NCBI GenBank assembly: GCA_964488475.1 | Contig: CAZAUK010000026.1 | Coordinates: 1 to 21,178 of the forward strand | Direction: 5' to 3' | Length of the DNA stretch: 21,178 nt | Origin: an uncultured bacterium | GTDB taxonomy: Bacteria > Krumholzibacteriota > Krumholzibacteriia > Krumholzibacteriales > WJIX01 | Part shown: piece by piece, positions 1-21,178 of the stretch | Layout of the letters: each line of letters starts with the position of its first letter | Position numbering within the stretch: position 1 is the stretch's first letter | Translations under genes and position numbers: made by a program | Notes under the pieces: model-generated | Told to the model about the DNA's origin: nothing | Databases searched by the model: none | Seen by the model: only the letters and a program-made list of their open reading frames with translations

Positions 1-37
1 GGGAAGAACGGGAACGAGAGCAATTTGGTTTATTTTA

Positions 38-84
38 GGAGGGCTATGCCCTCCCCCTTCAGGCCACCTTCTTATAAGGTGGCC
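38..84. other. Two adjacent GC-rich stem-loops downstream of the minus-strand CDS that ends at 101
   Basis: Read directly: GGAGGG-ctatg-CCCTCC (38-54, 6-bp stem) and GGCCACCTT-cttat-AAGGTGGCC (62-84, perfect 9-bp stem). They lie 17-63 nt beyond the stop of CDS 101..919. On the minus strand no U-tract follows them (AAAAUAAA instead), so this is not a canonical intrinsic terminator. Confidence 0.35.
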
Positions 85-100
85 GTTGACTCTGATTCCT

Positions 101-919
101 TTACTCGGAGTAGATCGATTTTATAGCGCCCCAGCTTCCCCGCTCCGAGTCCACCTGGCCGCAGTCGCCTTCATCGGCGATAAAAGCGCTCCCCTCTCCG
201 TTTTCATCGGTGCCCTGGAATTTTCCCGCGAAGGCGGAAGCCTGCTGCTCGTCGCCTTGAACGATCGAGCAGAGAGAGAGAAAATCATCAGCTGAATCGA
301 GCGTCGTATCCAGATTGCCCAGGCTGATGGTAAAAGCGACCGGTCCCGCGACAACCAGCGGGGAGTAGATATCTCCCTGGGGGACGCAATCGGATAGAAC
401 GTCTATGTCGATGAAGCCGCCCTTTACGCCCTCTTCGGTCTCCAGGGAATTGGTGAAGATGCCGTAGGCGCCGGTTGCTTCCATCTCGGTCAGCTCATAC
501 CAGCCGGAATGGGTCTCATCAGTGGAAAGAGTAGTGCATCCGGGTGGAATCGTCATTCCGTCAATAGTAGTCCCTGTGCTGTAAATCGACGATCCGGCCA
601 GGATCCTGGCTTCCGTGTAAGCCACGCTGGCGGCGGCAGGAACATTGAACATGAAAGCGGTCATCACCGGATTTCCCATGGCCGGGGACTGGAAAGGATA
701 AAGGCCGGAGATGTTTTCAAGGGTGAACTGAACATCGGCCGTTCCGGTTCCAGCGCTGAAATCGCCTCCCGTCTGGGTGAAATCTACATCAACCTCAAAG
801 GCCAGGTACTGTCCGAAACCGGTCTCTCCGGTCACGGTGCGCTGCATAACGTCCGCCTGAAGCAGGGCTGGACATAGCAACAGCGATATAACGAGAATCA
901 AAAAGTTGTTCCTGATCAT
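101..919 (-). CDS. Secreted hypothetical protein (272 aa) with C-terminal tail ...VDSERGSWGAIKSIYSE
   Basis: ORF track; N-terminal signal peptide MIRNNFLILVISLLLCPALLQA; strong RBS GGAGGGG 5 nt upstream of the ATG at 919; Thr/Gly/Ser/Asp-rich mature region. The C-terminal tail is shared with CDS 2835..3302. Confidence 0.75.
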   Translation of the reverse strand: MIRNNFLILVISLLLCPALLQADVMQRTVTGETGFGQYLAFEVDVDFTQTGGDFSAGTGTADVQFTLENISGLYPFQSPAMGNPVMTAFMFNVPAAASVAYTEARILAGSSIYSTGTTIDGMTIPPGCTTLSTDETHSGWYELTEMEATGAYGIFTNSLETEEGVKGGFIDIDVLSDCVPQGDIYSPLVVAGPVAFTISLGNLDTTLDSADDFLSLCSIVQGDEQQASAFAGKFQGTDENGEGSAFIADEGDCGQVDSERGSWGAIKSIYSE

Positions 920-966
920 TTTTACCCCTCCAGAAAATCTTTAAAAACAGAAATCCAATCTGCTTC

Positions 967-995
967 ATTCTAGCATAAATAAGCTGTTTATTCAA
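967..995 (-). promoter_or_regulatory. Sigma70-like promoter for CDS 101..919 (-35 TTGAAT, 17-nt spacer, -10 TAGAAT on minus strand)
   Basis: Minus-strand reading: TTGAAT (990-995 rc), 17 nt, TAGAAT (967-972 rc). The -10 lies about 45 nt upstream of the start codon at 919. The -35/-10 consensus form matches the promoter found upstream of CDS 2835..3302. Confidence 0.4.
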
Positions 996-1066
996 GGGCA
1001 GTTATAAGGCCGCGCCTGTATTCAGCCGCATTCGGGCTCTGTTTTTCGGCCCGGCTTCAATATACA

Positions 1067-2701
1067 CTATTTCATGATAAGGACCTTGCGCGTAAATGAG
1101 CGCTCTCCTATTCGAACCATCACAAAGTAAACACCGCCGGCGAGAGAGCCCCTGCAGCCGGACGCGGGATTCCACTCCTGAACAAACTGGCCTTTTCCGT
1201 GGATTCCTGCTGGAATATCGGACACTTTCCTTCCGGCTACATCGTATATCCCTATGTTTACCTCTTCCCTGTGTCCGAGAATGCAGTTAATGCTGAAACC
1301 GGCGCTGGTTGGATTTGGATAGATCTCCACTTGGTGCGGGAAACCTTCATCCGGCGGGCCGGAGTCTGTCACCACGACCTCCTCGCCGTACAGCAAAGCC
1401 GCGCCTTTGCCTCCTATGTTCCATCCTCCAGCCGCCAGGCTGCCCCCTCCGCCCGAATGCATTGTAAATCTTCCCGCCCCCGCCACCGAAATTCCCAGAC
1501 CTGAAGTGGTATCAGTCCCGACATCGGTGAAGGCCGCGGTGGCGGGCAGAGGATAGGTACCGGTGAACAGGTATACTTTTCCGAGCTGAACAGATGCCCC
1601 TCCATATCCGGGAGCGCCAATTATCATATCGCCGGTTCCATCTCCGTCCACGTCCGTGCTGGATATGGAATACCCGAATTGCTCTTCCATGAATTCTCCC
1701 ACCAGAGCGTCATCAGGTGTTCCGTCGACTATAGCTGCGCCCAGGAAGAAATACACCTTGCCCACATCGTCGCCGAAGAGGGAGTTGTAGTACGGGGCTG
1801 AGACTATATAATCATCTATCGAATCCCCGTTTATATCGCCTATGATTTTTGCCGCCGAGCCGAAAGCGTCTCCTACTGATACTCCTGTCATCTCAGCGTC
1901 GGCAACGGTGTCCATGGCCGCTCCGCACAGGTAGGCGTAAGCCTTTCCCGCCCATATGTCGGATTCATCGTTGCGGGGAGCCCCCACCAGCAGGTCATCC
2001 TCTCCGTCACCGTTTATGTCGCCTCCACAGTCTACTGTATATCCGAAAAAGTCGCCGGCGCCCTCACCGTAAAGAATTAAATCAGGATCCTGGTCCATGG
2101 GATCGCCACCAAAATATATGTATACCGCTCCGGTTGAATCCGCTTCGCAGGCTCCTACCACCAGGTCGTCGAAGCCGTCGGCATTAAGGTCTCCATTTAG
2201 GCACAGACCACGCCCGAAGCGGTCTCCGGAAGCTGATCCCTCAAGGACCAGGTCGGGAATCCCGTCCGGTGAGCAGCCGCCCAGAAAGAGGTACACGCGG
2301 CCGGGATCTTCTGACGCTCCAGAGGCGTATACGGCCACGTCGGAAAACCCGTCGTTGTTGATATCCCCCCCGCCGGCTACTCTTGTTCCCATCCTTTCGC
2401 CGGGGGCTCCGGTAAAGGTAAGGTCGGGAATCGAATCGGCGCTCATCCCGCCAAAATAAAGATAACACCGCCCGGCGGCGTCACCGCCGCTATCTTCCAG
2501 GTTGGCTCCCACCAGCAGGTCCTGGTATCCATCGCCGTTGAAGTCTCCGGCGCCGCAGAGCGAAATTCCGAATTGGTCGCTGATTTGCTGTCCTTGAAAG
2601 GTGGTGATCTTTTCCACCGATTGGGCAGGAAAGCTTATAAAAGATATCAGGAGAAAAGACGCCGAAAAGATCAAGAAAGATATTTTGAAGTAGTATTTCA
2701 T
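1067..2701 (-). CDS. FG-GAP repeat protein with a T9SS type-A C-terminal sorting domain (544 aa)
   Basis: Signal peptide MKYYFKISFLIFSASFLLISFISFPAQS. Many repeats of the form FG.S..GAGD.NGDG..DL.VGA, which are integrin-alpha FG-GAP/VCBS-like. The C-terminus YPNPTSAGFSI...IGIYDVAGRKV...GVYFVMVRIGERSFTRKVLIMK is a classic Por-secretion (T9SS) CTD. Confidence 0.85.
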   Translation of the reverse strand: MKYYFKISFLIFSASFLLISFISFPAQSVEKITTFQGQQISDQFGISLCGAGDFNGDGYQDLLVGANLEDSGGDAAGRCYLYFGGMSADSIPDLTFTGAPGERMGTRVAGGGDINNDGFSDVAVYASGASEDPGRVYLFLGGCSPDGIPDLVLEGSASGDRFGRGLCLNGDLNADGFDDLVVGACEADSTGAVYIYFGGDPMDQDPDLILYGEGAGDFFGYTVDCGGDINGDGEDDLLVGAPRNDESDIWAGKAYAYLCGAAMDTVADAEMTGVSVGDAFGSAAKIIGDINGDSIDDYIVSAPYYNSLFGDDVGKVYFFLGAAIVDGTPDDALVGEFMEEQFGYSISSTDVDGDGTGDMIIGAPGYGGASVQLGKVYLFTGTYPLPATAAFTDVGTDTTSGLGISVAGAGRFTMHSGGGGSLAAGGWNIGGKGAALLYGEEVVVTDSGPPDEGFPHQVEIYPNPTSAGFSINCILGHREEVNIGIYDVAGRKVSDIPAGIHGKGQFVQEWNPASGCRGSLAGGVYFVMVRIGERSFTRKVLIMK

Positions 2702-2775
2702 ATTGCTGCAAAGAGCTCTCTGCTTAAACTATTGAAGAAGCTGCAAGAAAAAATCATTGGTTCTCGTGTCCGGTG

Positions 2776-2813
2776 CAGAAAAGACAAGAAGCGCTCTTCA
2801 AGAGCGCTTCTTG
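2776..2813 (-). terminator. Intrinsic terminator for CDS 2835..3302
   Basis: Near-perfect palindrome CAAGAAGCGCTC-ttcaa-GAGCGCTTCTTG at 2785-2813 (12-bp stem). It sits 22 nt downstream of the stop and is followed on the minus strand by UCUUUUCU (2777-2784). Confidence 0.7.
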
Positions 2814-2834
2814 TCAGATTCAGACAGCTGTAAC

Positions 2835-3302
2835 CTATCTGTATATAGATTTCACCTTGCCCCAGGTTGACTCGTCCGCGTCCACAGGGGAGGTCAGATC
2901 GAATGAGGTCACAAGATTTTCCTCATTAAGATCGATGGTAGCGCAAGAAGTATCAACCGCGGTGCCAAGCTCGGCTGTAACGCAAAGGGTGTATTCACCG
3001 GGGGGTACTTCGTCAGGCAGAGGAAGTTCAAGTTCCTGAACGAAGATTTCGCCGGCGGGCATATATACCTGAATCATGCCGGTTCCGATTTCCTCTCCGT
3101 CTACGGTAAGTGCCACGGTAAGGTCTACCGTTCCTGGTTCGGTTCCGCAGTTCTCAAGCGAGAAGTAAAGCTGCAGAATATCAACAGGATCGCTTTCCAC
3201 TACTTCCGCTCCAAGCTCCACATCGACACAGTCTTCGGCGCTTGCCGGGGCGGCGAAGAAGGCGACAGCCAATACGCTGAAAAGTACCAGTAGATTCTTC
3301 AT
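2835..3302 (-). CDS. Small secreted hypothetical protein (155 aa) with C-terminal tail ...VDADESTWGKVKSIYR
   Basis: Signal peptide MKNLLVLFSVLAVAFFAAPASA. RBS AAGGGGGTGA upstream of the ATG at 3302. Acidic and beta-rich sequence. The tail is shared with CDS 101..919. Confidence 0.75.
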   Translation of the reverse strand: MKNLLVLFSVLAVAFFAAPASAEDCVDVELGAEVVESDPVDILQLYFSLENCGTEPGTVDLTVALTVDGEEIGTGMIQVYMPAGEIFVQELELPLPDEVPPGEYTLCVTAELGTAVDTSCATIDLNEENLVTSFDLTSPVDADESTWGKVKSIYR

Positions 3303-3361
3303 AAGTTCACCCCCTTAGAAGAAATTATCGTAAATCGATTCATATTTCTAATGCGTAACAT

Positions 3362-3390
3362 ATTCTAACATAAAGAGATAAAGCTGTCAA
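3362..3390 (-). promoter_or_regulatory. Strong sigma70-type promoter for CDS 2835..3302 (-35 TTGACA, 17 nt, -10 TAGAAT)
   Basis: Minus-strand reading: TTGACA (3385-3390 rc), a 17-nt spacer, then TAGAAT (3362-3367 rc), about 55 nt upstream of the ATG. Together with the terminator at 2776-2813 this makes the gene a self-contained monocistronic unit. Confidence 0.55.
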
Positions 3391-3688
3391 GGCTGGAATC
3401 GAGATCTTCGGCCCCGGCTGTTCCATCGCGCAGAGATGTAATCGGGCACATCGACTGTAAGCGCAGTTTCCAGCGGATGGCGAAGTGGACCGTAAAGTCT
3501 CTGTGGTTGAAACTTGGAAAGCATTTAAAATCTTCTTTTAAGATCTGGACGCATGGTATAAACCCGATTCCCGCCGGAAGCTTCGGGAAAGGAAGAACGA
3601 AGCTCCGGCCGGTGCTTATTGTCTTTTTAAGGCGCCGGGTATCGCGGCGCCTTTGAACGGCGCGGATTTTAAAGATGGAAGGAGAGAG

Positions 3689-4087
3689 ATGTCAGTAAGA
3701 AAAATTACGGTTTTATTTCTCGCTGTTATGGCGATTGTCCTATTCGCCGCCGACATCTATCCCAAGTGCGAGACCGCGGAATATATCGAGAACAGGGACA
3801 GGGAGAAGGAGGAGAATAAGGTCAGCGCGATGGTGCACGAGAGCCTGATGTACAGGCATTGGAACACCTACGACGACGGAAAGAGCCAGCACCTGTTTCA
3901 CATTCCAGCCGGTGGAGGTGACTGGAAGGACCTTACCCCCGGCTTGAAGTTCGACGCTCTCACCTACTGGCTCGCCTCGGCGGGAAGGGACTTCGATCTT
4001 TCTCCCGACGGCAAGACGATATATTTTTCAGGCAAACAGGCTGAGGACCAGGCGGTCTCCTACAACGAGGAGATCTGGATGGTATAG
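3689..4087 (+). pseudogene. N-terminal fragment of an S9-family peptidase with a PD40/TolB-like beta-propeller, truncated at 4087
   Basis: RBS GGAAGGAGAG before the ATG at 3689 (the track ORF begins at 3653). N-terminal TM/signal KITVLFLAVMAIVLFAA. Motifs ESLMYRHWNTYDDGKSQHLFHIP and LSPDGKTIYFSG resemble the first propeller blades of S9C acylaminoacyl / dipeptidyl peptidases. The ORF stops after 133 aa at the edge of an inserted cassette, and a collinear C-terminal remnant lies at 4829-4989. Confidence 0.55.
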
Positions 4088-4113
4088 CACAAAATCAAGC
4101 CGTTGTTTCTATA

Positions 4114-4584
4114 TCAGTCTGAATTCTGTTCTTCTGAGTTCTTCAGAGACTGCAATGCCTCCGCATCAGCTAAATCCTTGGTTCTTCCTGAGGCCTTCTT
4201 ATTTCGAATAAGGTCATCAATTAATGGAATGCGCACATCGATTCCTTCAATCTTCAGAGGCATGGACCGGTTATAGACTTCTTTAAATTGAAGCCCCGAC
4301 GCCGTAGTAATTATGTCGATTCGCCTTGGAGCGACTCCGATCTGAAAAATGGTACCATCTGTCTGGAGGTCTTTCCTTGTTAAATTATGCAGAGGAGAAC
4401 CGAAGCGGCGCAGTGCCCGCATCACGGCGTCAGCGTTTTCTGGTGATGGCATAATCCAAATGTCAATATCCATGGTGGCCCGGGGATAACCGTGAGCTGC
4501 CATTGCATAAGCTCCAACAAGAAGAAATTTAACCTTCTCGTTGGACAAGGCGTGTAACATTTCTTTGTAGTCTTCGTTCAGCAT
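4114..4584 (-). CDS. Small Pol-beta-superfamily nucleotidyltransferase (MNT-like, 156 aa), possibly the toxin or antitoxin half of a TA-like module
   Basis: NTase signature LLVGAYAMAAHGYPRATMDIDIWI, i.e. hG[GS/A]-x13-DhDh. The basic C-terminal segment is RNKKASGRTKDLADAEAL. GC content is visibly lower than in neighbouring genes. Confidence 0.6.
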   Translation of the reverse strand: MLNEDYKEMLHALSNEKVKFLLVGAYAMAAHGYPRATMDIDIWIMPSPENADAVMRALRRFGSPLHNLTRKDLQTDGTIFQIGVAPRRIDIITTASGLQFKEVYNRSMPLKIEGIDVRIPLIDDLIRNKKASGRTKDLADAEALQSLKNSEEQNSD

Positions 4585-4720
4585 CGTATTTTTTGCTGAG
4601 AGACGTTATCTCTCTTGTCAGAATCCATACAAGTTTAATGCGGTCTGCCGGATTGCCGGGAACAAAATCATCATCCCTGATATCCGACATCTGGTATAAA
4701 GATGTTTTTTTTCTATCCAT
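4529..4720 (-). CDS. Small ORF (63 aa, or 52 aa from the ATG at 4690) overlapping the start of the NTase gene; possible partner protein
   Basis: ORF track only. It overlaps the NTase start by 56 nt in a different frame. A possible promoter TTGCAG-16-TAAAAT sits immediately upstream, at 4721-4748 on the minus strand. I see no recognisable domain and no strong RBS. Confidence 0.2.
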   Translation of the reverse strand: MDRKKTSLYQMSDIRDDDFVPGNPADRIKLVWILTREITSLSKKYDAERRLQRNVTRLVQREG

Positions 4721-4828
4721 AATTTTAATATACCAGTTTTAACCTGCAATATCAATCGGATAGCTGTTTTGTGGACTTTCCCCATTTTTTCAGGTGAAGT
4801 CGAACAAGTTCCCTTGATTACGTTTTGA

Positions 4829-4989
4829 GACGGCCTTCTCCTCCCTTTCTCTCCGTCAAAAATGATCCGTTTTCCCGACGAGAACCATTGGATCCTTCAG
4901 CCTCATAACCAGAGGTTCTGGTATGCCTCTATCCTGGACTGGTTCGACCAGTGGCTGAAGCGGGGGGGCGAGCCGAAAGAGCAAGAGCC
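4829..4989 (+). pseudogene. C-terminal remnant of an S9 peptidase, including the catalytic-His region
   Basis: Translation DGLLLPFSPSKMIRFPDENHWILQPHNQRFWYASILDWFDQWLKRGGEPKEQEPEE*. It aligns with the C-terminus of the intact S9 peptidase in this window (MVRYPGEGHGNRKQPGRIDVLYRHLQWYDWYVK). It has no start codon and is bounded upstream by a stop at 4826-4828. It is in the same frame as the N-terminal fragment 3689..4087. Confidence 0.55.
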
Positions 4990-5132
4990 CGAGGAATAGG
5001 TTTTAGCTCTTTTTGCCGGTGGGTGGAAGATGAAAGATGTCATGGAGCCCGAGGCGCTTTATGCTTAGTGCCGGCATACCGGCCGCGGGCTCAAAGCCGG
5101 CGTTATGGGTCCAGCGCATTGGGGAGGGCTGG

Positions 5133-5507
5133 TCATTCCAGGCCCTCCCTGAAGTCCTCTTCGATGATCTCCTCGATTCGGCGGTCGTCCTCGTCGGTGC
5201 GGATAAGTTCCCGGACCCGCTCGAACTCCTCCTCCACTTGCTTTCCAAAGGTCTGGACAGTGATGAAGGTCCTCTTTCCGCTGTTGATCCTCTGAAAACG
5301 AAGCTTTCGAAGAAGGGATTCGTAAGTCTTGTTGGAAGTGTATCCGGATAGAGTATAACGGGTTACGAACTTTCCGCATTTGGCGCATTCCACGTAGACC
5401 TTTATGTTCTTTCCCTTGCAGAAGTACATCTTGTTCTTCATCTCGGTAGACCCGCAGTGCTCGCAGCGTTCGGTGCGGGCGGTTTCCTTTTTACTTCTGC
5501 AGTCCAT
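5133..5507 (-). CDS. Zinc-ribbon hypothetical protein (124 aa)
   Basis: RBS AAGGAGAG upstream of the ATG. Two CxxC pairs (CEHCGS...CAKCGKF). The C-terminal half is acidic/basic. I chose this ORF over the overlapping ORFs 4951..5295, 5037..5351 and 5065..5388 because it alone has an RBS and a recognisable motif. Confidence 0.55.
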   Translation of the reverse strand: MDCRSKKETARTERCEHCGSTEMKNKMYFCKGKNIKVYVECAKCGKFVTRYTLSGYTSNKTYESLLRKLRFQRINSGKRTFITVQTFGKQVEEEFERVRELIRTDEDDRRIEEIIEEDFREGLE

Positions 5508-5545
5508 GTCTCTCCTTTCAGCGGGAGGATGTTCCCGCGGTAAGG

Positions 5546-6913
5546 TTAAAAGAACAGGTATATGAACATAACTATGATTATTATTGATATGGAGGTAATC
5601 ACAGAGCCCGCCCTTATCATGGTTTTAACGTCTACCAGGCCGGAGCCGTAGGCGATGGCGTTGGGCGGGGTGCTGATCGGAAGTATCATCGCCGCCGAGG
5701 CGGCCAGGGCAACCACCACCGCGCTGGTCTCTGGCGCGAGGGCGGTGACTCCCACCACTATCGGGAGGAGCAGGTTGGCGGTGGCGCTGTTTGAGATAAA
5801 AGTGGTCATAACCGCCGCCGCCACGGCGAATATGAACAGTATCGCCAGTATGTTCATACCCTCGAACGGGATAAGACCCACTATCCATTCGCTGAGGCCG
5901 CTCTCTCTCATAGCGATTCCCAGGCTCATACCCCCGCCTATTATGAAGAGAATCCCCCAGCCGAGGTCGTTGAGGTCGTTCCCGCCCAGCAGCCTCAGGC
6001 CGAAAAAGACCACCAGAGGTATCAGCGCCACTATCGAGGAGGGTATTCCGTGGTATTTGGAGGTGAGCCAGAGAGCTACCACCACGCAGAAGACGGCCAG
6101 GATGAATTTTGATTTTCTGTCCATCTTTTCCTCTTCCTCCAGCCTGATACTTATCCGTTCGATTCCGGCGGGGTAGATCCTGCAGAGTACGAACCAGCAT
6201 ATCGCTATCAGCACGACCACCACCGGCAACCCGCGAATCATCCAGTCTATAAAGGAGATATCAGTTCCCATCTGGTTCAGGATCCCCATCGCAATCGCGT
6301 TGGGGGGAGTGCCGATAGGTGTTCCGATCCCGCCGATATTGGCCGCGAAGGGGATACCGAGTATCATGGCGTGTCTGAACCTTTCCCCCTTGGGAAAAGA
6401 GTTTATCACGGGAATGGCCACCGCCACCATAAGAGCGGTGGTGGCTGTGTTCGATATCCACATGGAAAGGAAGGCGGTGGTCACCATCATGCCCATAAGG
6501 ACCACCGTGGGCCTGGTCCCGACCCGTCTCATGATTCCCCTGGAAATCCTCTCATCCAGCCCGTAGCGCTTTACCGCCCGGGCCATTACGAACCCTCCCA
6601 GAAAGAGGACCACCACCGAATCGAAGAAGGGATGAAGGAATATGGTGTATCCGTTTCCGGAAAGACCCAGCGGTCCGCCCTCACGGGCCAGGAAGATCAC
6701 TTCCATGATAACGATGATGAATGAGGTAACATAGAGAGGAAAAGGCTCTATGACCCATAGGATGGCTGCGGTGGTGAAGATTCCCAGTGTGATCCTGCCC
6801 GCTTCCTCGAGGCCCGGGAAGTCGATCTGGCTCACGGCGAAACCGGCGGCGAGCGCCACTGCCAGGATGATTATGGTCCTGACGTTTGAGGGGGTAAGTA
6901 TTACGAACTTCAT
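5546..6913 (-). CDS. DASS/SLC13-family anion:Na+ symporter-like permease (ArsB/NhaD superfamily), 455 aa
   Basis: Polytopic membrane protein. It carries two hallmark SLC13/DASS motifs, WISNTATTALM and GTPPNAIA. RBS AAGGAGG upstream. Confidence 0.8.
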   Translation of the reverse strand: MKFVILTPSNVRTIIILAVALAAGFAVSQIDFPGLEEAGRITLGIFTTAAILWVIEPFPLYVTSFIIVIMEVIFLAREGGPLGLSGNGYTIFLHPFFDSVVVLFLGGFVMARAVKRYGLDERISRGIMRRVGTRPTVVLMGMMVTTAFLSMWISNTATTALMVAVAIPVINSFPKGERFRHAMILGIPFAANIGGIGTPIGTPPNAIAMGILNQMGTDISFIDWMIRGLPVVVVLIAICWFVLCRIYPAGIERISIRLEEEEKMDRKSKFILAVFCVVVALWLTSKYHGIPSSIVALIPLVVFFGLRLLGGNDLNDLGWGILFIIGGGMSLGIAMRESGLSEWIVGLIPFEGMNILAILFIFAVAAAVMTTFISNSATANLLLPIVVGVTALAPETSAVVVALAASAAMILPISTPPNAIAYGSGLVDVKTMIRAGSVITSISIIIIVMFIYLFF

Positions 6914-7080
6914 TCAGCCTCCTTGGTACCTTCATTGTCCCGAGCAAAATAACCCCGGGCCGTTTAAAAGTAAAACATAATCTCTAAAAACAGAGAATCC
7001 ACGGAACGGAGTCAGGTTTTGCGGAAAAACCGGCTTTCATCCTGAGTATGGTGGCGGGCTCTGCGAAAAGCAAAACCGGC

Positions 7081-7974
7081 CTACGACCCCTTAGATGCCT
7101 CATCCGTAGGAGCGTATTTTCTGAAAACAAGATAGGCCCCGGAGCCCAGAGCCGCGCCCAGCGCCATTCCCGCGGCTACGTCCAGCGGCCAGTGTGCCCC
7201 GATATAGATTCTGGAGATGGAGACTAGTATGGCGACTATAAATAGGGGAACTAACAACTTTCTGTAGACCAGGCCCAGAAAAAGCATCGCGGCGGTGATA
7301 TTGGTGGCGTGACCGGAGGGAAAGGAGAAAGATGATTTGTAGCTTCTGGTGACTTCCAGGGGGGTGGTCATCCAGCCCGAGTCTTCGCTCCAGAAGTGGA
7401 CCCCGCCCAGTACCTCCACCGGCCGAAGCCGCTCGACTGCCTGTTTCAGCAGACTGCTCGATATCTGATCGGAGGCGACAATAAGCGGTATCAGGGCCAG
7501 CGCGGCCCATCTGCCTCTGGTCTTCCCGAATATTACCAGCGCGGACCAGATCAAAAGCACTACAACTCTCAATCTGTCAAAATCAGTCACCGCCGGCATC
7601 AGGGTGTCCAGGAATCCGGTCTGAACAGTCCGGTTGAAAAATCTGAAGATCCGTTTGTCCAGGTCCGGTTGACCGGCGGCCAAGCGGCGGGCCGCTGACG
7701 CCGGAGAATCGGCTTGGCGTCCTGATGGAAAGGCGGGGGCGGGCCGGGCGGCTGGTACTTGCTTGCCAATTGGCGCGGCCGAGTCTTTCTCATTGCTCGA
7801 TTCAAGGGTCAGGACGGGTTTTGGGCGGCCTTCAAGCGTGTCGCGCAACGAGTTTCTTTTATAGTTTGCAGAAGGGCCGGCCCCGGCGCACTGGCTTGAC
7901 CCGGAAGAGCAGATCCAGCAGAAGGCGAAAACAGCTGCCGCCGCCAGAGAGGAAAATTTGCCTGATATATTCAT
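7081..7974 (-). CDS. PAP2-family phosphatase (type-2 phosphatidic acid / undecaprenyl-PP phosphatase-like) with a roughly 120-aa Ala/Pro-rich N-terminal extension
   Basis: All three PAP2 motifs are present: KQAVERLRP (KxxxxxxRP), SFPSGH (PSGH) and SRIYIGAHWPLDV (SRxxxxxHxxxD). Multiple TM segments. It starts 18 nt after the stop of the upstream outer-membrane gene. Confidence 0.8.
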   Translation of the reverse strand: MNISGKFSSLAAAAVFAFCWICSSGSSQCAGAGPSANYKRNSLRDTLEGRPKPVLTLESSNEKDSAAPIGKQVPAARPAPAFPSGRQADSPASAARRLAAGQPDLDKRIFRFFNRTVQTGFLDTLMPAVTDFDRLRVVVLLIWSALVIFGKTRGRWAALALIPLIVASDQISSSLLKQAVERLRPVEVLGGVHFWSEDSGWMTTPLEVTRSYKSSFSFPSGHATNITAAMLFLGLVYRKLLVPLFIVAILVSISRIYIGAHWPLDVAAGMALGAALGSGAYLVFRKYAPTDEASKGS

Positions 7975-7992
7975 CCAGTCCGCGCCCGCGCT

Positions 7993-8583
7993 TTAGAAAG
8001 TGAATCCTCCAAGCAGGGAGAAGTACTTGGTGGAACTGCCTTCGGTAAAGATTATATGGAACAGAGGTTTTATCTCCCAGGTCCACTTTTCAGACTGGTG
8101 TACGGTCACCCCGCCGCCCAGATTTAATCCCGGCTTGAACTCCGAATCCTTGTAAGAGGTTGTAGTGCCCGAGACGGTGGTCTCGACATCCCAGGAGAAC
8201 CTGTAGAATCCGAATCCGGCCTGGCCGAAGAAAACGGCAGCGCCCATCGTATTGGGATTGAATATGAATTTCGCCTGAGGCAGGAATTCCATCACCGAGC
8301 CGGACCCGTCGATATCGGCCTGGGGAACCGCCCATCCGCCCTTGTCCACTCCCCATCTGTTGTAGGCGATCCTTCCGCCTAAGTGCACCCAGTCGTTATA
8401 GGGATAGAATCCGTCCAGTCCCAGGCACAGGCCGGTGTTGTAAAAATCCCCCGCGTCGCCGACCGGCATGGACAGTCCCGCGCCGGCGCTGAATTCGAGC
8501 ATATCCAGTTTTCCCTGGGCCTTGGTGTGTGAGATCGGGAGAATAATAAGAAGCGCGAAGATCAAAACAGCGACTTTCCGCAT
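7993..8583 (-). CDS. Small outer-membrane beta-barrel protein (OmpW/OmpA-like, 196 aa)
   Basis: Signal peptide MRKVAVLIFALLIILPISHTKAQG. Alternating hydrophobic, Gly/aromatic-rich beta-strand pattern. The C-terminal GGFTF ends in Phe, the typical BAM signal. RBS AAGGAGG. Confidence 0.7.
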   Translation of the reverse strand: MRKVAVLIFALLIILPISHTKAQGKLDMLEFSAGAGLSMPVGDAGDFYNTGLCLGLDGFYPYNDWVHLGGRIAYNRWGVDKGGWAVPQADIDGSGSVMEFLPQAKFIFNPNTMGAAVFFGQAGFGFYRFSWDVETTVSGTTTSYKDSEFKPGLNLGGGVTVHQSEKWTWEIKPLFHIIFTEGSSTKYFSLLGGFTF

Positions 8584-8744
8584 TCGATTTCCTCCTTCGG
8601 CAATTTGTTCAGACGCTTTTCCCTCGTTCAGAGGCTGATAAAACCGGCGGGGCCCGCGAACTCGATTTCCGGCAATTCGGTTGAGCGTAGAATGCCAGCT
8701 TTCTTTTTATATTACAAGAAATGAATGATGTTTCAGCCGAAGAT

Positions 8745-9569
8745 TCATGGCCCCGTTAGTTCGATAAGGCGCCTGGAAAAGTTGAATCCGCCTATTTGAG
8801 ATACGATTGACCTTTTTCCAGCTGTAAAGGGAAAGTTTATCAGCTCCGGCCTGCCCGCCGGGCTCAGCGAAACATTCTCCAGAAATTCGCCACACTTCAG
8901 GATAGAGGACGGCAGGGTAGCGAAGAACATGAAATCTATCAGCCCTTCCGCTTCCCTCTGGTCGACAGAGCACATAACGGACCTTCCGGGAATAACAGAA
9001 GGATCTGTCTTAAAGACGGGCTGGTTCTTGGTAAAGAACCTTCCGGCCTTAAGATACGCGAAAGGATTGCGAGCCGGGAATGCCGGGACATAGACTCTGA
9101 AAGAGCCGGCTGATTCGATGCTGGAAAGAAGCGTTTCTATCTCCCTGCCGCCGGGGGCGGCTTTCCGGTTGGAGAGGCCCGCGAGCATTCTCAGCCTTGC
9201 CGTTCCAGAGCCGGATTCAGTAGCGCTCGCATCTTCAAGTTCCCCGCCATTTTCGATCCTGCCGGCGGCTATTTCTCCAACTGTTTTCCTGATTCTTTCC
9301 AGGGATCTCAGCATACGGATTCTGAGCTGAACCGTGTCTATTTCAATCGACCAGAAGGGGAGAAATATAGAATCATCACTGATTCCGTCATTCGGAAGGG
9401 CGCCGCGTATTCTGATTTCTTTAAGGCCGCTTCGGGATATTATGAAATAGTTATAGCAGCCGGCGCATTGAAAGGTGATGCATTCCGGGTTCCCTTCCAG
9501 AGCTGATCCGCATCTTGGGCAAACGAGTCTTTCTATGGTAAGGGATCCGTTCATATCAACTTCCTTCAA
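8745..9569 (-). CDS. N-terminal zinc-ribbon protein, paralog 1 of 3 (274 aa, no TM)
   Basis: CPRCGS...CAGC ribbon followed by a conserved PFW segment (IFLPFWSIEI). It overlaps the stop of the upstream gene by 14 nt, consistent with translational coupling. RBS GAAGGAAG. Confidence 0.65.
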   Translation of the reverse strand: MKEVDMNGSLTIERLVCPRCGSALEGNPECITFQCAGCYNYFIISRSGLKEIRIRGALPNDGISDDSIFLPFWSIEIDTVQLRIRMLRSLERIRKTVGEIAAGRIENGGELEDASATESGSGTARLRMLAGLSNRKAAPGGREIETLLSSIESAGSFRVYVPAFPARNPFAYLKAGRFFTKNQPVFKTDPSVIPGRSVMCSVDQREAEGLIDFMFFATLPSSILKCGEFLENVSLSPAGRPELINFPFTAGKRSIVSQIGGFNFSRRLIELTGP

Positions 9570-10662
9570 ACCATCTGCTCAGCCTGTGCTTGAGCCAACG
9601 GTGCGGGGCAATGACTCCGCCGCTTTTGACCTGGTCGGCCGTGTAGACAAGGGCGGCGGCGATGATCACCAGGGGAAACCAGGTGCCCGCCAGAAAGGCC
9701 AGCGCGGCCGGCACGAAAAAAAACGGAGCGGGATTTATCGTTTTTCTTTTGGGGACGTCGGAGCGGATAACAGCGCCGCTGGAGCCGTCTATTGTTATAA
9801 CGTGTATGATATCCCTGAACTTGTAGCGGATCAGGTAGACCGGGTAATAGTAAAGGGACAGGGATTTGCCGAACAGGTTGAATCTTCCGGCGTGGATTCT
9901 GGAGCCGGAGGGCTTGGCCAGGTTTATTGAATGTTTCAGGCAGTCGGCTTCCGCTTTCTTTTCTCCTGTCATGGGAATAGCGATATTCATGGAGGCCTTG
10001 AGGTCGTGGTTGAATACCTCCCATTCAAGAAGGGAGGCTCTGAGGGCTATTCCCTGAAGCCCGAGGTATCTTAGAACGCAGGCCGGGGCGCTCCAGTCCA
10101 CGCGCCTGGTTATGAATTTGGAGAAAGGATGTTTGACCTCCCTCACCGTTGTCGTGGTCATCTCTCCGTTTGGAGTGGCTACCGGCTTTTCGATCTTTTT
10201 AAGCTCGACCCGGTCTCCGCAGATCCATCCCATGAATCTTCCTCTCATCTTCCAGAAAGGCACGTAGACCAGCTTTTCCTCCATGATGGAAGTGTGTTTG
10301 GCTTTTACCAGGTCACCGCTCTCCTTGGAAATATGACGAATAGCGGTGAGCCTGGCCTTGCCCCCGGTTATTTCAGGCTTCAGGTAGAAGCTTCTGACTC
10401 CTCGAGGATCAGAGACGTACAGCCCGGCCCCGCAGTATTCACATTCCAGGCTCTTTACCCCTTCCGAGACTCTCAGCGATCCTCCGCATGACGGGCAGAG
10501 GGCTCCAAAAGTCTCCCGGGCAGCCGGCCGACCGGGGTCAGGTTCCTTTCCCCGGAACCGGCTTTCCGATACTGATGCTGCTACAGGGTCGAAGGCCGAT
10601 TGAAAACCTTCAGCCAAGCCGTGGCCCGGAACGCCCTTCTGGTAAAGAGTATGGTCATTCAT
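9556..10662 (-). CDS. Zinc-ribbon protein, paralog 2 of 3, with a C-terminal TM anchor (368 aa from M42 of the track ORF)
   Basis: Start trimmed to ATG 10662 because it forms an ATGAATGA overlap with the stop of the upstream CDS 10655..11359. Ribbon CPSCGG...CEYCG. Conserved YVPFWKMRG segment. C-terminal hydrophobic stretch FFFVPAALAFLAGTWFPLVIIAAALVY. Confidence 0.6.
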   Translation of the reverse strand: MNDHTLYQKGVPGHGLAEGFQSAFDPVAASVSESRFRGKEPDPGRPAARETFGALCPSCGGSLRVSEGVKSLECEYCGAGLYVSDPRGVRSFYLKPEITGGKARLTAIRHISKESGDLVKAKHTSIMEEKLVYVPFWKMRGRFMGWICGDRVELKKIEKPVATPNGEMTTTTVREVKHPFSKFITRRVDWSAPACVLRYLGLQGIALRASLLEWEVFNHDLKASMNIAIPMTGEKKAEADCLKHSINLAKPSGSRIHAGRFNLFGKSLSLYYYPVYLIRYKFRDIIHVITIDGSSGAVIRSDVPKRKTINPAPFFFVPAALAFLAGTWFPLVIIAAALVYTADQVKSGGVIAPHRWLKHRLSRWFEGS

Positions 10663-11359
10663 TGGAGGCCGCCAACTTGCCGCGAAGCTTGAAAAACAAA
10701 AATCCGGCCGCCGCGGCCGCTCCCAGCAGCACCAGCCTCGGCAGGGTTCCACCGGCCAGCCGGCCCAGAAAAAGGTAGCCGGCAAAAAGAGCGCCCGCGG
10801 CGATTATTCCGGGCTTATCCAGAGGTTCGGCTTTTCTGGGAGGCAGGCGGTCAATCTGAACCCACCAGCTTTCCCCGATGACCGCAGCTTTCCAACGCCT
10901 TTTGGACAGGTTAAAGGAGACGTCATAAACCGGCAGGTATATTATTCTGGAAGCGTCAGGGTCGACGGCGGAAGGCCTGATTATTTTTTCTCCCCCGGCC
11001 AGTTCCTGGTCAAAGTAGCAGTAATCGCCGGCGGGTGGATCCGGCATAGGCCCGACAGATGAAGGAGCGTCCCCGCTGGGGCAGGCGCTGTTGCCTCCAT
11101 CCTGATCTTCTATGATGAAGAATGGGGCGAAGGCGAATTTAATTCTGATGTTTTTGGCTCGTCCCATGTTTCGTTTCAGAAGAAACGACTCAAGTACATC
11201 TTCCGCGGTGCGGTCGTTCCTCTGGTGGGGAAGAATAAGCTGTTCCCCGCGGCCGCCGTCTTCCACGGTAAGGGCTGAACCGCAGTAAGAGCACCTCATC
11301 ATGCTCTGTCCTGGATGAACCCTGTTTTCGCCGCCGCATAGATCGCACTTGACCAGCAT
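10655..11359 (-). CDS. Zinc-ribbon protein, paralog 3 of 3, with a C-terminal TM anchor (234 aa)
   Basis: Ribbon CDLCGG...CSYCGS. FAFAPFFIIED segment. C-terminal hydrophobic stretch IIAAGALFAGYLFLG...LVLLGAAAAAGFLFF. It starts 2 nt after the stop of the SPFH gene (TAGAAATG). RBS GGGAGA. Confidence 0.65.
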   Translation of the reverse strand: MLVKCDLCGGENRVHPGQSMMRCSYCGSALTVEDGGRGEQLILPHQRNDRTAEDVLESFLLKRNMGRAKNIRIKFAFAPFFIIEDQDGGNSACPSGDAPSSVGPMPDPPAGDYCYFDQELAGGEKIIRPSAVDPDASRIIYLPVYDVSFNLSKRRWKAAVIGESWWVQIDRLPPRKAEPLDKPGIIAAGALFAGYLFLGRLAGGTLPRLVLLGAAAAAGFLFFKLRGKLAASNE

Positions 11360-11361
11360 TT

Positions 11362-12507
11362 CTAATCTCCCTGAACCCTTTCACCACAGTTTGTGCAGAA
11401 CTTCGTGCCGGGCGGCAGCTTGGCCCCGCAATGCCGGCATTTCAGATCCTCGCTCAGTTCTTTTCCGCAGTTGGAACAGAATCTGGCTTCCCCGGGCAGC
11501 TCCGTATGGCATTCGGGGCACCTGTTCATGGAGATGAGCTGGGCGCCGCAGTTTCTGCAGAACCTCGAATCGGATGAGACCTCATTGTGGCAGCGGGGGC
11601 AGTTCAGTTGCCCGGCCGCTGCTTCGCCCTGTCCGGCCGGCCGCCCCGTGACCGCCTGGGCGAGCATTCCGGGCATCATCATTCCCAGACCGGCTCCCAC
11701 TCCTATTCCCATTCCGCCGGCCGCGGCGCTTCCCGCGCCGCCGGTCCCGGCGCCGGTTGCTGCGTCCCCCATCGCTTTGGCCGCCTTGAACTTGAAGAAA
11801 CTGTCAAGATTTCCCACCGCCTGAAGCCCGCTCCTCTCGTCGATCATCTTCTGCACCTCGGCCGGAGGAGTAATGGAATTTATATACAAGTCCACCAGCT
11901 CCATGCCGTACTTTGAAAAGTCGTTTTCAAGACGGTTTCTTATTTCCACGGCCAGCTCGTCGTAATTCTGCGGAAGCTCGAATATGGTGTCGAGCTGCTC
12001 GCCGAACAGATCATTGATTCTGGAGACGATCACGTCTCTTAAATAGTTCCCTATCATCTCGCTGGTGTACACGCCCTGGGTCCCCACCACGTGGTTTATA
12101 AACAGGACCGGTTCCCTGATCTTGAAGGTATAGAGCCCGAAGGCCCTCAGCCTTACCAGACCCAGCTTGCTGTCCTTAAAGGCCACGGGATCCTTGGTCC
12201 CCCATTTCTGGCTTAGGAAGGTCTTCATGTTTACGAAGTAGACCTCGGCCCTGAAGGGACTTTTGAACCCCCAGGGAAGTGAGAGGACCTTGGTGAGAAT
12301 GGGAAGGTTTTTAGTGGTCAGAGTGTGGCGGCCGGAACCGAAAATATCCAGTCCCTTACCGTCCTTGAAAAAAACGGCGCTCTGGTTGTCTCGAACCACC
12401 AGCTGGGCCCCCATCTTGATTTCGGCTGATCCTTCAGGGGGCAGCCGGTGGACGATTTCTTGCCCGCTCTGGTCGAACCATTCCAGTACTTCCATAAACT
12501 GAGACAT
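11362..12507 (-). CDS. SPFH/Band-7 (Band_7_1, YdjI-like) domain protein with a Gly/Ala/Met-rich linker and three C-terminal zinc ribbons (381 aa)
   Basis: The start is set at M6 (ATG 12507), which follows the RBS GGAGGAAAG. N-terminal segments [18 protein letters not shown] and [27 protein letters not shown] match my recollection of the Band_7_1 family, often mis-annotated as 'virion core protein'. The C-terminus carries CPRCH..CRNCG, CPECH..CSNCG and CRHCG..CTNCG. Confidence 0.75.
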
Positions 12508-12860
12508 CTTTCCTCCATTCACTGTGTTTGTTATCTGTTATAATCACTGCGCTTAAGTGCGCCGGCGGCTTCATCCGCCGGGACTAGCCATAAAAATCAT
12601 CGTTGCTTATTTTTTCGGGTATATTCCATTTGAGCAAAGGGAGTGCCAAAATTCACCCTGCCCTGGAGTTATGGAGGAAAGCCCGGCCGCCGCCGGGCAA
12701 AATCTGTCTGGACAACCGATTTATATATTTTAATATATATGTAGCGCCACCGGCGGCCCGGTAAAGAATGATGAATATCGGTCTCCGCTGTGGGTCAGCC
12801 GCTTGAAAGAAGCAGCCGCGATGGCTGGGGGCAACGGTTTTAACAGGGAAACGGCCTGAG

Positions 12861-14582
12861 ATGAAATCATATATTCTGCCTTCGATCGTTCGGTATTTCA
12901 TATATCCCTTTTACCGGGGTTTTAGAAAGGACAGGGTTCTTTCCATACTGGATGAACTGGAGCGGAACCAGTGGCTGTCCTTCGAAGAGATAGAGGATAT
13001 CCAGTGGCGGAGGCTGATAGGCCTGCTCAAATACGCCGTCCTGCACGTACCCTATTACCGGGACCTCTTCAAAAAAAGAGATATTATGGCGGACCAGATT
13101 GAAAGTGCCTCCGATTTCAGGAAAATCCCTTTTCTTACCAGAAATCTGATCAGGGACAACAGCCGGGAACTGGTAAGCGGGGATCCCCTGCGCAAGGGTT
13201 ACGTCGCCAGCACGGGCGATTACGCCGGAGAGCTTCTTGATGTTTTCTGTGATTACTCGGCGGGGCCGGTCCGGCGTGCCAACACCTTAAGGCAGCTCAG
13301 GGCCGCAGGTGTCGACATAGGCGAGAAACAGCTGTATCTGGTAGGGTTTCAGAGTGACAGGCCGCTCAAAGAGCGCTTTAAGGAAGGGATCAAGGATTTT
13401 TTCTATAACAGAAGATTCCTTTCCGCTTTCGATATGTCGGAAGACAACATGAAAAGGTACGCTTCGGTGGAGCGTTCCTACAGGCCGTCTCTGGTAGTGG
13501 GGATTCCATCGGCCCTCACCCTTTTCTCGAAGTTCTGCCTTAACAATTCGATAGAGCTTCATACCCCCAAAGCGATCTTCACCAAGGGAGAGACTCTATA
13601 CCAGGATCAGAGGGAAATGATCGAGAAAGCGTTCTCGGCGCCGGTGTTCAACCGGTACGGATCTAGAGAGTTCGCCGAGGTAGCCTGCGAATGCGAAAAA
13701 CACGACGGAATGCACCTGTCAAGCGATCTGTTCTACGTGGAGGTTGTAAGGCCCGGCGGCGGGCCCGCCGCTCCCGGGGAAGAGGGGGAGCTGGTGATCA
13801 CCGATCTTTCAAATCTATATATGCCTTTTATTCGATACAGGACCGGCGATAAGGCCGTTCAGTCGGACAGGCAGTGTTCCTGTGGAAGGGGGCTTCCTCT
13901 CCTGGAAGGTATAGAAGCCCGAACGGTGGACTCGGTGAGGACGCCGGGGGGAAAGGTGGTTCCCGGTTTTTTCTGGATGTGGCTGTCCAGGACAGTACCC
14001 GGAGTCAAAAGGTTCCAGGTGGAACAGATGAAGTTGTCCTCCATAAATTACAGGATGATTCCCGGAAGGGGCTGGAAGGATGAATACGCTGAAGAGCTCA
14101 AGAAAAAAATTAGAGCTAACTGCGGAGAAAACATGAGCGTTAATATGATGATCGTTGATGAGATACCGGTATCTGAAAACGGCAGGGCCCGGTTCATGAT
14201 TTCTAATATAAAGGATAGGCTGGTAATAAAATCAAAGATTCACAAGGCGAACGTTACCGGGGTAGAGCCCGGCCTCAATGACTGTTTGCGGATCGACGCC
14301 GAACTCATGGATCTGGCGGACATATCTGAATACGAGAAGATACTCATAGTCAACAGCACCAACGGTTCCCGCCTGGAGACTTTCGCTGTCAGGGGAGAAA
14401 GGGGGACCGGGGAGATAGTCTCCTGCGGTGGAGTTTCAGCCCAGGTTTCCAGGGGAGATGAGATAGGCGTCATGGCATTCACCTGGTCCAGCGAACCGGA
14501 AAGCGCCTTCAGCAACATTCTGGTGGATGAAAAGAACAGGTTCTCGCGTTATCTTACCGAGACGGCTGGAGATAAGATTTAG
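12861..14582 (+). CDS. PaaK/CapK-family adenylate-forming enzyme (phenylacetate-CoA-ligase-like) fused to a C-terminal PanD-like, probably non-catalytic, domain (573 aa)
   Basis: The N-terminal roughly 440 aa show the PaaK/CapK/F390-synthetase-like signatures: WLSFEEIEDIQWRRLIGLLKYAVLHVPYYRDLF, IRYRTGD and EARTVDSVRTPGGKVVPGFF (the A8-like R.DD.....G..V.P). The C-terminal roughly 125 aa align along their whole length with aspartate 1-decarboxylase. Confidence 0.75.
   Translation: MKSYILPSIVRYFIYPFYRGFRKDRVLSILDELERNQWLSFEEIEDIQWRRLIGLLKYAVLHVPYYRDLFKKRDIMADQIESASDFRKIPFLTRNLIRDNSRELVSGDPLRKGYVASTGDYAGELLDVFCDYSAGPVRRANTLRQLRAAGVDIGEKQLYLVGFQSDRPLKERFKEGIKDFFYNRRFLSAFDMSEDNMKRYASVERSYRPSLVVGIPSALTLFSKFCLNNSIELHTPKAIFTKGETLYQDQREMIEKAFSAPVFNRYGSREFAEVACECEKHDGMHLSSDLFYVEVVRPGGGPAAPGEEGELVITDLSNLYMPFIRYRTGDKAVQSDRQCSCGRGLPLLEGIEARTVDSVRTPGGKVVPGFFWMWLSRTVPGVKRFQVEQMKLSSINYRMIPGRGWKDEYAEELKKKIRANCGENMSVNMMIVDEIPVSENGRARFMISNIKDRLVIKSKIHKANVTGVEPGLNDCLRIDAELMDLADISEYEKILIVNSTNGSRLETFAVRGERGTGEIVSCGGVSAQVSRGDEIGVMAFTWSSEPESAFSNILVDEKNRFSRYLTETAGDKI
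14196..14579 (+). other. PanD-like domain within the fusion protein (residues ~446-573)
   Basis: IKSKIHKANVT aligns with PanD LKSKIHRATVT, so K9, H11, R54 and T57 are conserved. The cleavage/pyruvoyl site G24-S25 is replaced by D-C (codons GAC TGT at 14280-14285). Y58 is F, and the N72 of NGAAAH is C (CGGVSAQ). An in-frame ATG at 14196 lies just upstream of the domain. Confidence 0.65.
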
Positions 14583-14583
14583 A

Positions 14584-14640
14584 CTGTCCCGGCCCCGATA
14601 TAAATTTCAACCTGTATCAGGAGGGAGACAGGTTTTATTT
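14584..14640 (+). terminator. Possible weak intrinsic terminator after the PaaK-PanD-like fusion gene
   Basis: CCTGT-(12-nt loop)-ACAGG at 14611-14632, followed by TTTTATTT (14633-14640). An alternative outer pairing is CTGTCCC / GGGA(ga)CAG. The stem is short, so this call is weak. Confidence 0.3.
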
Positions 14641-14927
14641 CATCCCGGCCCGGCATTAGGATCACGTGCCGCTTTGAAACCGGTATAGGATTCAACCAGC
14701 ATCCTGCGGTAGTCCGGATTCATTCCATCTCGCCCCGGGAATAAAATTCGCCTCATCCCTGCCGGTATTTTTTTCTTTGCCTTTGTTTTTAATAATTATT
14801 AAATATATTTTATACGAAGCCACCGTTATTCAGAATTACCGGCCGCCGATTTAAGCTTGGAGGTTTTCCGGCTCCCGGCGATAACCGGCGGCATATTACA
14901 CAAGATGTTTTTAAAGGGAGCGCTTCT

Positions 14928-15287
14928 ATGAAAAGGCTTCTTCTCAAATCGATGATATTAGACGCCAGGGTTACCCAGGCCGACCTTCGCTACGTGGGAA
15001 GCATAACCATAGACGAGGATCTTCTGGAAAAATCGGATCTGTCCGAGCATGAGAATGTTCATGTCGTCAACAGGACTAACGGCAACAGGCTGCAGACTTA
15101 CATCATAAAAGGGGAGAGGGGTTCGGGAGTCATATGCATGAACGGCGCGGCAGCTCACCTGGTCAACGAGGGCGACCATATAGATATTATGACCTTTTCC
15201 TGGTCCGAGGATGAGGCCCGGCCGCTTTTTATAAAGCTGGACGGGAAAAACCGCTTTCTGAGGTACTGCGGCAGTGATGAGATCTGA
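14928..15287 (+). CDS. panD: Aspartate 1-decarboxylase (PanD) zymogen, 119 aa, with non-canonical M9/L11
   Basis: Colinear with E. coli, B. subtilis and M. tuberculosis PanD: ...VTQADLRYVGSITIDEDL...NGNRLQTYIIKGERGSGVICMNGAAAHLV. G24-S25, R54, T57, Y58 and N72 are conserved, but position 9 is M (canonical K) and position 11 is L (canonical H). RBS AAGGGAG. A 60-bp AT-rich block at 14780-14822 upstream is a likely promoter region. Confidence 0.85.
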   Translation: MKRLLLKSMILDARVTQADLRYVGSITIDEDLLEKSDLSEHENVHVVNRTNGNRLQTYIIKGERGSGVICMNGAAAHLVNEGDHIDIMTFSWSEDEARPLFIKLDGKNRFLRYCGSDEI

Positions 15288-15321
15288 CACCGTCTTCCTC
15301 TGATTCCCGGAAAGGAAAACA

Positions 15322-16449
15322 ATGCTGAAGAAGAGCCTGCGCCTGTTCCAGCTGTGGGGGATACCCGTAGAGCTGCACGTGAGCTGGCTGCTCATCCTGG
15401 TGCTGATAACCTGGAGCTTCGCCACAGGGTTTTATCCCGCCAATTATCCCGGGCTTTTTTCGTCCTTGCAGATTTGGGCCATGTCGCTTCTTACCGCCGT
15501 TCTACTTTTCATTTCAATCCTCCTTCACGAATTCAGCCATTCGCTGGTTGCCAAGCGAAACGGCCTGCCCATAGGAAAGATAACTCTGTTCATGTTCGGA
15601 GGGGTGGCCCAGATGAAAAACGAGGTGGAAAGTCCCGGGGTAGAATTGAGAATGGCCTCGGCCGGCCCTGTCATGACCCTGGTGCTGGTGGGAGTCTTCT
15701 ATCTGCTTTCCCGGCTGCTGTATGGGGTCACATGGCTTTCCGTGCTGTTCCAGGCTCTTTCCAGTATCAACGCCGTCGTTTTCATATTCAACATGGTGCC
15801 TGGATTCCCCCTGGATGGGGGCAGGATTCTGAGGGCCTTGATATGGTACAAAAACGGAAATATTCTTAAAGCCACCAGATTCGCCAGCATGATCGGCAAG
15901 GGTTTCGCCCTTCTATTAATGGCATTCGGAGTTTTCAGCGTGCTGGTTTACTCCAACTTCATAGGAGGGATATGGCTGGTGATAATCGGTGGATTCCTGA
16001 GACAGGCGGCAAACAGGAGCTACAAGATAGTTCTCTACAGACAGGTGCTGGAAGAAATGGATCTGGAGGATATAGTAAGGCGGGATGTGGTCACGGTGAA
16101 TCCCTCGATGAATCTGGAGGCTCTGGTAAACGAATACTTCAGAAGATACCAGTATTTTTCATTCCCGGTCGTGGAGAACGGATTCCTGATAGGACTGGTA
16201 TCGATAGATGACGTAAAAAAGGTAAAAAAGACCTCATGGGCGGATACTATAGTGGCGAGGGTGGTCAACACCAGGCTGCGGGAGTTTGTCATTCACGGTT
16301 TTAATTCTCCGGGCAGGCTTTTTCAGCTGATCAACTCGAACAAGTACGATAATTTTCCCGTAGTGGACAGCACCGGGACTCTGCGCGGAATCATAAACAG
16401 AAGCGATTTCGAAAAAGCGGTCAAGGTCACCCTCTCCCTGAGCAGATAG
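15322..16449 (+). CDS. M50-family site-2 protease with a C-terminal CBS-domain pair (375 aa)
   Basis: HEFSH (HExxH) in a TM segment; second S2P motif NMVPGFPLDGGRIL (the LDG motif); multiple TM helices. The C-terminal roughly 130 aa show two CBS-like repeats (VVTVNP..., FPVVENGFLIGLVSIDDV, FPVVDSTGTLRGIINRSD). RBS AAAGGAAAACA. It starts 34 nt after panD, suggesting an operon. Confidence 0.8.
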   Translation: MLKKSLRLFQLWGIPVELHVSWLLILVLITWSFATGFYPANYPGLFSSLQIWAMSLLTAVLLFISILLHEFSHSLVAKRNGLPIGKITLFMFGGVAQMKNEVESPGVELRMASAGPVMTLVLVGVFYLLSRLLYGVTWLSVLFQALSSINAVVFIFNMVPGFPLDGGRILRALIWYKNGNILKATRFASMIGKGFALLLMAFGVFSVLVYSNFIGGIWLVIIGGFLRQAANRSYKIVLYRQVLEEMDLEDIVRRDVVTVNPSMNLEALVNEYFRRYQYFSFPVVENGFLIGLVSIDDVKKVKKTSWADTIVARVVNTRLREFVIHGFNSPGRLFQLINSNKYDNFPVVDSTGTLRGIINRSDFEKAVKVTLSLSR

Positions 16450-16468
16450 GCTGGCAACCACCCTCACA

Positions 16469-16521
16469 GTATAGCGGCGCGATACGGTATAGCGGCGCGA
16501 TACATTATAGCGGGCCGATCC
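16469..16521. repeat. Tandem dyad-symmetric repeat, about 2.5 copies of GTATAGCGGCGCGATAC
   Basis: Copies at 16469-16485 and 16487-16503 are identical; a degenerate third copy TATAGCGGGCCGATCC lies at 16506-16521. Each unit is an imperfect palindrome with half-sites GTATAGCG and CGCGATAC. It lies between the convergent 3' ends of the M50 gene and the lipoprotein gene. Confidence 0.6.
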
Positions 16522-16576
16522 GGCCGACTATATGCCTCAAAACGGTTAGCAATGCCTGCCATTTGATTTTCGTCGG

Positions 16577-16614
16577 GCGGCTGCCGTAAAGCCGCTTCAT
16601 GTTTACCAGCGGCT
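16577..16614. terminator. Overlapping alternative stem-loops; possible bidirectional terminator between convergent genes
   Basis: GCGGCT-gccgtaa-AGCCGC (16577-16595) is followed by TTCATGTTTACC on the plus strand. Alternatively AGCCGCT-tcatgtttacc-AGCGGCT (16590-16614) is followed by UUUAC on the minus strand. The U-tracts are poor. Confidence 0.3.
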
Positions 16615-16642
16615 GATACGGGCCCTCCCAACGTTACCCGCA

Positions 16643-17446
16643 CTACTCTTCAGCTTCAGGTTCCGGCTCCGGTTCTGGTTCCGGCATATTCTCTTCAAAG
16701 ATCGAATCATCTATGTTGACATCGAAAGAGATATCCTCCCATATGACCTCGCTGTATTTCGCCCCGTCCGTGTAAACGGTCTGCCTGAAAGGATACAGGT
16801 ATCCGTTTACTTCCCTGAAATCTTCCAGAAGAAGCTGGCGGTTCCCCTCTTCTATAATTCGAATCGGCCGGCGTGTCTTTCCGCTGATATCAAAATAGAC
16901 CGTGTCGCCTTCCATCACGCAGCCCACCCTGTCGAAATCCACCTCGGTGATAAGCGAATCCGGGGTGGGATCCTCCACCACGAAGAAGGTGTCGCAGCTG
17001 GTCAGATAATAGGTGGGAGCTTCTGTCATCTCCTTATAGCTCTTTTTGACCGTAGAGGTGTAACGGGGGCGCTGGCGCACGTTCATGTTTACTTCTGCCC
17101 AGACCATTCCGTCGTTGTAGTAATAGGTGTAGTAGAACGGATGGTCGAAGGCGCCGAAATTCTGATCGATCTTCATCTTGTCCGGTTTCTTGACATGTAT
17201 CGTGTATTCGGCCCTGAGTGTTCCCCAACCTGGATTGTAATTGGTGAGGAGCCCTTTCTGAACACGGGTTTCCCATTGGGTGGCGTTATTCTTTCCGCCC
17301 ATCTCCTTAACGGATTCCGCCAGGATCTTCTCCGCCGGGCTGGAGTACTGTTCTTCGCAGGATGAAAAAACGGCGCAAAGAGCGGCCGCGGCAAATACCG
17401 GAATCAATAATACTGCGATTTTATCTCCAATGGAAAAATTATGCAT
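16643..17446 (-). CDS. Lipoprotein of unknown function with a C-terminal (PE)n acidic tail (267 aa)
   Basis: Lipobox signal ...AAAALCAVFSSC. RBS GGAGGAG. C-terminus NMPEPEPEPEPEAEE. It starts 12 nt after the stop of the aldo/keto-reductase gene, suggesting an operon. Confidence 0.65.
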   Translation of the reverse strand: MHNFSIGDKIAVLLIPVFAAAALCAVFSSCEEQYSSPAEKILAESVKEMGGKNNATQWETRVQKGLLTNYNPGWGTLRAEYTIHVKKPDKMKIDQNFGAFDHPFYYTYYYNDGMVWAEVNMNVRQRPRYTSTVKKSYKEMTEAPTYYLTSCDTFFVVEDPTPDSLITEVDFDRVGCVMEGDTVYFDISGKTRRPIRIIEEGNRQLLLEDFREVNGYLYPFRQTVYTDGAKYSEVIWEDISFDVNIDDSIFEENMPEPEPEPEPEAEE

Positions 17447-17458
17447 TTGTCTCCTCCA

Positions 17459-18697
17459 TCAAACCGTTAGGGTAGAATGCGCGTCGATCATCTTAGACTT
17501 TACGGGCAGCCCAAATCCGCATGAACTTTCACAGACACCCGTGCAAGAAAGGCAACGCGAAGCCATCTTGGCCCGGGGAAGCGATGCGTAACGCTGCATC
17601 GCGTATTTCTCCCGGCCGTAGTTTCTGAAGTACAGGTCGTAGCGGAGAATGTCATGAATGGGCACATTGTAGGGGCATGCTTTCAGGCATCCGTCGCAAC
17701 CGGGGCGGCAGTAATCATGAGCTAATTTTGCTCCATATCCCTCGAGGACTCTTCTTTCCCTCAGTGACATCTTGGGTCGGCCCGAGACTTCGACAAACTC
17801 GTTGATCTGCTCGAACGACCTCATGGTTATTGCTATGGTATCGATGTTCGGTTGGGCCAGAAGCCATTTGATCAATGCCTGCCTGGCTGTTCTGCCCTCT
17901 TTCATGTACTCGCTGTAGTCGATTTTACGCGCCGCCGACAGGGATTTCATGGCCACCACGGCAACGCCTTTCTTTTTCGCCTTGGCGAGCACTGGTTCTA
18001 TGCCCTTCGTCATCATGTTCATTCCGGGCATGATCATACCTATATCAGTGTTCTCGATCAGCCAGCCCAGTTCCTCCGCCATCTTGGGACCGTGGGAACT
18101 TGCTCCCCAGCAACGGATCTTGCCCTGCGATATCGCTTTCTCGAAGGCCTTATAGATATTCTCATTCTCTAATCTGGCCTGGCCGCCGCGGCTGGGATCG
18201 CCCACCGAGTGAATCAGGCAACTGTCTATATAGTCGGTGTTCAGGCGCTTGAGACTTTCTTCTATTCCGGCCAATACCTCATCCACTGTGACCTCGGCGG
18301 TGATCAGCTCCGGCATAAGTTTGGTGGTCACGAACAGTTTGCCGCGCTTCTCGGGAAAAATCTGTCCGACCACTTTTTCCATCTCATAATACTGACGGGC
18401 CGTATCGACGTAGTTTATACCCCGCTCCATGGCGTATTCCAGGGTTGAGGGATCGGTCATTCCGGCGTTGCCGAAAGAGATATCGCTGACTTTCCAGCCG
18501 GTACTCCCCAGCTTTCTGTATTCGTTTATCTGGGGCGGTTTCTTTTCTGCGCCGGCGGCGTTACCCGCGCTTTTCTTTTCCTGAGCGCCGGAAACGGAAC
18601 CGGCCAGGCCGGATAATCCCAGTCCAGCGCTTACTATCGATGCCGCGCCGGTTCTCAAAAACGACCTCCTCGAGATGTTCTTGTCGGAATCTTTCAT
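17459..18697 (-). CDS. Tat-exported aldo/keto reductase-family oxidoreductase with a Cys-rich (putative Fe-S) C-terminal extension (412 aa)
   Basis: Twin-arginine signal SRRSFLRTGAASIVSAGLG. AKR core motifs GINYVDTARQYY and LIHSVGDP. The C-terminal roughly 80 aa carry nine Cys (CRPGCDGCLKACPY...CLSCTGVCESSCGFG). Strong RBS AAAAGGAGGAAAG. Confidence 0.7.
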   Translation of the reverse strand: MKDSDKNISRRSFLRTGAASIVSAGLGLSGLAGSVSGAQEKKSAGNAAGAEKKPPQINEYRKLGSTGWKVSDISFGNAGMTDPSTLEYAMERGINYVDTARQYYEMEKVVGQIFPEKRGKLFVTTKLMPELITAEVTVDEVLAGIEESLKRLNTDYIDSCLIHSVGDPSRGGQARLENENIYKAFEKAISQGKIRCWGASSHGPKMAEELGWLIENTDIGMIMPGMNMMTKGIEPVLAKAKKKGVAVVAMKSLSAARKIDYSEYMKEGRTARQALIKWLLAQPNIDTIAITMRSFEQINEFVEVSGRPKMSLRERRVLEGYGAKLAHDYCRPGCDGCLKACPYNVPIHDILRYDLYFRNYGREKYAMQRYASLPRAKMASRCLSCTGVCESSCGFGLPVKSKMIDAHSTLTV

Positions 18698-18833
18698 CTT
18701 TCCTCCTTTTACTGGCGATCTTCTGGGTTATGTTTGTTCGCGGTTTTCATCGCGGAGGAAACTGCAAATCTTCTTCGATCTATTTGTTACCTGTTACCGG
18801 ACCGATGAAACTGGTAAGATTCAGCCGTTACGC

Positions 18834-20954
18834 TTAATCAGAATCCTCCTCACTCTCCAGGCCGTAGTGCTCGTCCAGAATCAGATCCGGCATGGGGCCG
18901 TCCAGTGGTCTGGCCTCTTTAACGTACCAGTCGTACCACTGCAGGTGTCTATAAAGTACGTCTATCCTGCCGGGTTGTTTCCTGTTTCCATGTCCCTCCC
19001 CGGGATACCGGACCATCCGGACGGCGGGGTGTTTGTTCATCTTCAGTCTTCGGTAAAGCTCCAGACTCTGTCCCGGATGGACTCTGGGATCTGCGGTGCC
19101 CCCCAGGATCAGCACCGCCGTTTCGCTCCGATTGGCGTAGTAGACAGGGCTTCTCTTAATACTGTATTCCCACATCTCCCATGATTCATCCAGCAGTTTT
19201 CCGGAGTGGACGTAAAGCTCTTCGTAGGGGATGTCGGTGGTGCTCCTTTTGCTTACCAGGTCGCTGATTCCCACGAACACGCAGACCGCCCGGACGTAAT
19301 CGGTATAGTAGGTGCCGAACCAGGCTGAGGCGTAACCTCCGTAGGAGCCGCCTCCCATTCCCACCCGTTCGGGGTCGGCTATTCCCCTGTCTACCAGGAA
19401 TTCGATTCCATCGGCCAGGTCGTCGAACTCTTTTCCCGCGGCGTCCATGTAGCCCTGCATTCCAAACTCCACCCCGTAGCCGGTGCTGGCCCGGTAGTTG
19501 GGATAGAAGACCACGTATCCCCGGGAGGCCAGGACCTGGGCCGGGTTGAAATAAGAGCCGATCCAGCCGTTGGTGTAGTGCGATTCGGGCCCGCCGTGGA
19601 TTCCCATGACCAGCGGATACCTTTCACCGTTTTCGTAGCCGGCGGGATAGACCAGGATTCCTTCTATCTCGAGCCCGTCGCGGGCTGTATATCTGACCAC
19701 TTCCTGCCTGCCGAGATTTCTTTCTGATATCCATGGATTAAGCTCGGTGAGCCTTTTCGGGTCGCCGGAGCCTTCCTTCCAGTAGAATATGTCACCGGGA
19801 ATCCGGGGTGATTGGCAGACCAGAGCGAAATGCTTGGAATCTCCGGTATGGTCGTACGAGCCGATCACCAGCCCCATCCGCTCCCCGTCCAGGATCTTCT
19901 TCCTGTCATCTCCATCGGATTCGATGGCATATATATTATTCCAGACTCCCTCGGCAGCCTCGTAGATTATGGTGTCGTCGTCCTTCCATCCGACCCTGGT
20001 GATATGCCCTCTGAAATCCGGTTCGGTCAGGTTCTTGGGCTTGTCGCCGTCTGTTTCGATGACATATGCCTGGCTCACCGCGTGGTCCTTCAGGTTCAGC
20101 GACGCTGCGTAGGCGATCTTTGACCCGTCGGGGCTGAACATGAAGTTTCCCATTTTACCCTCATGGGTTGTGAGCTGTCCGGTATCGCCTGATTCAGCAT
20201 CTACCAGATATATGTCCTTGAACATATACCGGTGGTCGACCAGATTCTTCGGCGATATCATGGCGGCTATGGTCTCGCCGTCCGGGCTGAACTGGAAGTC
20301 CCATACCACCTTGTCTCTGGTTATCCGATGGGCTTCCGCCGGAGGGTCTTCGTATTTGAATGGGACTATGTATATGTCGCGGTGCTTTAGGTTTTCTTCA
20401 AAGTATATAAAATCATACCCTTTGTCTTCGAGCGTTTCTTCTGTCTCGCTCTCTGGTTCGGTGGCGACGAAGGCGATCTTCTCTCCTGAGGGATGCCACC
20501 TGAAGAGAGGAACACCTGTATCACTGCTGGTCACCGGCATAGATTCGCCGCCGTCCACCGGAATGGCCCAGACCTGCCGTTTGGACCCTTCTCCCCGTTT
20601 CATGAGAAAAGCGATGTGGGAGCCGTCCGGGCTGAAGACCGGTGAGCTTATGTTTACCTTTCCGGTTATGAAAGGGTGCGTATCACCCGTTCGGGTCGAT
20701 ACCAGGTAGAGCTCGGTGTAGCCTCCGCCAGGCTCATCATCCGGCTCGCGCCCGGAATAGACGATATAGGCGATCCATTCTCCATTCGGGCTGATCCTGG
20801 CGTAGTAGCTCCGCTCGATCTTCATAGCGTCTCGAGGAGTGAACTCTGTCAGATTCTGAGCCCAAACGACGCCTGCTAGGGCGGCCGCGGAAACCGATAG
20901 GGCCATAAAAATCATTAACGACTTTATAACTGAGACTTTCGGGATTGACATCAT
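18834..20954 (-). CDS. S9-family serine peptidase (prolyl-oligopeptidase / acylaminoacyl-peptidase-like) with an N-terminal beta-propeller, secreted (706 aa)
   Basis: Signal peptide. PD40-like repeats (FSPDGSHIAF, FSPDGSKIAYAAS). Nucleophile motif GGSYGGY (GxSxGG). Catalytic-His region YPGEGHGN. RBS AGAAGGAGGA. Confidence 0.85.
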   Translation of the reverse strand: MMSIPKVSVIKSLMIFMALSVSAAALAGVVWAQNLTEFTPRDAMKIERSYYARISPNGEWIAYIVYSGREPDDEPGGGYTELYLVSTRTGDTHPFITGKVNISSPVFSPDGSHIAFLMKRGEGSKRQVWAIPVDGGESMPVTSSDTGVPLFRWHPSGEKIAFVATEPESETEETLEDKGYDFIYFEENLKHRDIYIVPFKYEDPPAEAHRITRDKVVWDFQFSPDGETIAAMISPKNLVDHRYMFKDIYLVDAESGDTGQLTTHEGKMGNFMFSPDGSKIAYAASLNLKDHAVSQAYVIETDGDKPKNLTEPDFRGHITRVGWKDDDTIIYEAAEGVWNNIYAIESDGDDRKKILDGERMGLVIGSYDHTGDSKHFALVCQSPRIPGDIFYWKEGSGDPKRLTELNPWISERNLGRQEVVRYTARDGLEIEGILVYPAGYENGERYPLVMGIHGGPESHYTNGWIGSYFNPAQVLASRGYVVFYPNYRASTGYGVEFGMQGYMDAAGKEFDDLADGIEFLVDRGIADPERVGMGGGSYGGYASAWFGTYYTDYVRAVCVFVGISDLVSKRSTTDIPYEELYVHSGKLLDESWEMWEYSIKRSPVYYANRSETAVLILGGTADPRVHPGQSLELYRRLKMNKHPAVRMVRYPGEGHGNRKQPGRIDVLYRHLQWYDWYVKEARPLDGPMPDLILDEHYGLESEEDSD

Positions 20955-20997
20955 GTCCTCCTTCTGTGATGAGGGGGTGTATATGCGTGCTCAGAAG

Positions 20998-21026
20998 ATT
21001 ATAGAGGAGGCGGTAGAATTATTCCA
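20998..21026 (-). promoter_or_regulatory. Candidate sigma70-type promoter for the S9 peptidase (perfect -10 TATAAT, weak -35 TGGAAT, 17-nt spacer)
   Basis: Minus-strand reading: TGGAAT (21021-21026 rc), 17 nt, TATAAT (20998-21003 rc). The -10 is about 44 nt upstream of the ATG at 20954. The -35 matches consensus at only 3 of 6 positions. Confidence 0.3.
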
Positions 21027-21060
21027 GAATTAATCAAAACAGTTGTATATCCTGAAATAT

Positions 21061-21098
21061 TTATAAATTTCTCAATCCACAAATAATTATAAATTTCT
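21061..21098. repeat. 12-bp direct repeat TTATAAATTTCT x2 in an AT-rich block upstream of the S9 peptidase promoter
   Basis: Exact copies at 21061-21072 and 21087-21098 (26-bp spacing, about 2.5 helical turns). They lie in a roughly 130-bp stretch (21030-21160) that is far more AT-rich than the rest of the window. Confidence 0.5.
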
Positions 21099-21178
21099 TG
21101 TCTCTGAAATAATGTAATTTATCTTGATTTTTTCCAGATTTATCCTTGACAGGATTTTGGGGTTGTTTCCGGCTATAT

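Follow-up and report, generated by a model that had tools for sequence, protein, structure and literature searches.

P1 and P2, two otherwise unrelated secreted proteins encoded in a 21,178-nt stretch of DNA from an uncultured Krumholzibacteriota bacterium (contig CAZAUK010000026.1; "the window"), end in the same short peptide. This peptide is a tag that is conserved at the protein level; in structure models, it is unstructured alone and lies outside the folded domain. A modular tag at the C-terminus that is read by another factor is a well-supported interpretation, because the tail is not limited to P1 and P2, is not the end of a domain, and is biased toward proteins with signal-peptide-like N-termini. 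Probably, if only just, it is a short linear sorting or docking tag on unrelated, Sec-exported bodies, bound in trans by a component of the cell envelope.

A common tail on two unrelated secreted proteins

The P1 ORF ends in ...CGQVDSERGSWGAIKSIYSE and the P2 ORF in ...SPVDADESTWGKVKSIYR, each followed directly by the stop codon (Table 1). What the two proteins have in common is limited to the last 15–21 residues: BLASTP aligns 15 residues only (VDSERGSWGAIKSIY / VDADESTWGKVKSIY), and in a profile-profile comparison of the two families, only 21 C-terminal columns align. The pattern WG.[IVLM]K..[YFW] has just two sites in the six-frame translation of the window, both ≤10 residues from a stop, and the back-translated pattern TGGGGNNNNRTNAARNNNATHTAY has two matches in the window, against 0.00 expected (100 shuffles). 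Synonymous positions differ between the two tail-coding sequences, so the tail is not a DNA repeat; an earlier note on this DNA had likewise observed that codon usage differs between the tails. Its description of the tail as hydrophilic and lacking a TM segment also stands, with a mean Eisenberg hydrophobicity of −0.09 (10 residues) and a net charge of +2.

Table 1. P1, P2, and the gene between them: features, positions, and the basis of each assignment.
Feature	Position (nt)	Strand	Basis
P1, secreted protein, 272 aa: beta-rich body of unknown family plus C-terminal tag	101..919	−	ORF
P1 signal peptide, residues 1–22, MIRNNFLILVISLLLCPALLQA/DV (slash, putative cleavage site)	854..919	−	Sequence reading
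P1 tag, residues 256–272, VDSERGSWGAIKSIYSE	104..154; core WGAIKSIY 110–133	−	
P2, secreted protein, 155 aa: single Ig-like/CARDB-like beta-sandwich plus C-terminal tag	2835..3302	−	ORF
P2 signal peptide, residues 1–22, ...AAPASA/ED (slash, putative cleavage site)	3237..3302	−	Sequence reading; conserved in alignment
P2 tag, residues 139–155, PVDADESTWGKVKSIYR	2838..2888; core WGKVKSIY 2841–2864	−	
FG-GAP repeat protein, 544 aa, with T9SS type A CTD	1067..2701	−	Pfam/NCBIfam matches
T9SS type A CTD of the FG-GAP protein, residues 460–542	1076–1324	−	
Sigma-70-like promoter match 5′ of P2, TTGACA-17-TAGAAT, extended TG	3362..3390	−	11/12 matches; consensus match only
Weaker sigma-70-like promoter match 5′ of P1, TTGAAT-17-TAGAAT	967..995	−	9/12 matches; consensus match only
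Intrinsic-terminator-like hairpin, 15-bp stem plus T run, directly 3′ of P2	2783..2815	−	

Both proteins begin with typical Sec signal peptides; that of P1 is modelled by AF2 as a helix at residues 2–14. P1 has no Pfam or NCBIfam match, and its AF2 model (mean pLDDT of 84) has a folded region covering approximately residues 23–249. P2 is modelled as a beta-sandwich (residues 26–138), for which Foldseek returns generic Ig-like accessory domains and CARDB. In both models, the tail is the 17 residues beyond the last folded element and has pLDDT <50; that of P2 is drawn as coil. Homologues of P1 (n = 43) come from Krumholzibacteria and Eisenbacteria, with the tail on every full-length member; among the 11 homologues of P2, the tail is found in ten, with one truncated sequence and one tail that is degenerate. 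The tail has no match in Pfam, NCBIfam, or the PDB, and no description of an SWGxIKxxYR-type tail was found in the resources searched, in keeping with the earlier note, which did not recognize it as a described motif.

The gene between P1 and P2 encodes a protein with six FG-GAP repeats (PF01839, E = 2.5e-42) whose C-terminus matches Por_Secre_tail (PF18962, E = 4.9e-07) and TIGR04183 (E = 5e-09), and it was correctly recognized from the outset as T9SS cargo. By contrast, the T9SS type A CTD profiles TIGR04183, PF18962, and PF13860 have no match in P1 or P2. The sigma-70-like promoters of the two small genes, and the terminator after the second, can also be located as originally proposed, the promoters as matches to consensus.

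Consensus, distribution, and position of the tag

A scan of one genome per species (596 Gb), in which ~140 chance matches to the pattern are expected, gave at least 120 loci; ~112 of the 120 listed are the ends of long ORFs. Far from being confined to two proteins, a possibility that the earlier note had raised, the tag is present on all full-length orthologues of both families and, in other genomes, on >120 additional ORFs whose bodies are unrelated. Phylum-labelled matches among those listed are from Eisenbacteria, Krumholzibacteria, Fibrobacteraceae, Cloacimonadota, Gemmatimonadota, and Latescibacteria, such that all labelled true matches listed fall within FCB lineages, with 46 of the 120 listed loci carrying no phylum label; no true match from Bacteroidota is among the matches listed. 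Four real tails in oddly labelled bins (Woesearchaeota, Saccharimonadaceae, Udaeobacter, and Actinobacteria) are probably mis-binned.

The consensus, P-[TV]-P-[VT]-E-x-x-[ST]-W-G-x-[IVL]-K-[AS]-[LMI]-Y-R-COOH, spans ~16–18 residues and is preceded by a linker rich in Pro, Thr, Ser, and Glu. Of 128 tail ORFs, all have W and K, 126 have G, and 122 have Y; K is never replaced by R. Between zero and four residues follow Y, and the last residue is Arg in 115 of the 128 tails. In ORFs of ≥100 aa, 141 of 145 motif occurrences are ≤4 residues from the stop, and three internal occurrences among the 145 are pattern matches with TGG (Trp) at the stop-codon position.

In rare proteins, the motif is found in tandem (2–4 copies per protein), internally, or directly after the signal peptide; none of the 128 tail ORFs in the listed loci is a multi-copy protein. 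The Y-R end of internal copies is more degenerate than that of C-terminal copies, and some internal copies sit between duplicated domains. Such copies are unusual for a secretion signal and are a better fit to a binding module; a position-tolerant docking motif accounts for them better than a strictly C-terminal cleavage signal.

Exported carriers with modular bodies

The bias toward signal peptides that the earlier note had predicted is present, with a signal-peptide-like hydrophobic N-terminal region in 78% of tail ORFs vs 19% of background ORFs. Most carriers have no Pfam domain. Where a domain is recognized, the bodies include lamin-tail domains (7), beta-helices (7), PMP repeats (4), NHL (3), MAM (3), and pectate lyase (3), as well as phosphoesterase, cohesin, and cupredoxin domains; one tail protein itself contains FG-GAP repeats. 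A minority of carriers are lipoproteins with a lipobox (e.g., in loci L013, L065, L096, and L124).

Some carrier bodies match the NCBIfam choice-of-anchor W, V, and J models, and others match NCBIfam models that are elsewhere associated with PEP-CTERM, rhombosortase, or myxosortase tags. Paralogous bodies can carry either the tag or a T9SS CTD, as in a cohesin-like pair in L001 and a lamin-tail-domain pair in L033, but tag and CTD never occur on one protein in this sample, and CTD models are absent from the 25 most frequently matched families listed for 122 tail proteins. The tag thus follows the "choice-of-anchor" logic of modular C-terminal sorting tags: a common tag is carried by many unrelated exported bodies, and these bodies also occur with other tags. 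At variable positions, tails on non-homologous bodies have a similarity of 0.271 within genomes vs 0.188 between genomes, a value reached by none of 2,000 permutations, although it could partly reflect amino-acid composition or undetected paralogy.

What might read the tag

A carrier would be exported and would then fold in the periplasm. The cationic-aromatic tag (W...K...Y-R) may then be bound in trans by one conserved envelope component, which would sort the carrier or keep it in place at the cell surface or outer membrane. The tag would therefore fill the architectural slot that is occupied by the T9SS CTD, PEP-CTERM, and similar signals on choice-of-anchor proteins. The labelled host phyla are generally regarded as diderm. 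The greater similarity of tails on non-homologous bodies within a genome was counted in favor of reading in trans. The earlier note had suggested a sorting, processing, or anchoring signal used by a dedicated machinery. That interpretation is partly supported: the tail behaves as a modular C-terminal tag, which may sort, anchor, or be processed, but a search for the machinery gave no conserved non-cargo neighbor in the 8-kb neighborhoods of the 120 listed loci, as judged from crude gene calls that are noisy in high-GC loci.

The T9SS has been reported only from the FCB group (PMC11285876), and CTD-like proteins (37 in total) are encoded in 32 of the 120 listed loci, with 32 of the 37 matching FlgD_ig and 16 matching Por_Secre_tail. 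CTD genes occur near tail genes at a density of ~1 per 30 kb, which may equal the genomic background. Genes of the P1 and P2 families lie intermingled with CTD genes, both in the window and in L001, L003, L127, and L129. With no true match from Bacteroidota, the main T9SS phylum, among the matches listed, the reader cannot be a core component of the T9SS. The leading candidate, put forward tentatively and with considerable doubt, is an adaptor or shuttle that belongs to the type IX secretion apparatus and is lineage-specific. The lack of a conserved neighbor, the lack of a listed Bacteroidota match, the possibly background density of CTD genes, and the rare internal, tandem, and N-terminal copies were all counted against the proposed reading as a whole.

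If the tag is indeed bound in trans, P1 and P2 would be two tagged cargo proteins that form a small secretome island with the FG-GAP protein, a classical T9SS cargo. More broadly, the non-Bacteroidota FCB phyla could quite plausibly, though not probably, own an undescribed sorting system. In that system, SWGxIKxxYR-COOH would be either a minimal type IX signal, recognized by an adaptor specific to the lineage, or a label on the substrates of an export or anchoring machine of an entirely new kind. Were this so, Eisenbacteria, Krumholzibacteria, Fibrobacterota, Cloacimonadota, Gemmatimonadota, and Latescibacteria would sort proteins by an unfolded label of 10–18 residues with no TM segment.

Instead of a protein, the tag might bind an abundant non-protein polymer (LPS or O-antigen, capsule, or peptidoglycan), non-covalently keeping carriers cell-associated after their export by another route (e.g., T2SS), with tandem copies raising avidity as in choline-binding and GW repeats. 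We consider this unlikely. The conserved aromatic (W, Y) and basic (K, R) residues, the net charge, the position-independent and tandem copies, the predicted lack of structure in isolation, and the lack of a linked reader gene among the 120 listed loci are all consistent with polymer binding. However, a single copy of ~10 residues is very small for a polymer, multi-copy proteins are rare (0 of 128), and internal copies are more degenerate at the Y-R end than C-terminal ones. Moreover, the invariance of W, G, and K across phyla, with K never changed to R, suggests a precise protein pocket.

It is less likely still that the tag is a recognition site for a protease, such as a PorU- or gingipain-like enzyme of the C25 family or some other peptidase of the envelope cleaving at or near the tag, or for an L,D-transpeptidase that joins the invariant Lys to peptidoglycan, as at the C-terminal YRK of E. 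coli Lpp. Lys is indeed universal and Y-R terminal, the lipoproteins among the carriers could bridge the outer membrane and the wall, and internal copies between duplicated domains could be processing sites. But the terminal residue is Arg rather than Lys, which lies five residues from the end; lipoproteins are a minority among the carriers; and some carriers, such as pectate lyases, nucleases, and adhesin-like repeats, would be expected to lie outside the cell, not bound to the wall. In L077 and L080, the tail gene lies directly upstream of a gene for a C25 peptidase with a T9SS CTD, but such adjacency occurs in only 2–3 of the 120 listed loci, and these peptidases may simply be T9SS cargo.

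Docking onto the neighboring FG-GAP surface protein, as the earlier note had suggested, is very improbable. The conserved pairing of P2 with an FG-GAP-CTD gene is common to three genomes, those of the window, L001, and L127, and in L129, an FG-GAP-CTD gene likewise follows the gene for an unrelated tail protein of 215 aa. Nevertheless, docking of this kind is not supported as a general explanation because FG-GAP repeats are present in just 5 of the 37 neighboring CTD proteins and most of the >100 loci with the tag have no such neighbor; in addition, P1 homologues adjoin M43, M6, or S8 peptidase cargo or other tail proteins, and FG-GAP repeats occur within a tail protein itself. We give equally little credence to the tag as a membrane anchor in its own right, an amphipathic helix such as those at the C-termini of PBP5/6, MinD, and FtsA. 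AF2 draws a low-confidence helix at P1 residues 263–271, and W, I, L, and Y are spaced such that they could share one helical face, with a cationic flank, but the hydrophobic moment of 0.43 is unexceptional (shuffles, 0.35 ± 0.16, with 32% at least as high), the interfacial free energy on the Wimley-White scale amounts to only −0.76 kcal/mol, the P2 tail is modelled as coil, and sequence invariance across phyla is atypical of lipid-binding helices; this candidate was rejected. Lastly, the explanation that the tails are alike by chance, or form the conserved end of a single larger domain shared by homology, has the motif's short length and nothing else in its favor, and is refuted by the tail-only alignments, the shuffles, the many unrelated bodies, and the position of the tail outside the fold in AF2 models, leaving it with a negligible probability.

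Comparison with known systems

The tag resembles the T9SS type A CTD (TIGR04183 / PF18962 / FlgD_ig-type) in being a C-terminal address label on unrelated, Sec-exported surface or secreted proteins, and the two occur in shared genomes, often on adjacent genes, and on paralogous bodies; all phylum-labelled matches listed for the tag come from the FCB group. Close to its basic C-terminus, the tag has a conserved Lys, and it tolerates 1–4 extra residues, as does "motif C-t." of the CTD, with its conserved Lys near the C-terminus and short extensions of 1–4 residues (PMC11285876). However, the CTD is a folded Ig-like sandwich of 70–100 residues, while the tag is 10–18 unstructured residues with the motif W-G-x-I-K-x-x-Y-R, is missed by CTD HMMs, has no true Bacteroidota match among those listed, and can be internal, tandem, or at the mature N-terminus. 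Identity with the CTD was rejected on the lack of a profile match and on the mere 17 low-pLDDT residues past the last folded element.

Like PEP-CTERM/exosortase, GlyGly-CTERM/rhombosortase, MYXO-CTERM, and LPXTG/sortase signals, the tag is a short C-terminal signature, lineage-restricted among the matches listed, on many unrelated secreted proteins per genome, including bodies of the choice-of-anchor type. In those systems, a hydrophobic TM helix and a basic cluster come after the motif. The tag lacks any hydrophobic stretch, stops 0–4 residues after Y, and matches no NCBIfam CTERM model, and we therefore exclude it from this class, as the earlier note had done; we know of no dedicated enzyme for it. 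The C-terminus of E. coli Lpp (Braun's lipoprotein) is ...KYRK, and so a Tyr-Arg pair near a critical Lys at the end of an exported protein is common to both. Attachment to peptidoglycan in the manner of Lpp was rejected, since Lpp is a lipoprotein with Lys last, whereas the tag has Arg last and Lys at position −5, and a lipobox is found in a minority of carriers. Two further candidates were also rejected: the beta-signal of outer-membrane beta-barrels (BAM substrates), which has an aromatic last residue and an alternating hydrophobic pattern on a beta-barrel body, where most tails end in Arg and the bodies are soluble sandwiches, beta-helices, and propellers; and the type I secretion signal, which consists of ~50 non-conserved C-terminal residues on proteins with no signal peptide, where Sec-type signal peptides are found on the carriers and the conserved tag is far shorter.

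As a binding element, the tag resembles the choline-binding repeats and GW modules of Gram-positive bacteria, with which it shares conserved aromatic and basic residues and, rarely, C-terminal tandem arrays; those modules are folded and needed in several copies, whereas a single unstructured copy is the rule for the tag. It is also similar to the secretin S-domain (bound by pilotin) and to the TonB and TolB boxes, each a disordered, conserved peptide of 10–20 residues that directs localization through a folded partner, putative in the case of the tag. Each of these peptides belongs to one protein family, while the tag is common to dozens.

A shared tail on two unrelated secreted proteins

The two small secreted proteins of the window, P1 and P2, end in the same C-terminal peptide, which we refer to as the tag or tail. 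Both ORFs lie where the earlier note had placed them, and both have typical Sec signal peptides at their N-termini. Nothing outside the tail is common to the two proteins: BLASTP aligns 15 residues, and when the profiles of the two families are compared, only the last 21 columns align. In a six-frame translation of the 21-kb window, the motif WG.[IVLM]K..[YFW] occurs only at the ends of P1 and P2, each time within 10 residues of the stop codon, and the back-translated tail pattern has two matches, as against 0.00 expected from shuffles. The DNA encoding the two tails differs at synonymous sites, meaning that the likeness is at the protein level, as had been claimed. The gene between P1 and P2 does encode a T9SS (type IX secretion) cargo protein, with six FG-GAP repeats and a type A C-terminal domain (CTD). 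The promoter-like and terminator-like sites that the earlier note had listed were recovered as consensus matches only.

Positions of the features discussed, by contig or locus
Feature	Contig or locus	Position	Strand	Description
P1	window	101-919	minus	272 aa; ends in ...CGQVDSERGSWGAIKSIYSE
P2	window	2835-3302	minus	155 aa; ends in ...SPVDADESTWGKVKSIYR
Promoter-like sites	window	3390-3362; 995-967		
Terminator-like site	window	2815-2783		
Tail-protein/FG-GAP-CTD pair	window	2835-3302 with 1067-2701		
Tail-protein/FG-GAP-CTD pair	L001	10001-12243		
Tail-protein/FG-GAP-CTD pair	L127	10001-12227		
Tail-protein/FG-GAP-CTD pair	L129	13624-16798		
Four-gene cluster	window	8745-12522	minus	first gene, 11362-12522
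PanD-like protein	window	12861-14582	plus	573 aa; domain at residues 454-560
Stand-alone PanD-like gene	window	14928-15287	plus	
Cohesin-like paralogues	L001	3707-4255; 4273-5142	minus	adjacent
BREX defense cluster	L001	15611-20471		BrxA, BrxB, BrxC, methyltransferase
Tail protein and C25 peptidase	L080	601-5533	minus	
Tail protein and C25 peptidase	L077	2-4675	plus	
Tail with read-on	L116	about 3597-3620	plus	...SWGRLKAAYRW

Anatomy and structural status of the tag

The consensus drawn from 128 tail ORFs reads [C/G]-P-[TV]-P-[VT]-E-x-x-[ST]-W-G-x-[IVL]-K-[AS]-[LMI]-Y-R. Every tail has the W and the K, 126 of the 128 have the G and 122 have the Y, and the 25 tails that were not forced by the search pattern give the same logo. 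In these 25, the protein ends 0-4 residues past the Y, with R, RD, RE, K, KN, GK, RTR and similar endings. The 10-residue core has a net charge of +2, and T, P, A, V, S and E abound in the slightly acidic linker before it. Of 145 motif occurrences in ORFs ≥100 aa, 141 are C-terminal; three internal occurrences are pattern matches with TGG (Trp) at the stop-codon position. In one Eisenbacteria ORF (L116), TGG at the expected stop is followed by ~30 more residues, and this read-on could reflect a sequencing error, a mutated stop codon or a real extension.

AlphaFold2 models made from the family alignments place the tail outside the folded body. P2 is modeled as a single Ig-like beta-sandwich (residues 26-138) and P1 as a beta-rich body (residues about 23-249), with pLDDT <50 for residues 139-155 of P2 and 256-272 of P1. 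Together with the tail-only profile alignment of the two families, these models exclude a possibility that the earlier note had itself raised, that the tail is the end of a larger domain. No Pfam or NCBIfam model (NCBIfam release of June 2026) covers the tail, and a tail profile had 0 matches among PDB sequences. As for the bodies, that of P2 is similar to Ig-like and CARDB accessory domains of a generic kind. A fold search found no convincing relative of the P1 body among solved structures: the best PDB matches were the beta-pore-forming toxins gamma-hemolysin and Epx1 (Foldseek, E about 1e-4), with a TM score of only ~0.25, and we regard this resemblance as weak and not convincing. The P1 family has conserved Cys residues, and the family itself carries no annotation.

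Distribution of the tail

The tail is kept in all full-length orthologues of P2 (Krumholzibacteria MAGs) and of P1 (Krumholzibacteria and Eisenbacteria), and persists while the bodies fall to <50% identity. Further unrelated tail proteins adjoin P1/P2 orthologues in other genomes, with two in L001 and one each in L003, L128, L129 and L131. A scan of one genome per GTDB species with the pattern TCNTGGGGNNNNNTNAARNNNNNNTAYMGNTRR (S-W-G-x-[hydrophobic]-K-x-x-Y-R-stop), for which we estimated that chance alone would give about 140 matches in 596 Gb, had matches at no fewer than 120 loci. Among the matches listed, ~112 are the ends of long ORFs; 8 of the 120 are obvious chance matches in short ORFs (Lachnospiraceae, Mucilaginibacter, Nocardia, Cryomorphaceae, Herpetosiphon, two Methylococcales and Streptococcus). 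By label, the remaining listed loci are from unclassified “bacterium” (46), Eisenbacteria (35), Fibrobacteraceae/Fibrobacter (9), Krumholzibacteria (8), Cloacimonadota (3), Gemmatimonadota (3), Latescibacteria (2), Coatesbacteria (1) and Effluviviaceae (1), plus four with odd labels and real tails. Bacteroidota had no true match among those listed, though they make up a large share of the collection, and the sample may not be random. Complete or nearly complete genomes with the tag include OY970342.1 (Eisenbacteria), OY970173.1 (Latescibacteria), CP070633.1 (Coatesbacteria), OZ244210.1 and GCA_034520215.1 (Krumholzibacteriota). The four oddly labeled loci (L026, L060, L079 and L082) encode genuine tail proteins; their contigs had been assigned to bins of Woesearchaeota, Saccharimonadaceae, Udaeobacter and Actinobacteria. 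These are probably mis-binned FCB contigs, and the tag could thus serve as a contamination marker.

Profile searches recovered few proteins. A 40-column tail alignment gave only 3 candidates in a 5.8-billion-protein collection, and a 16-position profile, run exhaustively as an HMM against 1.84 billion representatives (E ≤ 0.001), gave only 16 matches, chiefly rare multi-copy proteins, because a single copy of the tag scores too low. The latter list is therefore useless for counting carriers but informs on multi-copy proteins. In one family, possibly NTF2-like by eye (P0060, P0061 and P0063), one copy of the motif immediately follows the signal peptide and a second is C-terminal; in P0059, P0062, P0066 and P0067 the motif follows each of two duplicated domains; and P0064, P0065, P0068, P0070 and P0071 have 2-4 tandem tails. 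The Y-R end is more degenerate in internal copies. These features argue for a binding element that may also act away from a free C-terminus, the canonical functional copy being C-terminal. The top of the HMM list also holds P0058 (925 aa), whose six repeats of GWSALKALYRWSPLG resemble the tag; by eye the protein looks like a phage tape-measure protein, and we consider the repeat an unrelated lookalike.

Carriers of the tag

Tail proteins are biased toward export, a check proposed in the earlier note: a signal-peptide-like N-terminus is found in 78% of tail ORFs, as compared with 19% of background ORFs (≥200 aa, same loci). A few carriers are lipoproteins. Among 122 carriers searched with Pfam, the majority have no Pfam domain; the others include lamin-tail domains and right-handed beta-helices (7 carriers each), PMP repeats (4), NHL propellers, MAM and pectate lyase (3 each), phosphoesterase (2), and FG-GAP, cohesin and cupredoxin (1 each). 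NCBIfam has no model common to the tails. Some of the bodies that it recognizes are choice-of-anchor W, V and J domains, and others are related to proteins that elsewhere bear PEP-CTERM (ScyF), GlyGly-CTERM (ExeM), or rhombosortase- or myxosortase-dependent tags.

Among paralogous bodies, some bear the tag and others a T9SS CTD. This is seen in a lamin-tail-domain pair in L033, among beta-helix proteins, and in two cohesin-like paralogues of L001, one with an SWGxLKxxY tag and the other with a FlgD_ig/T9SS CTD, which form a natural “choice of anchor” pair. The tag and a CTD never occur on one protein in this sample. This either/or use on paralogous bodies, together with the unrelatedness of the carriers, is what would be expected of a modular C-terminal address label.

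Genomic context

Tail genes are often clustered (a tandem of four in L029, groups of three in L054 and L057) and are interleaved with T9SS cargo genes; 32 of the 120 listed loci hold CTD-like genes. FlgD_ig is found in 32, and Por_Secre_tail in 16, of 37 neighboring CTD-like proteins. For the P1 and P2 families this interleaving is striking: the order is P2 – FG-GAP-CTD – P1 in the window, P2 – FG-GAP-CTD in L001 and L127, M43-CTD – P1-like – another tail protein in L003, and S8-CTD – P1-like – M6-CTD – 215-aa tail protein – FG-GAP-CTD in L129. The association with T9SS cargo is suggestive only, and may reflect the general density of CTD genes in these genomes. All-against-all clustering of neighbors in the 120 listed loci, based on crude gene calls that are noisy in high-GC loci, found no conserved non-cargo neighbor; the only clusters were CTD cargo, histidine kinases and sigma factors. 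In two genomes (L080 and L077), the gene for a 1138-aa gingipain- or PorU-like C25 peptidase (Propeptide_C25; Peptidase_C25, E=3.7e-63; T9SS CTD) is immediately preceded by that for a ~400-aa tail protein of unknown family. This pairing may be a coincidence or a pointer to a processing enzyme.

The rest of the window has no obvious sorting machinery. It encodes a DASS transporter, a PAP2 phosphatase, an SPFH/zinc-ribbon cluster, PanD-like genes, an M50 protease and an S9 peptidase. The four-gene cluster begins with the gene for an SPFH/Band-7 protein bearing three zinc ribbons at its C-terminus; the other three proteins match no Pfam family significantly (one has a sub-threshold zinc-ribbon match) and, by eye, have CxxC motifs and hydrophobic C-termini. 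The N-terminal 450 residues of the larger PanD-like (aspartate decarboxylase) protein have no Pfam match; a stand-alone PanD-like gene follows. In L001, a 1-Mb Krumholzibacteriota contig, a BREX cluster lies a few kilobases downstream of the P2 orthologue.

How the tag might be read

The variable positions of tails on non-homologous bodies are more similar within a genome (0.271) than between genomes (0.188), and 0 of 2000 label permutations reached the within-genome value. Such similarity is a prediction of co-evolution with one genome-encoded reader, i.e., a component recognizing the tag, and part of it could be due to composition or undetected paralogy. We propose that carriers would be exported by Sec and that the body would then fold, leaving the tag exposed on a flexible linker; both steps are supported. 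One conserved envelope component might then capture the tag, and the carrier would be sorted to, or retained at, the outer membrane or cell surface.

The leading candidate for the reader, albeit a doubtful one, is a T9SS-linked, lineage-specific adaptor. It would fit the confinement to FCB lineages of the phylum-labeled true matches listed, the co-location of tail genes with genes for CTD cargo, the domains that the two kinds of protein share, and the similarity to CTD “motif C-t.”, where a conserved Lys likewise lies close to the end and extensions are tolerated (PMC11285876). Against such an adaptor stand the absence of the tag from Bacteroidota among the matches listed and its lack of any fold. 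Alternatively, the tag may be a retention module that binds a polymer, or a processing or covalent-attachment signal acting via its invariant Lys. Much less probably, it may be a docking signal specific to the FG-GAP protein; a small tail protein followed by FG-GAP-CTD is kept in three Krumholzibacteria genomes, and L129 repeats the pair with an apparently unrelated 215-aa tail protein. An amphipathic anchor is not supported: shuffled versions of the core are just as amphipathic, and interfacial partitioning is predicted at only -0.76 kcal/mol. We therefore do not regard the tag as an autonomous membrane anchor.

Relation to known C-terminal sorting signals

Among the papers searched, we found nothing relevant on the motif strings or on sorting signals in these phyla. 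To our knowledge, most hosts of the tag have no cultured representative, and the organization of their secretomes is undescribed. The tag labels a large and varied exported set that includes enzymes, adhesin-like repeats and many unknowns. A tag profile would at once mark carriers in MAG annotation and provide a handle on the reader, via partner phylogenetic profiling or peptide pull-down. LPXTG, PEP-CTERM, GlyGly-CTERM and the T9SS CTD are C-terminal sorting tags with a role like that proposed here. Each of them led to a dedicated envelope machine, and such tags allow the surface proteome to be predicted from sequence alone. If the reader is part of the T9SS, that system can take a linear peptide instead of a folded CTD. 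The tag belongs among these sorting and anchoring signals and is unusual in that it lacks both a TM helix and a folded domain.

Follow-up and report, generated by a model that had tools for sequence, protein, structure and literature searches.

MenT1 is a tRNA-modifying toxin, and the MenAT1 system to which it belongs corresponds to Rv0078B/Rv0078A of Mycobacterium tuberculosis. As a toxin it is a short nucleotidyltransferase (NTase), and its antitoxin, of 68 aa, is likewise a product of the gene upstream (PMC10435456, PMC7450476). The cassette described here lies in a 21,178-nucleotide stretch of DNA from an uncultured bacterium of the Krumholzibacteriota (hereafter the window) and resembles MenAT1 in encoding a short NTase of the pol-beta fold (156 aa, compared to ~190 aa for MenT1) with the motif G-x-...R-x-T-x-D-x-D, in having a small partner directly upstream (63 aa, compared to 68 aa for MenA1) that lacks a DNA-binding domain and is predicted to be helical or disordered, and in occupying horizontally acquired regions. 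It differs from MenAT1 and AbiE in that its NTase falls into a separate Pfam family, DUF6036, and in that its two ORFs overlap by 56 nt. MNT-HEPN systems (MntA/HepT, type VII toxin–antitoxin, TA) are also mobile, consist of two genes and include a minimal pol-beta NTase, but there the HEPN toxin gene sits downstream of the MNT gene, whereas the window has no HEPN partner and the 63-aa helical protein is encoded upstream of the NTase. The putative Thermotoga maritima NTase TM1012 (PDB 2EWR/2FCL/4HX0) is similar in length (~160 aa) and fold (TM 0.58-0.59, Foldseek E 3e-3) but only marginally so in sequence (E 0.35), and as a structural-genomics protein without known function it gives no mechanistic guidance for the window NTase. 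As a disruption, the locus resembles those caused by other mobile TA or defence cassettes, being a self-contained module of foreign composition, found in many contexts, without a transposase and with a deletion at the target; it differs in that the promoter-side end is more regular in five contexts than random breakpoints would be and in that the junctions carry no microhomology.

Identity and extent of the S9 peptidase remnants

A family HMM of 687 nodes, derived from 12 full-length S9 homologues, was searched against all six frames, and its matches were confined to one forward-strand frame of the window: positions 3737-4087 matched nodes 148-262 (E 2.6e-39) and positions 4853-4975 matched nodes 645-685 (E 6e-17), so that the S9 identity proposed in the earlier note held for both fragments. 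A search of relatives, as that note had advised, yielded an intact 703-aa orthologue in the same neighbourhood of a related metagenome contig (L024, 2519-4630), which scores 199 bits with Pfam Peptidase_S9, carries PD40 propeller repeats and the motifs GGSFGG, HGELDYRV and DEDHW, and defines the left breakpoint at 4083/4084. Remnant 1 (3737-4083, plus strand), inside the ORF 3689-4087, is an internal beta-propeller fragment equivalent to orthologue residues 150-265 (65.5% identity; pN 0.24, pS 0.68). Remnant 2 (4853-4999, plus strand) comprises the last 48 codons and the stop codon, equivalent to residues 655-703, with the catalytic-His motif FPDENHW (77-90% identity; 82.8% at the DNA level to L024 4481-4596; pN 0.13, pS 0.63). 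Family HMM and orthologue alignment both place the propeller fragment (3737-4084) upstream of and collinear with the C-terminal fragment. The sharing of a frame by the two remnants has a 1-in-3 chance and is no evidence by itself. Pfam Peptidase_S9 matched the C-terminal fragment with 29.1 bits (cut-off 22.6; profile positions 177-211 of 213), while the PD40 match of remnant 1 stayed under its cut-off (17.3 bits compared to 20.9). The NCBIfam model Dpp5 (NF053518) also matched both fragments collinearly (profile positions 132-231 and 620-655 of 655), but its scores of 27 and 36 bits are far under the 900-bit equivalog cut-off and thus indicate subfamily resemblance only.

The part of the S9 gene missing between the remnants measures 1167 bp in orthologue coordinates (L024 3314-4480), in agreement with the more than 1 kb, including the catalytic Ser domain, that the earlier note had found absent. 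It encodes the remaining part of the propeller as well as the hydrolase core, in which the catalytic Ser (GGSFGG) and Asp (HGELDYRV) regions are located. Since the His motif is all that is left of the catalytic triad, the locus is a pseudogene of an S9 gene, non-functional as a member of the family; in remnant 1 (YPDCPDLDC), one of two family-conserved Cys has also been lost. The remnants have no internal stops and their pN is well below pS, indicating that the lesions are recent relative to the divergence from the orthologues. Their GC3 is 0.72-0.735, and that of the adjacent Zn-ribbon and transporter genes 0.70-0.72. Overall, the central claim of the earlier note, replacement of the middle of an S9 gene by an NTase cassette with an accompanying deletion, was supported by the family HMM, Pfam and the intact orthologue. 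Of its finer claims, collinearity and the C-terminal nature of the second remnant held, but the first is internal rather than N-terminal, and ORF 3689-4087 cannot be read as a signal/TM segment plus the first PD40 blades, its S9 part starting at residue 150. The C-terminal fragment, first given as 4829-4989, does hold the last ~50 aa with the catalytic-His region; its homology begins only at 4853, beyond an in-frame TGA at 4826-4828, and its ORF continues to 4999.

The PAP2 and 196-aa (h196) genes downstream of the S9 gene are conserved in L024. A related genome (L004) has the same block of Zn-ribbon, DASS, PAP2 and h196 genes; this syntenic relative was expected to carry an intact orthologue, but the S9 gene is absent there altogether. 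The peptidase gene was rightly described as inactivated, while its description as a mere paralogue was replaced by that of a syntenic orthologue of the gene kept intact in relatives. The other S9 peptidase of the window (706 aa, 18834-20954, minus strand) is ~26% identical to the L024 orthologue.

In relatives, a macro-domain gene precedes the S9 gene; it is missing from the window. Orthologue residues 1-149 also have no counterpart in the window and the S9 part of ORF 3689-4087 begins at residue 150, which indicates a second lesion at the 5' end. The region upstream of the S9 homology (3303-3736) holds a strong minus-strand promoter-like site for a divergent 155-aa gene (3390-3362, promoter scan) and the start of the truncated ORF, with the Shine-Dalgarno sequence GGAGG, an ATG at 3689 and a positively charged, then hydrophobic N-terminus. 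Remains of codons 1-149 were sought in this region: the family HMM found none upstream of 3737 in any of six frames, and tblastn returned noise only. The best local DNA match to the 5' part of the orthologue (3464-3504, compared to L024 2660-2703) had a shuffle p of ~0.03 and was rejected as evidence. A fusion of the ancestral signal peptide to residue 150 through an in-frame deletion, an idea based on resemblance to the signal peptide of L001, is unproven, because hydrophobic similarity is non-diagnostic and the loss extends upstream to the macro-domain gene. A persisting ancestral promoter or leader at 3391-3688, as first proposed, is not supported, since the orthologue is coding there and the macro-domain gene is absent; an Rfam search of the whole window gave no RNA family match, including for the hairpins in 3391-3688.

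The foreign cassette and its two genes

The DNA that separates the remnants begins with a 688-bp cassette (4084-4771, minus strand) consisting of a promoter, a 63-aa ORF and the DUF6036 NTase gene, with no other ORFs inside. Its GC content is 0.43 compared to 0.53 for the contig, and GC3 is 0.47 for the NTase and 0.33 for the small ORF, which bears out the drop in GC that had been noticed by eye. Near-identical copies were found in unrelated contexts in two Krumholzibacteriota MAGs (96.8% identity to L002 9814-10501 and 93.3% to L003 9818-10501), whereas host genes are only ~72% identical. The cassette is foreign and distributed over multiple contexts, and the mobility that the earlier note had ascribed to the module was thereby supported. 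Homologues preceded by the same small ORF were located on plasmids, flanked by IS6 copies, within a type I RM operon and next to an RM island, and the two-gene architecture is also present on Geminocystis and Acidisarcina plasmids. The L003 copy brought along 336 bp of L002-type flank, producing a chimeric ORF, which shows movement as arbitrary DNA segments.

As the earlier note had stated, no transposase is encoded in the cassette and no terminal inverted repeats were seen; neither inverted nor direct repeats were detected at 4084/4771 beyond short matches at chance level. No attC site was apparent at the cassette ends, as judged by eye only, and a search of phage genomes gave no matches. One-ended mobilisation of the IS91 type was considered for the split Y2 transposase ~1 kb from the L003 copy and was rejected, the orientation being unsuitable and no such transposase gene being present in the window or L002. 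The flanks are wholly different between contexts. Because the promoter-side end coincides within 4-8 bp across five unrelated contexts, the cassette could be an unusually conserved TA- or defence-type mobile module that spreads without a transposase, is defined at one end and remodels host genes on landing, in the window the S9 peptidase gene and in L003 the chimeric ORF; we regard this broader reading as unlikely.

The 63-aa ORF (4529-4720, minus strand), a putative antitoxin or partner, overlaps the NTase start. Copies with 80% DNA identity retain it undisrupted and at the same length, and its pN/pS is ~0.2 in its own frame only (17 homologues found); it is thus protein-coding and under purifying selection. 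Gene callers often overlook this gene. The AlphaFold2 model shows a disordered N-terminus and one long helix, and profile and sequence searches gave no similarity to MenA1, HEPN or any family. Upstream lies a sigma-70-like promoter (4727-4755, minus strand; TTGATA, 17-nt spacer, TG-TATATT; 10/12 matches in the promoter scan, with an extended -10) that is kept in five contexts. With the end of its -10 hexamer lying 6 nt ahead of the ATG at 4720, the mRNA is predicted to be leaderless or nearly so. Programmed frameshifting from the 63-aa ORF into the NTase was rejected: the required +1 shift is unsupported, and the A-run in the overlap is apparently not conserved, as seen from translated copies only (SKKY in the window; SKNH and SKRH elsewhere).

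The 156-aa NTase (4114-4584, minus strand), which together with the small overlapping ORF was found on the opposite strand just as first described, is a DUF6036 nucleotidyltransferase and, from Pfam, PADLOC and fold, a putative MenT/AbiEii-like toxin. Pfam DUF6036 (PF19502) matches it with 28.1 bits (cut-off 23.6, E 2e-6), and NCBI annotates close homologues as "DUF6036 family nucleotidyltransferase". AbiEii (DUF1814, PF08843) is under its Pfam cut-off (17.1 bits compared to 22.5; profile positions 8-61 of 238), PADLOC AbiEii matches the N-terminal part only (E 1.2e-5), and the further Pfam match is DUF2204, with no MNT family. The pol-beta motif (GA...T-x-D-x-D) is intact: VGAYAMAAHGYPRATMDIDIW of the NTase aligns with LVGGFAVSARSEPRFTRDVDIV of MenT1, covering the two N-terminal pol-beta motifs (I and II) that bind metal and nucleotide, and G24, T37, D39 and D41 are invariant across 45 homologues. 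The C-terminal block K129...G133-R134-T135-x-D137-L138-x-D140 is invariant as well; the C-terminal motifs III and IV of MenT are a conserved Lys and Asp needed for toxicity, and no sequence method aligned the block to MenT1 K137/D152. The top PDB fold matches of the AlphaFold2 model (pLDDT 81.5) are the MenT1 structures 8AN4/8AN5 (Foldseek E 1.6e-4, probability 1.00), with 15-18% identity, TM 0.48-0.62 and a match spanning the whole protein; by sequence, MenT1 is again the top PDB match (E 0.055 with the single protein, 0.0025 with a profile), for the N-terminal motif only. Among the NTase homologues, the best 120 of 6820 matches are at least 77% identical and come from several phyla, with synonymous sites near saturation. 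An exact-sequence look-up of the window NTase gave no match, and a literature search by the name DUF6036 found nothing. The module had been called MNT-like and TA-like in the earlier note; the TA-like two-gene architecture stands, while a HEPN partner was searched for and not found, and the nearest characterised relatives are MenT1 and AbiEii. By analogy with these, the DUF6036 NTase and the 63-aa protein most likely form a TA-type module for addiction or defence, similar to MenAT1 and AbiE; the NTase would act as toxin, the small protein as antitoxin and tRNA as the putative target.

Junctions and the origin of the split gene

The S9 breakpoint and the cassette end are identical to the base (4083/4084), and the cassette end provides the TAG (4085-4087) that terminates the truncated S9 ORF. 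Between the other cassette end and remnant 2 lies an 81-bp filler (4772-4852) that contains the in-frame TGA; together, cassette and filler make up the 768 bp for which the 1167 bp of the S9 gene were exchanged. No significant match to the filler was obtained in the orthologue, in the cassette flanks of other contexts or in any of the fetched loci, and a reading of the filler as diverged S9 sequence was rejected (SGEVEQVPLIT compared to HGELDYRVPIT; p 0.27 for DNA, 0.09 for protein). Neither microhomology nor repeats were visible at the junctions. We consider it very likely that an S9 (Dpp5-like) gene, which once encoded a secreted peptidase, is now a pseudogene split by a mobile TA-like cassette.

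An alternative explanation is that the S9 gene was already dead through internal and 5' deletions and that the cassette is a later passenger rather than the cause. The separate loss of codons 1-149 together with the macro-domain gene, the absence of the filler from the cassette as seen elsewhere and the complete loss of the S9 gene in L004, which marks it as dispensable, would all fit such a two-step decay, but we judge it unlikely given that breakpoint and cassette end coincide to the base, that the remnants display little neutral decay and that illegitimate integration usually yields an insertion with simultaneous deletion.

Considerably less likely still is an assembly chimera, in which the contig was joined through a cassette repeated in the community and the S9 fragments do not really lie side by side. 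In its favour, multiple near-identical copies of the cassette occur in related genomes, and independent Logan contigs of the same run end at 4495, within the cassette, and at 4812, within the filler, hinting at a branch in the assembly graph. One of them (L022) equals window positions 26-4495 at 100% and thereby gives independent assembly support to the left junction only; positions 4496-4811, including the cassette-filler junction 4771/4772, lie outside both contigs. However, both flanks belong to the same S9 subfamily, with the same best matches (P0124, L024), agree in strand, follow the order expected of the gene and adjoin genes syntenic with the orthologue neighbourhood. The left contig by itself shows the S9 ORF cut by the cassette and the right contig by itself shows the C-terminal fragment preceded by non-S9 sequence with a stop codon, so a chimera would require two independent complementary truncations of one gene. 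Finally, that ORF 3689-4087 is a functional new gene for a small secreted propeller fragment is hardly credible despite its good translation start, charged and hydrophobic N-terminus, uninterrupted frame and pN below pS compared to the orthologues, because a stretch of 116 residues, which covers only about two blades of the larger propeller, would probably not fold by itself, the inserted cassette supplies its stop codon, the only proteins of this extent found were itself and a frameshifted fragment on a ~2x-coverage contig, pN below pS is expected anyway after a recent truncation, and one of the conserved Cys pair is gone.

Proposed course of events and its meaning

For the split by the cassette, the following course may be proposed. 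An ancestral Dpp5-like S9 gene would have stood between the macro-domain gene and the Zn-ribbon, DASS-transporter, PAP2 and 196-aa genes, and its central part would have been exchanged for foreign DNA, the opposite-strand two-gene cassette plus filler. A separate second lesion would account for the loss of codons 1-149 and of the macro-domain gene upstream. The cassette, which has no transposase, may travel from one genome to another as a short piece of DNA; most probably, incoming DNA recombines illegitimately and deletes recipient sequence at the target, deletion and insertion presumably being a single event. Once established, the NTase would nucleotidylate a cellular target, which by analogy with MenT would be tRNA 3' ends, and would itself be neutralised by the 63-aa protein.

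For annotation, the two short ORFs become pseudogene fragments and the 63-aa gene is to be added. Gene loss through a mobile TA-like module is of an already known, ordinary kind, and the locus neither opens nor settles a major question. The DUF6036 NTase/small-protein pair is abundant and highly conserved and, from its likeness to MenAT1, would be a reasonable candidate for a MenAT1-like tRNA-targeting system. The locus itself is a clean, well-delimited case of TA-type cassettes eroding uncultured Krumholzibacteriota-like genomes, in which a secreted peptidase, intact in some relatives and wholly lost from others, would have been deprived of its catalytic core in one event.

The broken S9 peptidase gene and its intact orthologue

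The window is an entire contig of 21,178 bp. Two short same-frame plus-strand ORFs within 3653-4999 (3653/3689-4087 and 4862-4999) had been read in the earlier note as S9 peptidase remnants, and Pfam, NCBIfam, HMMER and a profile built from 12 full-length homologues all confirmed this. Pfam Peptidase_S9 matched the C-terminal fragment above its gathering score (29.1 versus 22.6 bits; profile positions 177-211 of 213), while NCBIfam Dpp5 matched both fragments collinearly (positions 132-231 and 620-655 of 655), at scores far under its 900-bit cut-off. Exhaustive HMMER searching, with the first fragment as query, returned 674 relatives; query residues 17-132 correspond to about residues 150-266 of the full-length ones. 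The 12-homologue profile (687 nodes) was searched against all frames of 3200-5150 and placed 3737-4087 at nodes 148-262 (E 2.6e-39) and 4853-4975 at nodes 645-685 (E 6e-17), both in one and the same plus-strand frame, with no further S9 match in any frame of this region. A single protein, P0124 (721 aa), matched both pieces with identities of 52% and 74%.

Comparison with relatives, suggested earlier as a check, yielded an intact orthologue and defined both S9 breakpoints. A degenerate DNA pattern derived from the C-terminal fragment retrieved a sole contig, the 195 kb metagenome contig L024, whose positions 2519-4630 encode a 703-aa protein that combines PD40 repeats with a Peptidase_S9 domain (199 bits). 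Window positions 3737-4084 correspond to its residues 150-265 (65.5% identity) and 4853-4996 to residues 655-703 (77-90% identity; 82.8% in DNA), with DNA homology ending at 4083/4084 on the left and setting in sharply at 4853 on the right. The missing stretch (L024 3314-4480; 1167 bp, or 389 codons) holds the GGSFGG serine and the HGELDYRV aspartate, leaving the histidine (FPDENHW) as the only catalytic motif, and 768 bp (4085-4852) stand in its place. The S9 gene is dead. Compared with L024, the remnants contain no stops and show a pN of 0.13-0.24 and a pS of 0.63-0.68, which argues that the lesions are recent relative to species divergence and that the missing parts were lost by deletion and not by decay.

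The gene is not merely a paralogue of another peptidase in the window, as had been thought, since neighbouring gene order in three contigs puts the remnants at the orthologous position. In L024, a macro-domain-like gene (minus) and the S9 gene (plus) are followed, after about 6.6 kb, by PAP2 and a 196-aa gene (both minus); in the window, the remnants (plus) are followed by Zn-ribbon, DASS transporter, PAP2 and 196-aa genes (all minus). L004, from a Krumholzibacteriales MAG with a transporter 82% identical to that of the window, has in the same orientation a macro-domain gene, Zn-ribbon, transporter, PAP2 and the 196-aa gene, with no S9 gene at the orthologous site and only 145 bp there (11776-11921); this lineage has lost the gene entirely. 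In L001, where the first fragment has its closest counterpart (66% identity), a macro-like gene is likewise divergent from the S9 gene. One relative thus keeps the S9 gene whole and another has lost it, and in the window it is broken. Frameshifts split the L001 copy (383-1247), whose contig has about 2x coverage; they are probably sequencing errors and not the mark of a second pseudogene. L004 has a different 681-aa S9 peptidase (14274-16319) about 2.5 kb from its gap. L004 also keeps an arrangement found further along the window, where a gene for a 573-aa protein with a C-terminal aspartate-decarboxylase (PanD) domain (12861-14582) lies just upstream of a canonical 119-aa panD (14928-15287). 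Elsewhere, an SPFH/Band-7 domain protein fused to three zinc-ribbon motifs (11362-12522, minus) adjoins several ORFs without any Pfam match (7993-11359).

The first fragment had been taken for the N-terminus of the peptidase, which was incorrect, as it corresponds to orthologue residues 150-265; the window lacks residues 1-149, with the signal peptide and first blades, and also the macro-domain gene. The truncated ORF has a good Shine-Dalgarno sequence and an ATG, and its product opens with MSVRK and a hydrophobic stretch; this start lacks homology to the orthologue at the corresponding position and may be a relic signal peptide joined via an in-frame deletion, or else a chance start. Positions 3303-3736 showed no convincing similarity to the 5' part of the orthologue (best local match, shuffle p about 0.03). 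Given this and the non-homologous start, the ancestral promoter and leader proposed at 3391-3688 are unsupported; the sole strong promoter-like site there (3390-3362) faces a divergent 155-aa gene. A perfect 9-bp-stem hairpin (AAGGCGCCG...CGGCGCCTT; 3630-3654) lies just upstream of the truncated ORF, with no T-run after it on either strand; neither it nor any other part of the window matched Rfam.

Support from an independent assembly

Two Logan contigs from run SRR7048220 were 100% identical to window positions 26-4495 (L022) and 4812-11507 (L023), so that the independent coverage spans all of 26-11507 but for 316 bp in which the cassette-filler junction falls. The assembly thus reproduces the left junction (4084), and in the right contig alone the C-terminal fragment is preceded by non-S9 sequence with a stop codon. 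The contigs end inside the nucleotidyltransferase (NTase) gene and inside the 81-bp filler, respectively, and the stop at 4812 suggests an assembly-graph branch, with a second haplotype sharing the right-hand side. That the structure is an assembly chimera is unlikely, as this would require two complementary truncations of the same gene.

Origin, ends and movement of the cassette

The 688-bp minus-strand cassette (4084-4771) is 96.8% identical to a copy in L002 (GCA_034520215.1) and 93.3% identical to one in L003 (GCA_046483305.1), two MAG loci that otherwise share nothing with the window; host genes common to the window and the L003 genome show about 72% identity. Its low GC content, noticed earlier, was borne out (0.43 versus 0.53 for the contig), and GC3 was 0.47 for the NTase and 0.33 for the small ORF, against values of 0.70-0.735 in the remnants and their Zn-ribbon and transporter neighbours. 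The TAG terminating the truncated S9 ORF (4085-4087) is cassette sequence; the filler (4772-4852) matched neither the orthologue nor other cassette flanks nor any fetched locus. The main interpretation of the earlier note holds: where a Dpp5-like S9 peptidase gene would encode its catalytic core, there is a mobile, compositionally foreign, toxin-antitoxin (TA)-like NTase cassette.

As previously observed, the inserted DNA is accompanied by neither a transposase nor terminal inverted repeats, and direct repeats and a target duplication were likewise not found. The promoter-side homology edge is the same within a few bp in five contexts, 12-16 nt upstream of a promoter-like site (TTGATA-17-TATATT), and the 3' end differs from context to context. 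In L003, 336 bp of L002-type flank came along, and comparison with L002 10593-11324 shows a chimeric 149-aa ORF (10594-11043, minus) that combines an N-terminal part resembling a radical-SAM-type protein with about 80 C-terminal residues of the 243-aa membrane protein encoded after the cassette in L002. This indicates that the cassette travels as arbitrary DNA segments and harms genes elsewhere too. Illegitimate recombination with deletion probably put it into the S9 gene, and insertion and deletion may have occurred in two steps. About 1 kb from the L003 copy is an IS91-like transposase split into two overlapping ORFs (11516-12578, minus), called from Y2_Tnp and an apparent zinc-binding N-terminal region judged by eye, with an rve integrase and other insertion-sequence genes nearby.

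Elsewhere, cassettes lie beside a Fic gene, within a type I restriction-modification operon with VapBC as neighbour, and flanked by IS6 copies, settings compatible with a TA or defence module; a search of phage genomes yielded no homologue. In L018 and L027, two different genomes with unrelated upstream flanks, the cassette adjoins the same island (3484-6000; a 151-aa gene, a 93-aa gene, a PDDEXK_11 nuclease and a Dam-type methyltransferase), which suggests a larger mobile defence island that includes it.

The nucleotidyltransferase and its putative partner

The 156-aa NTase (4114-4584, minus), for which an HMM search had been proposed, passed the Pfam cut-off for DUF6036 (28.1 versus 23.6 bits); its AbiEii similarity was under the Pfam threshold, with an AbiEii match in PADLOC. 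The protein collection held 6820 homologues; the best 120 of these are at least 77% identical, and those named among them come from Krumholzibacteriota, Myxococcota and Desulfobacterota-type MAGs. Comparison of copies gave a pS of about 0.55 and a pN of about 0.07; the motif VGA...R-A-T-M-D-I-D is invariant. The AlphaFold2 model (pLDDT 81.5) had MenT1 as its top PDB match (8AN4/8AN5/8RR5; Foldseek E 1.6e-4, probability 1.00, TM 0.48-0.62), followed by TM1012, and MenT1 also ranked first in the PDB by sequence (E 0.055) and by profile (E 0.0025).

The suggested search for a HEPN or antitoxin partner revealed no HEPN gene, so the cassette is not the MNT/HEPN-like module first envisaged; it did reveal a conserved 63-aa ORF (4529-4720, minus) as a putative partner, overlapping the NTase start by 56 nt. 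Sequence evidence shows this ORF to be a real gene: copies with 80% DNA identity keep it intact and at the same length, and its pN/pS is about 0.2 in its own frame, with pN > pS in the other two. The cassette -10 element ends 6 nt before its ATG, a position that suggests a leaderless mRNA. The protein, with 17 database homologues and no family or structure match, is predicted to have a disordered N-terminus followed by one long helix. On plasmids of Geminocystis and Acidisarcina, whose NTase homologues are distant (39-47% identity), a recognisably related small ORF (ending ...RLQR...VQR) occupies the equivalent position upstream of the NTase. On the Geminocystis plasmid pGM02 (L026 1865-2438) the annotation of this small ORF, 'toxin secretion, membrane fusion protein', looks mistaken; the pair lies in a type I restriction-modification operon and adjoins a VapC family toxin gene, ahead of which is a small hypothetical ORF that overlaps it.

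MenT1, a short NTase toxin, lengthens tRNAs at their 3' ends; the gene upstream encodes its inhibitor MenA1, which is 68 aa long and has no DNA-binding domain (PMC10435456, PMC7450476). The cassette resembles MenAT1 in architecture and fold, having a short NTase of MenT1-like predicted fold with a small ORF upstream; however, its NTase misses the sequence threshold of AbiEii/MenT (DUF1814), and we therefore describe it as probably working like MenAT1, not as a member of that family. The event in the S9 gene is of an ordinary kind, here very cleanly documented, and the more interesting lead is the DUF6036/63-aa pair, which is uncharacterised and highly conserved.

Follow-up and report, generated by a model that had tools for sequence, protein, structure and literature searches.

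A four-gene SPFH operon of an uncultured Krumholzibacteriota bacterium is a lineage-specific, enlarged form of the YdjI/YdjG (SamI/SamG) module

Four tightly packed genes in the ORF list, here called A, B, C and D, occupy positions 8745-12507 on the minus strand of a 21,178-nucleotide stretch of DNA from an uncultured Krumholzibacteriota bacterium (the whole stretch is referred to as the window). They constitute a real, conserved SPFH operon, and this operon is a lineage-specific, enlarged YdjI/YdjG (SamI/SamG) scaffold, a variant of a known system and not a new kind. An initial annotation had proposed such a variant of B. subtilis YdjGHI with multiplied ribbon partners, and direct tests against the B. 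subtilis proteins agree. The one real peculiarity is that three proteins, B, C and D, stand where a single partner of the SPFH protein would be expected, through splitting or triplication. As to function, the operon probably encodes an SPFH membrane-scaffold module of the SamI/SamG type (YdjI/YdjG-type) in expanded form.

The four annotated ORFs are present in the sequence, as are the 2-nt spacing between A and B (a TAG stop, 2 nt, then ATG) and the 8-nt overlap ATGAATGA between B and C. The 14-nt overlap given for C and D depends on a TTG start, but the ATG at 9554 is the better start and leaves a 1-nt gap, so that the junction reads TGA-T-ATG with GAAGGA upstream of D. This ATG is preferred because it corresponds to the Met with which homologs start and because the resulting 269-aa product is exactly that of public gene calls. 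Close gene spacing is kept in five related loci, with gaps of up to 42 nt and overlaps of up to 11 nt. In the ORF map, an intergenic region of 353 nt (12508..12860) separates A from a divergent CapK_C+PanD fusion gene and presumably holds the operon promoter; a sigma-70 consensus scan found no minus-strand site in this region, and its matches were not enriched relative to shuffles. In related loci other genes intervene between A and PanD, or the neighbourhood differs.

Gene A (11362..12507, minus strand) has GGAGG upstream of its ATG and encodes a YdjI/SamI-type SPFH protein of 381 aa, with a start that agrees with that of its homologs. The Band_7_1-type SPFH assignment, which the initial annotation had named as refutable by HMM, held: residues 26-228 (11824..12432, coordinates checked by translation) match Pfam Band_7_1 (PF13421) with E 1.8e-64 (cut-off 24 bits), and B. 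subtilis YdjI matches the same model with 8.3e-43. Also present, as described earlier, are a Gly/Ala/Met-rich low-complexity linker (residues 238-299, 11611..11796) and then three tandem 4-Cys zinc ribbons (residues 300-378, 11374..11610), matched by Pfam DZR (2.3e-23) and Zn_Ribbon_1 (6.4e-23) in three stretches for each model. Maximum KD19 hydropathy of the linker is 1.39, under the transmembrane threshold, and a scan of the entire protein gave no KD19 window above 1.4 and no transmembrane segment. With YdjI as query, phmmer found the window ORF at E 1.9e-35, and identity in the alignment is 28%. These results show A to be a YdjI-family SPFH protein without a membrane anchor of its own; we take such YdjI/SamI-type proteins (Pfam Band_7_1) to be COG4260, and a sequence search for a solved relative of A found none. 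The ribbons on the SPFH protein had been regarded as distinguishing, but they are the family norm: relatives of A carry 0-3, with three in 38 of the 80 closest, and B. subtilis YdjI has one, at its C-terminus after a low-complexity linker (PMC8581546). A Gly/Met-rich segment equivalent to the A linker is likewise found in YdjI and other relatives (PMC8581546).

The other three proteins each have one N-terminal CxxC...CxxC ribbon, as first annotated, whose four Cys are kept in every full-length homolog, and the segment recorded earlier as PFW/PFF corresponds to a P-F/Y-W motif that is invariant inside each of the B, C and D families. Gene B (10655..11359, minus strand; 73 homologs found) encodes, as judged from profiles and homologs, a short YdjG/SamG-family paralog of 234 aa with a minimal alpha+beta core; conserved Cys place its ribbon at residues 5-27 (11279-11347), and hydropathy shows two 15-residue hydrophobic stretches at the C-terminus (residues 184-224, 10688-10810). 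Gene C (9556..10662, minus strand) encodes a long YdjG/SamG-family paralog of 368 aa having a disordered N-terminus, a ribbon (residues 56-78, 10429-10497), an alpha+beta core similar to YpeB/PepSY/cystatin (residues 90-301, 9760-10395), a hydrophobic helix (residues 311-347, 9622-9732) and a basic amphipathic helix (residues 353-365); in the hydropathy profile, one proline-containing hydrophobic stretch of about 30 residues precedes the basic helix. Gene D (8745..9554, minus strand) encodes a divergent YdjG-type paralog of 269 aa from ATG 9554, in which the ribbon (residues 12-34, 9453-9521) is followed by an LPFW strand, a coiled insert, and FRVYVPAF and LINFPF strands; a hydropathy scan of D found no membrane segment. 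Very long beta-hairpins are confidently predicted in the model of C, and the AF2 model of D is unusable (pLDDT 45.6). Two of the paralogs had been described as carrying single-TM tail anchors. The C-terminal hydrophobic stretches of B and C make membrane anchoring plausible, but they look atypical, and a single-helix tail anchor is not established; a hairpin would be as likely as a single pass.

That B and C are true paralogs is solid at the level of sequence, the two families aligning in hhalign at 98.2% (E 3e-14, 219 columns). The claim of a third paralog stood only in part: D aligned weakly with B or C when narrow profiles were used (33% and 22%), and significantly with the YdjG family (97.8%, E 1e-12, 203 columns) only when wide profiles, assembled by hand, were used. 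By that profile comparison D is shown to be a divergent, anchor-less YdjG-family member. Narrow profiles matched B. subtilis YdjG at E 1.2e-8 for B and 5.1e-6 for C, and a profile of 102 wider relatives, recovered using the C profile, matched YdjG over almost its full length (residues 51-337; 75.6 bits, E 1.6e-25). YdjG has a YpeB-related alpha+beta (NTF2/PepSY-like) domain after its ribbons (PMC11237479), and such a domain also follows the ribbon here. B and C are shown to belong to the YdjG/SamG family: an N-terminal ribbon, predicted to be cytoplasmic, precedes an alpha+beta core of the YpeB/PepSY-like kind, and the C-terminus carries a putative hydrophobic anchor; they and D have one ribbon each, versus two in YdjG and most single partners. 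Against Pfam, B, C and D gave only sub-threshold zinc-ribbon matches and no NfeD or YqiJ match. Among protein clusters built at 50% identity, the YdjG-like profile matches at least 1,554, pointing to a sizeable family for which Pfam and NCBIfam contain no model; JGI mislabels its members as RpoP or S27AE, the C homologs being annotated RpoP/S27AE-like, names that derive from the ribbon alone.

Ribbons of this kind could instead bind nucleic acid or a transcription factor (anti-sigma/TFIIB-type), making B, C and D membrane-tethered regulators whose release A controls. The first ribbon of YdjG matches Pfam Zn_Ribbon_TF, the JGI labels point the same way, and for B. subtilis a signalling route from SamGH to transcription has been proposed (10.64898/2026.02.06.704340). 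However, family searches with B, C and D gave no DNA-binding or sigma-related match, the labels reflect the ribbon only, and in the flanks of the related loci no regulator gene is conserved beside the cassette; we regard tethered regulators as highly improbable.

The four-gene cassette occurs at six independent Krumholzibacteriota loci with differing flanks (L001, L003, L004, L005, L010 and the window), D being the fourth gene in each of the five outside the window, and the full B/C/D partner split was seen in Krumholzibacteriota only. In proteins of other phyla, a YdjG-like core and the D module are joined in tandem, such C-D fusions accounting for about 18 of 149 representative proteins and nine genome loci. 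A gene-neighbourhood check on Band_7_1 homologs, suggested in the initial annotation, showed that, of 80 related loci, about 29, spread over many phyla, have an SPFH gene directly followed by a YdjG-like gene, and no pspA was detected beside them. On a Vibrio plasmid, an SPFH+YdjG-like pair adjoins TIR-domain and TRAF-binding-domain genes. With one PspA sequence, and thus limited reach, phmmer found neither PspA nor TPM/YdjH beside SPFH in the 80 loci; a Pfam check of the neighbours at four loci found no PspA and no TPM protein. PspA was likewise not detected in the 21-kb window or within 8 kb either side in five related loci; none of the window proteins tested gave a TPM_phosphatase match, and phmmer with YdjH found nothing in the window or L001-L005. 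Lack of pspA, taken at first to distinguish this operon, is usual for SPFH+YdjG-like pairs outside Bacillus, as is lack of the TPM protein YdjH (0 detected in 80 loci).

These surveys bear directly on a PspA-adaptor role like that in Bacillus, in which the module would chiefly recruit ESCRT-III-like PspA/IM30, encoded elsewhere, to damaged membrane. PspA foci in B. subtilis depend on YdjI, which also interacts with PspA (PMC8581546), Band-7/PspA association is recurrent in comparative genomics (PMC11237479), and an SPFH-ESCRT link has been noted in archaea too (PMC10936438). An adaptor role is nevertheless unlikely here, given that PspA was found in none of the regions surveyed and is dispensable for the B. 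subtilis samI phenotype (10.64898/2026.02.06.704340).

Flanking genes in Krumholzibacteriota are of housekeeping or envelope type, and the neighbours of the SPFH+YdjG pairs sampled from other phyla are unrelated to these. FtsH is known to be enclosed by SPFH cages, and an HflK/C-like A might similarly regulate a protease, with the cystatin/PepSY-like domains of B, C and D binding or inhibiting a membrane protease such as the nearby M50/CBS site-2-type enzyme. A Peptidase_M50+CBS gene does lie 2.8 kb away, and L003 and L005 also have one close to the cassette, but it belongs to a separate cluster on the opposite strand, no M50 gene is present in the flanks fetched for L001 and L004, and the pairs of other phyla have no such shared neighbourhood. 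As the fold similarity is also weak and the predicted cytoplasmic location is at odds with the usual extracytoplasmic role of PepSY, a protease cage appears very unlikely. A role in anti-phage defence or abortive infection, with membrane disruption upon infection, would be in keeping with the TIR-domain and TRAF-binding-domain neighbours on the Vibrio plasmid and with the long hairpins of the C model, for which the non-significant Foldseek matches are pore-forming toxins. Those matches, however, have E of about 0.1 or worse, PADLOC-DB 2.0 gave no matches for A, B and C and only chance-level HerA matches for D (E 0.03 or worse), the flanks are of the housekeeping or envelope kind, and the SPFH protein is near-absent from phage records (2 of 50,697), leaving a defence role barely credible.

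For the favoured scaffold module, linkage of the parts was judged from the C-D fusions, conservation of the cassette despite differing flanks, and the SPFH-then-YdjG-like order; counting against it, YdjH/SamH, the direct two-hybrid partner of YdjI and PspA in B. subtilis, is without a counterpart here. The soluble YdjI/SamI of B. subtilis is brought to the membrane by YdjG/SamG and YdjH/SamH, and SamI keeps the membrane complex in check. In this species, membrane foci of YdjI and of PspA are reported to require YdjG/H, with support from bacterial two-hybrid interactions (PMC8581546). By analogy, B and C would be inner-membrane proteins that hold oligomeric A at the cytoplasmic face, D may pair with C in place of the tandem arrangement of the fusion proteins, and the zinc ribbons would provide protein-protein contacts. 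The assembly might organise or sense a stressed membrane patch, whether or not it also recruits a PspA/IM30 protein from another locus; from this we infer a possible Psp-like stress function of the cassette. In Binatia, Deltaproteobacteria and Zixibacteria the fused C-D partners lack any hydrophobic segment, and thus the partner as membrane anchor is not universal for the family. More tentatively, and with somewhat less than even confidence, the conserved core could be a PspA/SamH-independent SPFH(Band_7_1)+YdjG-like pair, widespread among bacterial phyla and without a family model in Pfam, NCBIfam or PADLOC, in which the partner is a modular hetero-oligomer and the complex a self-contained membrane-stress sensor and scaffold. 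The hetero-oligomer would comprise two membrane-inserted paralogs (B, C) and soluble D, elsewhere a fused tandem module, and the unusually long beta-hairpins modelled in C may be an oligomerisation or membrane-contact element.

SamGHI/YdjGHI has been studied in B. subtilis only (a 2021 paper and a 2026 preprint) and treated as PspA-linked and Firmicute-type. The cassette reveals no new mechanism. The loci sampled suggest that the widespread unit is the SPFH+YdjG pair, that outside B. subtilis neither PspA nor SamH was found next to it in any of them, and that the partner can occur in duplicated or split form or be joined to a membrane-less D-type module. Such natural variants offer experimenters a means of learning which contacts matter.

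In comparison with known systems, the closest is B. subtilis pspA-ydjGHI (since renamed pspA-samGHI), a tight operon like the cassette and, in Bacillus, under sigma-W control. YdjI shares with A the order of Band_7_1, Gly/Met-rich linker and ribbon without a TM, and YdjG/SamG, like B and C, has an N-terminal ribbon and a YpeB/PepSY-like core, followed by a C-terminal hydrophobic anchor that is putative in B and C. Unlike that operon, the cassette is without pspA and the TPM-domain ydjH/samH, has SPFH first (I then G, versus G-H-I), contains three one-ribbon YdjG-type paralogs, D lacking a membrane segment, where B. subtilis has one two-ribbon YdjG, and carries three SPFH ribbons in A against one in YdjI. 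Two-gene pairs in Bacillota, Paenibacillus, Cohnella, Sphingobacterium, Sumerlaeota, Methylotuvimicrobium and the Vibrio plasmid, for which no literature description as a unit was found, resemble the cassette in having SPFH then a YdjG-family gene with no PspA or TPM gene detected alongside; their single partner of about 370 aa has two ribbons and one C-terminal TM, whereas the cassette spreads this role over B, C and D. The closest SPFH relatives of A (50-64% identity, three ribbons) are in Binatia, Deltaproteobacteria, Zixibacteria and Ignavibacteriales, paired with a fused YdjG-like core and D-like module; there C+D forms a single 450-500-aa polypeptide in which no membrane segment is predicted, and a B-like gene is lacking, while the cassette encodes C and D separately and has hydrophobic C-termini on B and C. 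SPFH-NfeD and HflK/C-FtsH type operons (stomatin/QmcA-YbbJ, flotillin-YqiJ/YuaF) differ in SPFH subfamily from A (Band_7_1, no anchor of its own) and have a partner, NfeD/YqiJ, unrelated to that found here, but share with the cassette the overall plan of an SPFH scaffold and a small membrane-anchored partner.

ORF calling bore out the four minus-strand genes of the initial annotation: gene A (11362-12507, 381 aa), gene B (10655-11359, 234 aa), gene C (9556-10662, 368 aa) and gene D (8745-9554, 269 aa). By direct reading of the sequence, the TAG stop of A is followed after 2 nt by the ATG of B, and B and C share an 8-nt overlap (ATGAATGA), both as annotated; the 14-nt overlap assigned to C and D did not stand, as it needs a TTG start for D. 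An ATG lies 1 base past the C stop (TGA-T-ATG) with GAAGGA preceding it, homologs of D open at the equivalent Met, and the public gene call for D is exactly the 269-aa protein; this ATG is the better start. Because spacing is tight here and equally tight in related loci, A-B-C-D forms an operon, and translational coupling of the four genes can reasonably be inferred. Scanning for sigma-70 promoters and terminators gave no enrichment over shuffled sequence, with a consensus that may not fit Krumholzibacteriota.

Pfam HMMs confirmed the assignment of A as an SPFH protein, with residues 26-228 matching Band_7_1 (E 1.8e-64), and likewise its three tandem zinc ribbons (three zinc-ribbon/DZR matches, residues 300-378). 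The linker between these regions is Gly/Ala/Met-rich and has a KD19 maximum of 1.39, under the transmembrane level. A PDB sequence search with A as query returned no matches, and a phage or virion origin of A was dropped because only 2 weak matches were found in 50,697 phage records.

For the other three proteins, pairwise BLASTP saw the B-C ribbon as the sole match, so that recognition of paralogy required profiles, and NCBIfam and PADLOC scans, run on all four proteins, were uninformative where B, C and D were concerned. In profile-profile comparison, the homology of B and C extended over the length of both proteins (98.2%, E 3e-14, 219 columns), with a large insertion in C relative to B, whereas D matched B or C weakly with narrow profiles. 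A full HMMER scan of the C profile against 1.84 billion representative proteins recovered at least 1,554 clusters with an E-value no higher than 1e-3, and about 18 of the 149 best matches are proteins of 460-604 aa having a C-like module and then a D-like module. An alignment of 32 D-type sequences, drawn from the D-like modules of C-D fusions, matched 102 wider C relatives (97.8%, E 1e-12, 203 columns) along a path that takes in the ribbon, then the PFW strand and a helix, and lastly the YYPxW/FPF strands. By this wide match D is a divergent, membrane-less member of the family of B and C, and the proposal of three paralogs holds, for D at the level of remote homology only. The AF2 model of D (3-sequence alignment, pLDDT 45.6) was unusable. 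For C, AF2 predicted very long beta-strands of up to 39 residues (DSSP) in residues 125-193 and 254-292 (window 9787-10290; pLDDT about 90), a region partly missing from B; Foldseek of the C model against the PDB found no significant match, the best, weak ones being pore-forming toxins and secretins. In JGI, C homologs (proteins P0006, P0019, P0073 and others) are labelled either "DNA-directed RNA polymerase subunit RPC12/RpoP" or "ribosomal protein S27AE"; the zinc ribbon by itself is probably the source of these names.

The named homologs of B and C belong to MAGs of Candidatus Krumholzibacteriota. By word-based search, C has 123 protein clusters, B has 73 and D only 3; despite the last number, the fourth gene of related loci has 36-38% identity to D, which is therefore conserved but fast-evolving. 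A-B-C-D is intact in the related loci L001, L003, L004, L005 and L010 (L002, a second assembly with the gene products of L001, was counted with it), and locus L011 ends after B. The flanks vary, with entirely different neighbours in L004, and the four genes therefore constitute the conserved unit. Elsewhere in the window, 1067-2701 (minus strand) encodes an FG-GAP repeat protein with a Por_Secre_tail (type IX secretion sorting) domain, and a 196-aa ORF beside the operon (7993-8583, minus) occupies the position at which L001 has OMP_b-brl-type genes; together these suggest a host with an outer membrane and type IX secretion. A plus-strand trio at 12861-16449 comprises a 573-aa fusion of a CapK_C-like adenylating enzyme with a PanD (Asp_decarbox) domain having no Gly-Ser self-cleavage motif, a stand-alone PanD-like gene (14928-15287) in which YVGSITID is present, and a Peptidase_M50+CBS gene (15322-16449). 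The trio, found again in L003 and L005, may represent an envelope pathway, so far uncharacterised, that is related to beta-alanine. Cystatin/PepSY-like folds and the nearby M50 protease could point to a protease-regulating cage, but linkage of the cassette to the protease is without conservation and such a function is quite improbable.

The spread of SPFH-partner arrangements was evaluated in the best 80 loci of an SPFH-alignment scan (one genome per GTDB species), with counts biased toward relatives of the query. About 29 of these loci have a YdjG-family gene 3' of the SPFH gene. A single partner of about 370 aa with two ribbons and one C-terminal transmembrane segment is found in Bacillota, Paenibacillus, Cohnella, Sphingobacterium, Sumerlaeota and others, and a fused C-like and D-like partner of 450-500 aa, having no hydrophobic segment, in Binatia, Deltaproteobacteria, Zixibacteria and Ignavibacteriales, the closest SPFH relatives. 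Among the best 80 loci, split B+C+D occurs in Krumholzibacteriota only; the truncated contig L026 has B+C, and a partner is not detectable in many loci, e.g., in Acidobacteriota. SPFH ribbon number ranges from 0 to 3, with three in 38 of the 80 loci, and ribbons on the SPFH protein, earlier seen as distinguishing this system, are the family norm. Outside the fused C-D class, ribbon number was rejected as a marker of partner type, since SPFH proteins bearing three ribbons are found beside a single partner, or beside none, as well. Absence of pspA, the second of three features thought distinctive, is likewise normal for the family: single-sequence phmmer with PspA and YdjH matched none of the 80 loci, and Pfam analysis of ten neighbouring genes in four loci found unrelated genes and no PspA/YdjH support.

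In nine of the loci (L012, L014, L017-L023) the fused YdjG-like and D-like partner lies directly 3' of the SPFH gene and has no predicted hydrophobic segment, and in these lineages an obvious membrane anchor is on neither protein. A Vibrio coralliilyticus plasmid (NZ_CP048695.1, 700-8133) carries an SPFH protein with a GYF-like C-terminus replacing the zinc ribbons, followed by a YdjG-like gene with two ribbons; genes encoding TIR-domain and TRAF-binding-domain proteins are transcribed divergently from the pair, a setting that could be a defence island. For the A-B-C-D cassette, readings as a regulator or as a defence system found almost no support, the former being very improbable and the latter barely credible. 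On a Gemmatirosa kalamazoonensis plasmid (NZ_CP007129.1, 5926-11347), inspection of the ORF translations by eye suggests a one-ribbon SPFH protein, next two DUF4178-like ORFs that each open with a ribbon and, further on, genes similar to those for AdoMet decarboxylase and spermidine synthase; such a locus would represent another band-7 context, the polyamine type that PMC11237479 describes.

Beyond the family membership, operon conservation and C-D fusion link established here, a mechanism may be proposed in which B and C would dock oligomeric A at the cytoplasmic membrane face, D would pair with C, zinc ribbons would mediate the contacts, and the complex would scaffold or sense stressed membrane. 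Two observations weaken the model: the fused partners of other phyla have no hydrophobic segment, and SamH, the direct YdjI partner in B. subtilis, is missing here. Hydrophobic regions are present in B and C as annotated, but are atypical and fit a hairpin as much as the single tail anchor proposed. In B. subtilis, the soluble SPFH protein and PspA require YdjG and YdjH to form foci at the membrane, and the proteins interact in two-hybrid assays (PMC8581546). A PspA adaptor function on this pattern is rather unlikely for the cassette; YdjH and PspA counterparts were found neither in the window nor within 8 kb on either side in five related loci.

For direct comparison, the B. subtilis pspA-ydjGHI reference was recovered from a metagenome contig via the published ydjG primer pattern (PMC8581546). 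YdjI has a band-7 domain and C-terminal ribbon, YdjG combines a YpeB-related NTF2-like domain with two zinc ribbons and a transmembrane segment, and YdjH is a TPM-domain protein (PMC11237479). TPM is carried by YdjH in our comparison, and D was rejected as a YdjH/TPM substitute after comparison with the B. subtilis proteins. YdjI matches A (E 1.9e-35) with a like layout, having one ribbon and A three. YdjG matches the B profile (E 1.2e-8), the C profile (E 5e-6) and, over residues 51-337, the profile of 102 wider relatives (75.6 bits, E 1.6e-25). The feature is thus real and was correctly recognised as a YdjGHI variant, and a hitherto unmodelled YdjG-like family is now delimited together with its D-type module. 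A-B-C-D is the YdjI/YdjG (SamI/SamG) module in a form elaborated within one lineage, rather than a new kind of system.

Follow-up and report, generated by a model that had tools for sequence, protein, structure and literature searches.

An aspartate 1-decarboxylase (PanD) whose active sites are split between two paralogous subunits is the best-supported reading of a gene pair from an uncultured bacterium, with a probability of about 60%. The pair lies in a stretch of 21,178 nucleotides that was analyzed as a whole (GCA_964488475.1, CAZAUK010000026.1:1-21178; referred to as the window). It consists of a gene for a PaaK/CapK-like domain fused to a pseudo-PanD domain (FD) and, 345 nt downstream by the ORF positions, a gene for a standalone PanD (SA) (Table 1). 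From their residue content, the fusion and SA would be the two kinds of subunit of one obligate heteromeric pyruvoyl-dependent enzyme. An earlier note on this DNA had proposed such a hetero-oligomer, with K9 and H11 supplied by the fusion and the pyruvoyl group and Y58 by SA, and the geometry of PanD, the complementary residue losses, and the rarity of K9 loss all argue for it.

Table 1. Features of the gene pair and its surroundings in the window
Feature	Position	Strand	Evidence
Fusion gene, 573 aa, PaaK/CapK-like domain and pseudo-PanD domain (FD)	12861..14582	+	ORF, Pfam, NCBIfam, AF2, Foldseek
Domain limits in the fusion: PaaK/CapK-like, aa 1-448; FD, aa 449-573			
Degenerate phosphate-binding loop ASTGDYAGELL (family consensus SSTGGSTGEPL)	13206..13238	+	Family comparison
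Hinge IEARTVD (family consensus IEGR(S/T)FD)	13911..13931	+	Family comparison
Catalytic A10 lysine site NGRARF (family SGK(S/F)(K/R)F), lysine replaced by arginine	14178..14195	+	Alignment
FD, predicted double-psi beta-barrel fold of the unprocessed PanD zymogen	14205..14579	+	PF02261, AF2, structure comparison
KSKIHKA, K9 (K459) and H11 (H461) kept	14229..14249	+	Family comparison: K 100%, H 100%
N-D-C-L, D474-C475 in place of the G24-S25 cleavage/pyruvoyl site	14277..14288	+	Residue mapping
NGSRLETF, R54 and T57 kept, Y58 replaced by F	14361..14384	+	Residue mapping
SCGGVSAQ, N72 replaced by C, G73 kept, A74/A75 altered	14421..14444	+	Residue mapping
AT-rich block in the fusion-panD spacer	14767..14822	+	Window 14583-14927 aligned with L168
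Standalone PanD (SA), 119 aa	14928..15287	+	ORF, TIGR00223, residues
KSMILDA, K9 and H11 replaced by M9 and L11	14946..14966	+	Homologue comparison
Y22-V-G24-S25, intact self-cleavage/pyruvoyl site	14991..15002	+	Residue mapping
M50 metalloprotease with CBS pair, syntenic neighbor outside the core module	15322..16449	+	Pfam, locus comparison

Complementary residue losses in the two PanD paralogues

Fusion residues 454-560 matched positions 4-113 of the 115 in the Pfam family Asp_decarbox (PF02261; 81 bits, E 6e-23). Against TIGR00223, FD scored 63.7 bits with a cut-off of 106, so the PanD equivalog score was not reached. The AF2 model of FD (pLDDT 88.8) resembled the unprocessed PanD structures 1ppy, 2c45, and 1pqf with TM 0.80-0.89 and rmsd 1.4-2.1 Å; the predicted domain thus adopts the PanD fold, on which the earlier note had staked its proposal. 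SA scored 121.8 bits against TIGR00223, above the same cut-off, and 133.6 bits against the Pfam family.

Residues were mapped by alignment to the M. tuberculosis and E. coli PanD. Fusion residues K459 and H461 correspond to K9 and H11, D474-C475 to G24-S25, R504 to R54, T507 to T57, F508 to Y58, and C522 to N72. SA retains R54, T57, Y58, and N72-GAAAH, and carries D86. The losses and retentions that the earlier note had listed for both proteins were correct in every detail.

Across their families, FD departs from the canonical invariant columns at Y22, G24, S25, T27, Y58, I60, N72, A75, and I86, and SA only at K9, H11, and I86. The YVGS site, T57, Y58, and MNGAAAH are invariant throughout the SA family. 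K9 was absent in all of the 120 closest SA homologue clusters (120/120), which have M at this position except for two with V or I, and position 11 was L, M, I, or V in nearly all of them; in the column comparison, M9 was present in 97% of the SA family. SA thus lacks the strictly conserved K9/H11 pair expected of a PanD (PMC3314653). The change of I86 to D is likewise invariant in the SA family, and the heteromer model gives no explanation for it.

Cysteine-based self-processing at D24-C25, which would make FD itself a pyruvoyl enzyme, had been raised in the earlier note and is highly improbable. Although the E. coli S25C variant was deposited as "processed" (1pyu) and T57 is mostly retained across the FD family in the column comparison, D24 is invariant in place of G24, position 25 is C, G (~10%), or S (~8%), and N72, Y22, and Y58 are lost. 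Separate expression of the domain from the in-frame ATG at 14196 (M446), another suggestion of that note, was abandoned, as relatives have a codon for I or V there, including the one with 89% identity.

Distribution and locus context of the pair

The complementarity of FD and SA is a conserved and widespread feature and no one-off. The FD side of the pattern was conserved in about 95-100 fusion clusters with 40-89% identity, and the pattern of FD and SA together held in more than 20 independent loci. The earlier note had called for a search for co-occurrence of the fusion with a K9-less PanD, and the association was recovered from both directions: look-ups that started from SA found the fusion gene directly upstream in four of four, and in most fusion loci whose contig extends far enough, SA came next after the fusion. 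In one locus (L170) the two genes overlap by their start and stop codons, and two fusion contigs (L093 and L094) had no SA within the contig. UGA recoding was considered for locus L100 and rejected, its two in-frame stops being TGA and TAA.

K9 was missing in only 2 of the best 150 of 3388 PanD-superfamily representatives (P0203 and P0249), which is the unbiased count, as the canonical set of the column comparison was defined by K9, G24, and S25 and its K9 value of 100% is circular. P0203 is a cluster of the SA family, and P0249 is encoded directly downstream of a fusion gene. K9-less PanDs therefore appear to be essentially confined to the family paired with FD. Conversely, D24-type pseudo-PanDs were found only as CapK fusions or fragments thereof. 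A contig search with whole-fusion alignment, which used the pattern KSKIH[KR]A, returned mostly canonical PanDs and a single real fusion (L005); the 79 canonical PanDs from this search were preselected by the pattern and provide no evidence for K9/H11 conservation. In a midpoint-rooted NJ tree, FD and SA formed one clade each, and since midpoint rooting cannot tell whether the two are sisters, an origin by local duplication is unproven.

The AT-rich block in the spacer between the two genes is nearly identical in the 89% relative (L168), while synonymous sites are ~66% diverged, and it is probably panD's own promoter or regulatory region. The spacer had no match in Rfam, and a terminator and promoter scan with folding yielded nothing above shuffles and no significant terminator. 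The M50-CBS gene, which the earlier note had suggested may be co-transcribed with panD, follows SA in the window and in L001, L002, L091, L168, L172, L174, L176, and L178 and is missing from L087, L096, and L170; it is a syntenic neighbor in Krumholzibacteria-type loci.

The N-terminal part of the fusion had only weak matches to PaaK-family models, far below their cut-offs, with 82.6 bits against TIGR02155 (PaaK equivalog, cut-off 646) and, as the best NCBIfam match, 139 against DVU1553_fam (cut-off 300). The AF2 model of the fusion (mean pLDDT 83.7) has a predicted two-domain PaaK fold (Foldseek E ~1e-28 to 2e-28 with 4rvn, 4r1l, and 2y4o; TM normalized to the target 0.65-0.68). Non-CoA ligases of the PaaK family include NatL2, AjiA1, and ClxA. 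The fusion shares with these and with PaaK phenylacetate-CoA ligases the overall two-domain fold and the motifs YG..EF and RYRTGD, which are retained, and differs from them in its low HMM scores and in the C-terminal PanD-like domain, which is unique to the fusion family.

The adenylation motifs are intact in most members of the fusion family and degenerate in the window copy, where the phosphate-binding loop, the hinge, and the A10 lysine are affected; the A10 site was placed by alignment to ATGKARRVI of the PaaK structure 2y4o. The degenerate version of the phosphate-binding loop was seen only in the window copy and its 89% relative (P0002/L168), and pLDDT fell below 50 at residues 119-123 of the fusion model. 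The dN/dS values between the window and L168 were 0.05 for FD, 0.07 for SA, and 0.10 for the CapK part, which indicates that the ligase-like domain of the window is under purifying selection despite its degenerate motifs.

The intact-motif family members are mostly encoded right after a PgaB/IcaB-type N-deacetylase in polysaccharide loci. The module of the window lies outside any polysaccharide biosynthesis locus, unlike the relatives L087, L170, L172, L176, and L178 with their glycan-locus context; its neighbors are Band_7, M50, aldo-keto reductase, and S9 peptidase genes, and no deacetylase or glycosyltransferase genes were annotated around it. The ligase motifs and the deacetylase gene tend to be lost together (Fisher p = 0.002), and FD and SA are still present where the ligase part has degenerated (window/L168, L003, L005, and L174). 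Neither the degenerate adenylation motifs of the window copy nor the usual polysaccharide-biosynthesis context of the family had been mentioned in the earlier note.

The polysaccharide-tailoring context and the invariant D86 of SA are what could be expected if the substrate of SA and FD were not free L-aspartate but, for example, a substituted aspartate or an aspartyl group bound to a glycan or carrier, with M9, L11, and D86 reshaping the pocket. However, SA has the canonical R54, the ligand of the beta-carboxylate, as well as all canonical residues surrounding the pyruvoyl, and the two proteins persist in loci without ligase motifs and deacetylase, which makes such a substrate quite improbable.

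Proposed division of the active site between subunits

The active sites and cleaved loops of PanD lie at protomer-protomer interfaces (PMC4410942). Lys9* and Arg54* come from another subunit than Pyr25, Thr57, and Tyr58 (PMC3314653), the position of Arg54* against Ala74/Ala75 confirming its placement in trans (PMC6969166); for K9 the trans placement is taken from one secondary source, and for H11 it was deduced from the position on the same strand. K9 is strictly conserved and has a role in binding the alpha-carboxylate of the substrate (PMC3314653).

With such geometry, SA would cleave itself at G24-S25 to form the pyruvoyl group and supply T57, Y58, N72, and A74/A75, and FD, unable to make pyruvoyl, would reach across the interface between subunits and complete the SA site with K9, H11, and R54. 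If the subunits alternate head to tail in a ring, each interface between the cis face of SA and the trans face of FD would form a complete canonical site, and each FD/SA interface of the reverse order would be dead. Some observations stand against a heteromer. SA keeps R54, which would face the dead site in a strictly alternating ring, the hydrophobic M9/L11 pocket might still permit decarboxylation by SA alone, and two fusion contigs had no SA.

The same observations would suit a self-sufficient SA homotetramer that tolerates M9 and L11, with FD contributing no catalytic residues and only docking or tethering SA, either to recruit it to the ligase or to bind aspartate or beta-alanine for channeling or regulation. 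SA scores above the PanD equivalog threshold with all cis residues intact, and in the window lineage a conserved block lies upstream of the SA gene itself. Self-sufficiency is nevertheless unlikely: a mere tether would hardly account for the 100% conservation of K9 and H11 in FD, a domain without catalytic machinery of its own, only FD-linked PanDs have lost K9, and K9 is the strictly conserved substrate-binding residue. The E. coli H11A variant, moreover, was deposited as "unprocessed" by its PDB title (1pt1).

This last observation would also agree with FD being a maturation factor only, a tethered analogue of PanZ/PanM that is needed in trans for SA cleavage, for example via H11, and stays outside the mature site. 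Cleavage of many PanDs depends on a helper (PMC3975893, PMC3398536), and FD resembles the zymogen conformation. In contrast, FD has no similarity to GNAT-type PanZ, and none of the three proteins had a GNAT match of the PanZ/PanM type in Pfam or NCBIfam. The alpha-carboxylate-binding K9 (PMC3314653) is missing from SA and invariant in FD, which points to a role in turnover beyond maturation alone, and a purely maturational FD is accordingly improbable.

The split-site heteromer forms part of a broader picture that is more tentative. An obligate two-gene PanD may have arisen by duplication and complementary degeneration, with the dead subunit placed on a CapK-type glycan ligase so that beta-alanine would be made at the point of use. 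In several lineages including that of the window, the ligase itself may have become a pseudoenzyme, leaving a doubly dead 573-aa protein that would be kept solely to switch on an aspartate decarboxylase.

Relation to known enzymes and implications

Textbooks present PanD as a homo-oligomeric enzyme that processes itself, and it is a drug target. Both proteins are homologous to it (PF02261/TIGR00223), SA with G24-S25, T57, Y58, N72, and R54, and FD with the PanD fold. Known PanDs are homo-oligomers with all residues on each chain, whereas here one paralogue carries the trans residues K9 and H11 and the other the cis residues, and the former is fused to another enzyme fold. No description of a heteromeric PanD or a pseudo-PanD was found in the literature searched.

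Trypanosomatid AdoMetDC with its prozyme and the deoxyhypusine synthase paralogues form heteromers in which the catalytic subunit depends on a dead duplicated paralogue; AdoMetDC is also pyruvoyl dependent, and the active sites of the deoxyhypusine synthase heteromer are shared at the interface. The pair of FD and SA shows the complementary residue loss and strict co-occurrence of an enzyme/pseudoenzyme heteromer. Those systems differ in being eukaryotic, in having other folds, and in the absence of fusion to a second enzyme, and the residue complementation is proposed here.

In Gammaproteobacteria, PanZ/PanM is likewise a second protein needed for active PanD and binds at the protomer interfaces (PMC4410942, PMC3398536). 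It differs from FD in being an acetyl-CoA sensor of the GNAT fold and no PanD paralogue, and it contributes no K9 or H11.

For the ligase-like domain, the precedent is V. cholerae VpsH, a PaaK/CapK-like protein without which glycine is not added to the GulNAcA of Vibrio polysaccharide (PMC13463779). The likeness of the fusion family to CapK/VpsH consists of the PaaK fold and of genes located among glycosyltransferases, a flippase, and tailoring genes, and a role in linking amino acids to sugars is plausible. VpsH is likened by fold and context, and no decarboxylase domain or partner has been described for it. From this precedent and the polysaccharide-locus context, the intact-motif family members probably act as glycan beta-alanine ligases that carry their decarboxylase on board, and their CapK-fold domain would join the beta-alanine from this decarboxylase to a glycan. 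The window copy differs from CapK/VpsH in lacking the phosphate loop, the hinge glycine, and the A10 lysine, and in its lineage the fusion probably has no role beyond that of a scaffold and activating partner for PanD.

If the split-site reading is true, this would, within the literature found, be the first PanD known as a heteromer and the first known pseudoenzyme of the PanD type, and a clean bacterial case of complementary losses converting a homomer into an obligate heteromer. New annotation would be called for in about 100 database entries that now bear the name "aspartate 1-decarboxylase" or "phenylacetate-CoA ligase". The pair would also point to an undescribed polysaccharide modification, beta-alanylation, in Krumholzibacteriota-type bacteria, for which the module would combine a deacetylase with a ligase and its on-board decarboxylase.

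Residue complementarity of the fusion domain and the standalone PanD

The fusion gene encodes a PaaK/CapK-like ligase domain (residues 1 to 448) followed by a pseudo-PanD C-terminal domain (FD, residues 449 to 573), and the next gene, 345 nt downstream on the same + strand, encodes a standalone PanD (SA). Homology to aspartate 1-decarboxylase was found in both, with the Pfam model Asp_decarbox matching fusion residues 454 to 560 (model positions 4 to 113 of 115, 81 bits, E 6e-23) and spanning the whole SA (133.6 bits). SA scored above the NCBIfam PanD equivalog cut-off (121.8 vs 106) and FD below it (63.7), and the fusion matched the PaaK, F390-synthetase, FlxY, and DVU_1553 models far under their cut-offs. 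The full-length model (pLDDT 83.7) showed a PaaK fold in the first ~448 residues. Lack of a PanD fold in FD had been set beforehand as a possible refutation, and the fold was found: FD alone was predicted at pLDDT 88.8, and this model superposed on unprocessed PanD structures with TM 0.80 to 0.89 and rmsd 1.4 to 2.1 Å.

When aligned to PanD of E. coli and of M. tuberculosis, FD keeps K459, H461, R504, and T507 at positions K9, H11, R54, and T57, and carries D474-C475 at G24-S25, F508 at Y58, and C522 at N72. SA keeps Y22-V-G24-S25, R54, T57, Y58, and N72-GAAAH and has M9 and L11, which exactly reproduces the residue mapping of the earlier note. At canonical columns at least 80% conserved, SA departs only at K9, H11, and I86 and FD at Y22, G24, S25, T27, Y58, I60, N72, A75, and I86; thus, each paralogue lost what the other kept. 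Within SA residues 82 to 88 (15171-15191), I86 is replaced by D, invariant in the SA family except for T in the L170 lineage, and FD has I, S, or G at this position.

Summarizing H. pylori, T. thermophilus, and M. tuberculosis structures, one report lists K9, H11, Y22, G24, Pyr25, R54, T57, Y58, G73, A74, A75, I86, and N112 as strictly conserved (PMC3314653). The same report, a secondary one and the sole source for the trans placement of K9, assigns Lys9*, which pairs with the substrate alpha-carboxylate, and Arg54* to the other subunit and leaves Pyr25, Thr57, and Tyr58 unmarked (PMC3314653). The position of Arg54* opposite Ala74/Ala75 was shown independently (PMC6969166), and both active sites and cleaved loops are located at every interface between protomers (PMC4410942). 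Of the earlier claim that K9 and H11 face the neighbor's pyruvoyl group and Y58, the K9 part is borne out by PMC3314653, and H11, two residues further on the strand that carries K9, would share its face. To the extent that the faces are documented, FD and SA have their losses on opposite ones. E. coli H11A is titled "unprocessed" in PDB entry 1pt1.

Conservation of the pair and loss of K9

A protein search returned ~95 clusters (90% identity) with the fusion architecture, 40 to 89% identical to the window protein, from Candidatus Krumholzibacteria and Latescibacterota MAGs and named "aspartate 1-decarboxylase" or "phenylacetate-CoA ligase." Across these clusters, KSKIH(K/R)A is invariant in FD, as is D at position 24; C, G, or S occupies position 25, R54 is retained, N72 is lost, and ~91% have F at position 58. 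None of the 120 best SA homologues has K9: M takes its place except in two sequences with V or I. At position 11, nearly all have L, M, I, or V, and the remaining catalytic residues are all retained. Two side proposals fared worse. Cys-mediated processing of FD is unlikely because residue 25 is variable and both N72 and Y22 have been lost; E. coli S25C is able to process (PDB entry 1pyu). The ATG at 14196 (M446), put forward as the start of a separate FD product, is an I or V codon in all relatives examined, so such a product is no conserved feature.

SA lies directly 3' of the fusion gene in the window and in L001-L003, L005, L087, L088, L090, L091, L095-L098, L102, L106, L165, L168, L170 (where the stop codon of the fusion and the start codon of SA overlap), L172, and L174. 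On two short contigs, L093 and L094, no SA was found within reach of the fusion. Look-ups starting from SA (P0159, P0249, P0137, and P0127) found the fusion gene immediately upstream in 4/4. The suggested co-occurrence of the fusion with a K9-less PanD was thus seen in most loci examined.

Many active PanDs with M9/L11 and no fusion partner would have counted against complementation. An FD-profile search of 1.84 billion representative proteins yielded 3388 PanD-superfamily representatives, and residues were surveyed in the best 150, which were chosen by closeness to the FD profile rather than at random. Of these 150, 128 carry the full canonical signature (K9, H11, G24-S25, Y58, N72), and K9 was missing from only two, P0203, a member of the SA family, and P0249, encoded directly downstream of a fusion gene; both belong to the paired type. 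All D24-type pseudo-PanDs seen in this search were CapK fusions or evident fragments of such fusions. A further 79 canonical PanDs from a separate contig scan were picked by the KSKIH pattern and therefore carry no weight on K9 conservation. Judged from these sequences, K9 loss appears peculiar to the FD/SA pair.

Two unusual copies were noted. In L100, the SA gene (2226-2564) has A9/V11 and two in-frame stops, TGA where the G73 codon would stand and TAA at codon 84; recoding was rejected in favor of a pseudogene or sequencing error. The L100 FD retains more canonical residues (Y22, S25, N72, A74, and A75). The 148-aa metagenome protein P0245 has an FD-like N-terminal half (KSKIH, D-G) and an SA-like C-terminal half and is either an assembly chimera or the product of recombination or deletion between the paralogues. 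A tree with FD and SA neither supported nor contradicted a sister-paralogue relation.

Ligase domain and genomic context

The family consensus carries adenylation signatures (phosphate loop SSTGGSTGEPL, YG..EF, RYRTGD, hinge IEGR, and the A10 lysine in SGK), which are degenerate in the window copy and its 89%-identical relative in L168 (ASTGDYAGELL, IEARTVD, and NGRARF). Fusion forms of 504/508 aa in other lineages have lost the entire A10-bearing subdomain (residues ~366 to 436). Where motifs are intact, a Polysacc_deac_1 gene (400 aa, product weakly PgaB/IcaB-like) lies immediately upstream (L001, L002, L087, L088, L090, L091, L095, L096, L100, L170, L172, L176, and L178), often with glycosyltransferases, Wzx flippase, sulfotransferase, and a FemAB-like protein; close ligase homologues without a PanD domain likewise pair with this deacetylase. 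In loci with degenerate or truncated ligase (window/L168, L003/L004, L005, and L174), the deacetylase is missing or a 36-aa remnant (12/1 vs 0/4, Fisher p = 0.002). The remnant, a deacetylase C terminus just upstream of the truncated 508-aa fusion (L003 7854-7961, L004 1693-1800), is a trace of the lost gene. The L096 locus (8200-10774) carries, after the fusion-SA pair, another deacetylase gene and another CapK-like gene, the latter 37% identical and without a PanD domain; thus, the ligase-deacetylase unit is duplicated there.

Between the window and L168, purifying selection acts on the ligase-like part (dN/dS 0.10 at dS 0.67), FD (0.05), SA (0.07), and M50 (0.07), and the ligase-like part of the window is not decaying freely. 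Synonymous sites are ~66% diverged, yet an AT-rich block in the long spacer before panD (~14767-14822, TTTTTTCTTTGCCTTTGTTTTTAATAATTATTAAATATATTTTA) is nearly identical in L168 (about 4090-4140); it is the likely promoter or operator of panD itself. The fusion gene is also preceded by an AT-rich stretch (about 12722-12745), which resembles this block loosely.

The M50-CBS gene, which according to the earlier note may be co-transcribed with panD, is a frequent neighbor (34-nt gap) missing from L087, L096, and L170, and hence not core. In the upstream string, conserved in L002, L003, L172, and L174, one Pfam-less protein has a zinc ribbon and the Band_7/SPFH protein has triple zinc ribbons. Downstream, the 266-aa protein (no family match, C-terminal (PE)n tail), the aldo-keto reductase (Fe-S motif), and the S9 peptidase are syntenic in L001, L002, L091, L176, and L179. 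The Por_Secre_tail protein is consistent with FCB-group or Krumholzibacteriota origin.

Features of the window around the fusion-SA module
Feature	Position	Strand	Basis
FG-GAP repeat protein with Por_Secre_tail (type IX secretion sorting domain)	1067-2701	-	
PAP2, three or four proteins without Pfam match, Band_7/SPFH protein (gene string upstream of module)	7081-12522	-	
Fusion ORF, 573 aa	12861..14582	+	ORF + Pfam/NCBIfam
Degenerate P-loop of CapK-like domain	13206-13238		Family comparison
Degenerate hinge, G to A	13911-13931		Family comparison
Degenerate A10 site, K to R	14178-14195		Family comparison
SA (PanD) ORF, 119 aa	14928..15287	+	ORF + Pfam/NCBIfam
CBS-M50 protease gene, after SA	15322..16449		ORF
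266-aa protein, aldo-keto reductase, S9 peptidase (downstream genes)	16643-20954	-	

Proposed split active site

The sequence evidence favors, with a probability of roughly 0.6, a heteromer of SA and FD with a split active site. The two would assemble into a mixed ring, with FD donating K9, H11, and R54 to the pyruvoyl site of SA; head-to-tail packing would bring the cis face of SA against the trans face of FD in a complete canonical site and leave the reverse interface dead. FD, through H11, may also be needed for SA maturation. A strictly alternating ring leaves the retained R54 and D86 of SA unaccounted for; one speculative role for this R54 is pairing, in the dead interface, with D24, which is invariant in FD.

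In its common form, the module probably serves polysaccharide decoration, the CapK-like domain attaching beta-alanine made in place, either by amidation of a uronic acid or by re-acylation of the amine freed by the deacetylase. For amidation there is a precedent in V. cholerae VpsH, a PaaK/CapK-like protein that is genetically required for glycine addition to GulNAcA in the lipid-linked VPS intermediate (PMC13463779). FD and SA outlast repeated loss of ligase function, and therefore the decarboxylase pair would have its own use, most simply the supply of beta-alanine. This would leave the long protein of the window as scaffold and activator. PaaK enzymes are dimeric, and if this holds here, a 2:2 complex would form with the ligase domain as its template.

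Literature searches found no heteromeric or pseudo-PanD. A dead paralogue that completes or activates a catalytic one is a known principle (trypanosomatid AdoMetDC/prozyme, DHS); as far as found, the arrangement would be new for PanD, where it is combined with an unusual fusion.
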